A stretch of 64,000 bases of DNA, taken from Promethearchaeia archaeon. Its GTDB lineage: Archaea; Asgardarchaeota; Lokiarchaeia; Sigyniarchaeales; SOKP01. Within the stretch, counting starts at the first letter, position 1. The number at the start of each line of letters is the position of its first letter. Location of the stretch: NCBI GenBank assembly GCA_029856145.1, contig JAHQWK010000004.1:32001-96000 (forward strand), written 5' to 3'. A program made the translations under genes and the position numbers. Below are positions 1 to 64,000 of this stretch, piece by piece. A model generated the notes under the pieces. It had not been told where the DNA came from and made no database searches. It saw nothing but the letters and a program-made list of their open reading frames with translations.

Positions 1-109
1 AAAAGTCTGTCAAAGATTTCATTTACTTTATTCATAATATTCTGTCTACTTTTTATAATTTAAAAAAATTTCTATAATAATAAAAAACAGTAATATAAGA
101 ATAAAAGAA

Positions 110-760
110 TTAAATTTTCTTATAAATCATATAAGTTGAGATAAGAAAATACCACAGAATTATTGAAATTGTATTTATCCATTCTAAAGTCGGCAAAATT
201 ATTACTAAAAATCTTAAAAATGGTATAAGGTATAGGAAAAAGAAGAAGATTAATAATGCAAGAATGAAAGAAACTATAAAACCAAAAAAAGCAAGATTTT
301 TTGAATATTTTGGGTCTTTTAATATTAAAATACTATAGAACGTAATGTAGCAGATTCCAAATCCCCAACTAGTTAACGCAGCAGTACCATGTAAATATTG
401 GATCACTATATTGGAACCACAGAACACTCCTAAAACAATAAAACTTATGCATGAGATATTTGCGCATATATTTGCTATTTTTTTTAATTTTGTATTTATC
501 TGTCCTTCATTGAATGTTCTTATGAGAGAGTTTACAAAAATCAGAGCAAATACTCCTGAAAAAATATTTCCAATATTGAAAAATATCCCTCCTGGTCCTA
601 AACATAATGTACTTACTGCCATTGTCAAGAAATTGTAGTCAGGAAACATTAAATACGCGATTATATCTCCTAAAATGCCAACAGTAATCGAAAGTAACCC
701 AAATATTCTTCCGGGTATTATAGTATTAAGCTTTTTAATAAACAAATCTAATTTCTCCAT
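110..760 (-). CDS. Multi-pass membrane protein, DUF998/Frag1-like
   Basis: About 6 hydrophobic segments; AVSTL, FFN, LHG and LEW pattern resembles the DUF998/Frag1 family. Confidence 0.55.
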   Translation of the reverse strand: MEKLDLFIKKLNTIIPGRIFGLLSITVGILGDIIAYLMFPDYNFLTMAVSTLCLGPGGIFFNIGNIFSGVFALIFVNSLIRTFNEGQINTKLKKIANICANISCISFIVLGVFCGSNIVIQYLHGTAALTSWGFGICYITFYSILILKDPKYSKNLAFFGFIVSFILALLIFFFFLYLIPFLRFLVIILPTLEWINTISIILWYFLISTYMIYKKI

Positions 761-889
761 GATACCTTCTTTAAATAATATATTTGGATTTCTCTATAAA
801 ATAAGGATTTACACAGTTTAAATGTATAAAATTTTATATTATTATTGAAAATAGAAGGAAAAAGAAAAGGATTTCTAAAAGTACCCTTT

Positions 890-2398
890 TTAATTAGATT
901 TTGGTATTCTTATTGTAAAAGTTGATCCATTGTCCCTCCCACTAGACTCCACCAAAATTCTACCATTATGGAGTTCTACAATTTCTTTAGAGATATATAA
1001 ACCTAAACCAGATCCCTCAACATCTAATCCTTTACTATCTCTTTTAATCTTCCCAAATTTTTGAAACAATAATGACCTTTCTTTCTTAGTTAATCCAATA
1101 CCTGTGTCTCTTATAGATAGATCAACCCATTGATCATGGACTTTTAAATTAATATAGATGTTACCCTTAGGAGGAGTAAATTTGATTGCATTAGAAAGAA
1201 GATTAATAATAACCTGTTCTATTCTAATTTTATCAATTTTAATGATTATTTCTTTAGGAAGCTTGATGTTTATATCTATCTCCCTTTTATCAGCCCAATA
1301 CTTTAAATCATTGCAACATTCATTTATGATGTCAACCAGATTCTCTTTTTGTAACCTTAAACTCAATTTACTTGATTCTAATCTAGATACATCAAGTAAG
1401 TTTTCGATTAATTGTATTAGCCTTTGGCTTCCTCTATATATCATTTCTAGAAATTCTAAAGCTTTCTCTCCAATTTGATCTTTAAAATTATTTAGAAGAA
1501 TCTGGGATGCTGCATATACAGAACTCAAAGGAGTTTTAAATTCATGAGATGCTCTCATTATTAATTCACTTTTAATTTGGCTGAGTTCAAGGAGTTTTTT
1601 ATTTTCTTCAATAATAATCCTTTCAGTTCTTTTACGTTCTGTAATGTCTCTTGAAATAACAAGGAATTTTTGTTTATTATCTTTGTCTATAAAAGTTTTT
1701 CCATTAGTTTCTGTAGTTACATAATGTCCTCGTTTGTGTTTTACTCTTGCTTCAATTGGACCTTCAAATTTTTTATTTGAATCAATAAAACTTTTTAAGA
1801 GTTTCTCACGATCATCCGGATGAACAAAATCAATACCCTTCTTTCCAATTAGTTCATCATATTTATAACCTAAAATATTCGAAAAAGGTTTTTTATTAAT
1901 GTATTCAAACTGTAAATTCTCATTGAATATAGAAATTAAATCATTAGCATTTTCAGAAATTAAGCGATATATTTCTTCTGATTCTTTTTTCTCTTGTTCT
2001 ATTTTTTTTCGCTCAGTAATATCTCTGGATATAATTATTGCTTTTCTTTTTCCGTCAACATCTATAAAAGTTTTACCTTTATGTTCTAACCAAATGTAAT
2101 GACCATCTTTGTGCCTGATTCTCATTTCATTCCTACCTTCACCATACTTAAATCCTTCTCGCAGAGTTTTAAGTGTTAATTTAGTATCATCAGGATGTAA
2201 AGGAGTGAGTGGGGTCTTTCCAATTATTTCTTCTTTTTTATACCCTAATAAATCAATATAAGCCTTTTCATTGATATATTCATGTTCAAAATTCTCGTTT
2301 ATAATTGTAATTAAATCATTAGCATTATCCAAAATCAACTTATATTTTTCCTCTGATTCCTTTACTCTTTTCTCATTTTGTTTAAATTCTTCTGGCAC
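890..2398 (-). CDS. Cytoplasmic PAS-PAS sensor histidine kinase
   Basis: Two PAS/PAC repeats (NANDLI...HPDD...SRDITERK), H-box ASHEFKTPL, N-box NLLSNAIKF, DTGIG, GSGLGL; no TM segment. Confidence 0.93.
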   Translation of the reverse strand: MPEEFKQNEKRVKESEEKYKLILDNANDLITIINENFEHEYINEKAYIDLLGYKKEEIIGKTPLTPLHPDDTKLTLKTLREGFKYGEGRNEMRIRHKDGHYIWLEHKGKTFIDVDGKRKAIIISRDITERKKIEQEKKESEEIYRLISENANDLISIFNENLQFEYINKKPFSNILGYKYDELIGKKGIDFVHPDDREKLLKSFIDSNKKFEGPIEARVKHKRGHYVTTETNGKTFIDKDNKQKFLVISRDITERKRTERIIIEENKKLLELSQIKSELIMRASHEFKTPLSSVYAASQILLNNFKDQIGEKALEFLEMIYRGSQRLIQLIENLLDVSRLESSKLSLRLQKENLVDIINECCNDLKYWADKREIDINIKLPKEIIIKIDKIRIEQVIINLLSNAIKFTPPKGNIYINLKVHDQWVDLSIRDTGIGLTKKERSLLFQKFGKIKRDSKGLDVEGSGLGLYISKEIVELHNGRILVESSGRDNGSTFTIRIPKSN

Positions 2399-2712
2399 AT
2401 CAAGTTCCTCAAAGATTTCCTTATTTATTTAATAATTTTCATTAGTTCTAATATTTTTCAAACCCCATTTATATTTATTCATCCCAGGAATAAATAATAA
2501 TGAACTCTAAGAATCTGTCTTCCTCTAATACAATCGATATGATCAAATAAAATTTTATAGTTATATTTGTATGGACATTGTCTATTTGTACTATATATTG
2601 GTACGAAATAATGTTACAGCTTGTTTTACAAAAAATTTTATTTGTTAACCAAAATTATTGTTATATATATTTTTGTGATAAATCTTAATTAGCGGAATGG
2701 TTATAAAAATTT

Positions 2713-2783
2713 GCGCTCATAGTACAGTGGTAGTATGCTAGGTTCCCAACCTAGCGACCCGGGTTCAATTCCCGGTGGGCGCA
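2713..2783 (+). tRNA. tRNA-Gly(CCC), no intron, CCA not encoded
   Basis: Acceptor GCGCTCA/TGGGCGC, anticodon arm CTAGG-TTCCCAA-CCTAG, T arm CCGGG-TTCAATT-CCCGG, discriminator A. Confidence 0.96.
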
Positions 2784-2833
2784 CTTCATAATCATCCAAT
2801 ATTTAATGAATAACAAATTCAGGAAATGAAATC

Positions 2834-3124
2834 TTAGTTACCTAAATTTTCTAAAAAAGTACCTGAAGGTGAAGAACCATTTTCTATTTCTTTACATAAG
2901 TCAGAAATTTCACCAAACAAATATGCTGCTCTATCAAAAGTTCCATTCTTTTTGAATTCCTTTGACTCTTCCATCTTAATCATTTTATCCATCAAAGGCT
3001 TAAATAATGTTAGGATTTCATATACATGATTCAAGATCTCTTTAGTGAGTTTGATTTTCTTATTTATGTCATCTTCTCTTGTAAGCATCTCTCTTTCCTC
3101 GTTATAAAATTTCAATTTTTTCAT
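2834..3124 (-). CDS. Hypothetical helical protein
   Basis: 96-aa ATG ORF with protein-like composition; no recognised motif. Confidence 0.6.
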   Translation of the reverse strand: MKKLKFYNEEREMLTREDDINKKIKLTKEILNHVYEILTLFKPLMDKMIKMEESKEFKKNGTFDRAAYLFGEISDLCKEIENGSSPSGTFLENLGN

Positions 3125-3370
3125 TAAATTTATTGATTATTATTTTATTTTCTCTCTTAATAAATGTTTTTGGTATATCCCTTTAAAATCCATATTTACA
3201 TACAAAAATATCTTAGTAAATTTATTGAATCCTTTTTTGTGGCAAAAAAATTAATGGAATAAATCTTTTGGTATAAATTTTTGAAGTTTCAAATCATCAG
3301 TTGTTACCTTTATTTAATGATTTTTATAAATAATTCAATTGAAATTGGATTTGTGAGTAAATTGCTTTGC

Positions 3371-3631
3371 TTAATAAACAACTTTTGCTGGAATTCTCAA
3401 TTCTTTTTCAGTTTTACGAAAAGGATATATTATAAGGATATCTTTGAAAGTTTCTTTTGGGATTGATTCATCAATAGCGATCATATGATTCTCATAAAAT
3501 AAGAGCATTTTGTGTTCAAAAATTCTCTTATTGTGTAATTTTTTAGGGACATTAAAATTTTTGTCATACTTAAAACCTAAATATTTCTTAAAAAATATTT
3601 GGTAATCTAAAATTATGTCGTATTTCTCCAA
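3371..3631 (-). CDS. Hypothetical protein
   Basis: 86-aa TTG-start ORF; no recognised motif. Confidence 0.4.
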   Translation of the reverse strand: MEKYDIILDYQIFFKKYLGFKYDKNFNVPKKLHNKRIFEHKMLLFYENHMIAIDESIPKETFKDILIIYPFRKTEKELRIPAKVVY

Positions 3632-3907
3632 GAAGATAATTTAAATCTCAGTAATTATTAATGATAAAAAAAAAATGTTTTTACATTAGGATAACAATTT
3701 TTTATAACATCAAATTTAAATATACTTTCTAATATAAATTTTTTAGTTCAAATTTAGAAAAAACACTAAAAAATCAAAAATTATACTAATGTTTTACATC
3801 AAAAAATGTAGAAAGTTAGCACCAATTTTTTTGGGTAGAATTAGTAAAAGTGCTATGTAAGAAAAAACTATGAATATTATTCAAAGACAAATAATCTGTA
3901 AATATAT

Positions 3908-4741
3908 ATGTATGAATATAATATGATAGCAATGGATAAGGCTCAAAATATTAATACTAATTCAGAAAAGTTTCAAATGCTGGGATTTGGATTATTAAAT
4001 ATCTCAGATATAGAATCTGAAGGCACTTTTAAAATCATTCTTCAAAAAGGTATAGGAGTTCCTCTTATCCAAAATATTTTAGAACTCTATAAGAAAGAAA
4101 TTATAACCAAAAAACAAGGAAGCTCAATTATTCCATTAAATGAATTTACCATTCATATCCAATATTTCAATAATAAGGACAAAGAAATTTCTGTGATTTT
4201 GTATATGGAAGAAAAAGAACCAAGTATTGCGGTTAATTTTTCACAGCTTTACTTCCTGTCTAAAAAAATCAATAAAAAAATTCTTTCAAATGCTCCATTA
4301 TCTGAATTAGTCAAAATATTCGAAGACAAAATCAAGATTCCAAAATCTTCTGGAGTCATAGCTATCTTTGTTATTAGTTCCACAGGCAGTCCATTTCTTT
4401 CAAAAATTAATAAAAATCGCAACAATATAGCAGACCATGAAGTTCACATTGGTGGATTTATCTCTGCTTTGTTGTCGTTTTCAAATACAATTATTGGAGA
4501 AGAAACAGGGGCAAAATTGAAGGAAATAAACTTTGGGAATCAGCAATTTTACGTAATATCCAAAAGTAACGTAATTTTTGCCTTTTTAGTAGAAAATATG
4601 AATTCCTTGCTTCAAAGATATATGTATCTTATTGCAGATGAATTCATTTACGATTTCAACAATTATTTAAAAGGTTTTAATGGAGATGTAACTCCATTTG
4701 CATCTTTTGAAGATAAAATTAACCAATATTTTATTATTTAA
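3908..4741 (+). CDS. Protein with a C-terminal longin/sedlin-like domain; first gene of the che cluster
   Basis: C-terminal ~130 aa has the longin pattern IFVISSTGSPFLS...IGGFISALLSFS...LKEINFG...IFAFLV...FNGDVTPFASFEDKI; ends 20 nt before cheW. Confidence 0.7.
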   Translation: MYEYNMIAMDKAQNINTNSEKFQMLGFGLLNISDIESEGTFKIILQKGIGVPLIQNILELYKKEIITKKQGSSIIPLNEFTIHIQYFNNKDKEISVILYMEEKEPSIAVNFSQLYFLSKKINKKILSNAPLSELVKIFEDKIKIPKSSGVIAIFVISSTGSPFLSKINKNRNNIADHEVHIGGFISALLSFSNTIIGEETGAKLKEINFGNQQFYVISKSNVIFAFLVENMNSLLQRYMYLIADEFIYDFNNYLKGFNGDVTPFASFEDKINQYFII

Positions 4742-4761
4742 AAAATGAAGGTAAGAAAAAA

Positions 4762-5292
4762 ATGGTTCAAAAACAGGAATATGAAGATATGGATCAAATT
4801 TCCATCCTATCGTTTAAGATTGGTAGGGAAGAGTTCGTTATCGATCTCTTCGATGTGAAAGAAATAATTCAAGCAGGTCTAATAAGAAAATTACCAAAAA
4901 GCTTAGATTATATAGATGGAATCTATAATTACAGAGGGGAAATTATTCACATAATTAATTTAAAGAAAAAATTGAATTTGAATCAATATATTTTGTATTC
5001 AAGAAACTCCTCTATCGAAGAAGAATCAAGTACGTCGAAAAATTTCATTATAATTCTTAAAGTTGATAATAATCTGGTAGGATTTTATGTTGATCAAATA
5101 ATCAGTATTGATCATATTGATCCCACTGAGATTGTTGGATTAAGCCCAATCTTTCAAACTAATGTTGCTATGGAATATATTAAAGGAATTATTAACTTTG
5201 AACGGCGACCAAGAGTTATGCTTGATTTAAGCAAAATTTTTAGTGAAGTTGAGAAATTCAAAATTGAACAAGATTTATCATCATTAACATAA
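4762..5292 (+). CDS. cheW: Chemotaxis adaptor CheW
   Basis: LSFKIGREEFVIDL..VKEII, LPKS..YIDGIYNYRGEII, VGFYVDQI, YIKGI, LDL motifs. Confidence 0.93.
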   Translation: MVQKQEYEDMDQISILSFKIGREEFVIDLFDVKEIIQAGLIRKLPKSLDYIDGIYNYRGEIIHIINLKKKLNLNQYILYSRNSSIEEESSTSKNFIIILKVDNNLVGFYVDQIISIDHIDPTEIVGLSPIFQTNVAMEYIKGIINFERRPRVMLDLSKIFSEVEKFKIEQDLSSLT

Positions 5293-5312
5293 ATTAAAAA
5301 GGAGTTGATAAA

Positions 5313-5690
5313 ATGACAAATAATAAAAAAAAAGTTTTGATAGTTGATGATGCAGCCTTTACAAGGAACATGCTTAAAAATATAATAAACAAGATCGAAC
5401 AAATTGAAGTTATCGGTGAAGCTTCAAATGGAGTGGAAGCTATCTCTTTATACAAGAAATTAAATCCTGATTTAGTTACTATGGATTTGGTTATGCCTGA
5501 AAAGGGTGGTATTGAGGCAACTGAAGAGATTCTAAAAATTAACTCAAAAGCATTGATAGTAGTGGTTTCTGCACTCGGTCAGGAGGCTCTTGTACTTGAG
5601 GCAGCAAAAAAAGGGGCAAAGGACTTTATCCAAAAACCATTCAAAACAGAGCAAATATTAGAAGTTATGGATCGAATTTTAAAGAAATAA
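5313..5690 (+). CDS. cheY: Chemotaxis response regulator CheY
   Basis: Stand-alone REC domain: VDD, phospho-Asp in TMDLVMP, VSA, KPF; SD-like GGAG upstream; lies between cheW and cheA. Confidence 0.93.
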   Translation: MTNNKKKVLIVDDAAFTRNMLKNIINKIEQIEVIGEASNGVEAISLYKKLNPDLVTMDLVMPEKGGIEATEEILKINSKALIVVVSALGQEALVLEAAKKGAKDFIQKPFKTEQILEVMDRILKK

Positions 5691-5774
5691 CATCTCTCAC
5701 ATCTGGTTGAGATTCTGGACAATATCTTAAAAAAATAAAAAAAACAATGAAAAAAAAAAATTTAAGGTGATTAT

Positions 5775-7850
5775 GTGTCATCTAAAGACGATATAAAGCT
5801 TTTCATAAGTGAAGCCGAGGATCTGATTCAAAAAACGGAAGATGAAATTCTAAAATTAGAAGAAAATCCAAATGATTTAAAACCAATTCAGGAACTTTTT
5901 TTCACATTTCATGCACTAAAAGGATTAACAGCGATGGCAGGTTTTGACAACTTATCTAAATTTTGTCATCATTTTGAATCTTTTTTAGAAAATACTAAGG
6001 ATAAGAAAGAGTCTAAAATCAAAAGAGAAAATTTCATCGAAATGCTATTTGAGAGTATTGATGTATTAAGAAATGTCATAAAGAGAGTAAAAAAAGGAGA
6101 TTTAAGTGATATTGATAATAAATTTGTAGAAGATATTAAAAATAGTTTTGAAAGTTTTGAGAATGAGTATGATATCACTTTTATTCAGCCTTTAAACTCA
6201 GAGGAAGTTACCCAAATCCTTAAACAAAAAGATATCAAATCATTTAAGATATATATTCGCCTTGAAGAAACATGTGTTTTCAAAAAGGTAAGGTTATTTA
6301 TTATATTTAGAGCATTAAATGAAAATGGAAAAATTTGCTGGACTAATCCTGCTCCTGAAGATTTAGAAAAAGCTACTCTCAAAAATGAGTTTGAAATTTA
6401 CTTTTTTAGCAATAAAAATAAGGATAATATTTCTCATGTTTTAGATGAAATTCTTGAAATCGAAAGTATAGTTATTACTCCATTAAAATCTGAAGAATTC
6501 ATAAAAATAATTAATAGTCTTAAGGAAAAATGGGAAAATGAAAAACCAGAACCCTTAAGCGATGATTTCTTTGAAGATGATTTTGAAGAAGACGTTGATA
6601 CTCAAGAACTGGAGCGAGTTTCACAAATTGTAGGTGATTTCTCAGAAGATACCCTTAAAATAATGAGTGTTAAAGTTAATATTGAGTATATAGAGGAATT
6701 AATGAATTATTTTGGAGAATTAGTAATAATGAAGAATCATATCAATCAACTTCTAAAGGAAAAACAAGATAGAATAATCGTACGGTTAATAGATAAAATG
6801 GATAAGCCTTTTCTAGATATACAAGAAATACTTTTTAGATTAAAACTAGTTCGAGTTGATTCAACATTCAGAAAATATAAAAGACTTGTTCGCAATGTAG
6901 CAAATGAAACTGGTAAGAAAATAAAATTAATTCTTGAAGGAATAAATGTAGAAATTGATAGAAAAATCCTAGAAGAAATTAACACTCCGCTGGTTCAATT
7001 AATTAGGAATGCAATTTATCATGGAATCGAATCTCCAAGAGATCGAATTAAAAAACGGAAAATTGAAATTGGTATATTGAAAATAAAAACATTTAGAAGA
7101 GCAGGATCCATTTTCATAGAAGTTCAAGATGATGGCGCGGGGCTTAATTATGATACAATAAGGGAAAAGGTTGTGAAAAAAGGTTATTATGACTCAATTG
7201 AAGTGGAACAACTAGCAAACGAGGATTTACATAAGTTTATACTAATGCCCGGGTTCTCAACACTTTCAGAAGCAGATATAATCTCTGGTAGAGGTATGGG
7301 TTTAGCAATCGTGGCTGAAAAAATAAAAGAATTAGGTGGTGATTTTACTATTCAATCTCAAGCTGGTGTTGGTACAAAATTTACAATCATCGTTCCATTT
7401 ACAAGAGCAATATTAAAAGCACAACAAATTCAGATTTCTGATGATTTATTTGCAATTCCAACTGAAAACATTAAACAAATATACTTTTTCAATCCAAGTC
7501 AAGTTGAATATGTAGATGGCCAACAATTTTACAAGATAAATTCAAAATTAATGCCAATTATTCATTTAGATGAGTATTTAAATATGGTAGAAAAAAGTAC
7601 AACAAATTCTCATAAAAAAATTGCAATATGGTGTCAAGGAGATGAGGATAGTTCAGCAGTGTTTATTGCAGATAAACAATTACAACAATTAGATGTAGTT
7701 GTGAAACCATTCAAGTCTAACTATTCAGATTCACGGGATATTTTAGGATCAACAATTACAGGAGAAGGTTCAATATGTCTAATTATCGACGTTTTAAGTA
7801 TAATTTCATCTATTTTAAATGAAAATATAATATCAAATTTAAATTTATAA
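5775..7850 (+). CDS. cheA: Chemotaxis histidine kinase CheA (Hpt-P2-dimerisation-HATPase-CheW)
   Basis: Hpt FHALKG, P2 region KKVRLFIIFRAL, LMNYFGELVI, IRNA..HGIE, DDGAG, PGFST, SGRGMGL, C-terminal CheW domain; SD AGGTGA before the GTG start. Confidence 0.96.
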   Translation: MSSKDDIKLFISEAEDLIQKTEDEILKLEENPNDLKPIQELFFTFHALKGLTAMAGFDNLSKFCHHFESFLENTKDKKESKIKRENFIEMLFESIDVLRNVIKRVKKGDLSDIDNKFVEDIKNSFESFENEYDITFIQPLNSEEVTQILKQKDIKSFKIYIRLEETCVFKKVRLFIIFRALNENGKICWTNPAPEDLEKATLKNEFEIYFFSNKNKDNISHVLDEILEIESIVITPLKSEEFIKIINSLKEKWENEKPEPLSDDFFEDDFEEDVDTQELERVSQIVGDFSEDTLKIMSVKVNIEYIEELMNYFGELVIMKNHINQLLKEKQDRIIVRLIDKMDKPFLDIQEILFRLKLVRVDSTFRKYKRLVRNVANETGKKIKLILEGINVEIDRKILEEINTPLVQLIRNAIYHGIESPRDRIKKRKIEIGILKIKTFRRAGSIFIEVQDDGAGLNYDTIREKVVKKGYYDSIEVEQLANEDLHKFILMPGFSTLSEADIISGRGMGLAIVAEKIKELGGDFTIQSQAGVGTKFTIIVPFTRAILKAQQIQISDDLFAIPTENIKQIYFFNPSQVEYVDGQQFYKINSKLMPIIHLDEYLNMVEKSTTNSHKKIAIWCQGDEDSSAVFIADKQLQQLDVVVKPFKSNYSDSRDILGSTITGEGSICLIIDVLSIISSILNENIISNLNL

Positions 7851-7912
7851 TTAAAATTTTTTTTACAAATAACAAATTTATCAAATGAAGAAATACTTGG
7901 AGGAAAAATAAA

Positions 7913-9934
7913 ATGGGTTTTAAAAAGATTGACCATGACGAATTAAAAACAAAAATTAGCCCAAATTTTCTTGGCATCCCTATAAGGGAAGGTGGAAAGT
8001 TAGTACAGAAAAGTCAAAGAGAAAAGAAAATTGAATCTAGTTATACAGGTTCAATGTCAGAAGTATTAATATTAAATGAAGAATTTTTAGAATTCCAATA
8101 TCAAAATGATGGAACAAGAAAAGCAGTTACAGGTAACGGAAATATCTCAATATTTAATAATTCTGTTAAAGATAGAATTTGGGATGCAAATTTACAGTTT
8201 TCAGGCTCACAATTTGATAATCAAGAGAAAGAAAACAATATAAATTTAGGGATTTTTGAGCCTAGTTCAAATAAAATATTAAAATATGAAATTGTAAATT
8301 CCGATGATTTACCGGATTTAATAAAAGTAAATGAAAATATTGAAGTTCTGAGTGAAGATATTACTCAAGAAGGGTTAGAATTTCCTGAAAATGAAGAATT
8401 AAATGTATGTAATAAAAAACATTATTTACTAGTAATTGGAAAAGAAAATAAGGTAAAATTTTTAATTGATATAGTAAATGTCTCAAATTCGATGTTAGAA
8501 AATATCAAGTTTAAGAAATTATTTGTTAATAATTTTTATGACTTAGAATTTGACTGTAGCAAGAGCAAAGAATTTAAATTTACTAATAATTCTGTAGAAT
8601 GTACTATAAACGGTCTAAACCCTGGAGAAAAAGCAGAATTAACAATCACCGCTAATATTTTCCCTAAGAAGAAGGAAAATATTAAAACTGGTAAAATCGA
8701 AATAACCTACAACTTATCATCAAACGTAATTTCAGGCGTGAAAATCAATCAATTCTCAGCATATTCTCATGCAATGCATGCTATTGAGAAAGTAGAGAAA
8801 AATGATGCTCCAAATCATTGGGAATGTTCATTAATTTTCGAAAACCATAGTGACTTTAAATTGAAGTTAAATTCAATTCTGATCTATGATAAGACCAAAT
8901 CGAAAAAAATTTTAGATTTAGATTTTAGTACATCTGGTACTACAAAAATTAATCCTCGTGGAATATATAAAACCCAACATTTTAATTTGATTGATGAAAA
9001 AGAACCTATTTTCTCAAGAAAAGTCGAATATTCTGTTGATTATAAAACAGAGAACAATTCAATGATTACCACGAGATTTGATGACATTATCTTTAAAATA
9101 GTTAATATTACGATAAAAAAGAAATTACCTGAACAAGAAATTAAATCATTTGAGGAGACTACACTAAATTCTGAAATTATTATAAACAACCAAGGTACTG
9201 TTCCAATTAAAGGACTTCGAATAGTTGAAAAAATTCCTGAAGATTTCTTGCCACCAAGAAATTTATCTGATTTTACACTGTATAAATCATCTGGTAAACT
9301 AGAAATCGATGATATTGAATTAAATTTAAGTCCAGATGATGATGATCCCTCACATGAGCATATTATTGAAATAAGTATTAATTTAAAAAATGATACTTCA
9401 AAATCAGTTATTAGTACAGAAGATTTCTTAGAATTAAAATATCCATTTAAAGCAATTACTCCTAATTATAAAAAAGATTACGATTTCCCTGTTAAAGTCT
9501 ACGCTTATTATCCGATGTATGAAAAATCTGAAGTAGAAGGGCTTAGGGGACATTATGTTTTAATGGATGATCTCTCTAGTAAGGATACGTCTTCTTTAAA
9601 AATCACACATAAACGGCGGAAATTAATGATTGGAAAACAAATCTTTCCTGGAAGGAGTAGTGATGAATTTGCTATTTATATTGTGGCAAAGAACGGTTCA
9701 AATATTAAACTTAGTGATGTAGACATTACAGATGCTTTTCCAAATTCTTTTGAACTAATTTCCTCAAATGTAGAACATAAGATTAGCAAATCTAAAAATA
9801 ACGGAGAACAAAAAATTTCTTTCACAATCGATTCACTCCTACCTTATCAAGAAAAAGAGATAATGTATTATCTAAAAAGCTTAAGCGGAAAGGATGTATC
9901 ACAATCAGAATTAGAGTCATTTTTTGTTGGATAA
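7913..9934 (+). CDS. Large cytoplasmic beta-sandwich repeat protein (several DUF11/Ig-like modules)
   Basis: Repeated modules such as ITIKKKL..EIIINNQGTVPIKGLRIVEKIPEDF and IGKQI..IYIVAKNGSNIKLSDVDITDAFPNSFELI; no signal peptide or TM segment; SD GGAGG. Confidence 0.6.
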   Translation: MGFKKIDHDELKTKISPNFLGIPIREGGKLVQKSQREKKIESSYTGSMSEVLILNEEFLEFQYQNDGTRKAVTGNGNISIFNNSVKDRIWDANLQFSGSQFDNQEKENNINLGIFEPSSNKILKYEIVNSDDLPDLIKVNENIEVLSEDITQEGLEFPENEELNVCNKKHYLLVIGKENKVKFLIDIVNVSNSMLENIKFKKLFVNNFYDLEFDCSKSKEFKFTNNSVECTINGLNPGEKAELTITANIFPKKKENIKTGKIEITYNLSSNVISGVKINQFSAYSHAMHAIEKVEKNDAPNHWECSLIFENHSDFKLKLNSILIYDKTKSKKILDLDFSTSGTTKINPRGIYKTQHFNLIDEKEPIFSRKVEYSVDYKTENNSMITTRFDDIIFKIVNITIKKKLPEQEIKSFEETTLNSEIIINNQGTVPIKGLRIVEKIPEDFLPPRNLSDFTLYKSSGKLEIDDIELNLSPDDDDPSHEHIIEISINLKNDTSKSVISTEDFLELKYPFKAITPNYKKDYDFPVKVYAYYPMYEKSEVEGLRGHYVLMDDLSSKDTSSLKITHKRRKLMIGKQIFPGRSSDEFAIYIVAKNGSNIKLSDVDITDAFPNSFELISSNVEHKISKSKNNGEQKISFTIDSLLPYQEKEIMYYLKSLSGKDVSQSELESFFVG

Positions 9935-9983
9935 ATAGAAAAAAAAATAATAAAATTTAAGAAAAAAAAATGGAGGAAGTATT

Positions 9984-10835
9984 ATGAGACTACAATATTA
10001 TGAAACAATGGATGATAAATCGAAAGAATATGTATTGTATCTTATCGAGCAGATTGTTCCACAATTTACTAAAAGTGAACTGGATACCTTTTTACAAGAT
10101 CTTACTATAAAACCTACTAAGAAAAGTAAGAGTTCAAAATCAAAATCAGATCAAAAATACATTCAAATTGGGAATGATATTGGAAAAACTGCTGATTTAT
10201 CCAAACTAACTAAAGAACAATTAAGATTATGTTTTCAAATATTTATAAGTAGAGAAAAAAATGATACATTTGCAGTAAAGTGGCGTTTTTATCAATACAT
10301 TAAATACGTGTTAAATCTAAATATAAAATCAGTAAAAATAAATCTTGATCCAAATATTGATCGATTATTAGATTTTATTATTGAAACTGTCGATAAGGAA
10401 ATAATTCTAGTTTTATGCTATGATGTTTTAGAATTAAAAGACTTTAATACAGCAATAAATCAATTAAATGAATTTGCAAAAAAACAAAATTTAATTCCTG
10501 ATAGGATTATTTTTACGACAAGTAAATCATTCCGGAATATACCAATTGATAGTCCTATTAAAATCATAAATAAGGAAATAGAACCAGAGTTATGGATCGA
10601 ATGGATTGAAGAAAATTGCCCTTTCAATAAAGAAGACTTGTTAATTTTAAATAACTCTGAATTAAAAGTTGCAGGTTTTAATTTTACCAGTACAGACGAT
10701 TTATTAAATTATATTTTTAAGTATTCAAATGGCGGGGGTCAAATTTCAATTTATAAGCAATTAGATTTTTTTACTGAAGTTAGTGAGGAGGAACCCGAAG
10801 TAGAATTAATTTGGAAAGGAATTATGTTAAAATAA
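9984..10835 (+). CDS. Hypothetical protein in the che cluster, possibly a degenerate PD-(D/E)XK-like fold
   Basis: 283-aa ORF with SD GGAGG; LDFIIET..EIILVLC resembles a nuclease core but lacks the ExK motif. Confidence 0.55.
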   Translation: MRLQYYETMDDKSKEYVLYLIEQIVPQFTKSELDTFLQDLTIKPTKKSKSSKSKSDQKYIQIGNDIGKTADLSKLTKEQLRLCFQIFISREKNDTFAVKWRFYQYIKYVLNLNIKSVKINLDPNIDRLLDFIIETVDKEIILVLCYDVLELKDFNTAINQLNEFAKKQNLIPDRIIFTTSKSFRNIPIDSPIKIINKEIEPELWIEWIEENCPFNKEDLLILNNSELKVAGFNFTSTDDLLNYIFKYSNGGGQISIYKQLDFFTEVSEEEPEVELIWKGIMLK

Positions 10836-10878
10836 TAATACTCAAAAAGAAGAGGATAAAATACAAGAGGTATAAGAT

Positions 10879-12858
10879 ATGATAAAAAGCGAAACAGAAG
10901 GAATTGAGTTTGGAGAAAGTGTAAATGTTGTAATAATTCAAGTTCTTGATGAGAAATATCTCATTGAAGTAGAAAATGTTAAAGAAATATATGTCCCAGG
11001 AGATAAAATAGTTCCAATTCCATTAACAGAAAAAAGTATAGTTGGTATCATTAATATTAGGGGAGAGATTTATTCAATCATTTCATTAAGACATAATATT
11101 AATGATAATGATGTTGATTATGGGTTGAGTGATAAATCAAGAATTCTATTATTAGAATATAAAGATTTAAAAATTGCATTGTTAGTAGATGCAGTAATAG
11201 GAGTTAAAGATATTCCTTTTTCAGTCTTTAAAAAACAGGGCACGATTGTAAAAACTAATATTGATTTTAGATTAATTAAACTAACAGGCATTTTTCAAGA
11301 TGAATCATTAATATTATTAGATCTAGATGCTTTAATTTTACCCTACATTAAATCCTTAGGTAGAAAAATAGAGAAAAAGGTAGAAGCAAAACCGAAAATT
11401 ATTGGAGGACCTAAAGTAAAACCCAAACTATCTCCTAAACCGACACCTACAGTTGAATCCACAGTTGTAATCCCTCAGGAAACCTACGTTCCAATGAACT
11501 TATCATCCATTCCTGAAGATGAAATTGGCAAGGGGGTTTCTTTATCAGCTGAACAAGAAGATATACTCAAAGAAATAGGCAATATTGGTGCTGGAAATGC
11601 GGTCACAGCCTTATCTCGATTAGTTAAAAAGAAAATTGATGTGACCTTAACTGATGTAGGAATAATACCTTTAGATGAATTGCCAGAACAATTTGGTGGA
11701 TCTAAAGAGAAGGTATGTGGAATTTTCTGCCATATAGATAAACCATCTCAAGCAACTATTTTAAATATTTTCGAAATGACTCCTTTGATGCAAATGATTG
11801 CAGATTTAGCAGGAAAAAAATCTAAAATCAATCCAAGTAAAGTTAAAACTAAAAAAGATCTTGATGATTTTGCAGTTTCTACAATTGTAGAAATGGGAAA
11901 TATTATGGCGGGGCATTATGCTTCAGCACTAGCAGATTTATTAGGTACAAAATTAATGATTGACATTCCTGAATTTACGATGAGTGAAGCTGGAGAGATT
12001 GGAGAATTTCTAACTAAAGAGTTGAAATCAATTGCTGAATTTTTCATAATAATCAAAACTTCAATAAAAGTCGCCGATTTGAAACTTAAAGGAATGTTTT
12101 TCTTTATCCCTGATCTTGAAACTTTGAAAATATTTTTCGACAAACTAGGAATAGAGCATGAAATATCTATCAAAAGTTTAAAAACTCAGAAAACACTTGA
12201 GCTAATAGATGTTTCTAATATAAAACTCACAGAAATTCAAAGAGATGCTTTACAAGAAGTTGGTAATATTGGTGCAGGAAATGCGGCTAATGCATTAGCT
12301 CAAATGATTAATAAAAGAGTTGATATAAATATCCCATCTGTTGAAATGGTTGAATTAGATGAGTATGCTAATACAATTAGTAATAAGAATGAAAAACTCT
12401 TAGTTGCTTGGAGCAATGTTATTGGTAAAACAAGAGCTACAGTTTTAACATTGTTTAACATTAAAGATGCAATTGATATAACATCCATAATCTTAGATGA
12501 TAGAGACAAGAAACAAATTGACTTAAGGAAGAAAATTATTATGGCATCAGATTTTCCAGAGCTTTATCATAGTGCAATTTCAGAACTAGGTCACATCTTG
12601 GGAAGCCATTATGTAAGTGCAATAGGTGATCTATTAGGCCTGCGACTCATGACCGAGCCCCCTGATGTCTCTGTCGATACAGGAAACCAATTATTCGAAA
12701 TATTAAAAGAGGAAATTGGTTTACTTAAGAAATTATCGTTAGTTATCACAACGAGCGTTATAATCACAGATATCAAAATTACAGGAACGTTCTTATTCAT
12801 ACCTAATTTAGAAACATTACAAGAATTATTGGATGCACTTTTAAGGTTTTATTCATAA
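10879..12858 (+). CDS. CheW-CheC-CheC fusion protein
   Basis: N-terminal CheW domain (VKEI, IVPIP, VGIINIRGEI, LLVDAVIGV), Pro/Lys linker, then two CheC domains (EIGNIGAG/EMGNIMAG and EVGNIGAG/ELGHILGS). Confidence 0.9.
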   Translation: MIKSETEGIEFGESVNVVIIQVLDEKYLIEVENVKEIYVPGDKIVPIPLTEKSIVGIINIRGEIYSIISLRHNINDNDVDYGLSDKSRILLLEYKDLKIALLVDAVIGVKDIPFSVFKKQGTIVKTNIDFRLIKLTGIFQDESLILLDLDALILPYIKSLGRKIEKKVEAKPKIIGGPKVKPKLSPKPTPTVESTVVIPQETYVPMNLSSIPEDEIGKGVSLSAEQEDILKEIGNIGAGNAVTALSRLVKKKIDVTLTDVGIIPLDELPEQFGGSKEKVCGIFCHIDKPSQATILNIFEMTPLMQMIADLAGKKSKINPSKVKTKKDLDDFAVSTIVEMGNIMAGHYASALADLLGTKLMIDIPEFTMSEAGEIGEFLTKELKSIAEFFIIIKTSIKVADLKLKGMFFFIPDLETLKIFFDKLGIEHEISIKSLKTQKTLELIDVSNIKLTEIQRDALQEVGNIGAGNAANALAQMINKRVDINIPSVEMVELDEYANTISNKNEKLLVAWSNVIGKTRATVLTLFNIKDAIDITSIILDDRDKKQIDLRKKIIMASDFPELYHSAISELGHILGSHYVSAIGDLLGLRLMTEPPDVSVDTGNQLFEILKEEIGLLKKLSLVITTSVIITDIKITGTFLFIPNLETLQELLDALLRFYS

Positions 12859-12882
12859 AAAATTTACTAAAAGTAATCTAAA

Positions 12883-12896
12883 TTTTTTTTCTTTTT
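12883..12896 (+). terminator. Candidate archaeal oligo-T terminator after cheW-cheC-cheC
   Basis: TTTTTTTTCTTTTT 25 nt after the stop codon. Confidence 0.4.
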
Positions 12897-12945
12897 AAAA
12901 ATTTAAAATAAAAAACAAGAATATCCAAATCAAATATAAATTCTC

Positions 12946-12952
12946 TATAAAA
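12946..12952 (+). promoter_or_regulatory. Candidate TATA box for a leaderless gelsolin-cheR-cheB-cheD-cheC-cheB transcript
   Basis: TATAAAA begins 28 nt upstream of ATG 12974, which has no SD; AT-rich background limits certainty. Confidence 0.4.
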
Positions 12953-12973
12953 TACAAAGAAACAATCGATCTC

Positions 12974-13519
12974 ATGTTAAAAACTAGTTATTACGATTAT
13001 ATTTATAAAGTTGATGGAGAAACTCTTAAACTTCGACCAGAGAAAATTTTTGAAGCTGGGGGGGTATATCTAATTATAGATAAAGAATTAAAATTGATTT
13101 GGATATGGGCAGGTAATCATTCACGTTTATTTCACAGATACATGGCCGCAAATTATGCTGGGAAACTAAAAACAAAGAAAAAATTCTATAACTTCAAATA
13201 TGAAGTCATAAAGCAAGGGCTTGAACCTACTGAATTTCATATAATCTTTAAGGAAATCAAAGAGAACAATGCTGAATTGAATTATCCTGGACAATCTAGA
13301 CATGGAATGATTAAAAATGAGACTTCTGGTTCAACTGGTTTACCAAGCCAGAAAGTCGAATCAGAAATTACGGAAAGTAATTTAAATTTATCAAGATCAG
13401 TGAAATCTCGTATTAAAAAGATTTTATCTGAAATTAAAGAAATACAAATGCATATAAAATATTCAATGAATCATATTCAACAACGTTTTGCTGAAATTGA
13501 AAAGGTATTAGATAAATAA
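12974..13519 (+). CDS. Gelsolin/villin-like single-domain protein with a C-terminal coiled coil
   Basis: IYKV...VYLIID...IWIWAG..S...AA.YA..L...VIKQG.EP.EF is the gelsolin-repeat consensus; C-terminal heptads IKKILSEIKEIQMHIKYSMNHIQQRFAEIEKVL. Confidence 0.85.
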   Translation: MLKTSYYDYIYKVDGETLKLRPEKIFEAGGVYLIIDKELKLIWIWAGNHSRLFHRYMAANYAGKLKTKKKFYNFKYEVIKQGLEPTEFHIIFKEIKENNAELNYPGQSRHGMIKNETSGSTGLPSQKVESEITESNLNLSRSVKSRIKKILSEIKEIQMHIKYSMNHIQQRFAEIEKVLDK

Positions 13520-13530
13520 AGTGTTTAGAA

Positions 13531-13737
13531 GTGATACGAATTGATGATATTCAAATTGATGAGGATTACTATGACCTTCTAATTCACTTATTAATGAAAA
13601 CGACTGGATTGAATTTAGACTATTATGGAAGAAATTTTGTAGAAAAAAGAATTAAATCCAGAATGATACGAGTTAACTCTCAGAGAGACTTAAACTTAAT
13701 AGATTCATCAAATTGCATATATATGAAAGATTATTAA
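13531..13737 (+). pseudogene. cheR: cheR remnant: N-terminal domain fused in frame to a C-terminus-like tail, SAM-binding domain missing
   Basis: YDLLIHLLMKTTGLNLDYYGRNFVEKRIKSRMIRVN matches the CheR N-terminal domain; ends ...NCIYMK like CheR C-termini; only 68 aa; sits directly before cheB. Confidence 0.8.
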
Positions 13738-13742
13738 AGAAA

Positions 13743-14888
13743 ATGTCAATTAATGTATTAGTTGCAGAAGACTCAAGTTTTCAGAGAAAATTGATTGCAG
13801 ATATGTTATTAACAAGTGAGGAAATTGCAACTGTAGATATTGCAAGAAATGGGAGAGAAGCAATTGAAAAAATTGAAAATACAAATCCAGATGTATTAAT
13901 ATTAGATTTAATGATGCCAGAAGTTGATGGAATAACCGTATTCAAGTTTCTTTCAGAACATTATCCAATACCTACAATTATATTTTCTGCTAAGAATCCA
14001 GAAACATTAGAACCTTCCGTTCAAACATTATTAATGGGGGCTTTTGATTTTTTACCAAAACCTCAAGGTTTATGGGAAGAGGAATTCCCAAAATATAAAG
14101 AAAAATTAGTTTCTAGTACTTTATATGCTGGAAAAATTAAAAAAACCTATGAGAAGCGTAATCTTTTAATTAAAAAATCAGCTGCTAAACCTCCTTCTTT
14201 GGATGCATATAGCGAGCAATATCAGATAAGTATAAAATCAAAACCAAAAATAATAGAGGTTCCAAAGGAAAAAATAATGAAAAGAAGTAGGATACAATCC
14301 AATACAATAGTCATTGGTACTAGCACTGGGGGCCCTAGAACTTTAAAATCAATATTAAAAGAAATCCCTAAAGATTTTCCTAGCCCAATTTTAATAGTAC
14401 AGCATTTAGATCCATACTTCATGAAAGAACTTTCAAAATCTCTAAATCAAATATGCAATATTGAAATTAAAATTCCTGTAAATGGAGAAAAAATTCTTCC
14501 TGGAAAAGCTTATCTTAGTCCAGGAGGAAAACACATGAAAGTTGTTCTGAGAAATAATATACCATGTATTAAAATATTTAAAGGCGAACCAGTAAATTTC
14601 TGCATGCCTTCTGTGGATGTATTGTTTTTTTCAGCAGCAGAAGTATATAAAAATCAAATACTTGGGATTTTATTAACCGGATTAGGAGAGGATGGGGCTG
14701 CCGGATTAGAAGCAATCAAAAAACAAGGTGGCAAAACTATCGCTGAATCAGAGCAAACGTGTGTAGTTTATGGTATGCCTAAAGCAGCTGTAAAAAGAGG
14801 AGCTGCTAACTTTATTGTCCCAAACTATGAAATTAAAGATCACATGATGAGATTTACTAAAAGAAAGGAAATTAACATAACAAATTAA
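13743..14888 (+). CDS. cheB: Chemotaxis methylesterase/deamidase CheB (REC plus esterase), copy 1
   Basis: REC AEDS..LDLMMP..KP; catalytic GTSTGG, VQH, LLTGLGEDG, VVYGMP; start moved to ATG 13743 to avoid overlap with cheR. Confidence 0.95.
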   Translation: MSINVLVAEDSSFQRKLIADMLLTSEEIATVDIARNGREAIEKIENTNPDVLILDLMMPEVDGITVFKFLSEHYPIPTIIFSAKNPETLEPSVQTLLMGAFDFLPKPQGLWEEEFPKYKEKLVSSTLYAGKIKKTYEKRNLLIKKSAAKPPSLDAYSEQYQISIKSKPKIIEVPKEKIMKRSRIQSNTIVIGTSTGGPRTLKSILKEIPKDFPSPILIVQHLDPYFMKELSKSLNQICNIEIKIPVNGEKILPGKAYLSPGGKHMKVVLRNNIPCIKIFKGEPVNFCMPSVDVLFFSAAEVYKNQILGILLTGLGEDGAAGLEAIKKQGGKTIAESEQTCVVYGMPKAAVKRGAANFIVPNYEIKDHMMRFTKRKEINITN

Positions 14889-14912
14889 TAATTTAACTTT
14901 TTAAATTTAAAG

Positions 14913-15452
14913 GTGAATAATATTAAAACCTATGGACGTATTGAAAAAATGGATAGAAATGGTGAGGCTTTCTTACCCATAGGTCATTATTTTATCACAA
15001 ATTGTAAGAATAAACCAAAAAATATTCATCCAAAAGTATCAATTTATGGATTAGGCTCTTGTATTGCTCTAATTCTTATTGATTTCAAAAATAAAGTATG
15101 TGGAATGTCTCACATTTTACTTCCTAAAGCCCGTCTAAATAAAACAATAGATTATCCTCATAAATATGCAGATCTCTCTTTAAAATTATTAATTCAAGAT
15201 CTAAAAAAGCATGGAGCTGTGAAAGAAAACATAATGGCAATCATAGTAGGGGGTTCAAAAATTTTTAATTTAGATGAAAATTTTATGGGGATTGATAATA
15301 CTAAAGCTATTAAAGAACAATTGGAAAAATTAAAGATTAAAGTTATCGGAGAAGATACTGGAGGATCTGAAGGGAGGGGGATAATATTTGATACTAAAGA
15401 TTTCGCTGTTTACGTTAAATTAACAAGAGAACAAAATTATAAAAAAATTTAA
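14913..15452 (+). CDS. cheD: Chemoreceptor glutamine deamidase CheD
   Basis: GLGSCIAL, GMSHILLP, KYAD, GGSKIF, EDTGG..GR. Confidence 0.93.
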   Translation: MNNIKTYGRIEKMDRNGEAFLPIGHYFITNCKNKPKNIHPKVSIYGLGSCIALILIDFKNKVCGMSHILLPKARLNKTIDYPHKYADLSLKLLIQDLKKHGAVKENIMAIIVGGSKIFNLDENFMGIDNTKAIKEQLEKLKIKVIGEDTGGSEGRGIIFDTKDFAVYVKLTREQNYKKI

Positions 15453-15496
15453 TATATAAAAAGAGAATGTCATAAAAATTGGAAGAGGAAATAAAA

Positions 15497-16165
15497 ATGA
15501 ATGAAAAGGTCACAAATCAATCTGCTAAGATAAACCTAACAGAAGCACAATTGGATATGTTAAAAGAAATTGGCAATATCGGTTCTGGACATGCAATAAC
15601 AGCACTTTCTGAGATATTGAATAAAAATGTAGAAGTTTCATTAACATCAGCAGAAATACATTCCTTTTGGAAAGTTCCAGATCTGTTTGATAATCATAAT
15701 ATAGAAGTAGTAGTTATATATTCTGAAATTCCCTTTAATTCGGATCTCGCAATTATCCAAATATTTCCCAAAGAATCAATAATTAATCTGATAAATTTAT
15801 TAAACGATTATGATAAAAAATCCATAGATAATGTAAATAGCAATAATGATTTGGACGATTTCTCCTATAGCATTATAAATGAAATCGGTAATATTTTGAG
15901 TGGCCATTATGCTAGTGCTTTAGCAGATTTGTTGTCAATTAAACTAATCCCAAAGGTGCCAAAAGTAGCAATTGATACATTAAATGCCATCCTAAATTGC
16001 ATTATCGCAAAATATTCCCAATTGATAGATTATTTGATATTAATAAATACAAAATTAATAGTTTCAGATTTGAATATAAATGGAACAATTTGCCTTATTC
16101 CAAGTATTGAAATTCTAAGGAGTTTATTTGAGATTTTAAACGTAAAATATGATATGAACTTATAA
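15497..16165 (+). CDS. cheC: CheY-P phosphatase CheC
   Basis: DMLKEIGNIGSGHAITALS and EIGNILSG..P motifs; SD GAGG before ATG 15497 (TTG 15479 is an alternative start). Confidence 0.93.
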   Translation: MNEKVTNQSAKINLTEAQLDMLKEIGNIGSGHAITALSEILNKNVEVSLTSAEIHSFWKVPDLFDNHNIEVVVIYSEIPFNSDLAIIQIFPKESIINLINLLNDYDKKSIDNVNSNNDLDDFSYSIINEIGNILSGHYASALADLLSIKLIPKVPKVAIDTLNAILNCIIAKYSQLIDYLILINTKLIVSDLNINGTICLIPSIEILRSLFEILNVKYDMNL

Positions 16166-16178
16166 GTAGGAGTTTTAT

Positions 16179-17555
16179 ATGTCGATAGACGTATTAATAG
16201 CCGATGACAGTATGTATTTAAGAAAGAGTATAGCAGATATCCTTAAAGAACATGATTTAATAAATATAGTTGATTATGCTAAGGACGGAATTGAAGCGGT
16301 TAAATTTGTAAAAAAATACAGCCCTGATGTTTTAGTTTTAGACTTAGTGATGCCTAAAATGAACGGATTAGATGCATTCAAACTAATTATGGAAGGCCAT
16401 CCAACTCCTACAGTTATTCTATCAGCTATTAGCCCTAAAAATTTGGATTCCTCTATTCAAGCATTGTTAATGGGAGCTTTTGATTATATTATAAAACCTG
16501 GAGGCCTTGGTGCTAAAGATTTGCCTAGGTTTCGTGAAGAATTACTTGCTAAAGTATTATTAGCTTCACAATCTCAGATAAAGAGAATTTTTAAGACAGA
16601 AGAAAATTTATTAAGTAAGCGTAAATCACTTCGCCAAGAAATGATCGATCGAATTTTTGATTTTGGACAATACATAAATCAACTAAAACCTATTGAAGAA
16701 ATTGAAGAAAAACGGGAAATTGACTCTTTTGAAATAATGAAAGTAAAGGCAATTCTCAAGGATGAAATTAAACCAGCAGTAATTGATGAAACCTCCAGTA
16801 AAACAGAAATCAAATCAACTAAAAAACTAGAGGGTGAAATCAGTTCAAAAATACAATCAAAATCAAGTGAATCATTAAAAATACTTAAAACAAGAAAACA
16901 GAAATTAGCTTCTGTATTAGATAATAAAAAGAAAGAAGTTGCATCCATTCCTGATCTTTCCCCTGTTAGAGGATTTGCTTTAACTTCAAATGTTATAGTT
17001 ATGGGTGCTAGTGTGGGGGGCCCCAGAACAATTACTACAATCTTAAGAGAAATTCCCAGAAATTATAACACTCCAATTTTAATTGTTCAACACTTATCTT
17101 CTCATTTTACAGAAGCTTTTGCAGATAATTTAAATATGGAATGCGAATTAGAAATAAAAGTTGCGAAAAACGGAGATCAACTTCAATCAGGTCAAGTTTA
17201 TATCGCACCTGGAGATAAGCATATGGAAATTACCGTAGATAATAAAACACCTTCAATTAAAATCTATAAGGGAGCACCAGTTAATTTTTGTATGCCTTCT
17301 ATCGATGTTTTATTTTTTTCTGCGGCAAAAATTTTTAGAAATCGAGCTATGGGGATACTTCTAACCGGTATGGGTTCTGATGGTGTTGAAGGGTTAGGAG
17401 CAATAAAAAGAGTAGGCGGAAAAACAATCTCCGAGGCAGAGGAAACATGTATACTATATGCAATGCCAAAATTCGCAGTAGAAAAAGGTTTCGCTGATTT
17501 TATCTTGCCAAATTATGAAATTAAAGATCAAATTACTAAATTCATTAAAAATTAA
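16179..17555 (+). CDS. cheB: CheB copy 2 with a long charged interdomain linker
   Basis: REC ADDS..LDLVMP..KP; roughly 130-aa Lys/Glu/Ser-rich linker; GASVGG, VQH, LLTGMGSDG. Confidence 0.93.
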   Translation: MSIDVLIADDSMYLRKSIADILKEHDLINIVDYAKDGIEAVKFVKKYSPDVLVLDLVMPKMNGLDAFKLIMEGHPTPTVILSAISPKNLDSSIQALLMGAFDYIIKPGGLGAKDLPRFREELLAKVLLASQSQIKRIFKTEENLLSKRKSLRQEMIDRIFDFGQYINQLKPIEEIEEKREIDSFEIMKVKAILKDEIKPAVIDETSSKTEIKSTKKLEGEISSKIQSKSSESLKILKTRKQKLASVLDNKKKEVASIPDLSPVRGFALTSNVIVMGASVGGPRTITTILREIPRNYNTPILIVQHLSSHFTEAFADNLNMECELEIKVAKNGDQLQSGQVYIAPGDKHMEITVDNKTPSIKIYKGAPVNFCMPSIDVLFFSAAKIFRNRAMGILLTGMGSDGVEGLGAIKRVGGKTISEAEETCILYAMPKFAVEKGFADFILPNYEIKDQITKFIKN

Positions 17556-17585
17556 CATTTTATAAATTAAAATTAATTTTCCATT

Positions 17586-19775
17586 TTACCAAGATATTCC
17601 TTTAAAAAACTTAATCTCTTGAATTAATTTTTGAGATTCGTGTTGTGGAATCTCCATAAATGCATAAAATTCATTCTGCCAAAATGCTCTTCCGGAACTA
17701 GTTGACCGAATCTCTTCAGCAAATTTAATTGAATGTCTCACAGGTATTAAAATTTCCATAACTGCTTGATATTCTTTGTCTTGGTCTATATTCTTAATCT
17801 TAGTAGAATATTTTGATAGTAATGTAATAGTATTTTTAATGTAATCAGGTGGAAGTTGGATGATGGTATGATATATTGGCTCTAAAAGAATTAAATCCGC
17901 TTCAATTAATCCAGTCTTGATTGCCTCATAAAACATAGAAGATAATTCGGTAAAAACATTTTCATGTGGAATATTTTGAATATTCAAATCTTCAATTGTA
18001 ATTTTAATTTCTGCTAATTTTTCACTACAAAGTGGACCATTTAAATGGATTTTTTCAATTATCTCAGAGATTGCATTTTTATAAAATTCATTTAATTCAA
18101 ATTCTCCCTTGTATATCAATATGTTTTGATCATAATCACTCATCCAGAAATTTTCGATCTCTTCTTCACTAAGACATGTTTTTTCGCTCAAGATCTCTTT
18201 AAATTTTATGATAGGTTTTATTGTTTTATAATCAATATTGCGAAAAAACCTTACAGTTTTATCATCTAGCCGTTCAATTTTCAATTTAAGAGAACTTTGA
18301 CTATTGGGAGAGTTTACTGATATTAAAGAAGAATGATTTCGACATGATTCTTTAAAAACAGCTCTAGGTTCAGAAGTAGAAACATTTACTCCTCTTTTTC
18401 CAATTTCATTTGCAGATACTTCCAAATGGAGAGGACCTGCACCCGACAAGAGAAATTCACCATTTTCTTCATTTATATCGAATTTCAGATTTGGATCTTC
18501 AATTAACAGATTTTCTATTAATTCTTTCATTTTATCTAGATCTCTTAGATATTCTGGTTCAATTGAAACGGAAACGACGGGGCTTGTAACATATTTCACA
18601 CTTTCAAATGGTACCATGTCATCAATATGGTTACTGTCTATTATTGTTTCACCACTTTTTATCTTCTTGAGGCCTTCTATTGCAAGGATATTACCAACAG
18701 GTATGGTTTCTACTTGCTCCCTTCTTTGTCCCATGAAAATGGCAATTCGTTGAATTTTCTCATAAGTATTTTCATTTAAAAGAAAAATTTCTTTTTTGTT
18801 TGTACAGCTTCCAGAAAAAATCCTTCCCGTTGATATTAATCCGTGTTTATCAACTTGTACTTTACTTAAACACACAATTAAAGGACCTTTTGGGTCACAA
18901 TTTAGCATAGCTTTTCCTAATTCAGAATTAATATCTCCATCCCAGATTTTTTCAATTCTATATTTTTGTGCTTCTATTGGATTTGGTAAATGATCCACAA
19001 CCATCTCCAATATAGCTTTATGAATTGGAAAATATGTAGCCAAATCAGCATAAGTTTCCTTTGTATAGGTATCTTTATTATACCTCTCTCTAATACCTAT
19101 AAATTTCAAGTTGCTTTTTTCTATAATGTTTAATGTAAAACCCCATTTATGAAGAGCTGAACCAAATGCAACATTTCCTGCTAAAGGTGATACTTTCCAC
19201 CTCTTATTAAAAGGATGTTCAGCATATCTTTCTATTAGAGTGTTGAATGACTTAATTATTCGTATATACTTCTTTTTTATATCTTCATCAGAAAGCTTCA
19301 ATTCTCTAATTAGGCGATCTACTTTATTAATGAATAATACTGGTTTAACTCCTTCTTGGAGGGCTTGTTTAATTACAGTTTCAGATTGTGTAATTACTTC
19401 TTCAACTGCGTCGACTACCACTACCACTCCATCCACTAATCTTAATGCGCGAGTTACTTTTCCACTAAAATCTAAATGACCCGGTGTATCAACTAAATTA
19501 ATAAGAAAGGGTTCATGCCCTTCAAGAGATTTCTCATAATATAAAGAAATGTTTGCTGATTTCATTGTAATGCCTCGTCTTTGTTCTTCTTCAAGAAAAT
19601 CTAAAGCACGAGCTTCACCTGCCAAATCTGGTGATAAAAATCCTGCTTCACTCAGTAAAGAATCAGAGAGTGTTGTTTTTCCGTGGTCGATGTGCCCTAC
19701 TAAAGCCATACACCTTATTCTAGTAGGGTCCTCCATTAAATTTAGTATTTCCACAATTTCTTTCCTTCGAGGCAT
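17586..19775 (-). CDS. Elongation factor 2 paralog (aEF-2p type)
   Basis: GHIDHGKTT, RGITM, DTPGHLDF, NKVD, GSA, LLEPIY; domain IV loop reads NIPHENVF rather than HRG. Confidence 0.9.
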   Translation of the reverse strand: MPRRKEIVEILNLMEDPTRIRCMALVGHIDHGKTTLSDSLLSEAGFLSPDLAGEARALDFLEEEQRRGITMKSANISLYYEKSLEGHEPFLINLVDTPGHLDFSGKVTRALRLVDGVVVVVDAVEEVITQSETVIKQALQEGVKPVLFINKVDRLIRELKLSDEDIKKKYIRIIKSFNTLIERYAEHPFNKRWKVSPLAGNVAFGSALHKWGFTLNIIEKSNLKFIGIRERYNKDTYTKETYADLATYFPIHKAILEMVVDHLPNPIEAQKYRIEKIWDGDINSELGKAMLNCDPKGPLIVCLSKVQVDKHGLISTGRIFSGSCTNKKEIFLLNENTYEKIQRIAIFMGQRREQVETIPVGNILAIEGLKKIKSGETIIDSNHIDDMVPFESVKYVTSPVVSVSIEPEYLRDLDKMKELIENLLIEDPNLKFDINEENGEFLLSGAGPLHLEVSANEIGKRGVNVSTSEPRAVFKESCRNHSSLISVNSPNSQSSLKLKIERLDDKTVRFFRNIDYKTIKPIIKFKEILSEKTCLSEEEIENFWMSDYDQNILIYKGEFELNEFYKNAISEIIEKIHLNGPLCSEKLAEIKITIEDLNIQNIPHENVFTELSSMFYEAIKTGLIEADLILLEPIYHTIIQLPPDYIKNTITLLSKYSTKIKNIDQDKEYQAVMEILIPVRHSIKFAEEIRSTSSGRAFWQNEFYAFMEIPQHESQKLIQEIKFFKGISW

Positions 19776-19863
19776 GATCTGGTGAAATATTTTTCTATAA
19801 TCTTATTTAGGATTATAAATACTTTGATTAAAATTTTAGGATTTTTATGGAAAGATAATTAGC

Positions 19864-19958
19864 GGGAAATGATTTTTCAAGACTCAAGATCTTCTTCATT
19901 AATCAGCAAACCAGTGTTGATTTCAGTTGGGTCAGAGCTTTCAATAAAATCATTTCCC
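19864..19958 (+). ncRNA. Candidate structured RNA: 95-nt extended hairpin
   Basis: 13-bp perfect terminal stem GGGAAATGATTTT/AAAATCATTTCCC plus nested stems GACTCAA/TTGGGTC and AATCAGCA/TGTTGATT, each with a G-U pair on the + strand. Confidence 0.5.
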
Positions 19959-19977
19959 TAAGATAATAAAGGAAGAG

Positions 19978-20610
19978 TTATAATTTAACTTCACCATTAA
20001 TACGAACTATTCTTCCATCAATATGTAATCTTCCATCGCAGAACAGTTCAATTGCCTTGGGGAATGCTTTATGTTCCCATTCTAAAATTCTAGGAGCAAG
20101 CGTTTTTTTTGTATCAGTATCATAAACAGTTACAGCGTGTTGAATAATAATTGGGCCATGATCTTCATGAATATCTACAAAATGAACAGTAACACCAGAG
20201 ACTTTTACTCCATAGGCAAGAGCATCTTCATGCGCATGCATCCCCTTGAAGCTTGGCAGGAGTGCAGGATGGATATTCATAATACTATCCTTGAAAGTTT
20301 CTATGAAATATTGACTTACATATCTCATGTACCCTACTAATACAATAAGTTCACATTCATACTTTTTCAATATATCTATCATTTTTTGGTCAAATTCCTC
20401 TCTTGTCCCTTCATGTTTATCTGATTCAATTAGTACATATGGAATATTATGATTTTTAGCTCTTTCCATACAATATACTCCAGCTTTATTACAAATCAGA
20501 ACTTCTACTGTTGCTTTATCCTTCAAAATTCCGGCTTCGCAAGCATTAACTATTGCTTGGAAATTACTTCCAGACCCACTAGCAATTGCACCTATTTTTA
20601 CTTTACTCAT
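19978..20610 (-). CDS. purN: Phosphoribosylglycinamide formyltransferase
   Basis: ASGSGSNFQA, GYMR, NIHPALLP.F.G, GVTVHFV..DHGPII. Confidence 0.96.
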   Translation of the reverse strand: MSKVKIGAIASGSGSNFQAIVNACEAGILKDKATVEVLICNKAGVYCMERAKNHNIPYVLIESDKHEGTREEFDQKMIDILKKYECELIVLVGYMRYVSQYFIETFKDSIMNIHPALLPSFKGMHAHEDALAYGVKVSGVTVHFVDIHEDHGPIIIQHAVTVYDTDTKKTLAPRILEWEHKAFPKAIELFCDGRLHIDGRIVRINGEVKL

Positions 20611-21034
20611 AATTCTACTAAGTTTTTTCTCAAAAAAAAGAATACTTATTAATGAAGAATTATCAAATGGGAAAGAGTTGGAAAAAGAATATATAATAAA
20701 ATTTTAGATTTTTGATAATGATAATGTTTTTATTTGATTAATTCATATTTATCATAGAAATTTAGTAATATTTCATTCTCAAAATTATTCTCTTCCGAAA
20801 ATAAGCTATAATGTAAGAGAATGTAATACTATTTATCAAAAATAAGCAATTACAAATTAACAAACTATATCGACAAGTAAATGAAATTTCAAGTATTATT
20901 AATCAATACACGATAATATTGATGATAATAATAAATCAAGACATTAAGAAATAAGAATCTAAATTTTACGATTTAATCATCATATCGTTAAGATTTCAAA
21001 TATAAAAAGTAATTAACTAGCGTAATGAAGATTT

Positions 21035-22945
21035 ATGAGTTTTGAAAGTGAATTGAAACGAATTATGGATGAGATTGTCCAGAACCTTCCGCCAGAAATA
21101 AATGTTAAGAAAATTGAGTTTGAAGGTCCTGAAATTGCCGTCTATTCTGAAAATGCAGATGTAGATGCGATTGAAAGCTCAACAATATTAAAGGATTTAG
21201 CAAAAACCATGCGAAAACGTGTTGTTTTTCGGTGGAATGTAGATAAACGTAAAGATCCAGCTGAAACTGAAAGCTACATTAGAAATCTAGTTAATGAAGA
21301 TGCTGAGATTACTAGTATCGAATTTGATCATACTAGAGGCGAAGTAATAATAGAATCTGGGAAACCAGGACTTGTCATTGGAAAAAAAGGTGTTAATTTA
21401 AAAGAGATAAGAACAAACACCTTTTGGCAGCCTAGAACCATTCGAACTCCTCCACTACATTCAAGAACAATCCAATTAATCAGAGGGATGCTTTCAAAGG
21501 AACGACAGACACAAAAAGATATTTTACTAAAAATTGGTAAAAGAATCCATAGACCCGTACTATTTAAAGATTTAAAAATTAGATTAAGTGCTTTAGGTGG
21601 TTTTAGAGAAGTTGGAAGATCTTGTATATTGATGCAAACAAGAGACAGTAATATTCTATTAGATGTTGGTTTAAATGTTGGAAATCCAAATGAGAGATTT
21701 CCATTCTTTGAAATTCCTGAATTTACAATAAGAGATCTTGATGCAGTCATTATATCACATGCACATTTAGATCACTGTGGACTTGTCCCATTTTTGTATA
21801 AATATGGATATAGAGGCCCAGTTTATAGTACTTTACCCACACGTAATCTATCAACGATGCTACAACTAGATTTTATTCAAATTTGTGAAAAAGAAGGATA
21901 CCCATCGCCATATTCGAAGAGAGATGTAAAATCAACAGTACTCCATACGATTCCTCTTTCTTGGGGTAAAGTGACAGATATTGCTCCCGATATTAAATTA
22001 ACACTTCATAATTCTGGACATATTTTAGGTTCCTCAATGGTGCATTTACATTTTGGAAAAGGAGATTATAATTTTGTCTATACAGGAGATTTTAAATATC
22101 AAAAAACTCGATTATTAGAAAAAGCTGCTGTTAAATTTCCAAGAGTAGAAGCCCTATTAATTGAATCTACTTATGGGGGGCCTCAAGATCGTATTCCTAG
22201 TAGACAAGAATCTGAAAGAGAGCTTAAACAAATACTGAATTCAACTCTCAAAAGGGGTGGAAAAGTTTTAATTCCAGTATTAGCTGTTGGGCGAGCACAA
22301 GAATTACTAATTGTGTTAGAAGAATATATTTCAAAAGGATTTATTGATAAAGTACCTATATTTATTGATGGGTTAATTAGTGAAGCGACAGCAATACATA
22401 CTGCTAATCCTGATTTTCTCAGTAGCGATCTTAGAGAAAAAATATTACATCAAGGTAAAAATCCATTTTTAAGTGATTATTTTGAAACCGTATCAGCGCA
22501 AGAAGAGAGACTCAATATTATCACAGGTGGGCCTTGTATTATCTTGGCAACAAGTGGTATGCTTATAGGTGGACCATCGGTGCAATACTTAAAAGCGCTA
22601 GCAGAAGATCCCAACAATGCATTAATTTTTGTTTCTTATCAAGTTTCGGGTACGCTTGGCTCACGTGTACAGAAAGGATTTAAATCGTTTAATTATGTAG
22701 ACGCAAAAGGACGTACACAACTCGTAAAAATTAATTTAAAAATATTTACTCTTGAAGGGTTTTCAGGGCATTCATCTCGTAGTCAAATATCACAATTCCT
22801 AAGGAGAATTCAACCAAGACCTAAAAAAGTTCTTGTTTGTCATGGAGAAGAGTCCAAAGCCATTAGTTTATCAACAATGATACACAAAAAACTACGTAAA
22901 TCGACTGCCGCCCCTAAAAATCTAGAAACTGTGCTTCTGAAATAA
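21035..22945 (+). CDS. fttA: Beta-CASP ribonuclease aCPSF1/FttA (KH-KH-MBL-beta-CASP)
   Basis: FEGPEI, KPGLVIGK, LGGFREVGRS, SHAHLDH, GHILGS, ESTYG, FSGHS, HGE. Confidence 0.96.
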   Translation: MSFESELKRIMDEIVQNLPPEINVKKIEFEGPEIAVYSENADVDAIESSTILKDLAKTMRKRVVFRWNVDKRKDPAETESYIRNLVNEDAEITSIEFDHTRGEVIIESGKPGLVIGKKGVNLKEIRTNTFWQPRTIRTPPLHSRTIQLIRGMLSKERQTQKDILLKIGKRIHRPVLFKDLKIRLSALGGFREVGRSCILMQTRDSNILLDVGLNVGNPNERFPFFEIPEFTIRDLDAVIISHAHLDHCGLVPFLYKYGYRGPVYSTLPTRNLSTMLQLDFIQICEKEGYPSPYSKRDVKSTVLHTIPLSWGKVTDIAPDIKLTLHNSGHILGSSMVHLHFGKGDYNFVYTGDFKYQKTRLLEKAAVKFPRVEALLIESTYGGPQDRIPSRQESERELKQILNSTLKRGGKVLIPVLAVGRAQELLIVLEEYISKGFIDKVPIFIDGLISEATAIHTANPDFLSSDLREKILHQGKNPFLSDYFETVSAQEERLNIITGGPCIILATSGMLIGGPSVQYLKALAEDPNNALIFVSYQVSGTLGSRVQKGFKSFNYVDAKGRTQLVKINLKIFTLEGFSGHSSRSQISQFLRRIQPRPKKVLVCHGEESKAISLSTMIHKKLRKSTAAPKNLETVLLK

Positions 22946-23154
22946 TCTTTTTAATCAAATTTTTCTACTATTTGATCATTATCTAATATTAAATTTTAGG
23001 GATTAATATTTTGAGTAAATTTTGAATTGAAATATTTGAATTTATTTTGATGTCACAAGGTTTTTTTTCTTTAGCTTTTTTGTAAGGAAAAAATAATTTT
23101 TTTAAACAGTATTAATTAATCTTTTTATACTTTTATTGAGCTTAGTGGTAATTT

Positions 23155-24108
23155 TTGAATATAAAAGACTTTAAAATAAAAAATCATTCGATAACAATAT
23201 TTAGGCGTATCTTTCAAATTATCGCTTTCTTCATAATTAATTATTTAATCCTAGAAATAATTTTCGCAATTAATTTAATTGGCTTAGAGGGACTTTTAAA
23301 AGTACTTCCTATTTTAAATTCTGCTAGAAATCCCCTTTCAAATAGTACTGGAATTATAGAAATCATCTTCTATTCTTTTACGGCTGGAATAATTCCAATT
23401 TTTCTTATAGGAGTATTTATAATAATTATATTATTCACAAACAGATTTTTTTGTGGGTGGATATGTCCTATTGGAACAATTCAAGATGCATGTGCAGCAG
23501 TTCCAACAAAAAAAAGAACAGTAAAGATTAGTGGAGGGATTTTGAATCATAAATCTTTATTGAAAATTAAATATATTATAGTAGTATTCATACTCTTGCT
23601 TGTTGTCCCTTTAGCTATAATAGCAACAATAAATTGGCCATTTTATATAGAATATAGAGCAAATTTAGGAGATTTTGGAGATAATCCATTATCCTACTTC
23701 TCATTATCTGAATTTATTTTTGTTTTTTTTCCTGATTTGATTCGACAAATTATTGAGACAAGAAGTATTGCCCCCATTTTTTCCAATTTAATAGTGTTTA
23801 TTATTTCCATTTTTTATATCGCTCTTTTAGTCTTATCAGTATGGTATCCAAGGTTATACTGTAGATATATTTGCCCATTTGCGGCCGTGTCTTCTGTTGT
23901 TAGTGAATATTCTTTTTTGAAACTATCAAGGAGTCCGGTTAAATGCGTAGGAAGGGCGGAATGTGGGATTTGTGAAAAAGTTTGTCCGAAACAAATAAGG
24001 ATATTAGATGAGCCATTTGAATTCTTCACTGGAAAAGGTGAATGTAATTTATGCCTAAAATGTAAAGAAGCATGTCCATATAAAGCGATAGATATCAAGA
24101 TAGGTTAA
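23155..24108 (+). CDS. Membrane polyferredoxin (NapH/MauN-like)
   Basis: RFFCGWICPIG, YCRYICP, C-terminal CxxCxxxCP motifs, several TM helices. Confidence 0.85.
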   Translation: MNIKDFKIKNHSITIFRRIFQIIAFFIINYLILEIIFAINLIGLEGLLKVLPILNSARNPLSNSTGIIEIIFYSFTAGIIPIFLIGVFIIIILFTNRFFCGWICPIGTIQDACAAVPTKKRTVKISGGILNHKSLLKIKYIIVVFILLLVVPLAIIATINWPFYIEYRANLGDFGDNPLSYFSLSEFIFVFFPDLIRQIIETRSIAPIFSNLIVFIISIFYIALLVLSVWYPRLYCRYICPFAAVSSVVSEYSFLKLSRSPVKCVGRAECGICEKVCPKQIRILDEPFEFFTGKGECNLCLKCKEACPYKAIDIKIG

Positions 24109-24238
24109 TTAGAATTAAAAAGATTATCATTTATTCAAGAGAAAAATCTTTATATTTTAGTACTACGTTAGAAAAATCTTTATAATAACCAATCTAATCT
24201 TATATCAATAGTTTCAAGGAAAAATTTCTCTTATCAAA

Positions 24239-25441
24239 ATGGATAAACGCATAATTGATCTTTTACAAACTCGAATGAAAAGAGATGTGAATGTAGGAAT
24301 TCACGGTATATTGGATTCTGAAGCTATTAGATATCATAAAGAAGAAAGCGAAGAAATTAGACCTCCATTCTTTAGAGATGTTGATAGGATTGTCCATTCC
24401 AAGGCTTATGCCCGTTATATTGACAAATCTCAGGTATTTTTTGATGTAAATAACGCCAATATCACCCATCGCTCACTTCATGTCCATATAGTCTCTAGAA
24501 TTGCTCGTCAAATAGGAAGAGTCTTAAGATTGAATACTGATTTAATAGAAGCAATTGCATTGGGTCATGACGTTGGCCATGCTCCCTTTGGGCATTTAGG
24601 TGAAGATATTCTATATGAGATTAGTAAAAAATATAATATGGGTACTTTTAGTCATAATGCTCAAGGAATTCGATGGCTTTCTTATCTTGAAAAAAGGAAT
24701 CCAGAACAACCTGCTAATGGTCTTAATTTGACATTGCAAGTCCTTGATGGAATTCTTTGCCATGATGGTGAAGTCAACGAACAACAATTGAAGCCTATCA
24801 AAAGAAATGGAAAGACTTGGGAAGATCATTTTGAGGAATATAAAGATTGCTTTAATGATAATGAGATTAAGAGAATTCCAATGACTTATGAAGCTATTGT
24901 TACTAGATTCAGTGATACAATTAGCTATATAGGGAGAGATATTGAAGATGCAATTTTGTTAAAGCTAATAAGCCGGAGTGAAATTCCTGATCATTGTAAA
25001 AAGGTTCTTGGAGATACAAATCCTAAAATTATAGATACTTTAATAACTGATCTACTTAATTTCAGCTTAAATAATGATGTTATAGGATATTCAGATGAGA
25101 TTTTCCAAGCTTTAAAAGAATTGAAAGCATTTAATTATGATAACATATATATTAGAAGAGATTTGTTTAAGAAAAATTCTACTGAAAAAACTTTTATCGA
25201 CAAATTAAAAGAGAGATTTATATTAATTTTTAAGAGATCTTTAAAGGATTTAGAAGAAGAAAATTATAATACTCCTATTTTTAGAGATCATATTGAATAT
25301 ATTGATGATAAAAATTACAATACTTATTTTGAGCCCCAAAAAAATAATAATCAATTAACACTCATAGTCCGGGATTATATCGCGGGAATGTCTGATAAAT
25401 ACTTTAATGAAATTTATGAGAAATTTCGAAAAAACAAATAA
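24239..25441 (+). CDS. HD-domain dNTP triphosphohydrolase (dGTPase-like)
   Basis: RDVDRIVHS, KSQV, RSLH, GHDVGHAPFGH.GE, HNAQG, DYIAGMSD. Confidence 0.9.
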   Translation: MDKRIIDLLQTRMKRDVNVGIHGILDSEAIRYHKEESEEIRPPFFRDVDRIVHSKAYARYIDKSQVFFDVNNANITHRSLHVHIVSRIARQIGRVLRLNTDLIEAIALGHDVGHAPFGHLGEDILYEISKKYNMGTFSHNAQGIRWLSYLEKRNPEQPANGLNLTLQVLDGILCHDGEVNEQQLKPIKRNGKTWEDHFEEYKDCFNDNEIKRIPMTYEAIVTRFSDTISYIGRDIEDAILLKLISRSEIPDHCKKVLGDTNPKIIDTLITDLLNFSLNNDVIGYSDEIFQALKELKAFNYDNIYIRRDLFKKNSTEKTFIDKLKERFILIFKRSLKDLEEENYNTPIFRDHIEYIDDKNYNTYFEPQKNNNQLTLIVRDYIAGMSDKYFNEIYEKFRKNK

Positions 25442-25521
25442 AACACTACTTTTATATGATTTGAATATAATGGAATTAAGATATAATATCAATATCATAT
25501 CAATATTTAAATTTAAAAAGG

Positions 25522-25667
25522 GGACTACACACAGTGGAGGAATAAAGTAAAAAAGTATTCTCAGTTTATAAGGGGTTTTTTTTTATTTTCAGTCACACGG
25601 GGTTTATAAAAACTAGTTTATTAAACTGATATCTTTTTGAGTCCTCCAGATCAAGTGTGTGTAATCC
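25522..25667. ncRNA. Candidate structured RNA or foldback element: ~146-nt extended hairpin
   Basis: Nested stems GGACTACACACA/TGTGTGTAATCC, TGGAGGA/TCCTCCA, AAAAAG/CTTTTT, TCAGTTTA/TAAACTGA and GTTTTT/AAAAAC, all in the correct nesting order. Confidence 0.5.
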
Positions 25668-25853
25668 AGTATATATATAGAGGATAGTAAATAAAAATCT
25701 ATCTTATTTAAAAAAGGAATTTTTTTATATGAAAATTTATATTTTGCAAGCCTTATACCAATACTCTTTTAAATTTAAATAATTGAGAAAGGTTTTTTAG
25801 AGTTTTCAGATTATTAATATTCAAATAAATTAGATTCAGAAAATCTCTGAAAA

Positions 25854-25955
25854 AGCCCAGTGGTGTAGAGGTCAAGCATCGGGGGCCCTGATAAGTCTTT
25901 ATGTCTAAGATCTTGGAGATACCCCTGGACCACGGTTCGAATCCGTGCTGGGCTA
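25854..25955 (+). tRNA. tRNA-Gln(CTG) with a 29-nt intron at 37/38 (25892-25920)
   Basis: Acceptor AGCCCAG/CTGGGCT (A1-U72), anticodon stem GGGGG/CCCCT, T arm CACGG-TTCGAAT-CCGTG; bulge-helix-bulge with outer helix AAGTCTT/AAGA(T)CTT; position 33 is C. Confidence 0.9.
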
Positions 25956-25963
25956 TTTTTCTT

Positions 25964-26323
25964 TTAACCTGTACGTTTAATGAGATGATATCCAAATTTC
26001 GTTTTAACTGGTTGAGAAATTTCTCCAATTTTTAATTTAGTACACGCGCTCCAAAATTCAGAAACCATATCCCCTTTACCAAATTCACCTAAATTGCCTC
26101 CTCTCTTCTTACTTGGGCATGTAGAATATTGACTAGCCAAATGTGCTAATTTATCACCTGCCATTAAATCTTCATAAATCTCTTGAGCTTTACTAAACTT
26201 CTCAACTAAGATGTGACTTGCTTTTATTTTTCCCTCGCGAATAGGATCTCCCGCTTGTTTAGAACTACCACCCGTTGATTGTTTTCCCTTTTGAAAACCT
26301 TTTCCATATTTATTTTTACCCAC
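25964..26323 (-). CDS. Parvulin-type peptidyl-prolyl isomerase with a basic Gly/Lys N-terminal tail
   Basis: ASHILV, LA.QYS.CPS..RGG.LG.F..G.MV.EF, PVKTKFGYHLI. Confidence 0.93.
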   Translation of the reverse strand: MGKNKYGKGFQKGKQSTGGSSKQAGDPIREGKIKASHILVEKFSKAQEIYEDLMAGDKLAHLASQYSTCPSKKRGGNLGEFGKGDMVSEFWSACTKLKIGEISQPVKTKFGYHLIKRTG

Positions 26324-26405
26324 TATTATATCACCAAATTTGAATTATGTCAGACTAAATTTTTATAAAAAATATTTTAGGTGTTTAGGTAATAAAAAGA
26401 TGATT

Positions 26406-26822
26406 TTAGTTTATAATCAAATACCTAAAATTTCTTATTTCTTCAATGCTGTTTATTTCAACAACAAGTTTTTGGAAATCTTGAAGATTTCCGTCATAAA
26501 TCATGAATGTAATGAAATTTTGATTCACAAAATTTAAGTTTTTGCTAACAATTTGTTCTTTATACTCACTTTCAATTCTATTCAATTTTTTTTGAACTTT
26601 GGATTCATTAGGAGCAACAATAATCATGTTACCAATTATATTCTTTGCAATAGGAGTAAAATCGCTAAATGTATCTAGAGTAGAGGATATATCCTCTGTA
26701 GACATTAAGCGTAATAGAGCATCTCTAATTAATTTAGATTTATTTTCATACTGATTTTTTGAAACAAGTTTATTTATGAATTTCTTAAGATTCTCATTTA
26801 AAGACACAGAAATAATTGGCAT
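26406..26822 (-). CDS. Ribbon-helix-helix (CopG/NikR-like) regulator
   Basis: PIISVSLNENL...YENKSKLIRDAL; C-terminal ACT-like region without the NikR His ligands. Confidence 0.8.
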   Translation of the reverse strand: MPIISVSLNENLKKFINKLVSKNQYENKSKLIRDALLRLMSTEDISSTLDTFSDFTPIAKNIIGNMIIVAPNESKVQKKLNRIESEYKEQIVSKNLNFVNQNFITFMIYDGNLQDFQKLVVEINSIEEIRNFRYLIIN

Positions 26823-26899
26823 AATATAGGCAACTTTTTGTTTTTATTATTAAATATAGTCTTAACAATTTATAAATCTTTTTTTAGGTAAAATTAAGC

Positions 26900-29269
26900 T
26901 CATAATTTGATAGATCTTGCTATAACATTCCGAAAATTTTCTAGATCTGTTACAAGTTTATCAGCGTCTTCATCCGTAATTTTATCATCTTTTCCATATT
27001 TATTCAAGTTGGTTAACCAAAACTCCATTCTCCCAAGAATAGCTTCTTTATCTCCCATAATTTTTCTTACTCTAACAAAAGTATCATGCAACTTAGTTCT
27101 AATGTTTTGGGCTTTCCATCTTAACATACAATAGTCTGACATCTCTGCTAAATTCTGGGTTATAGCCATTATATCAATAGTTTTTTCACGTTCTTCGCTT
27201 TTAATCTTCCTTATTAAATTGATCTCTTCAAATAAGAGCTCTATAACCTTGGCTAAGAAGCCAGTCAACTGGCCGCTATGTGCCGCCCAGATCCTAACTT
27301 CTAATGATTGGTTTGCTTCAGATACATAAATACGCGTAATTATTCTTCCTCCCCCGACTTTCGCTTCTGAGCAATGCCAACTTTCTGCTTCATATTTTCC
27401 TTTAGCATCAGTACCTTCATGAGAAGTTACTGTGCTTACTTCAAAACGTTTTATTGTTCTTACTGCCGCTCTAAAACCCAAACGCGGATCTAAATCTGCA
27501 ATTAAAAATGCTCGAGCATCATTTGGAAGATCTGCAATAGATATTTGAATATCTTCTATGGTGGCTAAGCAGGATACCACTAATGGGCATTTAATTTGAA
27601 CAGCCTTTTTACGGATATGAACGGTCCTTTTTTCCCCTGATGCAGTTTTGTAGATAACATCACCCCCAATATTGGAGATTCCACATTCTTTTGGTTCTAA
27701 ATAAAAATCAACGCCCCTAGAATTATTTGCTTCAATAACGGGTATGTTAATGAGGGGATCTTTTGTTTTATAACTAGAAGGAACATCTAAAAGGACTTTT
27801 ACTGAATTGATTGCCATATTAGTTTGATTTCTCACAGCAATTTTAAAGTGTAATTGTCCACCAATAAAATCATAATCACGAACAACTTCGATTTTACCAC
27901 CATCTGAAGATTTATTAGCTGTTGGTTCAGCTTGTGTTTTAGCTTCCATGGGGACACTATACGCAACAAAGATTTTCTTTGCCATATCAATGTATCCATC
28001 GATATCTCCACGTGCTATAATTTGGGCCAAATTCTCTTCAATACTGGACTCAGTCACCCCCAATCTATTTGAAAGTTCTCTTAAAGGCATCGTTCTATAA
28101 GCTCTGGCGATTTCTCTTATTTTCTTCTCCATGCGTTTATTAGTCATAAATTCTCTTCTTTGAGTAAAAATACCTTTAATTTTACCTGTCTTAATTAACT
28201 CATGAAGGCTTTTTCTTGCTAATTCTACAGCAATTTTTAATTTTGAGGCGAGTTTTGAAAGCTCGAATAAGCCCGTTTCTTTTGAATATCTTTTAATTTC
28301 TTGATAAATTTGATTAGCAGTAATAATTTCGTTTCCACGATCTGCGAAAAATCCATTTACAGCTTTTGTTCTCATTAAATTAACGCAAAATGATTTAACA
28401 AGTTCTTGAGGGATATTAAAAATATTAGCAAGATCTTTTAGAGATACCCGACCTTTGCTCTTAATCTCTTTTATTAAATTATCTAATATGTGTTTTTGAG
28501 TATAATATATCTCTTTGTTTAATGAGAACGAACCTTTTATTTGGAACTGGTTAATTAATTTATAAATTACTTTTAGAGCAATTTCAGAACTCATATCAAG
28601 CATTACTCCTAGATCAGCCACATTAATTATACCTTCATCTTGAAATTTAGCTAATATATTTTCGCGCATCTCAGAAGATATATAGTAAAACATCTGGTTT
28701 TTTTGATCTATAATTCCATAGATTCGTTCTTCTTCAATATATTTATTAATAAATTTAATCATTTGCTCCGCAGAAATATTAAATGAATTCATTATTGTTG
28801 AAAAGTTAGTAATCGGAGCTATTTTTAATAAATCTAGAAAGCATTTAGGACAGACTTCTTTTCCAATAATATGACGTAATTTCTTACTGCATAAAATTAA
28901 TCTATTAGTTTTAATGAGATTATATCTTAATGCTTCTCTTGCAAGTTTTTCTTTTGAAGGAAAAAATAATCCCGGTGTCTTTAAATAAGAATTCCATGAT
29001 TCTGGGCAATTTCGATTAGTACATTCTAAATAATATTGTCCTGAGGATAATCTTTCTAATCTTAGAAGATGTTTACATACAGGACATTCACTATTTTCTA
29101 CAACTGTACATTTATAATTTCTTTCGATTGCTTTTACCTTAGAATAAATTAGATTATGTTTTCTACATTCGTGTATTTCAGTAGTAGCAATATGATTAAT
29201 ACAGAAGCTAGATTTACATTTCTCACACGTGAAATCGATTTTTTGACTTTCACAGAATAAACATTTCAT
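26900..29269 (-). CDS. Zn-finger plus tandem winged-helix (UFL1/DDRGK/PCI-like) plus Ig/platform-like protein
   Basis: N-terminal CxxC clusters; five WH repeats ending I.G.(I/F); C-terminal IEVVRDYDF..LHFKIAVRN beta-sandwich followed by an alpha/beta domain. Confidence 0.7.
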   Translation of the reverse strand: MKCLFCESQKIDFTCEKCKSSFCINHIATTEIHECRKHNLIYSKVKAIERNYKCTVVENSECPVCKHLLRLERLSSGQYYLECTNRNCPESWNSYLKTPGLFFPSKEKLAREALRYNLIKTNRLILCSKKLRHIIGKEVCPKCFLDLLKIAPITNFSTIMNSFNISAEQMIKFINKYIEEERIYGIIDQKNQMFYYISSEMRENILAKFQDEGIINVADLGVMLDMSSEIALKVIYKLINQFQIKGSFSLNKEIYYTQKHILDNLIKEIKSKGRVSLKDLANIFNIPQELVKSFCVNLMRTKAVNGFFADRGNEIITANQIYQEIKRYSKETGLFELSKLASKLKIAVELARKSLHELIKTGKIKGIFTQRREFMTNKRMEKKIREIARAYRTMPLRELSNRLGVTESSIEENLAQIIARGDIDGYIDMAKKIFVAYSVPMEAKTQAEPTANKSSDGGKIEVVRDYDFIGGQLHFKIAVRNQTNMAINSVKVLLDVPSSYKTKDPLINIPVIEANNSRGVDFYLEPKECGISNIGGDVIYKTASGEKRTVHIRKKAVQIKCPLVVSCLATIEDIQISIADLPNDARAFLIADLDPRLGFRAAVRTIKRFEVSTVTSHEGTDAKGKYEAESWHCSEAKVGGGRIITRIYVSEANQSLEVRIWAAHSGQLTGFLAKVIELLFEEINLIRKIKSEEREKTIDIMAITQNLAEMSDYCMLRWKAQNIRTKLHDTFVRVRKIMGDKEAILGRMEFWLTNLNKYGKDDKITDEDADKLVTDLENFRNVIARSIKL

Positions 29270-29423
29270 AGTTTGAGATCAAATTTTAATTTATGAATCT
29301 ATATTATATTAAAAAAAATTCACGCTTAATATTTTTTATATAGCCCAAATTTTATTGTTTCAATAACAATTGAATATTCCTTGGATTTTTAAATTTTGTA
29401 TTAAATTAAATAAGATAAATTAT

Positions 29424-30152
29424 CTAAAATGTTACTTCTGGAAAGACGGGTATTCCTAAAAATGAAAGTATTAAAACAATACAATTAAAAGCAATAATTA
29501 TTAATATCATCACTATTAAAATCCAATTCTTTTTAGTTTCCTTATATTTCATAATCTGAGACGTTCCATGTTTCGCTAATGCTAAGGGAAATAATCCAAC
29601 AAATGTACCAAGGGAAAAATAAAATACAGTAAAAATTCCATCGATAAAACCCAAAACACTCCCTAATGAATAAGTTAAGCATTGAGTATATATGATAAAT
29701 TCAAAGATACAAGGAGCAAACCCCGCCAATATTCCAAATAGATATGGAGTCTTTTTCTTTTCCCAATTAAACTGAAAAATCTCATCCGTTCTTTTTGAAT
29801 GTGGGGTATAACCTTTTCTGGTTATATAGAACAAAAAAATAATTCCAGCAAACATCGAAGTTAAAGCTCCAAAAAAGTTTATTGTAGTAGACTCTGGAAT
29901 AATATCCGGGATTAGTATTTGAGGAATAAGACTAATTATAACAGTTATAAATGCAATTATTAAATTTGAGGATATCAAACCTAATCCATATAAAACTAAT
30001 ATAAGAAGACTTTTTTTAGGTGTTTTTGATATACCAAAGGACCAAAAAAAGAATATTGCTTTATCTTCACACGGAATAAAAGTATGTAAAATTCCTAAAA
30101 GAAATGCAGGCGCAAAAATCAGTAATAATGGAGGTGGATAAAATACGAACAT
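29424..30152 (-). CDS. DsbD/UreH/NicO-like membrane protein
   Basis: LGILHTFIPC, GFAPC and FSLGT motifs; about 6 TM segments. Confidence 0.6.
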   Translation of the reverse strand: MFVFYPPPLLLIFAPAFLLGILHTFIPCEDKAIFFFWSFGISKTPKKSLLILVLYGLGLISSNLIIAFITVIISLIPQILIPDIIPESTTINFFGALTSMFAGIIFLFYITRKGYTPHSKRTDEIFQFNWEKKKTPYLFGILAGFAPCIFEFIIYTQCLTYSLGSVLGFIDGIFTVFYFSLGTFVGLFPLALAKHGTSQIMKYKETKKNWILIVMILIIIAFNCIVLILSFLGIPVFPEVTF

Positions 30153-30283
30153 ATTGCTTTTAAATTGCTATTTTGTCTAATATTTATTGGAATTTTCTTA
30201 TTCTTAATATATTCTTTATGATTATAATTAGAATTTCCTTTTTTAAATATTTTTCAAATCTTTAATAAATAAGATGAACTTTT

Positions 30284-31552
30284 TTAATAATTTGAATCTT
30301 CAGTTAAGCAAAATTTAGTTGATCCGTAAAGTATTATTAATAAAAAGATAGTACTTACGAGATTAAAAGGAAACCATTTTTGAGTAATAAACCAAATTCC
30401 CATAAATGCTAAGTCAAAAAAACTAAAAAAGAAAAAACTAGGTTTTACGTACTTTTTCGTTATTTTAGAATTTCGAGGCATATAGAATATTAGAATTATT
30501 AAAAGTGGTGTTAGAGCTAATAGATGATGAGTCCATGAGTCATAATATACAAGTAGCATAATTAAAATGCCAAAAAGATAAGCAAAAATGATGGAATTCT
30601 CAGTAATCCTTCGAAAAACATAAACAACAAAACTTAATCCCCCAATAATGAATGAAATAAGTAGAAACACTAGTAATGGGTTATGGGAGATATTAAAAAA
30701 GATAAAAAAGTTTAAAATTATCTTGGTTAAACTAAATGAATGATTTACGATAATTGTTTCGCTCCCTGTAAAATTAGTTGTTAAAAAACCGTCCCATAGG
30801 GATGGATAAAGTAGAAACAAGAAAAGATTTAATGATAAAGGTAATAACAATCCAATTATTCTGATGAGACTTTTTAGAACCTTAAATTCAAATTGTTTCT
30901 GTTTAAATCTTAACTTTAATACCAATAAGAAAGGAATCATAAAAATAGTAATTGGCTTTATAATTATACTAAATCCCAAAATGATGCTAGATATTAAATC
31001 CCATTTAAAACCTTCACGAGTTAAAAACAAAAAGAGGGATAATAAAATTAGAAGAGTTACATATAAATTTATTTGGCCCAAGATGTAATTAAAAAGGTTT
31101 GGTAAACCCATTAGAAATAAGCAAATATACATGACAATTCTCTTATCACCTTTTTCATGATCTTCTCTTCTTATATGAATTAGAATTTTATATAGAAGAT
31201 TACAAATTAAAACATTCAATAATAAATTGAATAAGTTAAATACAATAAAGCCTAACTCGAACCCTAATAAGTAAAAAGGAACAAAGAAAGCAGCTGAAAT
31301 TGGAAAATATCTAAATGGCCACATATCAATATAATTTAAAGGATTATATAATCCATTAATATCAGTCATAAAAAGTTCCCCTACTCTGTAATAAACCCGA
31401 AAATCATTTTGTTCTTTAAAAAATACAAGTGTTAAGATCATTGATAAGATAAAATAAAATCCATGAATAAGAACAGTAAGACGAAATATTCTATAATCCC
31501 ATAGACTCCTCCATCTCTTTTCTATCCTAACAAATAATAGTTTTAAATCCAT
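30284..31552 (-). CDS. GT-C membrane glycosyltransferase (GT87/DUF2029-like), copy A
   Basis: DFRVYY, FRYFP, GQIN, IIKP, WTHH; many TM segments. Confidence 0.8.
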   Translation of the reverse strand: MDLKLLFVRIEKRWRSLWDYRIFRLTVLIHGFYFILSMILTLVFFKEQNDFRVYYRVGELFMTDINGLYNPLNYIDMWPFRYFPISAAFFVPFYLLGFELGFIVFNLFNLLLNVLICNLLYKILIHIRREDHEKGDKRIVMYICLFLMGLPNLFNYILGQINLYVTLLILLSLFLFLTREGFKWDLISSIILGFSIIIKPITIFMIPFLLVLKLRFKQKQFEFKVLKSLIRIIGLLLPLSLNLFLFLLYPSLWDGFLTTNFTGSETIIVNHSFSLTKIILNFFIFFNISHNPLLVFLLISFIIGGLSFVVYVFRRITENSIIFAYLFGILIMLLVYYDSWTHHLLALTPLLIILIFYMPRNSKITKKYVKPSFFFFSFFDLAFMGIWFITQKWFPFNLVSTIFLLIILYGSTKFCLTEDSNY

Positions 31553-31559
31553 TCTTGAA

Positions 31560-32312
31560 TTACCTATGTTTCCATGATTGGCATGATATTTTTCTTCTTT
31601 TTTTAAAGATATATATTATTATACTTACAGATATAATTGATATTAATCCTATTAAAGTTGGAATTACATATATAGGTAAAAAATTAAGAGATATGTCTAT
31701 AATAACTACATATCCCGTAGTATAGAGTTTATAGGAGTTTAAAATCCCTTGATCATTATAAATAGCGATAATTTTTATCTTTTTTAGAGGAAATCCGAGT
31801 GATATAGCATCTTTTTCAATTTCTACATTTAGAGTAGGTAAAACTCTGTTATCCACATCATACCATTCATTTAATTCTAAATTTCCCATATATTCTCCTA
31901 CGGGAACCGGGAACCAAAATGGAACTAAAGATGTATACTCTGTAAAATTCGATTCTTTAGAATTGAAAAAGTGTGTTATTTCAGAATCATTATCTTTTAT
32001 TCCCCATATTTTCTCACTAGTCCAATCCCAAATACTAAAATTTATTCTAGATAATGATTGATTTACTTCAACACTATTAATTTTCCATTTCATTCTTTTT
32101 CCTATACTTAAATTTTTAAAAACTCCAGAATCTTTCCAGTCACTACCAAAAATTATATCCATTTCCATTTGATTACAAACATTACATTTCCATATTAGCT
32201 CTTGATCTTCATGAACTCCTACTCCATAATCGAGGGCATTTACAGTTGATGCTATATTACCTACTAATAAGAAAAATAATATAAAATTGAAAATATGTAT
32301 TTTCTTCCTCAA
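31560..32312 (-). CDS. Exported protein with a C-terminal membrane anchor
   Basis: N-terminal signal-like segment, C-terminal TM helix plus KKRRK; several N-x-S/T sequons. Confidence 0.7.
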   Translation of the reverse strand: MRKKIHIFNFILFFLLVGNIASTVNALDYGVGVHEDQELIWKCNVCNQMEMDIIFGSDWKDSGVFKNLSIGKRMKWKINSVEVNQSLSRINFSIWDWTSEKIWGIKDNDSEITHFFNSKESNFTEYTSLVPFWFPVPVGEYMGNLELNEWYDVDNRVLPTLNVEIEKDAISLGFPLKKIKIIAIYNDQGILNSYKLYTTGYVVIIDISLNFLPIYVIPTLIGLISIISVSIIIYIFKKRRKISCQSWKHR

Positions 32313-32316
32313 TTTC

Positions 32317-33570
32317 TTAAACTTCCTCCCTTTTTTTTTTTTTTTGCAAGCAATATTTACCTATCCCATAGAAAGCTAATATTAGAAAGAATGTACATCC
32401 AAAATTATATGGAAACAATGGATAAATTAAATACCAAACACCTACAAAAGCAAGATCGAAAAAGCTAAAGAAAAACAAACTCAGCTTAATAGGTTCTGTA
32501 ATTTTAGAGCGTCGTGGCAAATTAAACATAATTATTATTAAAATTGGTGTTAAATTGAGTAAATGATGATCCCACGAATCAAAATATGCAAGCAACATGA
32601 TAATGATACCAAAAGCATAACCATATATTATTGAATTTTTCTCAAATCTCCCAATTAAGAAGGTTATAAATCCTAATCCTCCAATAATAGCAATAACTCC
32701 TAAAAAAAGAATAAGTTGATTAAAAGGGATATTATAAAAATAACAGAAATTCGTTATTAGCTTAGTAATACTGAAAGAAAAATTTAAAGCAACTGGATTA
32801 CTTCCTGTAAAATTAGTGTCCAAAAAACCTTCCCATAAGGTTGGATATAAGAAGAAAAGAATAAAATTTAACAAAACAGGTATTAGCACTCCAATTATGC
32901 GTGTCAAACTTCTTAAAAACTCAATTTTAAACTTTTTTTTCACTAAATTGAAATTGATTATGATTAGAAAAGGTATTAAAAAAAAAGCTGTAGGTTTAAT
33001 GATGATGCTTATGCCTAAAATTAGACTGCCAATAAATTGCCATTTAAGGTTTTTATATTTAAGGAAAATGTAAAGAGATAAAACAATAAAAAATGTAATA
33101 TATAAATTAATTTGACCATATATATAATTAAGTACATGGGGTAATCCCATTAAGTAAATACATAAATATAAAATAACTCTTTTATCATCTTTTTCATGAT
33201 CATCGTTTCTAACTAAGATTATAATTTTATAGAGATAATTACAAATCAAAATATTAAGGAATATGTTAAAAATATTGAAAATTATAAAAGCGGACTCAAA
33301 ATTCAAGATAGAAAATGGGATAAAAAATAAAGCCGATAATGGAAAATATCTAAAATCCCATAAATAATATGTTTGATTATAAAGATTTTCAATATCGTTT
33401 AGAAATATATCTCCAACTTTATAAAAAATGATAAAATCATTTTTGTCTCGATAAATTATGAAAAATAATACTATTGAAAGTATAAAATAGAAGAGATGTA
33501 GAATTAGAGCATACCTAAATATATTATGTTTCCATAGCTCTCTAGCCCTCTTGATAAATTTGAATTTCAT
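32317..33570 (-). CDS. GT-C membrane glycosyltransferase (GT87/DUF2029-like), copy B
   Basis: DFIIFY, FRYFP, GQIN, IIKP, WDHH; clear paralog of 30284-31552. Confidence 0.8.
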   Translation of the reverse strand: MKFKFIKRARELWKHNIFRYALILHLFYFILSIVLFFIIYRDKNDFIIFYKVGDIFLNDIENLYNQTYYLWDFRYFPLSALFFIPFSILNFESAFIIFNIFNIFLNILICNYLYKIIILVRNDDHEKDDKRVILYLCIYLMGLPHVLNYIYGQINLYITFFIVLSLYIFLKYKNLKWQFIGSLILGISIIIKPTAFFLIPFLIIINFNLVKKKFKIEFLRSLTRIIGVLIPVLLNFILFFLYPTLWEGFLDTNFTGSNPVALNFSFSITKLITNFCYFYNIPFNQLILFLGVIAIIGGLGFITFLIGRFEKNSIIYGYAFGIIIMLLAYFDSWDHHLLNLTPILIIIMFNLPRRSKITEPIKLSLFFFSFFDLAFVGVWYLIYPLFPYNFGCTFFLILAFYGIGKYCLQKKKKREEV

Positions 33571-33662
33571 TGAATATTTAACAAATTTTTATTTTAGTTT
33601 TAAATTCTTAAATTAAATTACTAAAATTAAATTTTTTAATATTTATTATCAAGGTAAATAGA

Positions 33663-35099
33663 ATGTTAATTCTCACCAACAAATTTGAAAGAGTGACATA
33701 TGGAGTAATAATTGGTAACCGAGATGTTTTTCCAGATAACCTTGCCAAAGAAGGAAGACTTGAAACTATTGAAGTTTTAAATGAATTGGGATACGACTAC
33801 GTTATTTTGAATGAAGAAGATTCTAAATTTGGGGTCGTAGAAACTTACCAAGACGCAAAAAAATGTGCGGATTTATTTAAAAATAACAAAGATAAGATTT
33901 TTGGCATATTAGTGATTCTACCAAATTTTGGAGATGAGAAAGGGATTGCTAATACAATAAAGCTATCAGATCTTAATGTTCCTGTTTTAGTTTATGCTTC
34001 TGCAGACGAAATCGATAAGATGGATAGAAAACATCGAAGAGATGCATTTTGTGGAAAAATATCTGTCACTAGTGTATTATACCAGCATGGAATTCCTTTT
34101 ACATTAACCAAATACCATACATGCCCAATAAAATCTGATGCTTTTAAAGAAGATCTAAAGAGATTTGAAAAAATATGCAGAATAGTAAAAAAACTTAGAG
34201 GTGCTCGATTAGGACAAATAGGAACGAGACCCAATGCTTTTGAAACCGTTAGGTATAGTGAAAAAATATTAGAATTTAATGGGATAAGTATTGAACCAAT
34301 AGATCTATCCGAAATTCTTGGAGATATAGATCAATTAAAGACTGATGATCCGCAAGTAATAGAAAAAATTGAATTCATAAAGAATTATACATCTACTAAA
34401 GTAATTCCTGAAGATAGCTTAATTAAACTAGCAAAATTAGCAGTTGTAATTAAAAATTGGATAATAGAAAATGACTTAGATGGATTTGCTTTTCAATGTT
34501 GGCCTAGTATTCAAGATAATTTTGGAATCGTACCATGTGCAGTAATGAGTATGTTCAGCGAAGGCCTTGTTCCTGCTGCTTGTGAAGTTGATATTTCTGG
34601 TTTAATAGGAATGCTAATATTGCAAATCGCTTCTGGGAGTCCTTCAGCGATACTTGATTGGAACAATAATTATGGTGATAATCCTAACAAAATGGTTTTA
34701 TTTCATTGTAGTAATCTGCCTAAATCGTTCTTTCAAGACACTAAAATGACAATTCATCCAATAATTTCAGACCAAAAAGGTGGAGATGTAAGTTTTGGCG
34801 CAATTCAAGGCCGTATTAAAACTAAACCCTGTACTCTACTGAGAATTGAAACGGATGATCTTTTTGGAGAGATAAAAGCAATTTTAGCAGAAGGGAGTTA
34901 CACTAAAGATCCATTAGACACATTTGGGGGATATGGAGTAGTAAATATTCCTAATTTACCGGAATTGCTAAAAAAGCTATGTCTTGGTGGTTTTGCTCAT
35001 CATGTTGCAGCAACATTAAATCAAGTAGGGGATATTGTAGAAGAAGCATTAACTAAATATTTAGGTTATAACTTTGAATTTCATAATAAAGAAATTTAA
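33663..35099 (+). CDS. L-fucose/L-arabinose isomerase family protein
   Basis: NFGDE, RRDAFCGK, QCW, ACEVD, FHC, GFAHH. Confidence 0.85.
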   Translation: MLILTNKFERVTYGVIIGNRDVFPDNLAKEGRLETIEVLNELGYDYVILNEEDSKFGVVETYQDAKKCADLFKNNKDKIFGILVILPNFGDEKGIANTIKLSDLNVPVLVYASADEIDKMDRKHRRDAFCGKISVTSVLYQHGIPFTLTKYHTCPIKSDAFKEDLKRFEKICRIVKKLRGARLGQIGTRPNAFETVRYSEKILEFNGISIEPIDLSEILGDIDQLKTDDPQVIEKIEFIKNYTSTKVIPEDSLIKLAKLAVVIKNWIIENDLDGFAFQCWPSIQDNFGIVPCAVMSMFSEGLVPAACEVDISGLIGMLILQIASGSPSAILDWNNNYGDNPNKMVLFHCSNLPKSFFQDTKMTIHPIISDQKGGDVSFGAIQGRIKTKPCTLLRIETDDLFGEIKAILAEGSYTKDPLDTFGGYGVVNIPNLPELLKKLCLGGFAHHVAATLNQVGDIVEEALTKYLGYNFEFHNKEI

Positions 35100-35101
35100 A
35101 C

Positions 35102-36196
35102 TTATTTTTTTCTTTTTATTGAAATCTCTTTTTGAAAAAATCCCGATTCGATTATACCACTTTTATTTGTGTCAAGATTTGTAAGAATTTCATATGGATA
35201 AAATTTTTCTGCCGCATTTTGGTAATCTAATATCCTATTTCTAGTCAAATATATTGAATACTCTGAAATATCACATCCAATCCATCTCCTCCCCAATTTT
35301 TCAGCTACTACTAAAGATGTTCCAGAACCACAGAAAAAATCAGCAATTAAATCTCCTTCATTAGAACCTAATCTAATAATTCTATCAAGTAATTTATGAT
35401 GTTTTTGTGTAGGAAACCCTGTCCATTCTTTTGATGCGGGTTGCATACAGGGTATTTTCCAAACATCATCCATCTTTTTGTCATTAACGATTCTATATAT
35501 TGTATGTCCGTTCTCATCTTTCACATTTTTTAAAACACCATTCACCATCTCTCTCTTCAATTGTTTTTGAGGTTTTTTTCGGGGAATTCTTACTTGATTG
35601 AAAGTATAGTTATTAGATTTTGAGTACACTAAAATCGTATCATGAGCTCTTGGTAAATTTTTCTTTCCCGCAGAAAATTTGTTATAATAATACCAAATAA
35701 TATTATTAACAAACCTTTTTTCTCCGAAAATTTCATCCAAAATTAACCGAATATAGTGGTTTGCATGCCAATCTGAATGAATGAAAATTAAACCTGTTTT
35801 TGAGAGAATTTTATTAAATAGTATTATCCTATCGTATAACATTTGTAAATAGGAGCTCAAATCTCTATTCCAATGATCATAATATGCAATAGAATCATAA
35901 AATTTATCACTTTCTTTTATTTTGATTTGATAATTGGTACCAGAAAAGAAAGGTGGATCTATGTAAATTAAATCTATTTTTTCATCAAAATTATTTAATA
36001 AAAAAAGTAAAACTTCTAAATTATCACCCCAGAATAGTTTATTCATCCAAGGTTTAGAGTTATTTATAGTCTTTCTTTCTTTATTACTATTAATTGAATG
36101 AGACTCAAAAGAATTAAAAAAATCAGGAGGGAAATCTTTTAGATCTTCCAATTTAGAATAAATATCTTTTTTGTTTTTCCAGATTAATTTAACCAT
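35102..36196 (-). CDS. Orphan N4/N6 DNA methyltransferase (beta class)
   Basis: GDNL, IYIDPPF, FPTQK, DFFCGSGT. Confidence 0.9.
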   Translation of the reverse strand: MVKLIWKNKKDIYSKLEDLKDFPPDFFNSFESHSINSNKERKTINNSKPWMNKLFWGDNLEVLLFLLNNFDEKIDLIYIDPPFFSGTNYQIKIKESDKFYDSIAYYDHWNRDLSSYLQMLYDRIILFNKILSKTGLIFIHSDWHANHYIRLILDEIFGEKRFVNNIIWYYYNKFSAGKKNLPRAHDTILVYSKSNNYTFNQVRIPRKKPQKQLKREMVNGVLKNVKDENGHTIYRIVNDKKMDDVWKIPCMQPASKEWTGFPTQKHHKLLDRIIRLGSNEGDLIADFFCGSGTSLVVAEKLGRRWIGCDISEYSIYLTRNRILDYQNAAEKFYPYEILTNLDTNKSGIIESGFFQKEISIKRKK

Positions 36197-36218
36197 TCTA
36201 ATAATAAAAGAATTTAAT

Positions 36219-36920
36219 TTACTGAATTTCTTTGTTTTCTAAGAGACCGTCAAATTCTCTGTCACTCAGGAAACCCTTGGTAATCATAATATCTTTGATA
36301 CCTTCAATGAGTTGTGGTGCTCCTTTAGCTTCTGCTATTGCTTCTTCTAACGATACTATTTTTTGATTTAATGCTATAATTTCTTTTTCTTTATTTTCTT
36401 TTTCCTCTTTGAGACTTTCAGTTTCTACGTACGTATCTGAAATGGATTTTTGTAACTCACTTTTTAGACCTTCGATTTCATTTTCTTTTTGTTGAACATT
36501 TTCTCTGAGATCTTCATTCTCTTTTTTTAAATTGGCGATTGCATTATCAATTTTTGCAGATGATTCTTTTAATTTGTTTTCTAATTCAGTAACCATAGAG
36601 TTAGATTCAGATAATTTAGTTTCCAAATCTGATTTTGCTGTTCTTAGTTTATTTATCTCTGCATCAGCGTATAGCTTCTCCTCTTTTATTCTCTCAAAAT
36701 TCTTAGTTTTTTCTTTAAAATCTTCAAATTTCTTCTTAGATTCTGATAGATCTTCTTTAGTTGTCTTAAGCTTGGATGAAGTTTTTTCTAACTCCCTTTT
36801 ATTTTGAGTTAATTGTTTTTCTAAAGTATTAATCTTGGATCTGAGATCTAATAAAACCTTTCCCTCAACCGATAGCTTCTTTTCAGGTTTTGCTTCGGCC
36901 TTAACCCAATCGATTGAAAT
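36219..36920 (-). CDS. Coiled-coil protein (233 aa), probable ATT start; paralog of 37079-37807
   Basis: Frame stays open upstream of the listed TTG (36626) to a stop at 36945-36947; homology to the neighbour starts at ATT 36920; GGTGA SD 7 nt upstream; C-terminal KGFLSDRE. Confidence 0.8.
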   Translation of the reverse strand: MSIDWVKAEAKPEKKLSVEGKVLLDLRSKINTLEKQLTQNKRELEKTSSKLKTTKEDLSESKKKFEDFKEKTKNFERIKEEKLYADAEINKLRTAKSDLETKLSESNSMVTELENKLKESSAKIDNAIANLKKENEDLRENVQQKENEIEGLKSELQKSISDTYVETESLKEEKENKEKEIIALNQKIVSLEEAIAEAKGAPQLIEGIKDIMITKGFLSDREFDGLLENKEIQ

Positions 36921-37078
36921 TTTCCTTTCACCTTTTCTGTATTTTTATAAATTTAATTTTTTAACATATTTAATTTTATGTTGCTATATATTTATTTTCT
37001 TAAAGTTGATTATTTATAAACTTTACATTAAAGTATTTGTAAATATAAAAAACCAATAATATAAGTGAACTTAGTCTT

Positions 37079-37807
37079 TCATTCTTCCATTTCATTTAGT
37101 AATGATTCAAGCTCCTTGTCGGACAAAAAACCTTTTAATTCCATCAACTTCTTAATTTTTTCAATTATCTCAGTTGATATTACTGCTTTAGACACTTGAG
37201 TTTCAAAGTCTTTAAATTTTTTAATTTGATTATCAGTGAATTTTTTTTCATCCTTTAATTTCTCTTTTAAAGTTTCAATTTCTTCATCTTTATGATTAAT
37301 TTCAGATTTCAGATTTTGAATTTCTTTATCTTTATTTAAGAGTTCTTTTACTTTCTCTAACCTCTCTTCTTCTTTAGTGTGAATTTCTTTATTTCTAGAC
37401 AGGAATTTTTCTTCCATTTCATTTGATTTTGTGGCAAATTTATTTAATTGGTTTTCAAGGTTCGTAATTTTAGCTACTGCTTCGGTTAATTTTTTTTCTA
37501 AATTTGATTTGTTTAAGGCTAATTTGGCTATTTCAATATCACCATGCAATTTCTCTTCCTTAATCTGACTTAATGATTTTCTAGCCGTAGATTTTCTTTC
37601 TGTAAGTTCCGTTAAACTTCTTTCACGCCCTGTTAGCTTTTCTTTGGTTGTTTTCAGTTCACTTGTTTTATTTTTTATATTCTTTTGCTCTTTTCTTAAT
37701 TCCTGTTCTAAATCTTTTATTTTAGCCCTAAGTTCTAGTAGGAATGTTCCTTCAACAGATACTTTTTTATTAGGTTTTGCTTCCACCTTATCCCATTCAA
37801 GACTAAT
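37079..37807 (-). CDS. Coiled-coil protein (242 aa), probable ATT start
   Basis: ATT 37807 gives (M)SLEWDKVEAKP, aligning with the paralog (M)SIDWVKAEAKP; GGTGA SD 6 nt upstream; C-terminal KGFLSDKE; GTG 37786 is an alternative start. Confidence 0.8.
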   Translation of the reverse strand: MSLEWDKVEAKPNKKVSVEGTFLLELRAKIKDLEQELRKEQKNIKNKTSELKTTKEKLTGRERSLTELTERKSTARKSLSQIKEEKLHGDIEIAKLALNKSNLEKKLTEAVAKITNLENQLNKFATKSNEMEEKFLSRNKEIHTKEEERLEKVKELLNKDKEIQNLKSEINHKDEEIETLKEKLKDEKKFTDNQIKKFKDFETQVSKAVISTEIIEKIKKLMELKGFLSDKELESLLNEMEE

Positions 37808-37935
37808 TTCATTTCACCATTTCATCGCTTTTTTGAAAATATATAAAGTTACAATAATTTTATATAAAAATTAATTATTTCAGTTTAAAAAAATATTGAA
37901 TTATTAAAATAATATAATCTTTAAATTTTAATTAA

Positions 37936-38739
37936 ATGGTAAAACTATCAATTGGAACTGCTGGTTTTTTTTATAAGGATTGGATTGGCCCTTTTTATCC
38001 AAAAAATTTACAAAAAGCCCAATATCTAGAATATTTTTCCAAATTCTTTAATCTAGTTGAAATAAATTCAACTTTCTATAATTTACCCTCTGAAGATATG
38101 GTGATTAATTGGAATCATCGTGTTCCAGAAAATTTCCGGTTTATAGTTAAAGTTTGGCAACAAATTTCCCATAATTTAGATGACCAGGATTTAGACTCGC
38201 ATATTATCGAATTCTTTTCAAGATTGAATGAATTAAAACCTAAGATTATTAGATTTTTATTACAATTTCCTCCTTGGTTTAAATATTCAGAGAGTCATTT
38301 ACAAAAATTGGAGTTGCTTCTTAAAAGGGTTCCTTCAGGGTATAAATACATTATTGAATTACGGGATAATTCATGGTATGATTCTGAGATTCTTTCTAAA
38401 TTTATTGATGGTGAAAATGTAATACTTGGAACAACATATATGCCGAAAATTATCCCCTATTATATGCCAAATCAAAATAAATATTATATTAGGATGATTG
38501 GAGATAGAGAACTTAGTGTTTTTAACCAAATTCAAAGAGATCAAAATGATGCTCTAGACGACCTATATACAAATGTTCAGAAACTAATGAAAACACCCAA
38601 TATATACGAAATCTTTATTATTGTGAATAATCACTTCCAAGGTTATGCTCCTGAATCAGTTAATACGATAAAAAAGAAATTTGGATTGTCATATCGTAGC
38701 TTTAGTAATCAAACAAACTTAATTGATTTCATCTCTTAA
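37936..38739 (+). CDS. DUF72 family protein
   Basis: IGTAGF.Y.DW..FYP, VEINSTFY..P, LQFPP.F, IELR..SW, NNH..G.A. Confidence 0.92.
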   Translation: MVKLSIGTAGFFYKDWIGPFYPKNLQKAQYLEYFSKFFNLVEINSTFYNLPSEDMVINWNHRVPENFRFIVKVWQQISHNLDDQDLDSHIIEFFSRLNELKPKIIRFLLQFPPWFKYSESHLQKLELLLKRVPSGYKYIIELRDNSWYDSEILSKFIDGENVILGTTYMPKIIPYYMPNQNKYYIRMIGDRELSVFNQIQRDQNDALDDLYTNVQKLMKTPNIYEIFIIVNNHFQGYAPESVNTIKKKFGLSYRSFSNQTNLIDFIS

Positions 38740-38811
38740 TCAATTTTTATTCAAGAAATTCTCGATTTTGAATAAGTAAATTTTAAATACATCTTATTTA
38801 ACTATAATTTT

Positions 38812-40059
38812 ATGGAAATCACTGATAATTTAAAGAAACTATTTAAGAAAGATAATTGGAAATTAGCTGTTCTTGTCTTATGGCTTCTCGTTGGTGTAAG
38901 TATAATTCAATTTCTTCCATTAGTAGGTATAATTATTTTTTTACCTTACCTTACGTTTTTGATGTTTCTATTTTTACTTTCGCTTGGTACGAAAAAAAAT
39001 ATTATGGAATATCAATTATGGAAAATAGCTTTATTGTTAGTAGTGTCCTTACCCCTTTTATTATTACTCGCAATTATTCTCATTGTTTTATTCGCTTTTT
39101 CGATAATATCATATTTTTTCTTTACTTCTTGGTTTATTTTATACGCATGTTATTTAATGGGGATTGGTATAGAAAAAAAATTATTCAAATATCCAAGATC
39201 AAGAACCTTTATTAGAACACTCCTATTTTTTGGAGGTATAGCAGGTTCATTATTATTATTATATTTATTCATAATTGGCCCAACATTATTTGATTTTTCT
39301 CTTATCTCAACAGTGGAAGTTCCTCTTTTTCTAAACCTTGCTTATGTAGTGGTAGGGAGTGTGATTATTGGACTAGCAATTTTTGGCATAATTCTCATGT
39401 TTAAAAAAATTTTTAATGCGTGGTTGGGTATATTTTTTATTCTTGTTGCGGGTTACACTCTATTTTTAGTTGTGAAGATATTTCTAGGTCTTGATGAGGA
39501 AATAAATACTATCCCTTCAATTTGGACTAATATTGGGATGTTAATAGTAGATTTAGTTATTATACTTTACTCTTTAAGCACCCTTATGGGAAAAAACGCC
39601 GAATTTCTAGCAAAAAGGTTTAAACGTATGGGAATCGATACAGCAATAATTTGGCTAATTTTCTCGAAAGTTTCATATGAATTCATTCATCACTTTCCTT
39701 ACACTGTATTTGAGCAAATAAACATTCCATGGATCCAAGCTCTTACTGATTTAAATAATGATATTATTAATCTCGCTAAAAATGTAGCAGTTCTGGCGTT
39801 TTTTATAGTCCTTTTATTAGTGATAGGAATATATGAGATTAGAAAATATACTAGACAACAGAAAGAGTTGATAAAAGATGTCCATTATGAAGTAAAAGAA
39901 CTTATATCGCCACAACCTACGTTTGAAAAACCTCAACCGATTACTGAAGAACCTCATCCTGTTATTGAGGAACCTAAAATAACAGAAGACGACGACGTAA
40001 TAACATATCAAGAAGAAGAAATTAATGAAGACAATAATAAGGAAACAGATTTAGGTTAA
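38812..40059 (+). CDS. Polytopic membrane protein with an acidic/Pro-rich C-terminal tail
   Basis: About 10-11 hydrophobic segments; no family recognised. Confidence 0.7.
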   Translation: MEITDNLKKLFKKDNWKLAVLVLWLLVGVSIIQFLPLVGIIIFLPYLTFLMFLFLLSLGTKKNIMEYQLWKIALLLVVSLPLLLLLAIILIVLFAFSIISYFFFTSWFILYACYLMGIGIEKKLFKYPRSRTFIRTLLFFGGIAGSLLLLYLFIIGPTLFDFSLISTVEVPLFLNLAYVVVGSVIIGLAIFGIILMFKKIFNAWLGIFFILVAGYTLFLVVKIFLGLDEEINTIPSIWTNIGMLIVDLVIILYSLSTLMGKNAEFLAKRFKRMGIDTAIIWLIFSKVSYEFIHHFPYTVFEQINIPWIQALTDLNNDIINLAKNVAVLAFFIVLLLVIGIYEIRKYTRQQKELIKDVHYEVKELISPQPTFEKPQPITEEPHPVIEEPKITEDDDVITYQEEEINEDNNKETDLG

Positions 40060-40212
40060 TTAAATAATTAAATCTCTTTATTATTTTCAAAAACTCTTTT
40101 TTTGTATTTGAAGTAGAATTTCAACATAAATTAAAAATTTCTCATAGATTAATAGTTTAATAATTAGTTTTATTAACCAATAATTCAAAAAGTGTCATAC
40201 TTAATCTAATTA

Positions 40213-40740
40213 GTGTTTGATATGAGTAATTATGAAACCAGCTCTGAAGAAATCTTTCTTAAGAAATTTGAAAAATTATCGTTAAAGATTGAACAGTTAA
40301 CAGATGAAATTTCAAAAATGAAAACAAAATTAGATAAGAATTATAAGGTTAATCGAACATTTGGATTGAAATCTGTTAGAAATTCTGAACCATTAGAATT
40401 CGCTAAGGATGTCATGGGGATCGGAAGTCCTACTAAAAGATATTTATTATCTCTAAGAGCAATTACCGAAGAATGGAAAGGAAGAAAAAATGATATCTTA
40501 ATTACAATAAGACAACAAGAAAAAGAAACACAAATGGATTTAAAATCTCTTGGAATTAGGATTCCAATTAATGATATTAAAAATATTCGTGTTCTTGCAA
40601 AACAAATTCTCTCATTATTGTATATATCATGCGAATTACGTGGATTGGCCATCAATGAGATTCTAAGGGAAATAATAACTGAGATAAATAATGACGGACA
40701 CAAAATGGTTCAAGAGATAAAACAAAAAATGGTATTTTAA
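40213..40740 (+). CDS. Hypothetical protein: coiled coil plus a possible PC4-like domain
   Basis: EEWKG...ITIRQ...GIRIP pattern recalls PC4-fold ssDNA-binding proteins. Confidence 0.5.
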   Translation: MFDMSNYETSSEEIFLKKFEKLSLKIEQLTDEISKMKTKLDKNYKVNRTFGLKSVRNSEPLEFAKDVMGIGSPTKRYLLSLRAITEEWKGRKNDILITIRQQEKETQMDLKSLGIRIPINDIKNIRVLAKQILSLLYISCELRGLAINEILREIITEINNDGHKMVQEIKQKMVF

Positions 40741-40822
40741 GATTTCTTCAGTATTTTATTACGTATTCATCTTTCCTGCTAAAGAAAAACTAAAACAACC
40801 TCTATAAATTTTATGAAAAATT

Positions 40823-40844
40823 TCGTGAAACAAGAATTTCACGA
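40823..40844. promoter_or_regulatory. Perfect 8-6-8 inverted repeat, candidate operator or hairpin
   Basis: TCGTGAAA-CAAGAA-TTTCACGA upstream of the crotonase gene. Confidence 0.35.
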
Positions 40845-40918
40845 TCTAAAAATTTAGTATGTGAGCTCTTTAGATTTAGAGTTTTAAAAACCAAAAATAA
40901 TATATTTAGTTCAATTTA

Positions 40919-40932
40919 AATGATCAATCATT
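40919..40932. promoter_or_regulatory. 6-2-6 palindrome, candidate repressor site
   Basis: AATGAT-CA-ATCATT 36 nt before ATG 40969. Confidence 0.35.
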
Positions 40933-40968
40933 AGAAATTAAATTAAAAAAATACCAGAGTTAGAAAAA

Positions 40969-41760
40969 ATGGAATATGAAGAAATAATTTTTGAGAAAAA
41001 AGATAAAATTGCCCGTATAACAATCAATCGCCCTCAACGTTATAACGCTTGTAATTTACGCGCAGTCCATGAATTAATTGACGCGTTCGACCAATGTTGG
41101 GATAATAAAATTGGTGTTGTTGTTTTTACAGGATTAGGAGAAAAGGCTTTTTGTACCGGCGGTGATCAAAGTACACGAGAAGTAGGAGGTTACACAGGAG
41201 AGTATATGTTACCATTGGAAGTCGGTTGGCAACGAGTGACTCTTCTAATCCGTACTTTACCTAAACCTGTTATTGCTAGAGTAAATGGATATGCAATTGG
41301 AGGAGGACATGTATGGCATGTTAATTGCGATTTAAGTATCGCTGCGGAACATGCACAATTTGGACAAGCAGGACCCCGCGTTGGGTCATTTGATCCGGGA
41401 TATGGAACAGGAGATTTAATGCGTGCCGTAGGTGTGAAACGTGCTAAAGAAATATGGTATCTATGCCGTAGATACACAGCTCAACAAGCTTTACAAATGG
41501 GGCTTGTAAATGCTGTTGTCCCGTATGAGAAGTTAGATGAAGAAATAGATCAATGGTGTCAAGAATTGTTAGAAAAGAGTCCAACTGCTCTTAAAATGTT
41601 GAAATATGCATTTTTAGCCGAAACTGATGGAGTAACGGGCATTACACAATTAGGAGTTGGTGGTTTATCTATGTATTATGGCACCGAGGAAGCAGTTGAA
41701 GGAAAGAATGCATTTATCGAAAAGCGAAAACCAAATTTTAATCAATTTAGGGAAGAATGA
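40969..41760 (+). CDS. Crotonase of the MenB/BadI group (BadI-like ring-cleaving hydrolase more likely)
   Basis: AFCTGGDQS, GYAIGGG, GPRVGSFDPGYGT, AKEIWYLCRRY. Confidence 0.8.
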   Translation: MEYEEIIFEKKDKIARITINRPQRYNACNLRAVHELIDAFDQCWDNKIGVVVFTGLGEKAFCTGGDQSTREVGGYTGEYMLPLEVGWQRVTLLIRTLPKPVIARVNGYAIGGGHVWHVNCDLSIAAEHAQFGQAGPRVGSFDPGYGTGDLMRAVGVKRAKEIWYLCRRYTAQQALQMGLVNAVVPYEKLDEEIDQWCQELLEKSPTALKMLKYAFLAETDGVTGITQLGVGGLSMYYGTEEAVEGKNAFIEKRKPNFNQFREE

Positions 41761-41764
41761 GGAT

Positions 41765-43537
41765 TTAGTGAGGATTAAGTAAATTTTCTCTTTTATTTAC
41801 TAAAATTAACTTATCCTCTTCAAGGATTATTCTATCTTTATTTAAAGGGCTAAAATTATAAGTGATTTTCATTACATTAACAATAAAATTTCCAAAGAGT
41901 TTTAATTTCAACGTGTTAAATAAGTCATTAATCATTTGTAGGTCTTCAGGAATTGAAACCCCCAAAAATGGATTTAAGAATAAATATAATGCTGCACTTA
42001 ATATTATACCAATAATCATGCTTATAGTGCTATTATAGGGAAATCCCCACATAATTAAAAAGAGAATTACTAAGTTTGGGATTAATCTATAGATTTTAAA
42101 ATTATAATTAATTTCAAGCTTTCTTTTGAGTTGAATTAAAATATATGGTAAAAGAAATAGTGAAGAAATTAACATTACAATTCCAATACCTAAGATTCCG
42201 TAAAAAAAGATAAAAAGTGGAGAAGTTGCTATTATTATTAGGAGAGTTATTGTGAAGCCTTTTGCTGCTAAACCAGCATTTCCTGATCCAATTAAAGCAT
42301 TACCAAATAAAGTGGAGTACCCATAAAGAAATTGACCTGTAATAATCAAGATAAATAAGATTTGAGCCATAACAAAAAAATCCCAATTAAAAACTGTACC
42401 CTCTATAAAAAAATCCTTGTGTAAATAAAATAATAATTCCCCTGATAAAGCTACCATTGCTGTTAAGAATCCTAATGCTAAAATGCTTGAGATTCGTGTA
42501 GAAGCGTTGATTGATTCTTCAACAGTTTCATGACATTCCTTAACACATGCCTCAGCAATTTCAATATTCAGGGGAGCTGAATAATATAGAATAACAGATT
42601 TAACCGCTCCATAAGCCATTAAAACAGTCAATAAACTCAAGCTTAATGCTTGATATGAAGGATCACTAAAAATAGCTAAATATATAGCAGCAATAAAGAA
42701 TAAGATATCTTCAAAAAATTTTGAATTTTGAATATTTGTTATCATAGAATATAAAGAATTTTTCATATATATCAGAATTTGATGATCTTCAATAAGTTCT
42801 CTAATTTCAGGAGAAGCTTTTTTTCTCATATTACGAGATCTCAAACTAGATTTAATTATCCCATAGATTGAATAAGGAGCTAACCTTTTAAAGAAATATA
42901 TTAACAGAATTAATGTAATAATATTAAAAAATGGATAAAACGCAAACCAAAATGGATTTAGACTATTTGAGATAAAAATGAACGCGAAAAGTAAAATAAA
43001 TATTCCATTAAAAATTGATGTGAAAGCAATTATATCGTATCTATTTTTAATTTCTAATCCAATTTGAAAAACAAAAGTACTATATATCAAAAATGAAGAA
43101 AAACCAGAAGCAAAAATGCATTCTCTTAATAAAGTATTTGTTAAAAAAAACCCAAACACAAAAGGAGTAGCTATCATCCCCAAACCTAATCCAATTCCAA
43201 TTAAGAATAATAACTTTGAATATGTCGTGGCTTTTAATTGTCCAAGTTCTTCATTAATAACAAATGCTGCTTTAATTTCTGCTATAAAGTATCGAGAAAT
43301 CCCAATTCCTATTAGTCCTACGATCCCATTTATTGCAGTTGTTAAACCAAAATATTTTAATCCCTCCCAACTTGTCCCTAAAATGATAAAAATCCAAATA
43401 CAACTAGCATTTATTAATGAGAAAAACATATAGAGAGACCCGGATGTGACTACACGTGAACTGCCCTCATGTTCAAAAAATTTCTGATCTCGTTTAAAAT
43501 CAATTTGGACCTTTTCTTTTTCTGGTGAATTTCCCAT
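41765..43537 (-). CDS. MOP-superfamily flippase-like membrane protein
   Basis: About 14 TM segments, GISRYFIAE, NALIGSG, YGILGIGI. Confidence 0.6.
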   Translation of the reverse strand: MGNSPEKEKVQIDFKRDQKFFEHEGSSRVVTSGSLYMFFSLINASCIWIFIILGTSWEGLKYFGLTTAINGIVGLIGIGISRYFIAEIKAAFVINEELGQLKATTYSKLLFLIGIGLGLGMIATPFVFGFFLTNTLLRECIFASGFSSFLIYSTFVFQIGLEIKNRYDIIAFTSIFNGIFILLFAFIFISNSLNPFWFAFYPFFNIITLILLIYFFKRLAPYSIYGIIKSSLRSRNMRKKASPEIRELIEDHQILIYMKNSLYSMITNIQNSKFFEDILFFIAAIYLAIFSDPSYQALSLSLLTVLMAYGAVKSVILYYSAPLNIEIAEACVKECHETVEESINASTRISSILALGFLTAMVALSGELLFYLHKDFFIEGTVFNWDFFVMAQILFILIITGQFLYGYSTLFGNALIGSGNAGLAAKGFTITLLIIIATSPLFIFFYGILGIGIVMLISSLFLLPYILIQLKRKLEINYNFKIYRLIPNLVILFLIMWGFPYNSTISMIIGIILSAALYLFLNPFLGVSIPEDLQMINDLFNTLKLKLFGNFIVNVMKITYNFSPLNKDRIILEEDKLILVNKRENLLNPH

Positions 43538-43723
43538 AAATCACGAGCTTTCTCAAAAATGATTATAGATATTGAATTAAAGAATTATAAAAAAGTTTTA
43601 GTTAATAAAATAACAATCGAAAAGTAAAGAGCTATACTAATTTATTCATCACATAATAATAGACATTTTTATGATTAATTATATATTCAACATAATTAAT
43701 TGAAAGTAATTTAATATGTTAAA

Positions 43724-43897
43724 ATGAGTGAAGAAGAACTTATTTGCGAGAATTGTGGGGAAAATACATCAGGAAAGATATATGAATGTGTGGATTGCTA
43801 TAATCCATTATGCGATGAGTGCGCTAACATTTGTAAAAATTGCGGAGAATATTTATGTGATGGGTGTTACCACGATCATAAGAATAACTGCAGTTAA
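43724..43897 (+). CDS. 57-aa Cys-rich zinc-binding protein (absent from the ORF track)
   Basis: MSEEELICENCGENTSGKIYECVDCYNPLCDECANICKNCGEYLCDGCYHDHKNNCS: five CxxC plus HxxxC; its TAA abuts the next ATG. Confidence 0.85.
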   Translation: MSEEELICENCGENTSGKIYECVDCYNPLCDECANICKNCGEYLCDGCYHDHKNNCS

Positions 43898-44308
43898 ATG
43901 AAAGGATCTTATATTTTAGTTGTTTTTATAGAAAATGATATTCAACTCATAGTTGGGGCTCTCGGGAAAATTATATTCAATAAAGGATTCTATTTTTATG
44001 TAGGATCGGCTATGGGAAATTATGGTTCATCAACATTATTGAACCGAGCAAAAAGACATCTTTTAAGTAAGAAAGAAAAAAGTATTCATTGGCATATAGA
44101 TTATCTGCTTGCAAGTATTCACTCCTTGATAATAAAAATTTATTTAATTCCTTCAATTGAAACATTAGAATGTACAATTGCTCAAGAATTATCTAAAATT
44201 AGTGATAATTCTATGAACAACTTTGGCTCCTCAGATTGTCAGTGTATAAGCCATTTATTCTATTTTAAAAATTTAGATTACTTTGATGAGAATTTATCAA
44301 ACATATAA
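43898..44308 (+). CDS. GIY-YIG (DUF123/Uri) nuclease family protein
   Basis: KGSYIL, G.Y.YVGSA, R..RH, HWHIDYL, FGSSDC.C.SHL. Confidence 0.9.
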   Translation: MKGSYILVVFIENDIQLIVGALGKIIFNKGFYFYVGSAMGNYGSSTLLNRAKRHLLSKKEKSIHWHIDYLLASIHSLIIKIYLIPSIETLECTIAQELSKISDNSMNNFGSSDCQCISHLFYFKNLDYFDENLSNI

Positions 44309-44797
44309 ACAAATCAAAAAGGATAAAACTCCTATTATTATTAATTCATTTATTACTCCATATTTTTTATATGTGAAATCTGGAAGCCAAAAAAATATAT
44401 TATTCCGAATCCAATCCGCAATTTTATGGAAAAGATACTTTTTATTCCATTCGGATCCGGGATTCTTTCTTTTTTTCCTATTTTGAATAGGTCTTAAAAT
44501 AAACCAATCTATTATATCTGGTAAATTTACAGCTAACATCGCTAGCCAGAATGGAATAAAAAATATAATAACTATTGCTATGGACGCAGAATATATAATT
44601 ACATGCCAAATAATCCAAAATTTATCCTTCTTCATTGCTTCTGGTGTGTGGTATGTTAATTTAGATAAAGCATCTGAGAGGAAATGAGAAAAGAAAGCAA
44701 AAACAATTGTAAATATCACATTTATTGGATATAAAAAATAACTGAAACATAGTATCTGAATAAGAATCGCCGTAAGATTATGAGTAATTGATTCCAT
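44297..44797 (-). CDS. Membrane protein, possibly a metal-dependent hydrolase
   Basis: TH, SHFLSD and LPD motifs within TM segments. Confidence 0.55.
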   Translation of the reverse strand: MESITHNLTAILIQILCFSYFLYPINVIFTIVFAFFSHFLSDALSKLTYHTPEAMKKDKFWIIWHVIIYSASIAIVIIFFIPFWLAMLAVNLPDIIDWFILRPIQNRKKRKNPGSEWNKKYLFHKIADWIRNNIFFWLPDFTYKKYGVINELIIIGVLSFLICLYV

Positions 44798-44961
44798 GCA
44801 TATCCCCTATAAATTCAATGAAAATATCATATACTTTACAAGAAAATAATAAATATAAAAATCCTTAAGTTTAGAAATAATTTTTTATTAGTACATATTA
44901 TTTAGCACATAAAATATAGAACTAAAAAAAAAAATTATAATTTATAAGAGGGAAAAATATT

Positions 44962-45906
44962 ATGGGAATGTTAGATGGTAAAGTAGCAATAATTACTGGA
45001 GCTGGTCGGGGTTTAGGGCGGGAAGAAGCTTTAGCATTGGCCAGAGAAGGATGTAATTTAATAATTAACGATTTGGGGGCTGGATTTGATGGTAGTGGGC
45101 AACCCACTAAGATTGCTGATGAAGTAGCTGAAGAATGTAAAAAATTGGGAGTTAAGGCTGTTGGAAATTATGATTCTGTTACGGATTTCAATAAAGCTAA
45201 GGCAATTATTGATCAAGCAGTTTCTGAATTTGGGAAACTAGACATTTTAGTGAATAATGCAGGAATTCTCCGAGATCGAATGCTTTTTAACATGACAGAA
45301 AAAGAATTTGATGATGTTATAGCAGTACATCTAAAAGGTACTTTTAACATGACTCGTCATGCATCTGCATATTTTAGAGAACAAGGAAAGGCAGATCCAA
45401 GCTTGAAAAATTTTGGAACTATAATCAATACTGCTTCAGATGCTGGTTTACTAGGAAATGTGGGTCAATCAAATTATGGTGCTGCTAAAGCAGGAATTGC
45501 GGCATTTAGCGTCATCTCAGCGATGGAATTAAAAAAATATGCCACAGTTAATTGCGTAGTACCTATTGCTCGAACACGACTTACAACTGATGCTACTCCA
45601 AAAATGGCGGACACCATGAGTAAAACAGATGAATCTGGTTTTGATGTTTTTAATCCTGCGAATTTTGCTCCAATGATAGTATTTTTGGCATCAGATAAAG
45701 CAAGAAGAATAACAGGGGAAGTATTTAGAATTGCTGGAGATAAATGTTGGGTTTACCAAGGATGGCACGCAGTTAATATGGTCGATAACGGTGGTAAACG
45801 ATGGACTCCTCAAATCCTAGCTGAAAGAGTTAAAAGCGAATTAATGAAAGGATTGCCTCGAAAAGAAACCCTTATGGATGCAGTTGGGCTCTTAATTAAA
45901 ATGTAA
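44962..45906 (+). CDS. SDR-family oxidoreductase (hydroxyacyl-CoA dehydrogenase/MFE-2-like)
   Basis: TGAGRGLG, INDLG, NNAGILRD, GNVGQSNYGAAK. Confidence 0.92.
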   Translation: MGMLDGKVAIITGAGRGLGREEALALAREGCNLIINDLGAGFDGSGQPTKIADEVAEECKKLGVKAVGNYDSVTDFNKAKAIIDQAVSEFGKLDILVNNAGILRDRMLFNMTEKEFDDVIAVHLKGTFNMTRHASAYFREQGKADPSLKNFGTIINTASDAGLLGNVGQSNYGAAKAGIAAFSVISAMELKKYATVNCVVPIARTRLTTDATPKMADTMSKTDESGFDVFNPANFAPMIVFLASDKARRITGEVFRIAGDKCWVYQGWHAVNMVDNGGKRWTPQILAERVKSELMKGLPRKETLMDAVGLLIKM

Positions 45907-46076
45907 TCTTATTTTATTTTTTTTATCTTTTTTTAAATAACTTGTCTAATAGTTCTAAAAAGTTTTTAATAATTTAAGTAGAATTTAAGATATAAAGGAA
46001 GAAATTTGCATTGTAAATGCAATTATATTAGCTTTGGGAACATTAGAAGAATTTAATGCTTATTTGCTTTAATTTC

Positions 46077-46355
46077 TCACTCAAGGCTATCAGCAATATC
46101 CTTAAAAATTTGATAAATTAGCATAACTATTTTATCAAAATCCTCTTCAGGCATATCAGAACTGTTGTTTTTCAACATATTTAAGAGATATTCTAATTTA
46201 TCTAAAGCTTTTTTAAGATGATCCATTTCATCCCTGTTTTTTGCTTCTTTAAAACGTTTCCTTAGAAAAATTATCTCACTAATTAACATACTTGTTAATT
46301 TCTCTTTTCTTGATTGAATGAACTCATTATATTGCCATATAATTGATTTACTCAT
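46077..46355 (-). CDS. Hypothetical helical protein
   Basis: 92-aa ATG ORF with GAGGT SD upstream. Confidence 0.65.
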   Translation of the reverse strand: MSKSIIWQYNEFIQSRKEKLTSMLISEIIFLRKRFKEAKNRDEMDHLKKALDKLEYLLNMLKNNSSDMPEEDFDKIVMLIYQIFKDIADSLE

Positions 46356-46521
46356 TTTATTAACCTCAATTATTTATTTTAATTCTAATTAGAATGAGAA
46401 ATTCAAGAAATTAATTTCTTTTAGAGTCCAATTGTTGAGTAAAATATCAGTTCCCAAAAAAAAAGAAGTTAAATTAACCCCAAATCACTTGAAAGCATAG
46501 ATTAAATGAATTTTATAAAAT

Positions 46522-46989
46522 TTAATCTTCAATTAAATCTTTAAAGAAATCATCGTCATAATGCTTTTCTGGACGTTCTTCTTTTACCTCTTTATACATG
46601 AAGTAAACACATATAATTACTCCAATCAAGAACCCAACAAACACTCCAGAAATAAGACCGCCTAGGAGATATCCCAAGAAATAAGAAGAATCCAGGAGTA
46701 AAATCTGATATAAGCTAATAAAAAATGCAGATATAATTCCTCCAACAATCCCTATTATTACACCATATTTTAAAATTGATTGATCTGGTTGTCGTGTTTT
46801 TATAAAATAATATACACCAAAAACAGTTCCTAATGAAAATTGCAGATCAGCAAAAAGAAAGAAACCTGGCCAAATAAACCCTAATACTATAACTGATATA
46901 ATAGAAATTATTATATAAGCTATTACAGTAACCACAACAGAAATCGTTATACCTCTAAAGATATTCTTATATTTTGCTTCTTCTAACAA
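46522..46989 (-). CDS. Hypothetical 4-TM membrane protein
   Basis: Four Gly-rich hydrophobic segments, acidic C-terminal tail. Confidence 0.65.
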   Translation of the reverse strand: MLEEAKYKNIFRGITISVVVTVIAYIIISIISVIVLGFIWPGFFLFADLQFSLGTVFGVYYFIKTRQPDQSILKYGVIIGIVGGIISAFFISLYQILLLDSSYFLGYLLGGLISGVFVGFLIGVIICVYFMYKEVKEERPEKHYDDDFFKDLIED

Positions 46990-47020
46990 ATTATTTTCCT
47001 CTATAAAAATCGAAATAAAT

Positions 47021-47334
47021 TTAGATAATAAAAATCCAATAACTTAAGAAAGTTATTGTTCTTTTTTTAATTTGTTTGTCTCGGGTAAATCTTTTCCTTT
47101 TGTTATAGCTTTTGTAATAATTTTTTTTTGCAATGAAATAATCACTAAGAACTTCAAAAGATTCTTTAATTACTTTCTTGGCTTTATCGACCTCTTTACC
47201 CATAAAACTCACACTTAAATAAGACATATTTTAAATAAATTTCCTCATAATTTCGGCTGAAAAGCTATAATAAATAAATTAACAATTTGTCTATCATCAC
47301 CTTCTTTATAATGCCAAGATATGATATTTTCCAT
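47021..47334 (-). pseudogene. Possible decayed gene remnant
   Basis: 29-codon fragment MENIISWHYKEGDDRQIVNLFIIAF (47245-47334) resembles GNAT N-termini; followed by a short out-of-frame ORF (47021-47227). Confidence 0.3.
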
Positions 47335-47450
47335 TAGATCATATCTTCTTTTTCATTTTTTTTTATTATTACAAATTAGGAAAAATTAGCTTTTTTAAGC
47401 AAGATTACTATACTTAAATAGATAAATAATATAAAAATAGATTGAGTTAG

Positions 47451-47804
47451 ATGAGTGAAAGAATAACTGAAATTCTCGATAGTTTGAAGGCGATAAAAGG
47501 GGTTCATGGAGCAGCCCTAATTGAGAAATTTGGATTAATAAAAGGAAGTGCATTACCAGGATGGGTAGATCCTGAGGCAGTGGCGGCGATGGTTACTCTG
47601 ATTCTTAAAGCTAGCCAAAGAGCAACTAAAGAGTTAGAACAAGGTCAATTTTACAGTGCAATTATCGAATCTGAAAAAGGTAAAATACTTTTTAGTGAAA
47701 TTAAAGGAAATATTTTGACTATAATCACAACTCGTGAAGCAAAATTAGGCATAATTAATTTAAAATTAGACGCTGCTAGTACAGCACTTGATACATTGAT
47801 TTAA
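47451..47804 (+). CDS. Roadblock/LC7 (MglB-like) protein
   Basis: GV.GAALI...GLI, AVAAM, ELEQG, IIESEKGKI, AKLGII. Confidence 0.9.
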   Translation: MSERITEILDSLKAIKGVHGAALIEKFGLIKGSALPGWVDPEAVAAMVTLILKASQRATKELEQGQFYSAIIESEKGKILFSEIKGNILTIITTREAKLGIINLKLDAASTALDTLI

Positions 47805-47834
47805 TTTTTTTATTCTTTTTTAAAAACATTCTTA

Positions 47835-49301
47835 TTAAATTATTCCTTTTTCTTTTAGAAGATGAACCATTATTGCTCGAGTTATATGAGGGTCAGCTTG
47901 TCCCCTCGTCTTACCCATAACTCTTCCTATTAGTGCTTCTATTGCTTTTGGATTTTCTCGACAATCTTTTACAATCTTAGGATTTGCATCAATTACTTCA
48001 TTACTGAAATTTACAAGGAGTTTTTCATCAGAAATTCTTTTTTTACCCTTCTTTTCAAGAATCTCATGAATTGAAAATCCATTCATCATATCGTTTATAA
48101 TACTTTTAGCAATTTTGGTTGTAATTTTTCCTTCATTAATATATTTAATTAAATCAACTATTTGGTGTGTGTGAAGTTTTGTATCTTTTAATACTTTGTT
48201 ATGCTCGTTTAACCATCTTAAAATATCATTCATTAACCAATTACAATATTGTTTATACTCATTCGGGCCGAATAAAGCCTCAGAATTTACACCATCTTCG
48301 TAGAAATCTGCAATGTCTTTCTCTAAAACTAAATTATCAGAATCAAATTCAGATAAATAGTAATCTCTACGAAGTCTTACAGATCTTTCATTTGGCATTT
48401 CAGGTAATTCATTTTTAACTTTCTGAATAAAATCATTATCAATTTCTATTGGAACTAAATCCTGTTCCGGAAAATAACGATAATCTGCTTCAAATTCCTT
48501 TGTTCGTAGGGAAATTGTGATTCTTCTTTTATCATCCCAATGTCTCGTTTCTTGAATTAGCGGTTTTCCTCTTTTGAGTAGATTTTTTTGCCTGATAATT
48601 TCATGCCTTAAAGCTCGTTCAACTTCCTTAAAACTATTAATGTTTTTTACTTCACTACGTTCATATCCCTTTATTGATATATTTGCATCTACTCTAACTG
48701 AACCTTCAAGATCAAGATTTGAAATCCCTGAATACTGAACAATTGATTTTAGCTGTTTTAACAATTCTCGAGCTTCTTCTGGTGAGCTAATTACTGGTTC
48801 AGTGACAATTTCTATTAAACAAACTCCTGATCTATTATAATCTACAAGGGTATAAGGTGAAGTTGCGATACTTCCTTTGTGAACTAATCTTGCTGGATCT
48901 TCTTCTAAATGAATTCGATTAAGAATTATATCTTTTTTGTGAGAATTTAATTTAATGGTAATTTTCCCCCCATCTGCAAAAGCTCTTCCTCCCGCTTTAT
49001 TGTATTGGCTTATTTGAAAGCCTTTAGCTAAGTCTACGTAGAAATACTGTTTTCTGAAGAACCAAAACTTTTGATTTATTTTACAATTTAATACTATTGC
49101 CAATCTTGTAGCAAATTCAATTACTTTTTTATTAACTACAGGAAGCGATCCTGGCAGCCCTATGCAAATAGGACATACATATGAATTTGGTACTGCACCT
49201 CGATAATCATTACTACAGCTACAAAAAAGTTTTGTTTTGAGATTGGACAATTGAATATGAACTTCTAATCCAATCATCACTTCATTACTCTCACTACTCA
49301 A
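47835..49301 (-). CDS. gatB: Asp/Glu-tRNA amidotransferase subunit B
   Basis: IGLEVH.QL, GLPGSLP, RKQYFY.DL.KG.QISQY, DYNRSG, E.KNINS, DYRYFPE; TTG 49301 follows SD GGAGG. Confidence 0.96.
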   Translation of the reverse strand: MSSESNEVMIGLEVHIQLSNLKTKLFCSCSNDYRGAVPNSYVCPICIGLPGSLPVVNKKVIEFATRLAIVLNCKINQKFWFFRKQYFYVDLAKGFQISQYNKAGGRAFADGGKITIKLNSHKKDIILNRIHLEEDPARLVHKGSIATSPYTLVDYNRSGVCLIEIVTEPVISSPEEARELLKQLKSIVQYSGISNLDLEGSVRVDANISIKGYERSEVKNINSFKEVERALRHEIIRQKNLLKRGKPLIQETRHWDDKRRITISLRTKEFEADYRYFPEQDLVPIEIDNDFIQKVKNELPEMPNERSVRLRRDYYLSEFDSDNLVLEKDIADFYEDGVNSEALFGPNEYKQYCNWLMNDILRWLNEHNKVLKDTKLHTHQIVDLIKYINEGKITTKIAKSIINDMMNGFSIHEILEKKGKKRISDEKLLVNFSNEVIDANPKIVKDCRENPKAIEALIGRVMGKTRGQADPHITRAIMVHLLKEKGII

Positions 49302-49302
49302 A

Positions 49303-50784
49303 TCATTTACCTCCTTTTGTAACTGGGGCAATTTTACGATAAATGTTTAGATCTTGTTCTAATTGGTATCCAATATTAAGGATTCCCTTCTCATCAAAAT
49401 AATCTCCAATAATTTGAAACCCGATAGGTAAATCATTACTATCAAAACCACATGGGATTGACAATGCAGGGATACCAGCTAAGTTAACAGGACATGTTAA
49501 AATGTCTGCTATATACATCTGTAAAGGATCATCAATAAATTCTCCAATTTGAAAAGCTGTGGAAGGCATTGTTGGACAAACAATAGAGTCACATTTTTTA
49601 AAAGCCTCAACAAAATCATTCTTTATTAACGATCGAACTTTAAGAGCCTTGATATAGAACATATTGTAATACCCTGCAGATAACGCAAAGGTACCTAAAA
49701 AAATTCTTCTTCGTACTTCTGGTCCAAATTTCTCACCCCTTGTTCTACTAAAGACATCATATACATCGCCAGAAAGATTATCACTCATATTACCATATCT
49801 TAAACCATCATATCTCGCTAAATTTGAGCTTGCTTCACTCATGCACAATAAATAGTAAGTAGCTACAGTATATTCAAGATGAGGTATTGAGATGTCTATA
49901 GTTTTTGCTCCTAAACGCTCTAATTTATCAATAGCTTTTCTTACGGCACTCTCTACCTCATTATCAATACCTTCGCCAAAAAATTCCATTGGCACTCCTA
50001 TAATCTTTTTATCAATTGGTTTTTTTAATTCTTCAGTATAATTATCTATTTTCATATCTACTGAAGTAGAATCAAGTAGATCTTTTCCTGATATAATCTC
50101 AAGCATTAATGCTGAATCGTAAACACATTTAGTAATTGTACCAATCTGATCTAATGAATTAGCGAAGGCTACCAATCCATACCTAGATACTCTTCCATAT
50201 GTGGGCTTCAATCCAACGGTTCCACAAAATGCAGCAGGGCATCGAATACTTCCCCCAGTGTCACTCCCCAAAGATAATATAGCTTGTCCTGATGCGATAC
50301 TGGCTGCAGAACCACCACTAGATCCCCCCGGAACTCTTGAAATATCCCATGGATTATAAGTAGGGCCATAACAGCTATTTTCTGTAGAACTCCCCATTGC
50401 AAATTCATCCATATTAGTATTACCTATATGAATTGCTCCTTCATGTTTAACTAAGCGATCAATCACAAATGCATTATAAGGAGGGTGATAGTCATGTAAA
50501 ATTTTTGAACCGCAAGTTGTTGGAAAATTTTTAACGCAAATAAGATCCTTATTTGCTAACGGTAGTCCATAAAGGCGACCTATTTTTTTATCTTCTTTTA
50601 AATCTTTATCAAGTGATTTGGCTTCTTCCAAAGCTTTTTCTTTAGATAAATTAACAAATGAATGTAAAATAAGCTCAGTTTCTTCTATTCTCTCAAAACA
50701 AGTTTCAGCTAATTCTAGAATTGAAATTTCTTTATTTCTAATCTTTTCAATTAATTCATATGCCATGAATTCATAGAGTTTCAT
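49303..50784 (-). CDS. gatA: Amidotransferase subunit A
   Basis: KD, NMDEFAMGSSTE, PGGSSGGS, GSDTGGSIR, SSNLARYDG.RYG, EVRRRI.LG. Confidence 0.96.
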   Translation of the reverse strand: MKLYEFMAYELIEKIRNKEISILELAETCFERIEETELILHSFVNLSKEKALEEAKSLDKDLKEDKKIGRLYGLPLANKDLICVKNFPTTCGSKILHDYHPPYNAFVIDRLVKHEGAIHIGNTNMDEFAMGSSTENSCYGPTYNPWDISRVPGGSSGGSAASIASGQAILSLGSDTGGSIRCPAAFCGTVGLKPTYGRVSRYGLVAFANSLDQIGTITKCVYDSALMLEIISGKDLLDSTSVDMKIDNYTEELKKPIDKKIIGVPMEFFGEGIDNEVESAVRKAIDKLERLGAKTIDISIPHLEYTVATYYLLCMSEASSNLARYDGLRYGNMSDNLSGDVYDVFSRTRGEKFGPEVRRRIFLGTFALSAGYYNMFYIKALKVRSLIKNDFVEAFKKCDSIVCPTMPSTAFQIGEFIDDPLQMYIADILTCPVNLAGIPALSIPCGFDSNDLPIGFQIIGDYFDEKGILNIGYQLEQDLNIYRKIAPVTKGGK

Positions 50785-50937
50785 AAGAACCGAGCTAAAA
50801 ATGTGAATTTATTTAAGAGAAATCATTGCTAATTTCTTAATTCAATTAAAGGCTTGACTTCTAAAAAATCTCACTATAATTATCTTATGTTTATCGAAAT
50901 ATTAAGAATAAAAGCCTTAAAAATCTTAATTTCTTTC

Positions 50938-52239
50938 TTAAGGTGCTTTTCTTAGCATAGTCCTAGGGAAAGGAATGGCATCTTTTATGTTATCTATTCC
51001 ACATAGCCACATAATAACTCTTTCAACACCAACACCATAACCTGAATGAGGAACACTGCCATACTTTCTTAATTCAAAATACCAATCATAATTTTTTGGG
51101 TCTTCTCCATCAGCTTCTAATCTTTTTATCATATCATCAACTAACAGACTTCTTTCTGACCCACCAATAATCTCACAATATCCCTCTGGAGCTAACATGT
51201 CAAAACATAATGCCTCTTTAGGATTTTCTTCACTGGGTGGTTTATAAAAACCCATAATTTCTGTAGGATAATGAGTTACCACTACCGGAACTTTGAAATG
51301 ATCTGCTATTTTTGCTTCTTCAATAGTCCTTAAATCCTTACCCCAAGGCACATTCATTTTATATTTAGTATTGAGTATTTCTAAAGCTTCTGAGTATTTT
51401 ATTGTAGGATATTCTGCTTCTGCATAATGCTCTATTAAATTAATTTCTCTCTCTAAGATTCCAAGTTCTTTTCTATTATATTTTAAAACCTGTTTGACAA
51501 TAAATCTGATTTCATTTTTAGCAACTTCAGTCACTTCATCCAATTTAATCCATGCCGCTTCCATTTCAGCCATCCAGAATTCTGATAAATGTCTTGATGT
51601 TTTTGATTTTTCTGCTCTAAACGTTGGCCCCATATTGTAAATTTTACCTAATGAAAAAATACCTGCTTCAGCATATAATTGCCATGTTTGACTAAGATAC
51701 GTTATATCGTCAAAATATTTCACCTCAAATAGGGTAGCTCCACCTTCGGATTGGCTGGGTTGGAAAATAGGTGCATCAAATTCATAATAACCATGACTTC
51801 TAAAAAATTCATGTATCGCTCCAACAACTGTATGCCGGATTTTTAGAATTGCATTTAATTTTCTTGATCTTATCCATAGATGTCTATTATCATATAAAAG
51901 CTCTGGTGATTGATGTTCTGTAATTGGAAACGGTTCAGCTATTTGAACGATTTGTAAATCTGACACAGAAACCTCATAACCAGTTGGAGCTCTTTCATCC
52001 TCCTTTAGATCCCCTGAAACTTTAACTGAAGATTCAATTGTTAACTTTTCAGCTTTCTCAAAGATCTCTGGGTTCTTATCGTTAGATATTACGCATTGTA
52101 TTATGTCAGATTCATCCCTCAACACAATAAATACAAATTTATTGGATTTTCTTTCTCGATATACCCAACCTCTTAAATTTACATTAGTAGAACCACTCTT
52201 GAGAGCCTCTTCAATTGTTGTATATTTTGATTCCTTCAT
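50938..52239 (-). CDS. asnS: Asparagine--tRNA ligase
   Basis: LRGWV, QLYAE, FRAEKS.T.RHLSEFWMAE.E, EIIGGSER, YGSVPHSG; AsnRS-type rather than AspRS-type motifs. Confidence 0.92.
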   Translation of the reverse strand: MKESKYTTIEEALKSGSTNVNLRGWVYRERKSNKFVFIVLRDESDIIQCVISNDKNPEIFEKAEKLTIESSVKVSGDLKEDERAPTGYEVSVSDLQIVQIAEPFPITEHQSPELLYDNRHLWIRSRKLNAILKIRHTVVGAIHEFFRSHGYYEFDAPIFQPSQSEGGATLFEVKYFDDITYLSQTWQLYAEAGIFSLGKIYNMGPTFRAEKSKTSRHLSEFWMAEMEAAWIKLDEVTEVAKNEIRFIVKQVLKYNRKELGILEREINLIEHYAEAEYPTIKYSEALEILNTKYKMNVPWGKDLRTIEEAKIADHFKVPVVVTHYPTEIMGFYKPPSEENPKEALCFDMLAPEGYCEIIGGSERSLLVDDMIKRLEADGEDPKNYDWYFELRKYGSVPHSGYGVGVERVIMWLCGIDNIKDAIPFPRTMLRKAP

Positions 52240-52379
52240 TTTCTAATAAAAAGCATAGTTTACAATTAATATGTTTTAGTTAGTTATTGAATTCTAAAAA
52301 ATTTGACTGAATTATTATATACTGAGATATGATTTTAAATAATAAAAGAAGATTATGTTCATAAAATGGATGTTTTGAA

Positions 52380-53144
52380 ATGAAAAAAAAAATAGATGTT
52401 TTAGAATATCTAGATGGTCGACACTATGATAGCAAGGTTAAAAGTAGGAAGAGATACGACGACATCACTTTTTATATAAATAAAGTGATAGATTATGGGG
52501 AACCCGTCCTTGAACTAGCGTGTGGAACAGGAAGGGTTACAATTCCAATAGCAAAAAAAGGGATATCAATAACCGGATTAGATCTTTTAAATACAATGCT
52601 AACAGAAGCAAAAAGAAAATCAAAAGAAACTGGAGTAGAAATTGAATGGATAGAAGCAGATATGACTAATTTTAATCTAAATAAAAAATTTAATCTTATT
52701 CTAATGCCGGGATGTGCATTTAATTGGTTTTTAGATTTAAAAAGCGTCGAAAAATATCTAATCTGTGTAAAAAGGCATCTAAATCCTAATGGTGGTTTAA
52801 TTTTTGATGCATTTAACCCTGACTTAAATCTATTAGTAAGAGATCCATCAAAAACTTACCCCAACGCAAAATATCAAGACCCTGATGGAGGGGGGTTAAT
52901 TATTGTAAGTGAGAATACCAAATATGATAAAGCTACTCAAATCAATAAAGTTAGATTATCGTATTCTATATCAGATAAAACGATCACTAACGAACTAAAA
53001 TTGAGAATATTTTTTCCACAAGAGTTAGATGCTATACTCAAATATAATGGATTTGAAATCAATGCAAAATATGGTGATTTTGATCAAACTCCTTTCATTT
53101 CAGATTCAAGACGTCAGATTCTTGTTTGTCAGGTAAAACAATAA
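52380..53144 (+). CDS. Class I SAM-dependent methyltransferase
   Basis: VLELACGTGR, GLD, ADM, HL.P.G. Confidence 0.9.
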   Translation: MKKKIDVLEYLDGRHYDSKVKSRKRYDDITFYINKVIDYGEPVLELACGTGRVTIPIAKKGISITGLDLLNTMLTEAKRKSKETGVEIEWIEADMTNFNLNKKFNLILMPGCAFNWFLDLKSVEKYLICVKRHLNPNGGLIFDAFNPDLNLLVRDPSKTYPNAKYQDPDGGGLIIVSENTKYDKATQINKVRLSYSISDKTITNELKLRIFFPQELDAILKYNGFEINAKYGDFDQTPFISDSRRQILVCQVKQ

Positions 53145-53159
53145 AAAAGAAATTAAAAA

Positions 53160-53945
53160 CTAATCTTCTTCTTGTTTTTTAAGAAGATATTTGGAGAAGA
53201 TATTCATATAAAGACACTCTTCTGGGGCCATTTCGGGAGTTAATTGAGGGCTTTCTGTAAACTCAACATTACTATTCCTTATTATAACTACTGGAGTTTG
53301 TTGATCAGCTTCACTTAATAGAAATTGAGCAGCACTCGCAAGATCATCTGCTACTGCTCTCATTGTTATCTCCATTGGTCTTTTAAAAAGATCTGGTTGA
53401 CCCCGCAGATCTTCGATGGGCTCAAATCCCGCAGTAGCTATAGCTATTCCAATAGTACCTTTTCTTAGAGGTTGAACTCTTGAATCAGCCATAATCACTC
53501 CAAAATTTTCTATTCCAAACTCTTTTCTTAATTCTTTCCAATAATTCCAAACGACTTCTTTTAGGTTATTTGGCAAGAGAACAACGTTTCCAATACCCGC
53601 ATTAGATTGATCGATTCCAGCATTAGCTATAAGAAAATCATTAACTTTTGCTAATATAACGTGTCTCATTCCTCCAAGAATCATAGAAGCTTCTTGTAAT
53701 ATCAATTCTATATACCTTTCATCCATATCATATTCTTTTGCTAACTTTTTAGCTCGATCCGAGATTTTTTTAATTTCGGACAGACTTATTACTCTTCCTT
53801 GAGACGTAGCAACTACTTTTTCAGCAATAACAATGATATCTCTCTCATTCAAGGATTTTCCTTGATCCTTAATAGTTTGAATAATAATCTCTAATAATGG
53901 ATCATTTTTCTTGATGAGAGGAAGTTTAATCGAAAATAACTCCAT
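53160..53945 (-). CDS. cofE: CofE-family gamma-glutamyl ligase
   Basis: VIAEKVV, ANAGIDQSN, DSR..PLR.G, D.RG..DLF, ADDLASAA, PVVIIR; start set at ATG 53945 to avoid overlap with folP. Confidence 0.85.
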   Translation of the reverse strand: MELFSIKLPLIKKNDPLLEIIIQTIKDQGKSLNERDIIVIAEKVVATSQGRVISLSEIKKISDRAKKLAKEYDMDERYIELILQEASMILGGMRHVILAKVNDFLIANAGIDQSNAGIGNVVLLPNNLKEVVWNYWKELRKEFGIENFGVIMADSRVQPLRKGTIGIAIATAGFEPIEDLRGQPDLFKRPMEITMRAVADDLASAAQFLLSEADQQTPVVIIRNSNVEFTESPQLTPEMAPEECLYMNIFSKYLLKKQEED

Positions 53946-53998
53946 AGCACATAATAGAATAATACTTATTTGATATATTTTTTTTTTATAAATAAGCA

Positions 53999-54862
53999 AT
54001 GAAGAAGATTTACACAAATTTATTTGATTTTTTAGAAATTGGTGATGAATTTCCCACTGTTATTATGGGAGTTATAAATCTGAGTCCAGAATCATTTTAT
54101 AAAGGCTCTGTTTATGAAAGTCCTAAAAAGATCAGAGAAGCTGTTTCTGAAATGATAAAAAATGGAGCTCAGATTTTGGATATTGGTGGTCGCTCTACTG
54201 CTCCGTGGTCTGAAAAGATCTCAATAGAAGAAGAAGTAAATCGCTTGAAAATTGCTATGGAAAATGTATGTGAAATCATTTCAGATAATATAATAATATC
54301 TGTGGATACGCAATATCGTAAGGTTGCAGAAGTTGCATTTGAAATAGCTACTAGAGCAAACAGAAAAATTATTATTAATGATGTAAGTTGCTTAAAAACA
54401 GATCCTTCTTTAGCAGATTTTATAACTGAAGAGGATCTTCCAATTATTATTATGGCTTCAAAAAAAGTTCCAGGAGATCTATGTACTATAGATGAAATTA
54501 TTGAGGAGTTTAATAATACTATTAAACATCTGAAAAAGAAAGGTTATGATGAAAATAAAATTATTTTAGACCCAGGAATAGGTCATTGGGTTGAGGAAAA
54601 GACGCATATATATGATTTAAAGATAATCGGGAATCTCCAGAAACTCAAAAAATTAAATAAAGCAATATTGGTAGCTATTTCAAGAAAATCCTTCATCGGC
54701 ACAACATTAAATATCCCCGATCCTGAAGATAGACTCAGCGGAACTCTTTCCGCAACAGCGATAGCAGTTTTTAATGGAGCTCATTTAGTTCGAACTCATG
54801 ATGTGAACAAAAGATTGATAGAAATATTAAAAATGGCTGAAGAAGTTCGAAGAAACAGATAA
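53999..54862 (+). CDS. folP: Dihydropteroate synthase
   Basis: MGVINLSPESF, DIGG.ST.P, ISVDT, INDVS, DPGIG, SRKSFIG, RTHDV. Confidence 0.93.
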   Translation: MKKIYTNLFDFLEIGDEFPTVIMGVINLSPESFYKGSVYESPKKIREAVSEMIKNGAQILDIGGRSTAPWSEKISIEEEVNRLKIAMENVCEIISDNIIISVDTQYRKVAEVAFEIATRANRKIIINDVSCLKTDPSLADFITEEDLPIIIMASKKVPGDLCTIDEIIEEFNNTIKHLKKKGYDENKIILDPGIGHWVEEKTHIYDLKIIGNLQKLKKLNKAILVAISRKSFIGTTLNIPDPEDRLSGTLSATAIAVFNGAHLVRTHDVNKRLIEILKMAEEVRRNR

Positions 54863-55148
54863 AAGTCGATTTTTTTGTATAAAAATTAGTATTAAAATTA
54901 GAGCCGATAAATTTAAAAAGAAAAAGAATTTGGATGTAATTCAAGAATCCGTTCATTTAATATACTAGTTCTTTCAAATAATCTAATTAAAATAAGAGTT
55001 TCCATTTTTGAAGGTCGAAAAAGTGGTGAAAAAGTCCACATATATTTAAATGTGTTAATTTCCTTCTTATATATGTATATCGATAAAATATCATGGTATT
55101 TTGAATATTTTTATGATAACAAACTAAAATATAAAAGCTTGTTCTCTC

Positions 55149-57173
55149 ATGGTTGATAACCCCTCTAATCAAGATTCTTATGATGCTGACGATATTAAGG
55201 TTTTGAAAGGTCTCGAAGGAGTAAGGAAGAGACCCGCAATGTACATAGGCTCAACCGGCAAAACAGGACTTCATCACCTTATTTTCGAAGTCTTAGATAA
55301 TTCTGTTGACGAAGCGATAGGAGGTTATGCAGATGAGATAAAAGTTACACTTTATAAAGATAACACAGTTCAAGTATTCGATAATGGACGCGGGATTCCA
55401 ATTGATATACACCCAGAATTTAAGAAACCTGCTGTAGAAGTAATCATGGAACATTTACATTCTGGTGGTAAGTTTGACAGTAAAAGTTATAAAATTTCAG
55501 GTGGTTTACATGGTGTTGGATTATCCGTTGTTAATGCTTTAGCAGATTGGATGAAAGTAGAAATTTGTCGAGACGGGAAAAACTACACACAGAAATTTTC
55601 AAAGGGGAAAAAAGCTTCAGAGCCAACAGTAGTAGAATCTAACACAAAGGAGTCATATACTAAGATACAATTTTACCCAGATAAAGAGATTTTTGAATTT
55701 GAGACAGAAGCTCCTATTTTTAATGCCCATACCATTAGTAATAGAATGCGTGAACTAGCCTTTCTTACACCTCATACTAGGTTTGAACTTCATGACAAAT
55801 TCAACGATGAAAAGGAAGAATTTCACTATGAAGGTGGCCTTAAAGAATTTATCTCGTATTTGAATAAAGATAGGCAGCCACTTCACAATGATATCATATT
55901 TATAAGTGATTCAAGTAAAGATCCGGATGGAAAAGATGTTTTTCTGGACCTCTCAATGCAATATACTCAAGGATACCAAACAAATATTTTAACATATGCA
56001 AATACGATCAACACTATTGAAGGCGGAGTACATCTCACTGGATTTAAATCTGCTCTAACAAGAACTTTTAATTCATATGTAGAAAATTTTATGGAAAAAA
56101 AGTATAAAGGACACGTTTTAAGTGGAGCTGATACAAGAGAAGGCTTATCAGCTGTCATCTCCGTTAAACTTCCTGATCCTCAATTTGAAAGTCAAACTAA
56201 AATTAAGTTAGGTAATCCTGAAATTAGACAGATTATAAGCCAAATTGTCACTGATCGATTGAATCAGTATTTAGAGGAGCATCCACAGACCGCTAAAAAA
56301 ATTATATTAAAAACAATCAATGCAAAAATAGCGAGAGAAGCAGCTCAAAAAGCAAGGTCGCTAATTCGAAGGAAATCAATATTAGATAGTGCTAGGATGC
56401 CTGGAAAACTAGCCGATTGTTCATCAAATGAACCAGAAAAAGTAGAAATTTTCATTGTGGAAGGTGATTCAGCAGGGGGACCTGCAAAACAAGGTAGAGA
56501 TAGAACTTATCAAGCGATCCTTCCCATTAGAGGCAAAATTCTCAATGTTGAAAAAGCTAGAATAGATAAAGTATTACAAAACAACGAAATTCAAGCTATT
56601 ATAAAAGCTTTGGGAGTCGGATTTCAAGATTCCAGTCAAATGAATGGAACAAATGGTGAATTAGAAGAAAATGGAGAAGAAACTGAAGAAAACTTCAATT
56701 TAAGTAAACTACGATATCATAAAGTAATAATCATGTGCGATGCAGACATTGACGGTTTTCACATTGAAACGTTATTACTTACTTTCTTTTTTAGATACTT
56801 AAGACCTTTAATAGACGCGGGTCATTTATATATTGCTGTACCTCCTTTATTTAAAGTTTCTTATAAAACGACAAAAGAATATGTGTATTCAGATAATCAG
56901 AAAGAGAATTTACTTAAAAGTATCAAGGAAAAATACAAATTAAAGAATATGGATTCTATTAAAACTCAGCGCTATAAAGGGCTTGGGGAAATGAATGCAG
57001 ATGAACTTTATGATAATACAATGAAAAAAGACTCAAGAAGATTGAAAAAAGTAACATATGAAAACTATCTCGAAAATGATTTAATCTTTACAAAATTAAT
57101 GGGTAAAGAAGTAAAAGCCCGCAAAAAGTTCATTATTAGTAATTTTGATGAAGTTAAAACATTAGATATTTAA
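55149..57173 (+). CDS. gyrB: DNA gyrase subunit B
   Basis: VRKRPAMYIG, EVLDNSVDE, DNGRGIP, GGLHGVG, EGDSA, PIRGKILN, DADIDG, QRYKGLGEM. Confidence 0.97.
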   Translation: MVDNPSNQDSYDADDIKVLKGLEGVRKRPAMYIGSTGKTGLHHLIFEVLDNSVDEAIGGYADEIKVTLYKDNTVQVFDNGRGIPIDIHPEFKKPAVEVIMEHLHSGGKFDSKSYKISGGLHGVGLSVVNALADWMKVEICRDGKNYTQKFSKGKKASEPTVVESNTKESYTKIQFYPDKEIFEFETEAPIFNAHTISNRMRELAFLTPHTRFELHDKFNDEKEEFHYEGGLKEFISYLNKDRQPLHNDIIFISDSSKDPDGKDVFLDLSMQYTQGYQTNILTYANTINTIEGGVHLTGFKSALTRTFNSYVENFMEKKYKGHVLSGADTREGLSAVISVKLPDPQFESQTKIKLGNPEIRQIISQIVTDRLNQYLEEHPQTAKKIILKTINAKIAREAAQKARSLIRRKSILDSARMPGKLADCSSNEPEKVEIFIVEGDSAGGPAKQGRDRTYQAILPIRGKILNVEKARIDKVLQNNEIQAIIKALGVGFQDSSQMNGTNGELEENGEETEENFNLSKLRYHKVIIMCDADIDGFHIETLLLTFFFRYLRPLIDAGHLYIAVPPLFKVSYKTTKEYVYSDNQKENLLKSIKEKYKLKNMDSIKTQRYKGLGEMNADELYDNTMKKDSRRLKKVTYENYLENDLIFTKLMGKEVKARKKFIISNFDEVKTLDI

Positions 57174-57208
57174 TTCTTACCTATTAAATTATAATAATTG
57201 AAATATAA

Positions 57209-59659
57209 ATGGTGTCATATTTGACTTCAGAACAAATAGAAGAAATTTTATTAAAAGATGAAATGCAAAGCAGCTACATCGACTATGCTATGTCTGTGGT
57301 CGTTGGGCGTGCAATCCCGGATGTTAGGGATGGTTTGAAACCTGTACATCGAAGGATCATATATGCTATGGCAGCAAATAATTGGTATTATACAAGTTCT
57401 CATGTTAAATGTGCCAAAATTGTGGGTGAAACTCTCGGTAACTATCACCCTCACGGTGATATGTCTGTTTATAATGCACTTGTTAGAATGGGACAGGATT
57501 TCTCCTTAAGATATCCTTTAATCCATCCACAGGGGAATTTCGGATCTATAGATGGGGATCCTCCAGCAGCCTATAGATATACAGAAGCAAGATTATCTCA
57601 AATCTCAAATGAATTGATTGAAGATCTTGATAAAGAGACTGTAGAGTTTCAACCTAATTTTGATAATAGTACCTCTGAACCATTATGTTTACCAGCAAAA
57701 CTTCCGAATATTTTATTGAATGGTACTAAGGGAATCGCTGTAGGAATGGCAACGTCTATGGCACCACATAATTTAACGGAAGTTTGTAATGGGATAATAG
57801 CAACAATAGATGATCCTGATATTTCAATAGAAGAATTAATGGAAATCATAAAAGGTCCTGATTTTCCAACAGGAGGAATTATTACTGACACAAATGGAAT
57901 CTACAATGCATATCATACTGGAAATGGGGCTATAAATATTAGTGGTAAAATAGAGACTGAAACAACAACAAAAAAGACCAGTTTAATCATTACTGAAATT
58001 CCCTATTTAGTTAATAAAACAGCTTTAATTGAATCTATCGCTAAATTAATAAAGGATGGAGTAATTAAGGATATTAGAGATTTGCGTGATGAATCAGATA
58101 GAAAAGGAATGCGCATTGTATTAGATTTATCTAAAAAAGCTCAACCTGTTATAATAAAGAATATTCTCTTTAAAAGGACTAGACTTCTAACAACATTTAA
58201 TATAACTAATCTAGTTCTGGTTAATGATGGTAAGCAACCAAAAATTCTCAATCTAAAAGAAATTATTATTGAATATATTGAACATCGATTAGTTATCATT
58301 CAAAAAAGAACCGAATATCTCCTAAAAAAGGCAAAAGATCGACTTCATAGAGTTGAAGGTCTTTTAATTGCGTTAAATGATATTGATAATGTAGTGAATA
58401 TAATCAAAAGTTCGAAAGACACTAAAGAAGCTAAAAATAAGTTAAAAGTAACTTATAAATTAAGTGATATTCAAGTTCAATCTATTTTAAGTATGCCTCT
58501 ATCTCGATTAACAAATTTAGAGCAACAAAAGTTAGTAGATGAACAAAAATCGTTACATACTAGTATTGAAGATTATAATAAAATTCTGAAAGAACAACAG
58601 GTTCGTTTAGATATAATTAAAAACGATTTAATCGAATTAAACAAAAAGTACGGAGATGAAAGAAGGACTGAAATTAAAATGGTGGAATATCATGAAATCA
58701 AAGAAATTGAAAAGATAGATTTAGTTAAAAAAGAAACCACCATTGTTATTTTTACTAAAAATCAGTATATCAAAAGAATCTCTTTACAGGAATATCAAGC
58801 TCAAAGACGTGGAGGTCGCGGGAAAAGAGGCATGACTGTTCGCGAAGAAGATTTTATTACAGATTTATTTGTATGTACAACTCATGATACAATTTTGATA
58901 TTTACTTCGAAAGGAAGGGTATATTCGATTAGATGCTTTCAGATACCACTACAAAAACGAACTGCTCGAGGAAAACCAATTATTAACTTTATACCTTTGC
59001 AATCAGGTGAAAATATTTCTGCTATGATACCAATTAATAATTTCAATACTAATGAAATGTTGATTATGACTACAAAAAAGGGAATTATCAAAAAGACTCC
59101 ATTAAAACTATTCTCAAAATTTAGGAGTACAGGAGTAAGGGCTCAAAGAATTAGACCTAATGACGCATTAATAAGCGTTAAAAGACTCTCAAATGAACTT
59201 CAAGATATCTTTATAGCCACCAAATTAGGATATGCTGTTAGGTTTGATGAATCAGAATTAAGAGAATTAGGCCGTAATTCTATGGGAGTAAAAGGAGCAG
59301 AGTTAAGAGAGAATGATGAAGTGATTGATACCCTTCTTGTATCTGATGATAAAATAATATTAACTATCACTCAAAGTGCTTATGGTCAAAGAACATACGT
59401 TAAGGAATATCGTAAAACTGGCAGGGGTGCTAAGGGTGTCAAGAATATCTCATTGAATAAAGCTAAAAATGATGAGGTTATTGCTATTAAAATTGCTAAA
59501 CATATGGATTTATTAATTGGAACTGAACAAGGACAAATGATAAGGGTACCTGTTGATTCAATAAGAATTACACATAGGACTGCTAAAGGTGTTAGAGTTA
59601 TCAAATTATATGAAAAAGATTTCGTTGTAGCAATTGGAAAGTGTAAACAAGAACCTTAA
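57209..59659 (+). CDS. gyrA: DNA gyrase subunit A
   Basis: YAMSV, DGLKPV.RR, YHPHGD, AAYRYTE, GyrA-box QRRGGRG, C-terminal pinwheel repeats. Confidence 0.97.
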   Translation: MVSYLTSEQIEEILLKDEMQSSYIDYAMSVVVGRAIPDVRDGLKPVHRRIIYAMAANNWYYTSSHVKCAKIVGETLGNYHPHGDMSVYNALVRMGQDFSLRYPLIHPQGNFGSIDGDPPAAYRYTEARLSQISNELIEDLDKETVEFQPNFDNSTSEPLCLPAKLPNILLNGTKGIAVGMATSMAPHNLTEVCNGIIATIDDPDISIEELMEIIKGPDFPTGGIITDTNGIYNAYHTGNGAINISGKIETETTTKKTSLIITEIPYLVNKTALIESIAKLIKDGVIKDIRDLRDESDRKGMRIVLDLSKKAQPVIIKNILFKRTRLLTTFNITNLVLVNDGKQPKILNLKEIIIEYIEHRLVIIQKRTEYLLKKAKDRLHRVEGLLIALNDIDNVVNIIKSSKDTKEAKNKLKVTYKLSDIQVQSILSMPLSRLTNLEQQKLVDEQKSLHTSIEDYNKILKEQQVRLDIIKNDLIELNKKYGDERRTEIKMVEYHEIKEIEKIDLVKKETTIVIFTKNQYIKRISLQEYQAQRRGGRGKRGMTVREEDFITDLFVCTTHDTILIFTSKGRVYSIRCFQIPLQKRTARGKPIINFIPLQSGENISAMIPINNFNTNEMLIMTTKKGIIKKTPLKLFSKFRSTGVRAQRIRPNDALISVKRLSNELQDIFIATKLGYAVRFDESELRELGRNSMGVKGAELRENDEVIDTLLVSDDKIILTITQSAYGQRTYVKEYRKTGRGAKGVKNISLNKAKNDEVIAIKIAKHMDLLIGTEQGQMIRVPVDSIRITHRTAKGVRVIKLYEKDFVVAIGKCKQEP

Positions 59660-59664
59660 TAAAT

Positions 59665-60030
59665 TCAATTCTTATTCTTAAGATATGGAATAAGACACAG
59701 AAAAATAAGACTACCTTTTCCAATATTATCTATCCCATGCTTTTCATTAGGTGGAATATAGATAAAATCTCCTTCACTTGTAATTTCAACTTTTCCTTTA
59801 TCATTATAAAATTTTCCGTTTCCCTCTAATATATAAATTTCATGCTCTTCGGGATGATTATGGAGGGGAACACCTAAATCCCCTGGTTTAACTTCAATTC
59901 GTCTCATTGCGAAATTCTTAGCACCTATATTTTCATCAATTAGCCATCTAATGTAAATCCCATCTACTTTTGTACCATCAGTTAGTACCGCTTCCTTTTC
60001 TTCTACATCCTTATAATTCTTTTTTAACAT
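59665..60030 (-). CDS. Cupin domain protein
   Basis: PLHNHPEEHEIYILEG, GD.IYIPPNEKH. Confidence 0.9.
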   Translation of the reverse strand: MLKKNYKDVEEKEAVLTDGTKVDGIYIRWLIDENIGAKNFAMRRIEVKPGDLGVPLHNHPEEHEIYILEGNGKFYNDKGKVEITSEGDFIYIPPNEKHGIDNIGKGSLIFLCLIPYLKNKN

Positions 60031-60164
60031 AAATAAATTAAATTTCTTACAATATTAAAAGTATAGCTTGTCGTTTTTTATATGAAAGTTTTATATAGAA
60101 AAGAAAATTAATTTCTTTTATTAAATTATAAGCGAATTTCACTCAATTTTGGACGGTCAATAAA

Positions 60165-61535
60165 ATGGACCTTAAAGAAATTTTAGATCAGATCCCAGAA
60201 TATCAAGAATTCATGACTATTGCTGAACTGGATGCTTCTAGTAAGAATTTAGCAAGGGAATTTGAAAATGTTGAACTGAAAGAAATTGGAAAATCACGAG
60301 AGAGCCGAACAATTTATTGTCTAAAAATCGGAGCAGGAGAAAAAAATGCGCTTCTCTTTGCATTTCCACATCCTAATGAACCAATAGGCAGTATGAGTTT
60401 AGAGTTTTTATCATGTTTTTTAGCAAAGAATCCTGATTTTACAAAAGAAACAGGGTATACCTGGTATTTAATCAAAGCAATCGACATCGATGGTGCGATT
60501 CTTAATGAAGGATGGTTTAAAGGAGAATACAATCCATTAAAATATGCTAAGAATTATTATAGACCTGCGACCTTCGAACAAGTTGAATGGACATTTCCAG
60601 TTAAATACAAAAAACTTAGCTTTAACTCCCCCTTACCAGAAACGAGAGTCTTAATGGAATTATTGAATAATTTAAAGCCTAAATTTATGTACAGTCTTCA
60701 CAATTCTAGTTTTGGCGGAGTTTACTTCTTAATATCACACGAAAAAGGAAATTTGTATATCGATTTAGTTAATTTTGTTACCAGAGAAAATTTACCTTTG
60801 CATTTAGGAGAACCTGAATTATCCTCTATGAAAAAATTACATGATGGGATCTTTCAATCAACTGGAATTCAAGAGTTATATGATTCTTTAGAAGCTGAAG
60901 GTATAGAAAATCCTCAACAGGTCCTTAAGATGGGAACAAGTTCGTTTGATTACCTTAAAAATTTTACAGACGAAGAACATTTTTCTTTCACTTGTGAAAT
61001 TCCTTATTTCTATGATAACCGTATAGGAGATAGATCTCTAACTGAATTAGAAAGGAAAGATCTGCGTTTAGAATCATTAGAATACATAAAAAAAATTTAT
61101 ATACATTCAAAGAAGATATTTAGATCAATAAGAAAATATTGTAATAAGAATACACGAATTTATACAGTTGTAGAGAATTACCTTTGGAGAAGAGGATCAG
61201 CACTTAACCTTCAAATTCATGAAGCAAAAACCTCCTCTTATTATGATGGGAAAGCCACAGTAGCTCAAACATTTGACTTAAATGTATCAAAAAGGTGGTA
61301 TGATTTGCTGTATTGTTCAATGATTTCGAGATTATGCAATGAAGCAATTTCGAATCATCCAGAAAATGAAGTGGAACTTACTATAGTTAAAAAGAACTTC
61401 GAGAGCTGGATTGAACAAAATATTAAAGAATTATTAAGTAAAACTAAATTTGAGGTTATTCCCATCCAAAAATTAGTCCGCATTCAAATCGGAAGTGCAT
61501 TTATTACTTTAGAAAACTTATCACTGAATAAATAG
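60165..61535 (+). CDS. M14-like zinc carboxypeptidase family protein
   Basis: IG.SRE.R, HPNEP.G, PET, SLHN, E.PY. Confidence 0.85.
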   Translation: MDLKEILDQIPEYQEFMTIAELDASSKNLAREFENVELKEIGKSRESRTIYCLKIGAGEKNALLFAFPHPNEPIGSMSLEFLSCFLAKNPDFTKETGYTWYLIKAIDIDGAILNEGWFKGEYNPLKYAKNYYRPATFEQVEWTFPVKYKKLSFNSPLPETRVLMELLNNLKPKFMYSLHNSSFGGVYFLISHEKGNLYIDLVNFVTRENLPLHLGEPELSSMKKLHDGIFQSTGIQELYDSLEAEGIENPQQVLKMGTSSFDYLKNFTDEEHFSFTCEIPYFYDNRIGDRSLTELERKDLRLESLEYIKKIYIHSKKIFRSIRKYCNKNTRIYTVVENYLWRRGSALNLQIHEAKTSSYYDGKATVAQTFDLNVSKRWYDLLYCSMISRLCNEAISNHPENEVELTIVKKNFESWIEQNIKELLSKTKFEVIPIQKLVRIQIGSAFITLENLSLNK

Positions 61536-61585
61536 TAAAGATTATTACTTAGATGATTAAATAATTAGATATTAATAAATCAATA

Positions 61586-62530
61586 ATGTTTAATAAAAAA
61601 ATGGCTTTAAAAAAAATAGGGTTAGATCACTCCCATAATAATAAACTAACCATTGAAAATAATGCGTTCACTGATTTTATTCAATATTTCTTTGATTCAG
61701 ACTTTAAATTGGGAAAAATTGAAGCAGGGGTAACACATGATAAGCTAAAGAAGTATGATCTTTTTATAATCGGAGTTCCTCATTTAGGGCCAGATTTAGA
61801 TTCAGATGAAATTGAGGATTTAGTTAGATATGTTAAGGATGGGGGAAGCCTCCTTATAATAAATGATGGAGGTGGCGACTATGAAAATAAGAATAACCTA
61901 TCTGAATTAACCAAGAATTTTGGGTTCCAATTTAATTCTGATAAATTATTTGATAATAAAGATTTCTCAAAAGACAATTCCCATCCAATTATCAAGGATT
62001 TTAAAAGTCACTTTATTACAAGAGACATTTCAAAAATTATTCATTCTAATGGTTGTACTTTAACAGTAGATAAATCTATCGAAAATGATAAAATTGATGT
62101 TAACAGTATAGCATTTTCATCTGAAAATACTTCATGGCATACCTATTTTAATGGAGAAGAGTGGCAGGATAAATCAGAACAGCACCTTCCAATCATAGGT
62201 GCTATACATTATGAATTAGGAAAAGTTGTCGTCATTGGTAATCTCTCTATATTTTCAAGTTTAAGTAAATCTTATGGTATAAGGTCTGCTGAAAATTTTA
62301 AACTAGTTACAAATATAATTTCCTGGCTATTAAATAAGGTTGGTTCAGAAGAGGAACAATCATTAAAACCAATTTTTACATCTATTGCTATTGAGCAAGA
62401 TCTATTTTATTGGATACAAGAAATATTGAAAAAAGGAAAATGGAAAAATCTGAATGACCTTATTAATTTTGCCTTAAAAGTGACTAAGATTAGATTGAAA
62501 GAAGCTGAAAAGGATGATCAAGACCAATAA
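61586..62530 (+). CDS. GIFT (GldG/IFT52-like, DUF4350) domain protein with a C-terminal RHH-like segment
   Basis: D.SH, YDLFIIG.P, EIE.L..YV..GGSLLI, N.L...FG..FNSD, HPI, GKVVVIG..IFS, N..L..NI..WL; C-terminal TSIAIEQDL...N.NDLINFAL. Confidence 0.7.
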   Translation: MFNKKMALKKIGLDHSHNNKLTIENNAFTDFIQYFFDSDFKLGKIEAGVTHDKLKKYDLFIIGVPHLGPDLDSDEIEDLVRYVKDGGSLLIINDGGGDYENKNNLSELTKNFGFQFNSDKLFDNKDFSKDNSHPIIKDFKSHFITRDISKIIHSNGCTLTVDKSIENDKIDVNSIAFSSENTSWHTYFNGEEWQDKSEQHLPIIGAIHYELGKVVVIGNLSIFSSLSKSYGIRSAENFKLVTNIISWLLNKVGSEEEQSLKPIFTSIAIEQDLFYWIQEILKKGKWKNLNDLINFALKVTKIRLKEAEKDDQDQ

Positions 62531-63044
62531 AGAAGAATTATTAATTGGGCTTATCGGAGATACTCATATTCCATCACGAGGACCAAACATCCCACAAATC
62601 ATAATAAATGAATTTCAAGAAAAGAAAATTGATTATCTATTTCATGTGGGAGATTTTACAAGCTATAAAGTATATGAAAAACTTCAAAACATTTTTGGAC
62701 AGGAGAAGGTTATTGGAATTGTTGGGAATATGGATGACTCAAAAATTTCTAAAAAATTACCAAATAAAATAGAATTAGATTTATACGGACATAAAATCTT
62801 TATAACACATGGAGCCGGTGGACCGGACGATATTATTGAACGCTTAAACAGAAGATTTGATTTATCCAAATATGATATCATAATTTTTGGCCATGTTCAC
62901 AAGCCTTTCAATGAAAAATGGAGAGATGGAAAGTTATATATTAGCCCAGGCACGCCTACCGACAAAAGATTTACTGATATTAACTCTTATGGATACCTAA
63001 AAATATCTCAAGATAAAGTAGAGCCGAAAATTATTTTTTTATAA
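62514..63044 (+). CDS. Metallophosphoesterase (YfcE/MJ0936 family)
   Basis: GDTH, HVGD, GNMD, THG, GHVH, SPG. Confidence 0.92.
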   Translation: MIKTNKEELLIGLIGDTHIPSRGPNIPQIIINEFQEKKIDYLFHVGDFTSYKVYEKLQNIFGQEKVIGIVGNMDDSKISKKLPNKIELDLYGHKIFITHGAGGPDDIIERLNRRFDLSKYDIIIFGHVHKPFNEKWRDGKLYISPGTPTDKRFTDINSYGYLKISQDKVEPKIIFL

Positions 63045-63075
63045 CTGAAAAATTATTTAAAAGTCTTATTAAAGT

Positions 63076-63507
63076 ATGAATTCTGTAAAATCTTCTTTTA
63101 AAATGAAGTATAGTGATATTCAACCCAGTCAATTATACATTAGTAAGAAAAAACTATCAAAAATAAAAGAGAAATTCAATTCAAAAGATCTTTCAACATT
63201 AGAAGCAATCCCTATTAAAAAAATTGGAAAAGAGATTTTTTATACAGATGGACATACAAGGGCGTTTGCTGCATATCAGGCAGGTTTTAAAGAAATTCCT
63301 GTAATTTGGGAGGATGAAGAATTAGATTGGGAAATGTATCAAATTTGTATAAAGTGGTGTAAAGATGCAGGAATATCTTCTATTGCAGATTTAAGTGAAA
63401 GAATAATTGATCAAAAAGAGTATGAAATTCTATGGTACAAGCGGTGTGATGATCTACATAAAGATTTAAAAATAAAGCGAGCTAAGAAAAAGAATTTCAA
63501 AACTTAA
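63076..63507 (+). CDS. ParB/sulfiredoxin-like domain protein
   Basis: IQPSQLYIS, TDGHTRA. Confidence 0.7.
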   Translation: MNSVKSSFKMKYSDIQPSQLYISKKKLSKIKEKFNSKDLSTLEAIPIKKIGKEIFYTDGHTRAFAAYQAGFKEIPVIWEDEELDWEMYQICIKWCKDAGISSIADLSERIIDQKEYEILWYKRCDDLHKDLKIKRAKKKNFKT

Positions 63508-63543
63508 CAAAAATACTAGTAAAATTTATTTAAAAAGGTTAGA

Positions 63544-63999
63544 TTAAGCAGTTTCTATCGTCTTTCCTGAAAGCTTCTTGTAATGATTGAGAACTGCTTG
63601 ACGAGCTGCATATACGAAAGCTCTCTTGACATTTACTCCTTGTATTGCTATTGTCTCGTAAATTAACACATGATTCAATTTTGCTGTATCTAATGTTTGA
63701 CGTATTTTTGAGATTTCCACAATATCCTCTAAATCGCGCTTATTAGCAAGAGCTACTGTTGGTACTTCTGGAGGGGCAAAAGCTTCTGGAGGTATGAGTT
63801 TATCACCATAAAATCGGAGTAATTCTTTAAGAGACCAAATATTCTCGCTCCACTGGTCTATCAATGAATCCCATGTAAAAATAATAGCATCCGTGCCTCT
63901 GAGAACAGTCTGACGTTGGAATTTATGACGTCTCTGACCAGCGACCGTATAAACTTGAAAAACTACATTAGAAACGCGGGCAACGACTCGGTCAAAAAA
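63544..63999 (-). CDS. MglA-like small GTPase, 5'-truncated by the window edge
   Basis: Frame open to the window end: FFDRVVARVSNVVFQVYTVAGQRRHKFQRQTVLRGTDAIIFTWDS...ANKRD...ETIA; FFD and YTVxGQ are MglA-type motifs. Confidence 0.85.
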   Translation of the reverse strand, partial: FFDRVVARVSNVVFQVYTVAGQRRHKFQRQTVLRGTDAIIFTWDSLIDQWSENIWSLKELLRFYGDKLIPPEAFAPPEVPTVALANKRDLEDIVEISKIRQTLDTAKLNHVLIYETIAIQGVNVKRAFVYAARQAVLNHYKKLSGKTIETA

Positions 64000-64000
64000 C

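Follow-up and report, generated by a model that had tools for sequence, protein, structure and literature searches.

The only che cluster of a Lokiarchaeia metagenome-assembled genome (97% complete), at 3908-17555 of the 64,000-nucleotide stretch analysed here (the window), holds four extra genes among its chemosensory core. In dozens of genomes these four are inherited with the che set, and judged by sequence they are candidates, as yet unproven, for steering actin-based crawling. Most che-bearing Asgard genomes offer no archaellum for CheY to switch; the four small soluble proteins singled out by the cluster, which accompany the Che core in inheritance, are open to in vitro work. A literature search, which was not exhaustive, found no description of a linkage between che, gelsolin and the other accessory genes.

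Cluster layout and chemosensory core

According to the initial annotation, the cluster consists of 13 consecutive + strand elements with short gaps and many SD motifs. All 13 are found in place (Table 1) and the gaps are indeed short (5-115 nt), but an SD-like motif lies 5' of only 7 of the 13 genes, the gelsolin and longin genes being among those without one. Pfam and NCBIfam confirm the identities of cheW, cheY, cheA, the CheW-CheC-CheC fusion, both cheB genes, cheD and cheC; the best NCBIfam models are CheA_Halo and CheY_Halo, both scoring below cut-off. A scan with a sigma-70 promoter and terminator model, which is ill-suited to archaea, gave chance-level results.

Table 1. Elements of the che cluster, with positions in the window
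Feature	Position	Strand	Evidence and remarks
Longin-like protein, 272 aa	3923..4741	+	Open frame from 3908; start placed from orthologues
CheW	4762..5292	+	PF01584 E 2.6e-25
CheY	5313..5690	+	PF00072; nearest solved structures 1tmy/4iga, both annotated as CheY, E 1e-47
CheA	5775..7850	+	Hpt, P2, dimer, HATPase and CheW domains
673-aa soluble protein	7913..9934	+	AlphaFold pLDDT 82; PF01345; VIA Z 16.9
U283, 283-aa orphan	9984..10835	+	Model pLDDT 79; single copy in genome, no paralogue
CheW-CheC-CheC fusion	10879..12858	+	PF01584 and four PF04509 stretches
Single-domain gelsolin, 181 aa	12974..13519	+	Profile vs PDB, best match 7c2f E 3.5e-7
cheR remnant	13531..13737	+	49 homologous codons, internal deletion, unrelated tail
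CheB (receiver and methylesterase)	13743..14888	+	PF00072, PF01339; PRK00742 above cut-off; Ser-His-Asp motifs present
CheD	14913..15452	+	PF03975 E 2.6e-22; Cys and His motifs present
CheC	15479..16165	+	PF04509
Second CheB, long linker	16179..17555	+	PF00072, PF01339; PRK00742 above cut-off

CheA is present in a single copy and belongs to a long-branch Lokiarchaeia clade (type A; support 100/100 in a CheA tree without an outgroup) carried by 47 of the 161 class genomes. Residues D12, D13, D58, S86 and K108 of CheY are invariant in an alignment of 37 sequences, and its alpha4-beta5 face is almost so. Our search bears out the earlier statement that the 64-kb window contains no MCP, cheF or arl gene. 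The claim that there is no receptor holds for the window but not for the genome, in which three membrane MCPs are intact and a fourth survives as a remnant, all outside the cluster (rough tip-to-methylation-site spacing 50-71 residues). Two CheR proteins are also encoded away from the cluster. The cheR remnant within it is real: over 49 codons it reaches 92% identity to the CheR of a relative, after which comes an internal deletion of ~0.8 kb; an assembly artefact is excluded, as contigs from two studies span the junction without differences.

One of the closest known systems is that of Euryarchaeota, in which CheA/W/Y/R/B/C/D signal with the CheF adaptor and the ArlCDE archaellum switch (PMC9126983). 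The same core and adaptation proteins are present here, including a CheA with P1-P5 and a CheY with its phospho-acceptor Asp, with MCPs and CheR elsewhere and CheB, CheC and CheD in the cluster, and the cluster CheY is closest to the solved CheYs 1tmy, 4iga and 6er7. Unlike in that system, neither CheF nor an archaellum was found in this genome, CheW and CheC are fused as CheW-CheC-CheC, four non-Che genes are embedded, and the MCP and CheR genes are dispersed.

The whole-genome check for CheF and an archaellum, on which the earlier proposal of a non-motor output hung, recovered neither. A search with the CheF model PF04283, positive in 3 known archaea used as a control, gave no match in this 97%-complete genome or in any of the 47 type-A genomes; the same is true of archaellin (PF01917), and ArlJ, ArlF and ArlG were not found in this genome. 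Since the Pfam T2SSF model was negative despite a divergent pilus locus, HMM absence alone was distrusted, and Arl proteins of a relative (G055) were used as queries. They returned only a 23% match to a pilus-type ATPase and a weak RecA/KaiC-like match. The single CheF match in the class comes from G051, which is not a type-A genome; there, a CheF-like segment joined to leucine-rich repeats lies at the end of a contig.

The lack of a motor is not special to this cluster, because archaellins occur in only 2 of 84 CheA-bearing Asgard genomes; their absence is the rule, with or without accessory genes. Most CheA-bearing Asgard genomes have neither archaellins nor accessory genes, and therefore another output must exist there. 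One published study reports che gene sets in 27 of 97 Asgard MAGs and, from tomography, putative arrays; it describes neither an output nor a linked actin regulator (PMC9834061).

The accessory proteins

The 673-aa protein had been annotated as Ig-like, which its match to DUF11 (PF01345, 38.8 bits vs a cut-off of 24.6) supports; what is new is a mu-homology-like domain in the same chain. An N-terminal peptide (residues 1-25) is followed by this domain (45-391) and by two further DUF11/CLIPPER-type Ig domains. When the AlphaFold model is compared with solved structures, mu-homology domains take ranks 1-8, led by AP2 mu2 (VIA Z 16.9, rmsd 3.5, 226 aligned), and the next unrelated row has Z 13.1; Foldseek TMt values against mu-homology domains are 0.65-0.68. 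The protein is thus predicted to fold like an adaptin mu-homology domain, a new observation. The whole two-lobed fold of adaptin mu and COPI delta is aligned (226 of 252 residues), although identity is 11-15%, there are two extra Ig domains, and the N-terminal longin domain of adaptins is missing: residues 1-45 hold no more than a short peptide, and the longin-like protein has its own gene. AP-domain homologues in Asgard archaea have been noted before (PMC10307638). The mu-like protein is not Asgard-specific, because it falls in a wider archaeal DUF11 family with relatives in Thermoplasmatota and Methanobacteriota.

Although the DUF11/CLIPPER domain is shared with surface proteins, the 673-aa protein appears neither exported nor membrane-anchored, with no transmembrane segment or signal-like N-terminus detected (highest 19-residue hydropathy 0.97). 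An invariant Lys and acidic residues, looked at for a Lys-Asn isopeptide bond, are present. The N-terminal peptide is common to che-linked mu-like proteins and absent from 10 non-che paralogues. It has no DALL of the EIDALL type, the CheY-P docking motif defined near the N-terminus of FliM/FliY (PMC9126983), and homology of the peptide to FliM was rejected, as no FliM match was obtained in the PDB.

The core of U283 resembles the PD-(D/E)xK fold, weakly so (best Z 8.2, with many rows of the superfamily at Z 5-7.5). The (D/E)xK catalytic motif is absent: D130 is conserved, but neither an acidic residue nor a Lys is conserved in the strand that follows.

The gelsolin-like gene stands as annotated. 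Its best PDB match by profile is Thor ProGel, the next eight are also of the gelsolin family, and D36, W45 and G47 of the DWG motif are invariant. The single-sequence Pfam match is weak (E 0.028), and PF00626 is matched by 38 of 78 family members at E<=0.05. The domain (~10-95) is followed by a variable linker and a conserved helical C-terminal tail, a 1DGelX-like layout; column conservation is 0.96 in helix 50-66 vs 0.28 in the linker. With Thor ProGel and 1DGelX it has in common one gelsolin domain, the DWG motif and a ProGel-like long helix, and its helical tail may correspond to the predicted coiled-coil domain X of 1DGelX. It differs in forming a separate subfamily confined to che clusters. 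Binding, bundling or severing of actin is established for the Thor relatives (PMC7444086), and its own actin activity is putative. The genome also encodes an actin-like protein.

For the longin-like gene, the annotation receives weak profile support only (of 14 family members, 2 match Fuz_longin_1, at E 5.3e-5), and the resemblance is limited to the C-terminal half, which 13 other proteins of the genome match. The single sequence has no Pfam match, and no PDB sequence match was found. An MCP gene lies directly upstream of the longin gene in several relatives.

In relatives, a Roadblock-GTPase gene usually follows cheC directly; here it is lost, leaving a 13-nt gap. It encodes a Roadblock-Ras-like fusion without the catalytic Gln. 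An assembly artefact is excluded by contigs of two studies that bridge the junction. A gene at C9:147833 was rejected as the relocated orthologue; it is ~50% identical to all cluster copies and is a paralogue.

Conservation of the accessory genes

In relatives, too, the che genes are accompanied by the gelsolin, longin and Ig-like genes, a point on which the proposed link to actin could have failed. The gelsolin orthologue is found in 41 genomes, all within the 47 with type A CheA, and in none of the 114 other class genomes; of the six type-A genomes without it, four have contig ends, one an internal deletion, and one is a true absence. Nearly all gelsolin loci (96 of 97) adjoin che or MCP genes. 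When close and distant loci of the cluster are compared, the distant ones keep the inner genes in 11/11 cases and the flanking genes in 1/11 and 1/8, while cheR, cheB, cheD, cheC and the GTPase gene are more often lost or moved; the Roadblock-GTPase gene is present at 20/23 close loci vs 4/8 distant loci. U283 matches occur in 47 genomes, all with CheA, and are confined to che clusters, which the long distant contigs prove to be in 9 of 9 cases. These locus counts are not independent, because for the most part they trace back to a single block inherited at the same place in the chromosome.

A second, distant cluster type, whose CheA is 24-28% identical, also carries the mu-homology gene, U283 and, after U283, the CheW-CheC fusion (CheW-CheC-CheC, as here). 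To judge from these sequence comparisons, the mu-homology/U283 pair, rather than gelsolin, is the most deeply conserved accessory module, and gelsolin is confined to a single subtype of the cluster. The distant type has no orthologue of the cluster gelsolin, nor has G060, which speaks against the gelsolin as effector.

Possible outputs of the system

The initial reading, that the Che pathway may steer actin protrusions or membrane remodelling, is partly supported: it is strengthened by the lack of CheF and an archaellum and by genes that travel with che; it is weakened in that receptors exist elsewhere and gelsolin is limited to one subtype. We tentatively favour a working Lokiarchaeia chemosensory system with a non-rotary output, in which MCPs and CheRs encoded elsewhere would feed the CheA/W/Y/B/C/D system and a dedicated accessory module would stand where CheF would be. 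The mu-homology/DUF11 protein and U283 would form the adaptor that receives CheY-P, possibly via the N-terminal peptide peculiar to che-linked copies. The effector, in the present subtype, would be the single-domain gelsolin, which would change Lokiactin filaments at the cell cortex and so bias the growth or retraction of protrusions; the Roadblock-GTPase and the longin protein may be optional modulators. That CheY-P, via the mu-homology protein and U283, controls the cluster gelsolin and Lokiactin to produce chemotactic crawling is a rather doubtful extension. All positive support for the output model is gene linkage among related genomes. Also counting against it are the majority of CheA-bearing Asgard genomes, which have neither archaellins nor the accessory genes, the division of the cluster into two parts in G005, and the low identity of the mu-like fold to adaptins together with its place in a wider archaeal family.

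A flagellum-free chemosensory system that directs surface motility is known in the Myxococcus Frz pathway, which acts via MglA/MglB. The Roadblock-Ras-like fusion of the cluster's relatives is reminiscent of it, but this gene is missing from the cluster of this genome and from clusters of the distant type. In favour of the actin reading, Asgard cells crawl by actin-dependent protrusions; against it, most cells of the filmed crawler L. ossiferum moved randomly (PMC13716822). Its putative genome, G055, also speaks against the actin reading: it has archaellum genes, and its three che clusters, of other CheA lineages (25-30% identity), all lack the accessory module (gelsolin, mu-like and U283 genes). 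Were the output model borne out, it would be the first demonstration of a chemosensory pathway with actin or a coat-adaptor-like protein as its target: in an Asgard archaeon, actin motility of the eukaryotic type would be steered by a phosphorelay of the bacterial type. It would also offer a concrete model of sensing-to-cytoskeleton coupling before eukaryotes.

It is less likely, though possible, that the accessory proteins serve the receptor array instead: the mu-homology protein would bind MCP tails as a cargo adaptor does, the gelsolin would tether arrays or carry them along actin into protrusions, and the CheY-P target would lie elsewhere. This accounts for the linkage as well as the output model does, and solved complexes among the top matches have mu-homology domains bound to the cytoplasmic tails of membrane cargo. 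Moreover, one relocated gelsolin copy sits amid MCP genes, a longin paralogue in this genome also sits after an MCP gene, and L. ossiferum has putative arrays at the membrane (PMC9834061). However, G055 forms or encodes arrays with che clusters that lack the module, and a search for a different output gene linked to the cluster found none. Even in such a weaker role, anchoring or sorting arrays, the module would count as a new accessory system.

An output to gene expression or a phosphorelay, such as chemosensory systems of alternative function have, with U283 as a nucleic-acid-binding effector and gelsolin as a co-regulated passenger, seems unlikely. It would suit the nuclease-type fold of the U283 core, the PAS histidine kinases and receivers frequent at the flanks of both cluster types, and the second, closely related CheY paralogue encoded outside the cluster, but that fold match is weak and without its catalytic motif, and the cluster has no DNA-binding response regulator. 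Furthermore, a complete set of adaptation proteins (B/R/C/D) is in keeping with rapid temporal sensing.

Slightly less credible still is that the non-che genes have nothing to do with the che system, having been picked up once as passengers and kept by inertia ever since. Gelsolin, longin and GTPase genes are common in these genomes (~7 gelsolin-domain, 14 longin-like and about 60 small-GTPase-like genes in this one), the longin gene is kept in two genomes that have cleanly lost the che block (G030 and G034), and block deletion alone predicts co-loss. Against this, U283 is found only in che clusters and spans two CheA lineages that do not group as sisters in the tree (which has no outgroup), the peptide marks the che-linked mu-like proteins, and the gelsolin orthologue was never found in a genome without type A CheA.

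Bacteria are well known to control type IV pili through chemosensory systems, and a Tad/type IV-like pilus locus exists elsewhere in the genome (G000:C20:131237-137362; ATPase, pilin-like gene, membrane protein, A24-like peptidase), but control of this pilus is the least probable output, as its ATPase is never linked to the cluster and is present in 117 of 161 class genomes irrespective of che genes, whereas the single-contig G005, which bears the cluster, gave no match to it.

Cluster composition and linkage in relatives

Every one of the 13 elements that the initial annotation assigned to the cluster was located in the window, and Pfam and NCBIfam agree on the identities of CheW, CheY, CheA, CheW-CheC-CheC, the two CheB proteins, CheD and CheC; catalytic motifs were seen by inspection. 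The cheR remnant also stands, with 49 codons retained and about 0.8 kb then lost; contigs of two studies read across the deletion, and likewise from cheC into cheB, with no differences. Of the "many" SD motifs, SD-like sequences were found at seven of the 13 genes. The widest intergenic gap (115 nt) lies upstream of the gelsolin gene. The window corresponds to G000:C3:32001-96000, in an assembly that comprises 3.55 Mb in 32 contigs (completeness 97%, contamination 5.4%). Named homologues come from Promethearchaeota/Lokiarchaeia, and the sequencing runs in which the stretch is found derive from marine sediment and subsurface metagenomes.

CheA of the kind encoded here (type A; identity at least 48%) occurs in 47 of the 161 Lokiarchaeia-class genomes compared. 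The gelsolin orthologue is present in 41 genomes, all among these 47; the six type-A genomes without it comprise four contig ends, one internal deletion and one true absence (G060). As proposed, gelsolin, longin and mu-like genes are linked to che genes in relatives: che or MCP genes lie at 96 of the 97 loci fetched by gelsolin alone (the exception is a 2-kb contig), and at distant loci, i.e. those with gelsolin identity under 60%, cheA, mu-like and U283 (the 283-aa protein) are retained in 11/11 and longin in 10/11; since the genomes are kin and the cluster occupies one site across the genus, these counts reflect few events; they show genes being kept as loci rearranged rather than being recruited independently. 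Flanking genes of the distant loci are kept in 1/11 and 1/8, and cheR, cheB, cheC (5/8), cheD (6/8) and the Roadblock-GTPase gene (4/8) are less stable there. In one case a relocated gelsolin copy lies between MCP genes, and two genomes have lost the cheW-to-cheB block and kept the longin gene alone.

The accessory proteins

A profile built from 78 homologues of the 181-aa protein matches Thor ProGel 7c2f first (E 3.5e-7), with 2DGel, villin and CapG next. The DWG motif does not vary, and conservation is highest in a long helix. Judged from its sequence, the gene is a gelsolin of the single-domain kind; its layout, a lone gelsolin domain with a helical tail, is reminiscent of 1DGelX, a protein whose actin severing needs no calcium (PMC7444086).

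In the predicted model of the 673-aa mu-like protein (pLDDT 82), residues 45-391 align with whole mu-homology domains (AP2, AP3, AP4, AP1, COPI delta, SGIP1; Z 16.9-13.9), followed by two predicted Ig domains; no export signal was found in the protein. Asgard homologues of adaptor domains have been published in general terms (PMC10307638). The mu-like protein has relatives in Thor, Thermoplasmatota and Methanobacteriota, and non-che paralogues in 5/5 Asgard genomes checked. All 18 aligned che-linked mu-like proteins begin with M-x-F, mostly followed by K/R-K/R-h-x-x-x-E-L/I and later Gly-Pro or Gly. This peptide is absent from ten non-che paralogues and has no detectable likeness to FliM; it probably marks a che-specific contact. 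U283 is single copy, with a weak PD-(D/E)xK-like core (Z 8.2) from which the catalytic motif is absent. The longin likeness of the 272-aa protein comes from a weak profile match.

Distant U283 homologues sit in a second cluster type (type B), in four class genomes and 9/9 long contigs. Type-B CheA is 24-28% identical to type A, which forms one long-branch clade in an unrooted CheA tree and is not joined there by type B. No gelsolin orthologue was found in type-B clusters; in one of them, a gelsolin of another kind lies 1.6 kb past cheR. The gelsolin is hence a subtype-specific addition. Because mu-like and U283 are conserved in both cluster types and the peptide is che-specific, these two proteins are the best candidates for the role that CheF has elsewhere.

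Receptors and motor genes

The initial annotation had described a cluster without receptor, CheF or archaellum genes. The first part does not extend to the genome: of four MCP matches elsewhere in it, three are intact and have transmembrane segments, and the fourth is a remnant. The second part fared better, as neither CheF nor archaellin was found in the genome, and queries with proteins of a relative's archaellum locus found no ArlJ, ArlF or ArlG. The genome further encodes two full CheRs, of which one is a fusion with a CheD domain, as well as a third CheB and another CheY-like protein, the second. Thus, the Che system is complete and dispersed.

None of the 47 type-A genomes has an archaellin or CheF. 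Among 400 Asgard genomes, clear archaellins occur in only 2 of the 84 bearing CheA, so the missing rotary motor is general; a non-rotary output is thereby likely, yet the lack is not peculiar to this cluster. Nine che loci of other classes contain no gelsolin, mu-like or U283 genes. G055, a single contig of 6,035,313 bp, has an archaellum locus, che clusters without the accessory module and no CheF match; the sole CheF match in the class is a fusion in G051. The Promethearchaeia genome has a divergent Tad/type IV-like locus next to L3/L4 ribosomal genes. Pilus-type ATPases occur in 117/161 class genomes irrespective of che genes, and none was found in a single-contig che-positive genome.

Possible output

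The cluster is real and conserved, and our literature search found no paper describing this gene linkage. Asgard che genes and putative arrays have been published (PMC9834061), and the consulted part of a report on actin-dependent Asgard crawling mentions neither chemotaxis nor archaellum genes (PMC13716822). The genome encodes an actin-like gene. Tentatively, and at somewhat less than even chances, the mu-like/U283 adaptor module would be dedicated to a motorless chemosensory system whose output, in the type-A subtype, would reach the actin cortex. The main rival reading, that the accessory proteins instead position or sort receptor arrays, is less likely, at perhaps one chance in a few.

Coordinates and gene orders of features in the window, in the Promethearchaeia genome (G000) and in fetched loci (L) of Asgard genomes (G)
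Feature	Position	Observation
86-aa ORF	window 3371-3631 (-)	short match to ~215-aa gene at same place in relatives; probably a decayed copy
CheA N-box region	window 6999-7031	type-A RNA-I-Y-HG, conserved in most orthologues, versus canonical RNA-x-D-HG
Elongation factor 2-like gene	window 17586-19775 (-)	convergent with cluster; marks its site genus-wide, including empty site in G030 and G034
Type-B cluster		MCP-cheW-cheY-cheB-cheA-cheD-mu-like-U283-cheW/cheC fusion-cheR
Fourth MCP match	L004:1429-1761	receptor C-terminal half only; overlaps broken histidine kinase gene on opposite strand
CheR-coiled coil-CheD fusion	L007:1351-3402	CheD part has GLGSG in place of GLGSC; preceded by longin-like plus winged-helix gene
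Longin-like paralogue	L002:245-2304	directly 3' of second MCP gene, the order at cluster head in relatives
CheA-like ~550-aa proteins	L163:2810-4453; L164:7952-9646	stand-alone; CheA-like N-terminus, two P2 domains, no kinase match; not part of any che cluster; one such protein in G083, which lacks a full CheA
Archaellum-like locus of G055	L141:7404-12980; L140:10219-12360	arlG/F, arlH, arlI, arlJ by inspection; three tandem archaellins
CheF-like segment of G051	L145:4317-5573	fused to leucine-rich repeats; contig end
Tad/type IV-like locus	G000:C20:131237-137362 (L034:9238-15363)	ATPase, pilin-like gene, membrane protein, A24-like peptidase
Mu-like orthologues	L023:2622-6284; L060:4083-7106; L154:780-3926	charged coiled-coil insertion of 300-550 residues inside domain, as in many orthologues
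Non-che mu-like paralogue	L030:10020-13984	followed by BBS7/BBS2-like beta-propeller gene
Non-che mu-like paralogue	L031:11230	97-aa ProGel-like gene 1.7 kb away

Follow-up and report, generated by a model that had tools for sequence, protein, structure and literature searches.

The route from sensing to the cytoskeleton in Asgard archaea is the question raised by the che operon described here. Chemotaxis genes are present in some Asgard (Loki) genomes (PMC9834061). Asgard crawling by means of actin-dependent protrusions has also been described, and a Lokiactin pull-down yielded gelsolins and an ARF GTPase, with chemotaxis unmentioned (PMC13716822). The operon lies in a stretch of 64,000 nucleotides (the window) from the genome called G000 below, which belongs to a Loki-type Asgard archaeon, and its first gene encodes a protein with two predicted eukaryote-like longin domains. 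No paper on this operon or on the tandem-longin family was found in the literature covered, most subscription journals being outside that coverage. What does a longin protein do at the head of a che operon?

The open reading frame of 277 codons at 3908-4741 is a real gene. Its true start is probably 3923 and not 3908, which gives a protein of 272 residues, because most homologs (labeled mostly Promethearchaeota) are about 270 residues long and in the close relative G060 the upstream ATG runs directly into a stop (ATG-TAA). The first-pass annotation had placed the gene at the head of a cheW-cheY-cheA operon, ending 20 nt before cheW. Both statements are borne out: the frame ends at 4741, cheW starts at 4762, and the order read in the window is longin, cheW, cheY, cheA, followed by the genes listed below. 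The 20 nt gap contains an AGGT motif, and the corresponding gap is 16 - 20 nt in most orthologs. A sigma-70 promoter scan gave chance-level results, the sigma-70 model not being applicable to archaea. The protein has no Pfam match. Nor did Pfam searches with the full set of 91 aligned members point to an informative family; a single member matched Fuz_longin_1 (E 0.0015).

3347-3445, reverse strand: remnant of a divergent Zn-ribbon/roadblock-like gene, the roadblock-like part of which is putative (tblastn 51% over 33 residues, E 0.002)
3908-4741, forward strand: tandem-longin gene, which opens the che operon
4762-5292, forward strand: cheW (PF01584)
5313-5690, forward strand: cheY (PF00072), between cheW and cheA
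5775-7850, forward strand: cheA, with Hpt, P2, dimer, HATPase and CheW domains
7913-9934, forward strand: 673-residue DUF11/Ig-like protein, a conserved operon member
9984-10835, forward strand: 283-residue orphan protein, a conserved operon member
10879-12858, forward strand: CheW-CheC fusion with four CheC stretches
12974-13519, forward strand: protein with one gelsolin domain and a helical tail at the C terminus
13531-13680, forward strand: N-terminal remnant of cheR
13713-14888, forward strand: cheB1
14913-15452, forward strand: cheD
15479-16165, forward strand: cheC
16179-17555, forward strand: cheB2, the final gene of the operon

The gelsolin assignment is based on a profile search against the Protein Data Bank, in which the Asgard gelsolin structure 7c2f was matched (E 2.7e-7), along with 2DGel proteins and villin. 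A gelsolin-like gene is found in 20 of the 21 operons read, and the exception is an operon with truncated sequence. The che locus of the window is undergoing trimming, as evidenced by the remnants of cheR and of the Zn-ribbon/roadblock-like gene, the latter being intact at the corresponding place in most relatives. An intact-looking cheR match is present elsewhere in the genome, on contig C29, and a second, broken match is found on contig C2 near 205.4-206.3 kb. An EF-2-like GTPase gene (17586-19775, reverse strand) is convergent on the operon and marks the deletion junction in two other genomes, G074 and G139.

The DUF11 protein and the orphan (7913-10835) also occur together in the che operons of two families without the double longin, f2 and f3; the two genes may thus be an older output module. 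The che operon of G028, a member of f2, ends with a 155-residue gene (L124:1280-1747) that has the look of a single longin by eye and has no Pfam match. Proteins of about 550-570 residues that match only the Hpt and P2 domains of CheA, with apparent P2 repeats, are encoded outside che operons (L127:2810-4453, L128, L129 and L130).

The structure of the full tandem-longin protein was predicted with AlphaFold2 using 91 sequences (pLDDT 84.6, pTM 0.82). The model consists of two β-β-α-β-β-β-α-α units and, unlike roadblock proteins, has no N-terminal helix. The two units correspond to the following segments, both assigned from the predicted fold and a fold search:

3974-4339, forward strand: N-terminal longin domain, residues 23-144
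4343-4738, forward strand: C-terminal longin domain, residues 146-277, with a conserved GFISA helix

The C-terminal half had been described from the start as having a longin-type secondary structure. Structure prediction and fold search agree with this, giving matches to Sec22b (Z 13.5, rmsd 2.7, 120 residues aligned), Vamp7 (Z 12.6-12.8), Trs23 and the small chains of COPI and AP complexes. The N-terminal half, which was modeled alone with a pLDDT of 93.2, has the longin of Lst4 as its top match (Z 10.7, rmsd 3.1, 114 residues aligned). Close behind are a Loki longin at 10.6, a subunit of TRAPP at 10.4, a chain of GATOR1 at 10.2 and Vamp7 at 10.1. Of the earlier description of this half as a diverged longin or uDENN-like unit, the longin part stands. 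A uDENN-like half is possible but is not singled out, because the Z scores of uDENN and classical longin structures are tied, and a full uDENN/DENN module was rejected, because the first longin is followed by another longin, which completes the protein, and not by central DENN and dDENN lobes. A plain roadblock fold is ruled out by the topology of both halves; roadblock structures score close (up to Z 12.3) but over fewer residues than longins. Foldseek returned zero matches for the N-terminal half alone at E 0.001, and no solved chain covers both halves jointly (TM by query at most 0.32). The best Atlas matches to the whole protein, at 0.51-0.53, are all unnamed proteins. Both halves are longin domains according to the predicted structures. 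Homologs of the two domains are also found singly, swapped in order (P0144) or joined to a Zn ribbon (P0146), and thus the two domains are separate modules.

The conservation of the operon was examined in 151 genomes of the order, of which 44 carry this type of CheA; the counts are descriptive because the genomes are kin and not independent. A longin ortholog is positioned immediately 5' of cheW in 39 of the 44. The adjacency spans eight genera and two families and is retained down to 37% identity, and the gene order is conserved among the operons of the relatives. Four of the five remaining genomes (G095, G044, G150 and G104) were rejected as counter-examples, since an N gap or a contig end precedes their che genes. 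Only G117 is truly without a longin at this position: an MCP gene is joined to cheW, and the operon and the GTPase described below are present. The operon has a fuller form in the relatives, preceded by a membrane-protein/MCP pair and including an intact cheR as well as a 319-residue roadblock-like/Rab fusion (Roadblock-Rab), which was taken from G131 for modeling:

L106:13774-14733: roadblock-like/Rab fusion of G131, assigned from a best score to Ras/Rab (PF00071) plus a roadblock-like domain

Orthologs of Roadblock-Rab are found in 33 of the 44 genomes with this CheA type versus one of the 107 others, and the gene is located inside the operon at 13 of the 21 operon loci read. It comes next after cheC in many relatives; in the window the short gap between cheC and cheB2 contains no remnant of it. 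The close relative G060 keeps the operon copy, G000 has lost it, and the nearest copy in G000 is a 433-residue paralog (54%) on contig C9. The longin-cheW pair is kept with no detected Roadblock-Rab ortholog in G000 and nine other genomes, some of them incomplete; the ortholog was not found in G062, G089, G065 and G103. The GK[S/T], switch-I Thr, NKxD and ETS motifs of Roadblock-Rab are preserved. Where Ras has DxxGQ, Roadblock-Rab has DxGG followed by L, K, A, I or F, and so it is without the catalytic glutamine.

No archaellum markers were found for the Che system of family f1. Archaellin was found neither in G000 (97% complete) nor, above the cut-off, in any of 131 f1 genomes, 43 of which have CheA, and the control genome G032 was positive. 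CheF was likewise found in none of the 131 and not in G000; its absence is weaker evidence than that of archaellin, because the CheF model also missed the archaellin-positive control. CheA, W, Y, B, C, D and R and the MCPs are all present in G000, in common with archaeal chemotaxis systems that act through CheF and the archaellum, whereas here archaellin and CheF were not found and longin, gelsolin, GTPase and orphan genes are added. Locus L131:7238-11397, on contig C20 of G000, encodes a secretion-type ATPase with small and large membrane proteins; it may be a type IV filament locus, and by the archaellin search it does not resemble an archaellum locus.

The explanation preferred here, with a probability of roughly 0.4, is that the double longin is a non-catalytic GTPase-binding platform inherited with, and serving, this Che system: a long-retained accessory of the family's archaellum-less signaling pathway. 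It would most likely bind a Ras-family GTPase and position or activate it, as a GEF-like protein or an adaptor and not as an arginine-finger GAP. The prime candidate partner is the glutamine-less Roadblock-Rab fusion of the same operon in most relatives; where this protein has been lost, its role would fall to another GTPase. Conjectural parts of this picture are GEF-like activity, regulation by CheY-P or the receptor array, and an effect on gelsolin or actin. A far more specific version, in which the double longin replaces CheF as the output adaptor, acts under CheY-P or the receptor array, switches Roadblock-Rab and steers actin protrusions via the operon's gelsolin, is quite improbable.

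Residues conserved specifically in the che-linked clade are Q55, N56, E59, E64, S73 and P76 in the N-terminal half, and P162, R171, E206 and Y240 in the C-terminal half. They map to helix 1 of the N-terminal half and to the hairpin of strands 1 and 2 of the C-terminal half. Helix 1 and the strand 1-2 hairpin are surfaces that longins use for GTPases, and from this general property of the fold we infer that the clade-specific residues lie on GTPase-contact surfaces. When the longin of G131, encoded at L106:737-1558, was co-folded with the Roadblock-Rab of that genome, the pair scored 0.36 compared to 0.00 for the best control, a weak pass of a mark that 58 of 80 solved complexes and two of 110 mismatches attain, with only seven solved complexes and both mismatches at 0.60 or below. 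The runs agree in at least 62% of contacts, and the pLDDT of the partner is at least 75. The score may reflect likeness to solved complexes of longin or roadblock proteins with GTPases. A natural fusion, P0188, combines a distant longin homolog with a Roadblock-Rab of the same build, and a homolog of the N-terminal domain is encoded 6 nt 3' of a GTPase gene. GTPase neighbors mean little, because G000 has 85 Ras-family matches; a conserved ortholog within the operon means more. The first-pass annotation had proposed a possible bridge from Che signaling to a small GTPase switch. The presence of Roadblock-Rab in the same operon in most relatives and the weak co-folding pass are in favor of this idea, while the operon of the window itself has no GTPase.

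Dimers of longin or roadblock proteins serve small GTPases as platforms and act mostly as GEFs, although many longins are not GTPase regulators (PMC10933270). The longins that function as GAPs form a subclass recognizable by a conserved arginine finger and by a GP motif preceding strand 2 (PMC12290439). An arginine-finger GAP of the NPRL2/FLCN/SMCR8 type was rejected for the double longin, as neither feature is conserved. A GP motif is absent from both halves, the C-terminal half having G-S-P instead, and in the N-terminal half Arg occurs in at most 10 of 39 sequences at any position; the conserved R171 (after strand 2) and R237 (helix 2) are both in the C-terminal half.

The double-longin family is wider than the operon, being found in 99 of the 151 genomes. 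In a phylum-wide profile search (300 genomes, E 1e-25), the full-length family was detected only in f1 (46 of 68) and not outside the order; the search of the order added one f4 genome. A tree of 89 full-length members separates the che-linked clade A (47 rows) from all other members, which are divided into group B (31, roadblock-adjacent) and clade C (11, receiver-adjacent). G000 has one A copy and one B copy, the latter in the following locus:

L035:8009-10867, contig C9 of G000: 102-residue membrane protein, short MCP, double-longin paralog and roadblock-like gene

The paralog at the B locus is reduced to the C-terminal longin alone in several relatives. In genus g4 the family is present in 39 of 42 genomes and CheA in two of 42, groups B and C being common without che genes. 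A Rag-, Arf- or Rab-like gene is found within about 6 kb of eight of the 11 clade-C paralogs. The clade-C paralog of G051 (L096:3578-7305) stands at the start of a series of GTPase genes (Rag-like, longin-Arf-like, Rab-like) that lies 3' of receiver and PAS kinase genes.

Does the longin gene depend on the che genes? The che operon has been deleted behind an intact longin gene in G074, G147 and G139, at three separate positions of the tree; the scar in G147 consists of the first cheW codons fused to the end of cheB2. No CheW domain was found in these three genomes (G074 and G147 are 97% complete) or in G056, all of which have an intact longin ortholog. The dN/dS ratio of the longin is 0.065-0.23 across all 16 pairs, 0.065-0.073 within the clade of G062, G089 and G065, which is without Roadblock-Rab, and 0.10-0.12 for G074. 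No excess of private changes was seen in G074 (11 versus 19-23, no acceleration), G147, G139 or G000, while G062 has 20 versus 7. The gene is thus not strictly dependent on CheA or on Roadblock-Rab, since it stays intact after che deletion and purifying selection on it continues in genomes without the GTPase. Independence from che genes, which would speak against the original proposal, is therefore found in part: against these genomes and the B and C paralogs stand the adjacency to cheW and the absence of a che-clade ortholog from 24 of the 28 che-less genomes of G000's genus.

These observations bear on a rather unlikely alternative, according to which the protein is an independent longin regulator of a general GTPase or membrane pathway that shares only a promoter with the che genes and heads the operon because of co-expression or history. 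Its persistence in the four che-less genomes, the low dN/dS where tested, the excess of family members over this CheA type, and the che-clade members at other loci in G117, G096, G055 and G130 are all as expected from such a regulator. The deletions may nevertheless be recent, as the cheW/cheB2 scraps of G147 indicate, and the visible ones are only those that spared the longin. Moreover, the che-clade longin and the che genes are usually absent together, and the adjacency has been retained over large sequence distances and in a second family.

About equally doubtful is a role on the input side, where the longin pair would bind the chemoreceptor array or a receiver-domain protein, as an adaptor or sensor with no GTPase function. 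All three paralog groups adjoin two-component genes. An MCP gene is directly 5' of seven of the 39 che-linked copies, clade B has an MCP gene upstream in eight of 31 and a HisKA-receiver gene directly 5' in eight, and all 11 clade-C copies adjoin a receiver or kinase gene, a feature used in defining that clade. A and B loci alike have a membrane-protein/MCP pair on their 5' side, which points to an ancient unit of receptor and longin, and NPRL2-like longins fused to two-component domains have been reported in Asgard archaea (10.1101/2020.10.19.343400). However, neither an MCP nor a receiver gene is present at most clade-B loci, and G147 retains the longin with no MCP and no CheW found. The sensor folds GAF, PAS and LuxR do appear lower in the fold matches of the N-terminal half (Z 7-8), but longins are ahead of them by 2-3 Z units. 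It is very unlikely that the longin belongs to a Che system whose output, in place of a GTPase or actin, would be gene expression or the motor of a type IV filament. An ATPase of the secretion type is encoded next to a membrane protein at C20:132 kb, and scattered type IV filament genes occur in many Asgard genomes (PMC13705601), but no pilin, ATPase or CheF gene was recognized in the operons read, which have the longin, gelsolin and GTPase genes and the two orphans as their additional genes.

The preferred GTPase-binding platform can be compared to several known assemblies. In longin GEFs of the Mon1-Ccz1/TRAPP type, a longin dimer offers its paired first helices to the GTPase. The eukaryotic longin GEF platforms Mon1-Ccz1, TRAPP Bet5-Trs23 and Fuzzy-Inturned resemble the double longin in the predicted longin fold of both halves and in the candidate Rab-like client, whereas here the two longins are in one 272-residue chain with less than 20% identity, in a che-operon setting and with no known partner subunits. 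The N-terminal half scores on Lst4, GATOR1 and C9orf72 chains as well as on other longins, but unlike the GAP complexes GATOR1, FLCN-FNIP/Lst4-Lst7 and C9orf72-SMCR8, the protein lacks both the GP motif preceding strand 2 and a conserved arginine in its N-terminal half, and it has no DENN body. By analogy, the Frz-MglA/MglB system of Myxococcus may be similar in combining a Che-like pathway, a Ras-like GTPase and a roadblock domain in one proposed circuit; Frz-MglAB has an MglA-class GTPase separate from MglB, along with RomR/RomX, whereas here the roadblock forms one protein with a Rab-like GTPase, a longin accompanies them, and the GTPase is missing from the window's operon. The domain repertoire is that of the Asgard longin, roadblock and RB-GTPase proteins (PMC10933270; PDB 8yqg, Z 10.6-11.8). 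In MK-D1, a GTPase gene seldom lies in one operon with a longin or roadblock gene, so that partners are difficult to match (PMC10933270), whereas the conserved operon described here offers a candidate longin-GTPase pair.

What is new here is the separate fold test of the N-terminal half, the three paralog contexts, the survival of the gene after che deletion or GTPase loss, the absence of the GAP motifs and the weak co-folding pass. The operon names a specific set, longin, GTPase, CheY and gelsolin, as a candidate link between chemical sensing and a small-GTPase switch. If the bridge exists, it would be a prokaryotic forerunner of receptor-GEF-GTPase-actin steering, and were the output-adaptor version true, a bacterial sensing pathway would be wired to a eukaryote-like GEF-GTPase-actin chain. 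If there is no bridge, what remains is a tandem longin that is specific to this lineage and linked to two-component loci. Elsewhere in G000, four actin-family matches are found, on contigs C7, C13, C24 and C3 (best E 3e-132), and the genes at 55149-59659 of the window read as DNA gyrase B and A.

Follow-up and report, generated by a model that had tools for sequence, protein, structure and literature searches.

A CheW–CheC–CheC fusion protein of Lokiarchaeia as a candidate array-anchored CheY-P phosphatase

Why would a cell join an array adaptor, CheW, to two copies of the phosphatase CheC in a single polypeptide? The question is raised by a gene in a 64,000-nucleotide stretch of archaeal DNA (the window), which is AT-rich (~29% G+C) and whose closest named protein relatives come from metagenome-assembled genomes of the Promethearchaeota/Lokiarchaeia. 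Some of the other genes in the window are eukaryote-like, for example one encoding a PCI/VPS28-domain protein. With confidence only slightly better than even, we favor the view that the fusion is a CheY-P phosphatase module anchored to the chemoreceptor array.

The ORF list and translation give one uninterrupted reading frame on the plus strand, 659 amino acids plus a stop codon, containing a CheW domain, a Lys/Pro-rich linker and two complete CheC domains, here called C1 and C2.

10879..12858, plus strand: whole CheW–CheC–CheC gene (ORF translation; Pfam CheW and four CheC stretches)
10927..11337, plus strand: CheW domain, a divergent "CheW2" paralogue, residues 17–153 (Pfam E 1e-19; Foldseek; CheW tree)
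11350..11532, plus strand: linker 1, disordered and Lys/Pro-rich, residues 158–218 (AF2 pLDDT <50; composition)
11533..12165, plus strand: CheC domain 1 (C1), residues 219–429 (phmmer to 1xkr/2f9z, E 2e-22; two canonical ExxN sites)
12166..12210, plus strand: linker 2, residues 430–444 (AF2 pLDDT <50; length variable among relatives)
12211..12855, plus strand: CheC domain 2 (C2), residues 445–659 (one canonical ExxN site, one ExxH site, Asp600)

In the 659-residue protein, Pfam recognizes the CheW domain (residues 17–153, E 1e-19; 70.9 bits against PF01584, with a curated cut-off of 23.5) and four CheC half-motif stretches (E 1.9e-38). NCBIfam is concordant, finding CheC-like sequence in two stretches and matching CheW weakly. 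An AF2 model built with 34 homologues as input has three folded domains separated by disorder at residues 158–218 and 430–444; its pTM of 0.38 makes the arrangement of the domains relative to one another unreliable. Foldseek places the CheC domains close to Thermotoga maritima CheC (1xkr and 2f9z; TM 0.85–0.89, E down to 1e-12) and the CheW domain close to solved CheW structures (TM 0.77–0.80). Linker 1 contains 11 Lys and 9 Pro within its 61 residues and varies from 47 to 68 residues among 119 relatives; linker 2 ranges from 11 to 67 residues, with Pro/Ala/Lys repeats in some of them. A preliminary description of this DNA had read the frame as CheW, a Pro/Lys linker of ~60 residues and two CheC domains, and the ORF, Pfam, AF2 and Foldseek results all bear this out. 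The protein ends with C2, and Pfam finds neither a FliN/SpoA domain nor a Response_reg domain in it. Membership of the FliY family is ruled out by the lack of a FliN/SpoA domain, and membership of the CheV family by the lack of a receiver domain.

The homologue set comprises at least 120 protein clusters, at 56–100% identity, from independent Asgard assemblies. Among the matches listed, CheW and CheC are both present in 120 of 120 homologues, and custom domain models recover the complete W–C1–C2 layout in 119, the remaining one being a partial record. The homologues span many assemblies, including a 3.3-Mb single-contig genome. The preliminary description had asked for an architecture search and had named an assembly chimera as an outcome that would undo its reading; a chimera is ruled out by the 120 of 120 homologues, the many assemblies and the conserved operon slot, and the layout recurs in at least 120 clusters. 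Purifying selection on the fusion is strong: across 34 relatives, column identity averages 66%. We found no description of a CheW–CheC fusion in the literature searched, and the source databases annotate the fusion proteins merely as CheC or CheW.

The distribution of the fusion is narrow and uneven. In a scan of 400 Asgard species genomes, full-length copies occur only in the family of the window and in one neighboring family, and even within the genus the gene is patchy (22 of 53 genomes). CheA is present in 45 of 135 genomes of the family, 42 of which also match the fusion query, mostly with full-length genes and otherwise with contig-end pieces or shorter single-CheC forms. The three CheA genomes lacking a match are ones in which CheA itself is fragmentary, at a contig edge or weak; one more genome matched the fusion query at its free CheC only. 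Because the fusion and CheA are equally patchy, the che system is gained or lost as a block, with the fusion gene as a constant member.

Whether the two CheC modules could be enzymatically active depends on their half-sites. In the CheC/CheX/FliY family (PF04509), these are judged by the Glu and Asn of the pattern D/S-x3-E-x2-N-x22-P. The fusion has four.

Site 1 (C1): D228-x3-E232-x2-N235, canonical ExxN
Site 2 (C1): S334-x3-E338-x2-N341, canonical ExxN
Site 3 (C2): D456-x3-E460-x2-N463, canonical ExxN
Site 4 (C2), 12583..12594, plus strand: S565-x3-E569-x2-H572, reading E-L-G-H, ExxH

Sites 2 and 3 fit the full pattern, site 1 has Thr for the trailing Pro, and site 4 has His for Asn. On sequence grounds, then, three of the four half-sites carry the predicted catalytic Glu/Asn pair. 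This is the count of three intact ExxN sites and a fourth reading ELGH that had been given in the preliminary description; its total of five intact sites with the stand-alone CheC included is likewise correct (five ExxN and one ExxH). Across cluster representatives at 56–100% identity, Asn is found at sites 1, 2 and 3 in 119, 118 and 119 of 120, respectively, and site 4 is His in all 120. The latter uniformity indicates a fixed, lineage-specific change and not erosion, and it rules out the idea that ELGH is a decayed or degenerate site. In the group B fusions, which share the layout at only 21–27% identity, the equivalent of site 4 has Asn in 6 of 10.

The two modules also differ at a residue associated with CheD. 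In Bacillus subtilis CheC, the D149K substitution abolishes CheD binding and chemotaxis while phosphatase activity is kept (PMC3513319). The equivalent Asp, a single residue mapped through alignment spacing, is kept by C2, where D600 is invariant, and by the stand-alone CheC; C1 has Ser or Thr. A role in the CheC contact is described for F102 of CheD (PMC3513319), and in alignment with Bacillota CheD the CheD of the window retains this Phe ("KIF" versus "QMF"). This one-residue difference suggests a division of labor in which C1 would be a plain phosphatase and C2 the regulated half. The free CheC, whose gene adjoins cheD, is no worse a candidate for binding CheD than C2 and may be a better one.

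The difference between the modules extends to their ancestry. A maximum-likelihood tree, calculated from 81 CheC domains, places C1 as the sister of a clade of Asgard free CheCs to which the CheC of the window belongs (support 96/97), and it groups C2 with shorter Asgard CheW–CheC proteins and an unfused cheC (100/97). C1 and C2 are thus of different origins. In one genome (G128), the unfused cheC immediately follows a second cheW, and the pair fills the slot after the DUF11 and 283-residue genes. Probably, a cheW2–cheC pair became fused first, and a module related to free CheC later took up the position between the two. A cheA–cheW–cheC order, with the genes separate, is seen in Bacillota and is echoed by the proposed cheW2–cheC fusion. 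The group B fusions occupy this operon slot as well, and a branch supported at only 70/72 has their C-terminal domains and those of group A on one side; a common origin of the two groups is possible. The taxonomy of these distant fusions is based on three genomes of the phylum scan and one named record.

CheW–CheC fusions also occur elsewhere in archaea. In Methanocella (e.g. Methanocella sp. CWC-04 and MCL-LM), CheW is fused to a single CheC, both domains being confirmed by Pfam, and the CheC part nests in euryarchaeal free CheCs (100/98). A common clade of the Methanocella domain with Asgard C2 is rejected at p-AU 2.5e-6, for a test group that was named after the tree had been seen. This rules out, for Methanocella, a single origin of all CheW–CheC fusions, and the Methanocella fusion evolved independently. 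A third, Lokiarchaeum-like type, a 549-residue CheW–spacer–CheC protein with cheD directly after it, is found within the window's order, in a single-contig genome of 6.04 Mb; its CheC forms a separate lineage with two relatives (100/95). Among named matches, no bacterial CheW–CheC fusion was found. The tblastn matches of ~1.07–1.1 kb that seemed to indicate fusion in Bacillota proved to be separate cheW and cheC ORFs 1–4 nt apart, and a Halanaerobiales locus has two cheW genes followed by cheC. As far as named records go, the architecture is rare, recurrent and restricted to archaea. The preliminary description would have been refuted, by its own account, had the architecture been common in ordinary flagellar Che systems. 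That is not what we find, but the independent fusion in Methanocella qualifies the point, as the member RC-I MRE50 carries both chemotaxis and flagella genes. That the fusion arose repeatedly speaks for a benefit in having CheW and CheC close together.

The setting of the gene is a chemotaxis operon, with the following neighbors.

4762..7850, plus strand: canonical cheW1, cheY and cheA (Pfam; synteny)
7913..10835, plus strand: a DUF11/Ig-like protein and a 283-residue protein, directly before the fusion gene (synteny)
14913..15452, plus strand: CheD (Pfam; catalytic Cys/His motifs kept)
15479..16165, plus strand: stand-alone CheC, directly 3′ of cheD (two intact ExxN sites; closest paralogue of C1)

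In 7 of 7 loci the shared order is longin-like, cheW, cheY, cheA, Ig-like DUF11, 283-residue gene and CheW–CheC–CheC, and then a 181-residue gene, cheB, cheD, cheC and cheB. The DUF11 and 283-residue genes precede the slot whether it is filled by a group A fusion, a group B fusion (G134), a W–C form (G129) or the unfused genes (G128). The 283-residue neighbor gave no match in Pfam, NCBIfam or Atlas, and a fold search returned only background-level likeness to PD-(D/E)xK nuclease-like cores (best Z 7.8). Canonical CheW1 is kept in every operon compared, and the operon encodes two CheB proteins with receiver domains.

The genome has a complete CheA/CheW/CheY/CheB/CheD set, four MCP-signaling matches and, outside the window, two good CheR matches. 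Its CheW domains number only three, all inside the window, and its CheC domains are confined to two genes there. The statement in the preliminary description that there is a single CheY holds for the window but not for the genome, where a second paralogue of 60% identity (G000:C9:359946-360308) lies among metabolic genes; several further receiver-only proteins are encoded as well. At 97% completeness, the genome yields neither CheF nor archaellin above the Pfam cut-off, and the same is true of all 135 genomes of the family.

The case for anchoring comes from the CheW domain. Its E36 and R61 are the aligned counterparts of E38 and R62 in Escherichia coli CheW, which form a conserved salt bridge joining the receptor- and kinase-binding sites (PMC3828127). 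Both residues are invariant in both family alignments, including the distant fusions of only 21–27% identity, and the alignment shows the whole domain to be strongly constrained within the family. The genome encodes MCPs, and in a cultured Lokiarchaeon putative chemoreceptor arrays are visible by cryo-ET (PMC9834061). Because the E36/R61 pair is kept, MCP genes are present and putative Loki arrays have been imaged, the fusion is probably a phosphatase docked to the array on a flexible tether. In the CheW tree, the fused domain and the unfused CheW2 of genome G128 form a clade (99/100) on a stem of 1.28, separate from the canonical operon CheW (99/99). Given this long stem apart from canonical CheW, the partners of the fused domain may now differ.

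In the mechanism that we propose, the specialized CheW2 domain would enter the receptor/CheA/CheW lattice beside canonical CheW1. The disordered Lys/Pro linker of ~60 residues could let the CheC modules reach beneath the baseplate, to the place where CheY would be phosphorylated by CheA. There, CheY-P would be expected to be hydrolyzed near its source by both canonical sites of C1 and by the N-terminal half of C2. C2, with its CheD-contact Asp and fixed ExxH, would be the likelier regulatory half, and, together with CheD and the stand-alone CheC, it could contribute to a CheC/CheD/CheY-P loop that feeds back on the receptors. Such an arrangement would be predicted to give fast signal termination, high gain and a spatially uniform CheY-P level, and no short-range signal.

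This last expectation departs from the preliminary description, which had taken the phosphatase to be tethered to the kinase array and had concluded that the CheY-P signal is very short-range. The tethering is plausible in light of the constraint on the CheW domain, the E36/R61 pair and the MCP genes; the short-range consequence is backwards. With kinase and phosphatase co-located, the messenger settles to a uniform steady-state profile and gain is maximal, whereas gradients require the two enzymes to be apart (PMC2014792), so tethering alone makes no short-range signal, for which only the free CheC would be a candidate source. One may still ask whether an array-tethered phosphatase could produce such a signal for a local output beside the array. 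Since archaellum and CheF were not detected, CheY-P could conceivably act on a target other than a motor, possibly a local one, and the free CheC could by itself shape a CheY-P gradient. Yet both theory and the example of E. coli CheZ at the array give a uniform profile (PMC2014792), and the tethered part of the system argues against a gradient, making this reading very unlikely.

Other explanations of the fusion differ over what its domains do. The CheC modules might serve mainly as CheY-P binding platforms in the manner of FliM/FliY, making the fusion an output hub to its operon partners, the Ig-like, 283-residue and 181-residue proteins. CheC and the FliM middle domain have a common fold, the DUF11 and 283-residue genes always come before the fusion, even in distant variants, and at one of the sites His is fixed where the catalytic Asn would stand. 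Moreover, the known CheY-P targets (CheF and the archaellum) are not found in the family genomes, which leaves room for a platform with an unconventional output. We nonetheless think a platform role quite unlikely, as the catalytic Glu and Asn are almost always kept at three of the four sites, which is typical of active CheC/CheX/FliY enzymes. Also rather improbable, in our estimation, is a more elaborate scheme in which motor-less Loki-type Asgard archaea have rewired their chemosensory pathway around the fusion as its hub: C1 would act as the phosphatase and C2, with its fixed ExxH site, as a non-hydrolyzing sensor of CheY-P or CheB-P that, from the array, controls CheD and the Ig-like, 283-residue and 181-residue partners, so that sensing of the bacterial type would feed an output other than the archaellum, possibly the cytoskeleton. 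A different possibility is that the divergent CheW works outside arrays, either binding CheA-P5 in solution or capping the lattice, so that the protein is a soluble CheA-associated phosphatase or a regulator of array size. The long stem of a clade apart from CheW1, the lower Pfam score (70.9 versus 89.1 bits) and the retention of canonical CheW1 in every operon favor such a role, but the E36/R61 pair and the CheW fold are retained and the domain varies very little within the family; on balance such a role seems unlikely. Lastly, C1 and C2 could act on different receivers (CheY versus the two CheB proteins or the second CheY) and tune adaptation instead of signal termination, although dephosphorylation of CheB by a CheC-type enzyme has, to our knowledge, never been demonstrated. 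The operon does have two CheB proteins with receiver domains and the genome a second CheY, the modules come from different CheC lineages, and Halobacterium CheC1 interacts with CheB (PMC3579733); the sequence gives no sign of specificity, and we regard such a split as highly improbable.

The location of the CheY-P phosphatase is a key design variable of chemotaxis, being at the array in E. coli and at the motor in B. subtilis. The array-anchored fusion favored here would be a hard-wired solution, with the phosphatase covalently joined to the array adaptor. CheW–CheC fusion arose more than once in archaea, and in the Asgard family it accompanies CheA in 42 of 45 CheA genomes. Because the host cells have no recognizable archaellum or CheF and are close relatives of the eukaryotic ancestor, the fusion offers a handle on array function in them, and its pairing of a canonical module with a fixed-ExxH module lends itself to simple mutants. 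New here are the fixed ExxH, the separate origins of C1 and C2, the CheD-contact Asp in C2 only of the two modules and the independent Methanocella fusion.

Compared with known systems, the fusion resembles CheC of T. maritima and B. subtilis (1XKR; CheC–CheD 2F9Z) in fold and family, in its two pseudo-symmetric halves with D/S-x3-E-x2-N and in having cheD in the operon; it differs in joining two CheC domains to CheW, in one ExxH site and in the absence of the CheD-contact Asp from C1. The cheW and cheC genes of Bacillota adjoin but are separate. The Methanocella proteins likewise have CheW N-terminal to CheC, but they are of independent origin, contain one CheC within 361–446 residues and have ExxN at both half-sites. 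CheV shows that a CheW-type adaptor can take an extra signaling domain, in that case a receiver, into the array; the domain appended in the fusion is a phosphatase, not a phospho-acceptor. FliY (4hyn) also anchors a CheC-type domain to a large assembly through a fused domain, but its anchor is the motor C-ring, reached via FliN, and that of the fusion is a CheW domain. CheC3 of Halobacterium salinarum, from an archaeal che cluster, has two CheC domains in tandem in one polypeptide and interacts with CheD; unlike in the fusion, no CheW domain is mentioned for it (PMC3579733). CheC–CheC proteins fall elsewhere than the fusion in the 81-domain tree, and we leave kinship to CheC3 unassigned. The closest functional analogue is E. 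coli CheZ, which is recruited to the array by CheA-short and likewise places a CheY-P phosphatase at the kinase, with a uniform profile as the result (PMC2014792). CheZ belongs to another protein family, however, and its recruitment is non-covalent, via CheA, whereas that of the fusion would be through its own CheW domain.

The CheW-CheC gene lies directly after a gene for a 283-aa protein in all variants that we examined, that is, in the close relatives of the fusion (56-100% identity), in the distant fusions of the same layout (21-27% identity), and in the single-CheC and unfused forms. The synteny of a DUF11/Ig-like gene is as conserved as that of the 283-aa gene, and one locus of the distant group (L084) carries two copies of it.

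Window 7913-9934, + strand: DUF11/Ig-like protein, 673 aa, between cheA and the 283-aa gene
Window 9984-10835, + strand: 283-aa protein, directly upstream of the CheW-CheC gene

The 283-aa protein has no match in Pfam, NCBIfam or Atlas. The similarity of its AF2 model (pLDDT 71, pTM 0.70) to PD-(D/E)xK nuclease-like cores does not rise above background, with a best Z of 7.8. Elsewhere in the window, a 789-aa protein (26900-29269, - strand) with Pfam matches to PCI, UFM1-ligase-like, DDRGK and VPS28 is of the eukaryote-signature type.

The che operon can be split, because in G189, a closed, single-contig genome of the window's genus, cheA (C1:356076-358142) and the CheW-CheC-CheC gene (C1:1439338-1441308) are separated by more than 1 Mb. 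The window's own genome also encodes, outside the window, a second CheY-like receiver protein (C9:359946-360308; locus L085:7938-8318, minus strand), which is 60% identical to the operon CheY and is an orphan, with thiolase, acyl-CoA dehydrogenase and glycerol-3-phosphate-oxidase-like genes as its neighbors.

The fusion itself varies in the disordered stretch between its two CheC domains, which reaches up to 67 aa in P0063, P0073, P0081 and P0107 (columns 470-520 of the alignment of close relatives) through expansion by repeats that are either Pro/Ala/Lys-rich or Asp/Glu/Val/Thr-rich. Two other Asgard genomes carry different arrangements.

L082:7324-8534, genome G128: unfused cheW2, a divergent second cheW (184 aa), and cheC (213 aa), 14 nt between them
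L081:9784-11928, genome G138 (6.04 Mb, one contig): CheW-spacer-CheC protein, 549 aa

The G128 pair, whose CheC has K-x-x-N at the second half-site, occupies the slot held by the fusion in relatives and is a natural "before" state of the fusion, usable for experiments. Many other proteins, of ~470-560 aa (P0165, P0196, P0210, P0214-P0218 and others), consist of three tandem CheW domains. In the G138 protein, ~180 unassigned residues separate the CheW and CheC domains, and cheD lies directly 3' of its gene, the same order as in Bacillus, where cheC is followed by cheD.

Follow-up and report, generated by a model that had tools for sequence, protein, structure and literature searches.

A single-domain gelsolin tied to a che cluster of Asgard archaea, a candidate link between chemosensing and actin

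The 181-aa soluble protein encoded among the che genes of the window (the whole 64,000-nt stretch of a Lokiarchaeia-type genome analysed here) is a single-domain gelsolin with a helical tail. Comparison of gene content across Asgard genomes identifies it as a dedicated chemosensory accessory, one that is kept, lost and moved with che genes. Many Asgard archaea carry che genes, and putative receptor arrays have been seen by cryo-ET (PMC9834061). The che-linked gelsolin bears on the function of these arrays and on their relation to the cytoskeleton; at stake is whether, in the archaea most closely related to eukaryotes, prokaryotic chemosensing is physically coupled to actin of the eukaryotic type. 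A search of largely open-access literature turned up no report that connects gelsolins with che genes. Judged from its sequence and genomic setting, the protein is a new, che-dedicated Asgard single-domain gelsolin, and a concrete but unproven candidate for a link from bacterial-style sensing to eukaryote-like actin. The features of the locus are collected in Table 1.

Table 1. Features of the che-linked gelsolin locus, in window coordinates.
Feature	Position	Strand	Basis or remark
First cluster half: 277-aa accessory gene, cheW, cheY, cheA, 673-aa DUF11 protein, 283-aa unknown protein	3908..10835	+	
cheW-cheC-cheC fusion, near-constant upstream neighbour	10879..12858	+	Pfam: CheW and four CheC stretches
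T-tract following the stop codon of cheW-cheC-cheC, perhaps an archaeal terminator	12883..12896	+	Sequence; recurs in most orthologous gaps
Possible promoter: a motif shared by close relatives, with TATAAA (12935-12940) at its end, plus a second TATAAAAT (12946-12953)	12919..12953	+	
Che-linked single-domain gelsolin gene with helical tail	12974..13519	+	181 aa, ORF
Gelsolin domain, residues 6-97	12989..13264	+	ProGel-like, without Ca2+ site residues
Long helix, residues 50-66, actin-binding helix of the gelsolin fold	13121..13171	+	Alignment
Ser-rich linker, residues 110-138, disordered	13301..13387	+	pLDDT <50, AF2
C-terminal helix, residues 140-181, probable oligomerising coiled coil	13391..13516	+	
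cheR remnant, 68 codons	13531..13737	+	CheR_N, E 2.1e-05
cheB, cheD, cheC, second cheB	13713..17555	+	

The first-pass annotation had recognised gelsolin motifs in the protein (VYLIID, IWIWAG..S, AA.YA, VIKQG.EP.EF). They are present as claimed, and the gelsolin fold is borne out by profile search and structure prediction. The match to PF00626 in Pfam (14.7 bits, E 0.028) lies under the curated cut-off of 21 bits, but the alignment of 49 orthologues matches Thorarchaeota ProGel (7C2F) with E 8.7e-08, and 33 of the 49 match PF00626 individually at E<=0.1 (best 1.9e-4). The AlphaFold (AF2) model of the 181-aa protein has a mean pLDDT of 80, with values of about 90-95 over most of the gelsolin domain, and contains a mixed sheet packed on a long helix together with the W.G and G.E..F motifs. 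Gelsolin-family folds were found throughout the best 50 matches when the model was searched with Foldseek, and ProGel 7C2F came first in the VIA wide structure search (Z 12.2, rmsd 2.0 Å over 85 residues). Sec23 was matched by the model with a Z of only 7.7 (VIA). Position 87, just before the Phe of the last motif and presumably the place of the Sec23 arginine finger, is mostly Glu or Asp and never Arg among the rows listed. No match to the CheF family (PF04283) was obtained in Pfam, and no CheW-like or ParA/MinD ATPase domain was detected in the protein by Pfam, NCBIfam or structure. Matches in the ESM Atlas were to unnamed Promethearchaeota clusters only, all <0.9. Wherever a source taxon is given, the 158 homologues all come from Asgard archaea. 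The same genome encodes one Lokiactin and about seven other gelsolin-type proteins.

Residues W45, G47, E84, P85 and F88 are invariant across the alignment of che-linked gelsolins, as are S50, L52, F53, R55, Y56, A58, G63 and K64 of the long helix, which is followed by a basic stretch. The helix aligns with that of ProGel and retains the L-F-x-basic-hydrophobic-M pattern of the actin-bound form. Within the genus, dN/dS is about 0.16 for the whole gene, 0.054 for the gelsolin domain, 0.024 for the long helix 50-66, 0.79 for the linker 110-138 and 0.16 for the C-terminal helix 140-181. These values are rough, given nearly saturated synonymous sites and non-independent pairs. At 84% identity the gelsolin domain is second only to CheY (91%) in conservation within the cluster; the long helix reaches 96-97%, and the linker, at 20%, drifts freely. 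As controls, 98% identity was obtained across a similar set of genomes for the actin-binding helix of 2DGel domain 1, and 58% and 78% for the helices of two other single-domain gelsolins from the same genomes. For Lokiactin itself, most of the genus genomes that gave a full-length match show 98-100% identity. The conservation of the helix shows that a binding surface at the canonical actin site is under constraint, whatever its partner.

That partner may be other than actin. The gelsolin fold could have been co-opted as a protein- or lipid-binding module of the chemosensory complex, with the actin contact lost; CheC, CheY, MCPs, the DUF11 protein and anionic archaeal lipids are then possible partners. 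The sub-cut-off Pfam score agrees with such a change of role, as do the net charge of +7 over residues 50-72 and a helix conservation equal to that of CheY (dN/dS of about 0.025). Against this, the helix has the pattern that ProGel shows in its actin complex, and each of the five Thorarchaeota gelsolins assayed in vitro was active on actin (PMC7444086). A module that has given up actin is considered possible, though rather unlikely.

Both Ca2+-site residues are missing from the che-linked gelsolin in the alignment, and Ca2+ control is therefore unlikely. On gelsolin G1 numbering, the type II Glu position (E in the 2DGel helix) is H54 and the type I Asp position is K66.

The architecture of one domain plus a tail, also proposed from the first reading, is reproduced in the AF2 model, in which residues 112-136 are disordered and residues 141-180 form a single helix of about 40 aa. 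The coiled coil had been assigned to dimerisation or docking. By heptad count, Ile occurs at every seventh position of the tail (147, 154, 161, 168 and 175), and in GCN4 variants Ile at heptad positions favours trimers or tetramers. The Ile-rich heptads suggest a trimer or tetramer, beyond a dimer. Oligomerisation would not be universal in the family, since two diverged members are tail-less. The VIA structure search with the tail matched only generic long helices, and in a profile comparison the tail did not align with the tail of a sister gelsolin family. A fused, longer form of the che-linked gelsolin was not found, which is weak evidence.

Among described gelsolins ProGel, which was solved bound to actin (Akil et al. 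2020, PMC7444086; PDB 7C2F), is the best match in both sequence and structure, and it shares the single domain, the lack of Ca2+ sites and the hydrophobic/basic pattern of the long helix. It has no tail, whereas the che-linked gelsolin carries about 85 extra residues (the linker and the Ile-rich tail) and is 24-28% identical to it; ProGel is present in all Asgard phyla, and the che-linked protein is confined to genomes with one type of che cluster. One-domain gelsolins with a coiled-coil tail (1DGelX) have been described as well (PMC7444086), and the combination of a single gelsolin domain with a C-terminal region predicted as coiled coil is the same here. However, reports of 1DGelX come from every Asgard phylum and give no link to che genes (Akil et al. 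2020), while the che-linked family occurs in one class and forms a clade of its own (SH-aLRT 94) among the sequences placed in a quick tree. The Asgard 2DGel proteins (7C2G, 7C2H, 7WHF, 7WHG; PMC9433394) have the same fold and a similarly conserved long helix, but they possess two domains, a WH2-like motif and Ca2+ sites, against one domain and no site residues in the che-linked gelsolin. The genome's own 2DGel is encoded on contig C9.

The gene had been placed from 12946, where the TATAAAAT hexamer region does begin; its ATG lies 28 nt later, at 12974. The 11-nt gap to the next gene was given correctly. That gene does match CheR_N as annotated, but only an in-frame remnant of cheR is left: by tblastn against the full CheR of a relative, CheR residues 1-49 are joined in frame to 317-335, with about 270 codons deleted. 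The intact cheR of this genome is on contig C29. The proposed position of the gelsolin gene at the head of a cheR-cheB-cheD-cheC-cheB unit is not borne out as the conserved link. Of the 36 GTDB loci, 21 have cheR downstream (a remnant in three), 5 have cheB, 4 a Roadblock-GTPase gene, 3 cheD and 2 an unrelated gene, and the remaining one stops at a contig end. The upstream gene is the cheW-cheC-cheC fusion in 34/34 GTDB loci with upstream DNA and, among 61 metagenome loci, in 51 of the 55 with enough DNA. Thus, the constant tie of the gelsolin gene is to cheW-cheC-cheC and not to cheR. It was retained intact where cheR or the Roadblock-GTPase gene was lost.

Several minor features of the cluster were recorded. 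Pfam and NCBIfam gave no support for calling the 277-aa accessory longin-like. In several relatives (L051, L052, L065) cheR is likewise cut to in-frame N- and C-terminal remnants, with differing break points, and an intact cheR lies elsewhere. Contig C2 of the present genome encodes a 683-aa CheR-like/CheD fusion. Most relatives carry a gene for a 318-aa Roadblock-small GTPase protein between cheC and the second cheB; in the present genome it is cleanly absent (16166-16178). In the closed genome of a relative (G005; L037, L036) the cluster is split into parts more than 1 Mb apart, and the gelsolin gene is with cheW-cheC-cheC and cheR, not with cheA. An EF-2-like gene (17586-19775, minus strand) converges on the che cluster; together with purN and a 636-aa gene it marks a conserved insertion site, which is empty in che-negative relatives.

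The T-tract and TATA box noted upstream by the first-pass annotation are both present, but T7+ tracts occur in 100/316 (32%) and TATAWA in 38/316 (12%) of comparable intergenic gaps of the same genome. The TATA at -28 is kept only in a few close relatives, the T-tract in most orthologous gaps. In a single sequence both are weak signs, near background in gaps of 82% AT. A Shine-Dalgarno motif is absent before the gelsolin gene and present before most other genes of the cluster, which fits, but does not prove, a transcript start at the gelsolin gene. A sigma-70 promoter and terminator scan, which does not cover archaeal signals, returned nothing. The T-tract and possible promoter between the gelsolin gene and its upstream neighbour would suit an ordinary regulator of actin, brought into the cluster on a single occasion, driven by a promoter of its own and without functional link to chemosensing. 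The main synteny, which traces to a single ancestral event, agrees with such a passenger gene.

The occurrence of the gene was followed in 400 Asgard genomes, with Loki-type CheA defined by at least 55% identity. An orthologue is carried by 41 genomes, all in the window's own class. Loki-type CheA is present in 46, among them 41/41 of the gelsolin carriers, and an orthologue was found in 0/354 genomes without it (37 with other CheA types included), counts in which kin genomes are not independent. Four of the five CheA-positive genomes without the gene (G007, G226, G192, G195) have contig breaks and were not counted as losses. The fifth, G060, has a truly intact cluster of this type, with the DUF11 and 283-aa genes but no gelsolin gene. 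Mapped on a marker-gene tree of 30 genomes from the genus, the cluster underwent at least nine changes between presence and absence, and the gelsolin gene was never left behind. The deletion ends at empty cluster sites differ between genomes, pointing to repeated independent loss of an ancestral cluster. Being lineage-restricted and often lost, the che-linked gelsolin is not necessarily informative about the ancestor of eukaryotes. A passenger gene would also disappear in block deletions, which speaks for the landed-regulator explanation, yet a domain with dN/dS of about 0.05 was kept in none of the genomes lacking Loki-type CheA across all these changes. Such a domain is best read as being useful only together with the cluster.

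The strongest evidence against a chance association comes from members that have moved. Contigs from several samples place a full-length orthologue (51% identical) away from the core cluster, with an MCP gene on either side, and in a second population a truncated gelsolin copy lies after an MCP gene. The relocated gene is preceded by an ORF of 36 codons, which proved not to be left over from cheC. A tail-less member heads a three-gene run gelsolin-cheC-cheY, and another relocated member follows a coiled-coil-CheD fusion. The relocated members and the window protein form one clade (SH-aLRT 94) in a quick tree used only for its two clades, the MCP-flanked copy being represented by P0139. A more diverged protein, P0173, is encoded beside a differently arranged che cluster with a CheA that is 27% identical; its branch is long and weakly supported, and as a further che-linked relocation it is suggestive only. 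The chance of landing beside an MCP gene is roughly 0.2-1%, and in three or four rearranged settings the neighbours are once more che genes. The passenger explanation is largely refuted by these relocations and is held to be very improbable.

The neighbourhoods, in every case a che gene and never an actin gene, also agree with a gelsolin module that no longer contacts actin, as does the position of a sister family before FIST, luxE/luxC, by which gelsolin domains appear to have been recruited repeatedly to signalling operons. The proteins of this sister family (170-225 aa; L085-L090, L123) are of the gelsolin-plus-tail type. Their genes constantly have a FIST/FIST_C sensory gene, luxE and luxC immediately downstream, and in at least one genome Roadblock-like genes precede them.

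No canonical motility output was found in the genome of the window. Archaellin was not found in this 97%-complete genome and was found in 1/61 relatives, CheF was found in 0/135 family genomes, and no T2SSF/ArlJ pilus platform was found in the genome. Its T2SSE hits are weak, partial matches in long ORFs without a platform gene and were rejected. The closed genome G055 (6,035,313 bp) has six archaellin-family matches, four of them over the cut-off (L042-L044; G055:C1:5214429-5218784, also 859980-865961), and three che loci of other types, without a che-linked gelsolin.

The gelsolin itself might be the output: bound by CheY-P, or by a CheC-like domain in the role of a FliM/FliY-type switch, it would sever, cap or bundle Lokiactin. 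It would then be the CheF equivalent of crawling Asgard archaea, steering their protrusions, and a Che-to-actin link of a kind not described in any organism. CheF (PF04283; PMC9126983) is comparable as a small accessory encoded with che genes and a candidate connection from CheY to a motility machine; its fold is unrelated, and it joins the ArlCDE archaellum switch, whereas CheF and archaellin were not found here. That no canonical output was found favours this direct role, as do the missing Ca2+ sites, which leave room for another regulator, and the existence of the gelsolin-cheC-cheY mini-operon. In addition, Thor 1DGelX, of similar architecture, severs without Ca2+ (PMC7444086), and in CheF, too, a C-terminal tail makes the contact with CheY (PMC9126983). 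Were the gelsolin an essential output, it ought to be universal, yet the cluster of G060 is intact without the gene. The relocation among MCP genes better fits a role in the array, and the cluster holds other candidates, namely the Roadblock-GTPase and the DUF11, 277-aa and 283-aa proteins. Taxis has not been demonstrated in Asgard cells, most of which migrate randomly (PMC13716822). Direct switching of the gelsolin is judged unlikely. The first-pass annotation had called the protein the best candidate output or adaptor of the pathway; its tie to the che system proves much stronger than could be seen from the sequence at hand, but output is one reading only, because the relocations beside MCP, CheC and CheD genes point to the receptor array and an intact cluster can lack the gene.

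The reading tentatively favoured is that the che-linked gelsolin is a dedicated, Ca2+-independent adaptor tying the chemosensory complex or its receptor arrays to Lokiactin filaments. The near-invariant long helix would bind actin weakly, in the cleft between subdomains 1 and 3 or on the side of the filament, as in ProGel. The Ile-rich tail would form a trimer or tetramer on flexible linkers and so provide avidity, and the tail or the basic stretch would dock on the array, through an MCP coiled coil or the array-bound CheW-CheC-CheC protein. Arrays, with the source and sink of CheY-P, would in this way be anchored or positioned on actin-filled protrusions, and steering would arise from local signalling, not from CheY-P switching the gelsolin. 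Such anchoring would resemble the job done in swimming cells by ParP/ParC of Vibrio (PMC5706961), where ParP binds MCPs and CheA, or by MinD of Haloferax (bioRxiv 10.1101/2020.04.03.021790). These are accessory tethers or positioners of chemoreceptor arrays and functional analogues only: the che-linked gelsolin has no CheW-like or ParA/MinD ATPase domain, and its proposed anchor is actin. If true, actin anchoring would be a new way to position arrays.

The array adaptor is favoured because, after relocation, the gene has receptor and adaptation or phosphatase genes as its neighbours, and because the intact cluster of G060 does without it. It is supported by the ProGel-like fold, the conservation of the helix (96%) and of Lokiactin, the strict co-occurrence with Loki-type CheA and the repeated joint changes between presence and absence. 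The failure to find archaellin, CheF or a T2SSF/ArlJ platform, the putative arrays seen by cryo-ET and the crawling of Asgard cells on Lokiactin also speak for it. The crawling occurs on actin-filled protrusions, and five gelsolins co-precipitate with Lokiactin (PMC13716822); the same paper does not mention chemotaxis. It is weakened by G060 and the 37 genomes with other CheA types, all without the gene, by the tail-less members and by block deletions that remove passengers too. Taken together, the two actin-based readings, tethering of arrays and direct output, have a somewhat better than even chance of being correct.

A second Lokiactin paralogue (83-85% identical) was noted in 5/24 genus genomes, all five CheA-positive (L157-L161: G023:C7, G024:C7, G007:C12, G006:C84, G021:C109). 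It is absent from the genome of the window and not near che genes, and it adjoins a gene of about 410 aa that is profilin-like by eye. Outside the main cluster, a CheA P2-like domain is fused to a CheC module in two genomes of a related genus (L098, L099). Four MCP matches lie elsewhere in the genome of the window. At L324:6394-13774 an array of short MCP genes, each preceded by a gene for a 96-97-aa membrane protein, is followed by an ODP/flavodoxin gene, and a similar pair of a small gene and an MCP gene is present on contig C9 of the window's genome.
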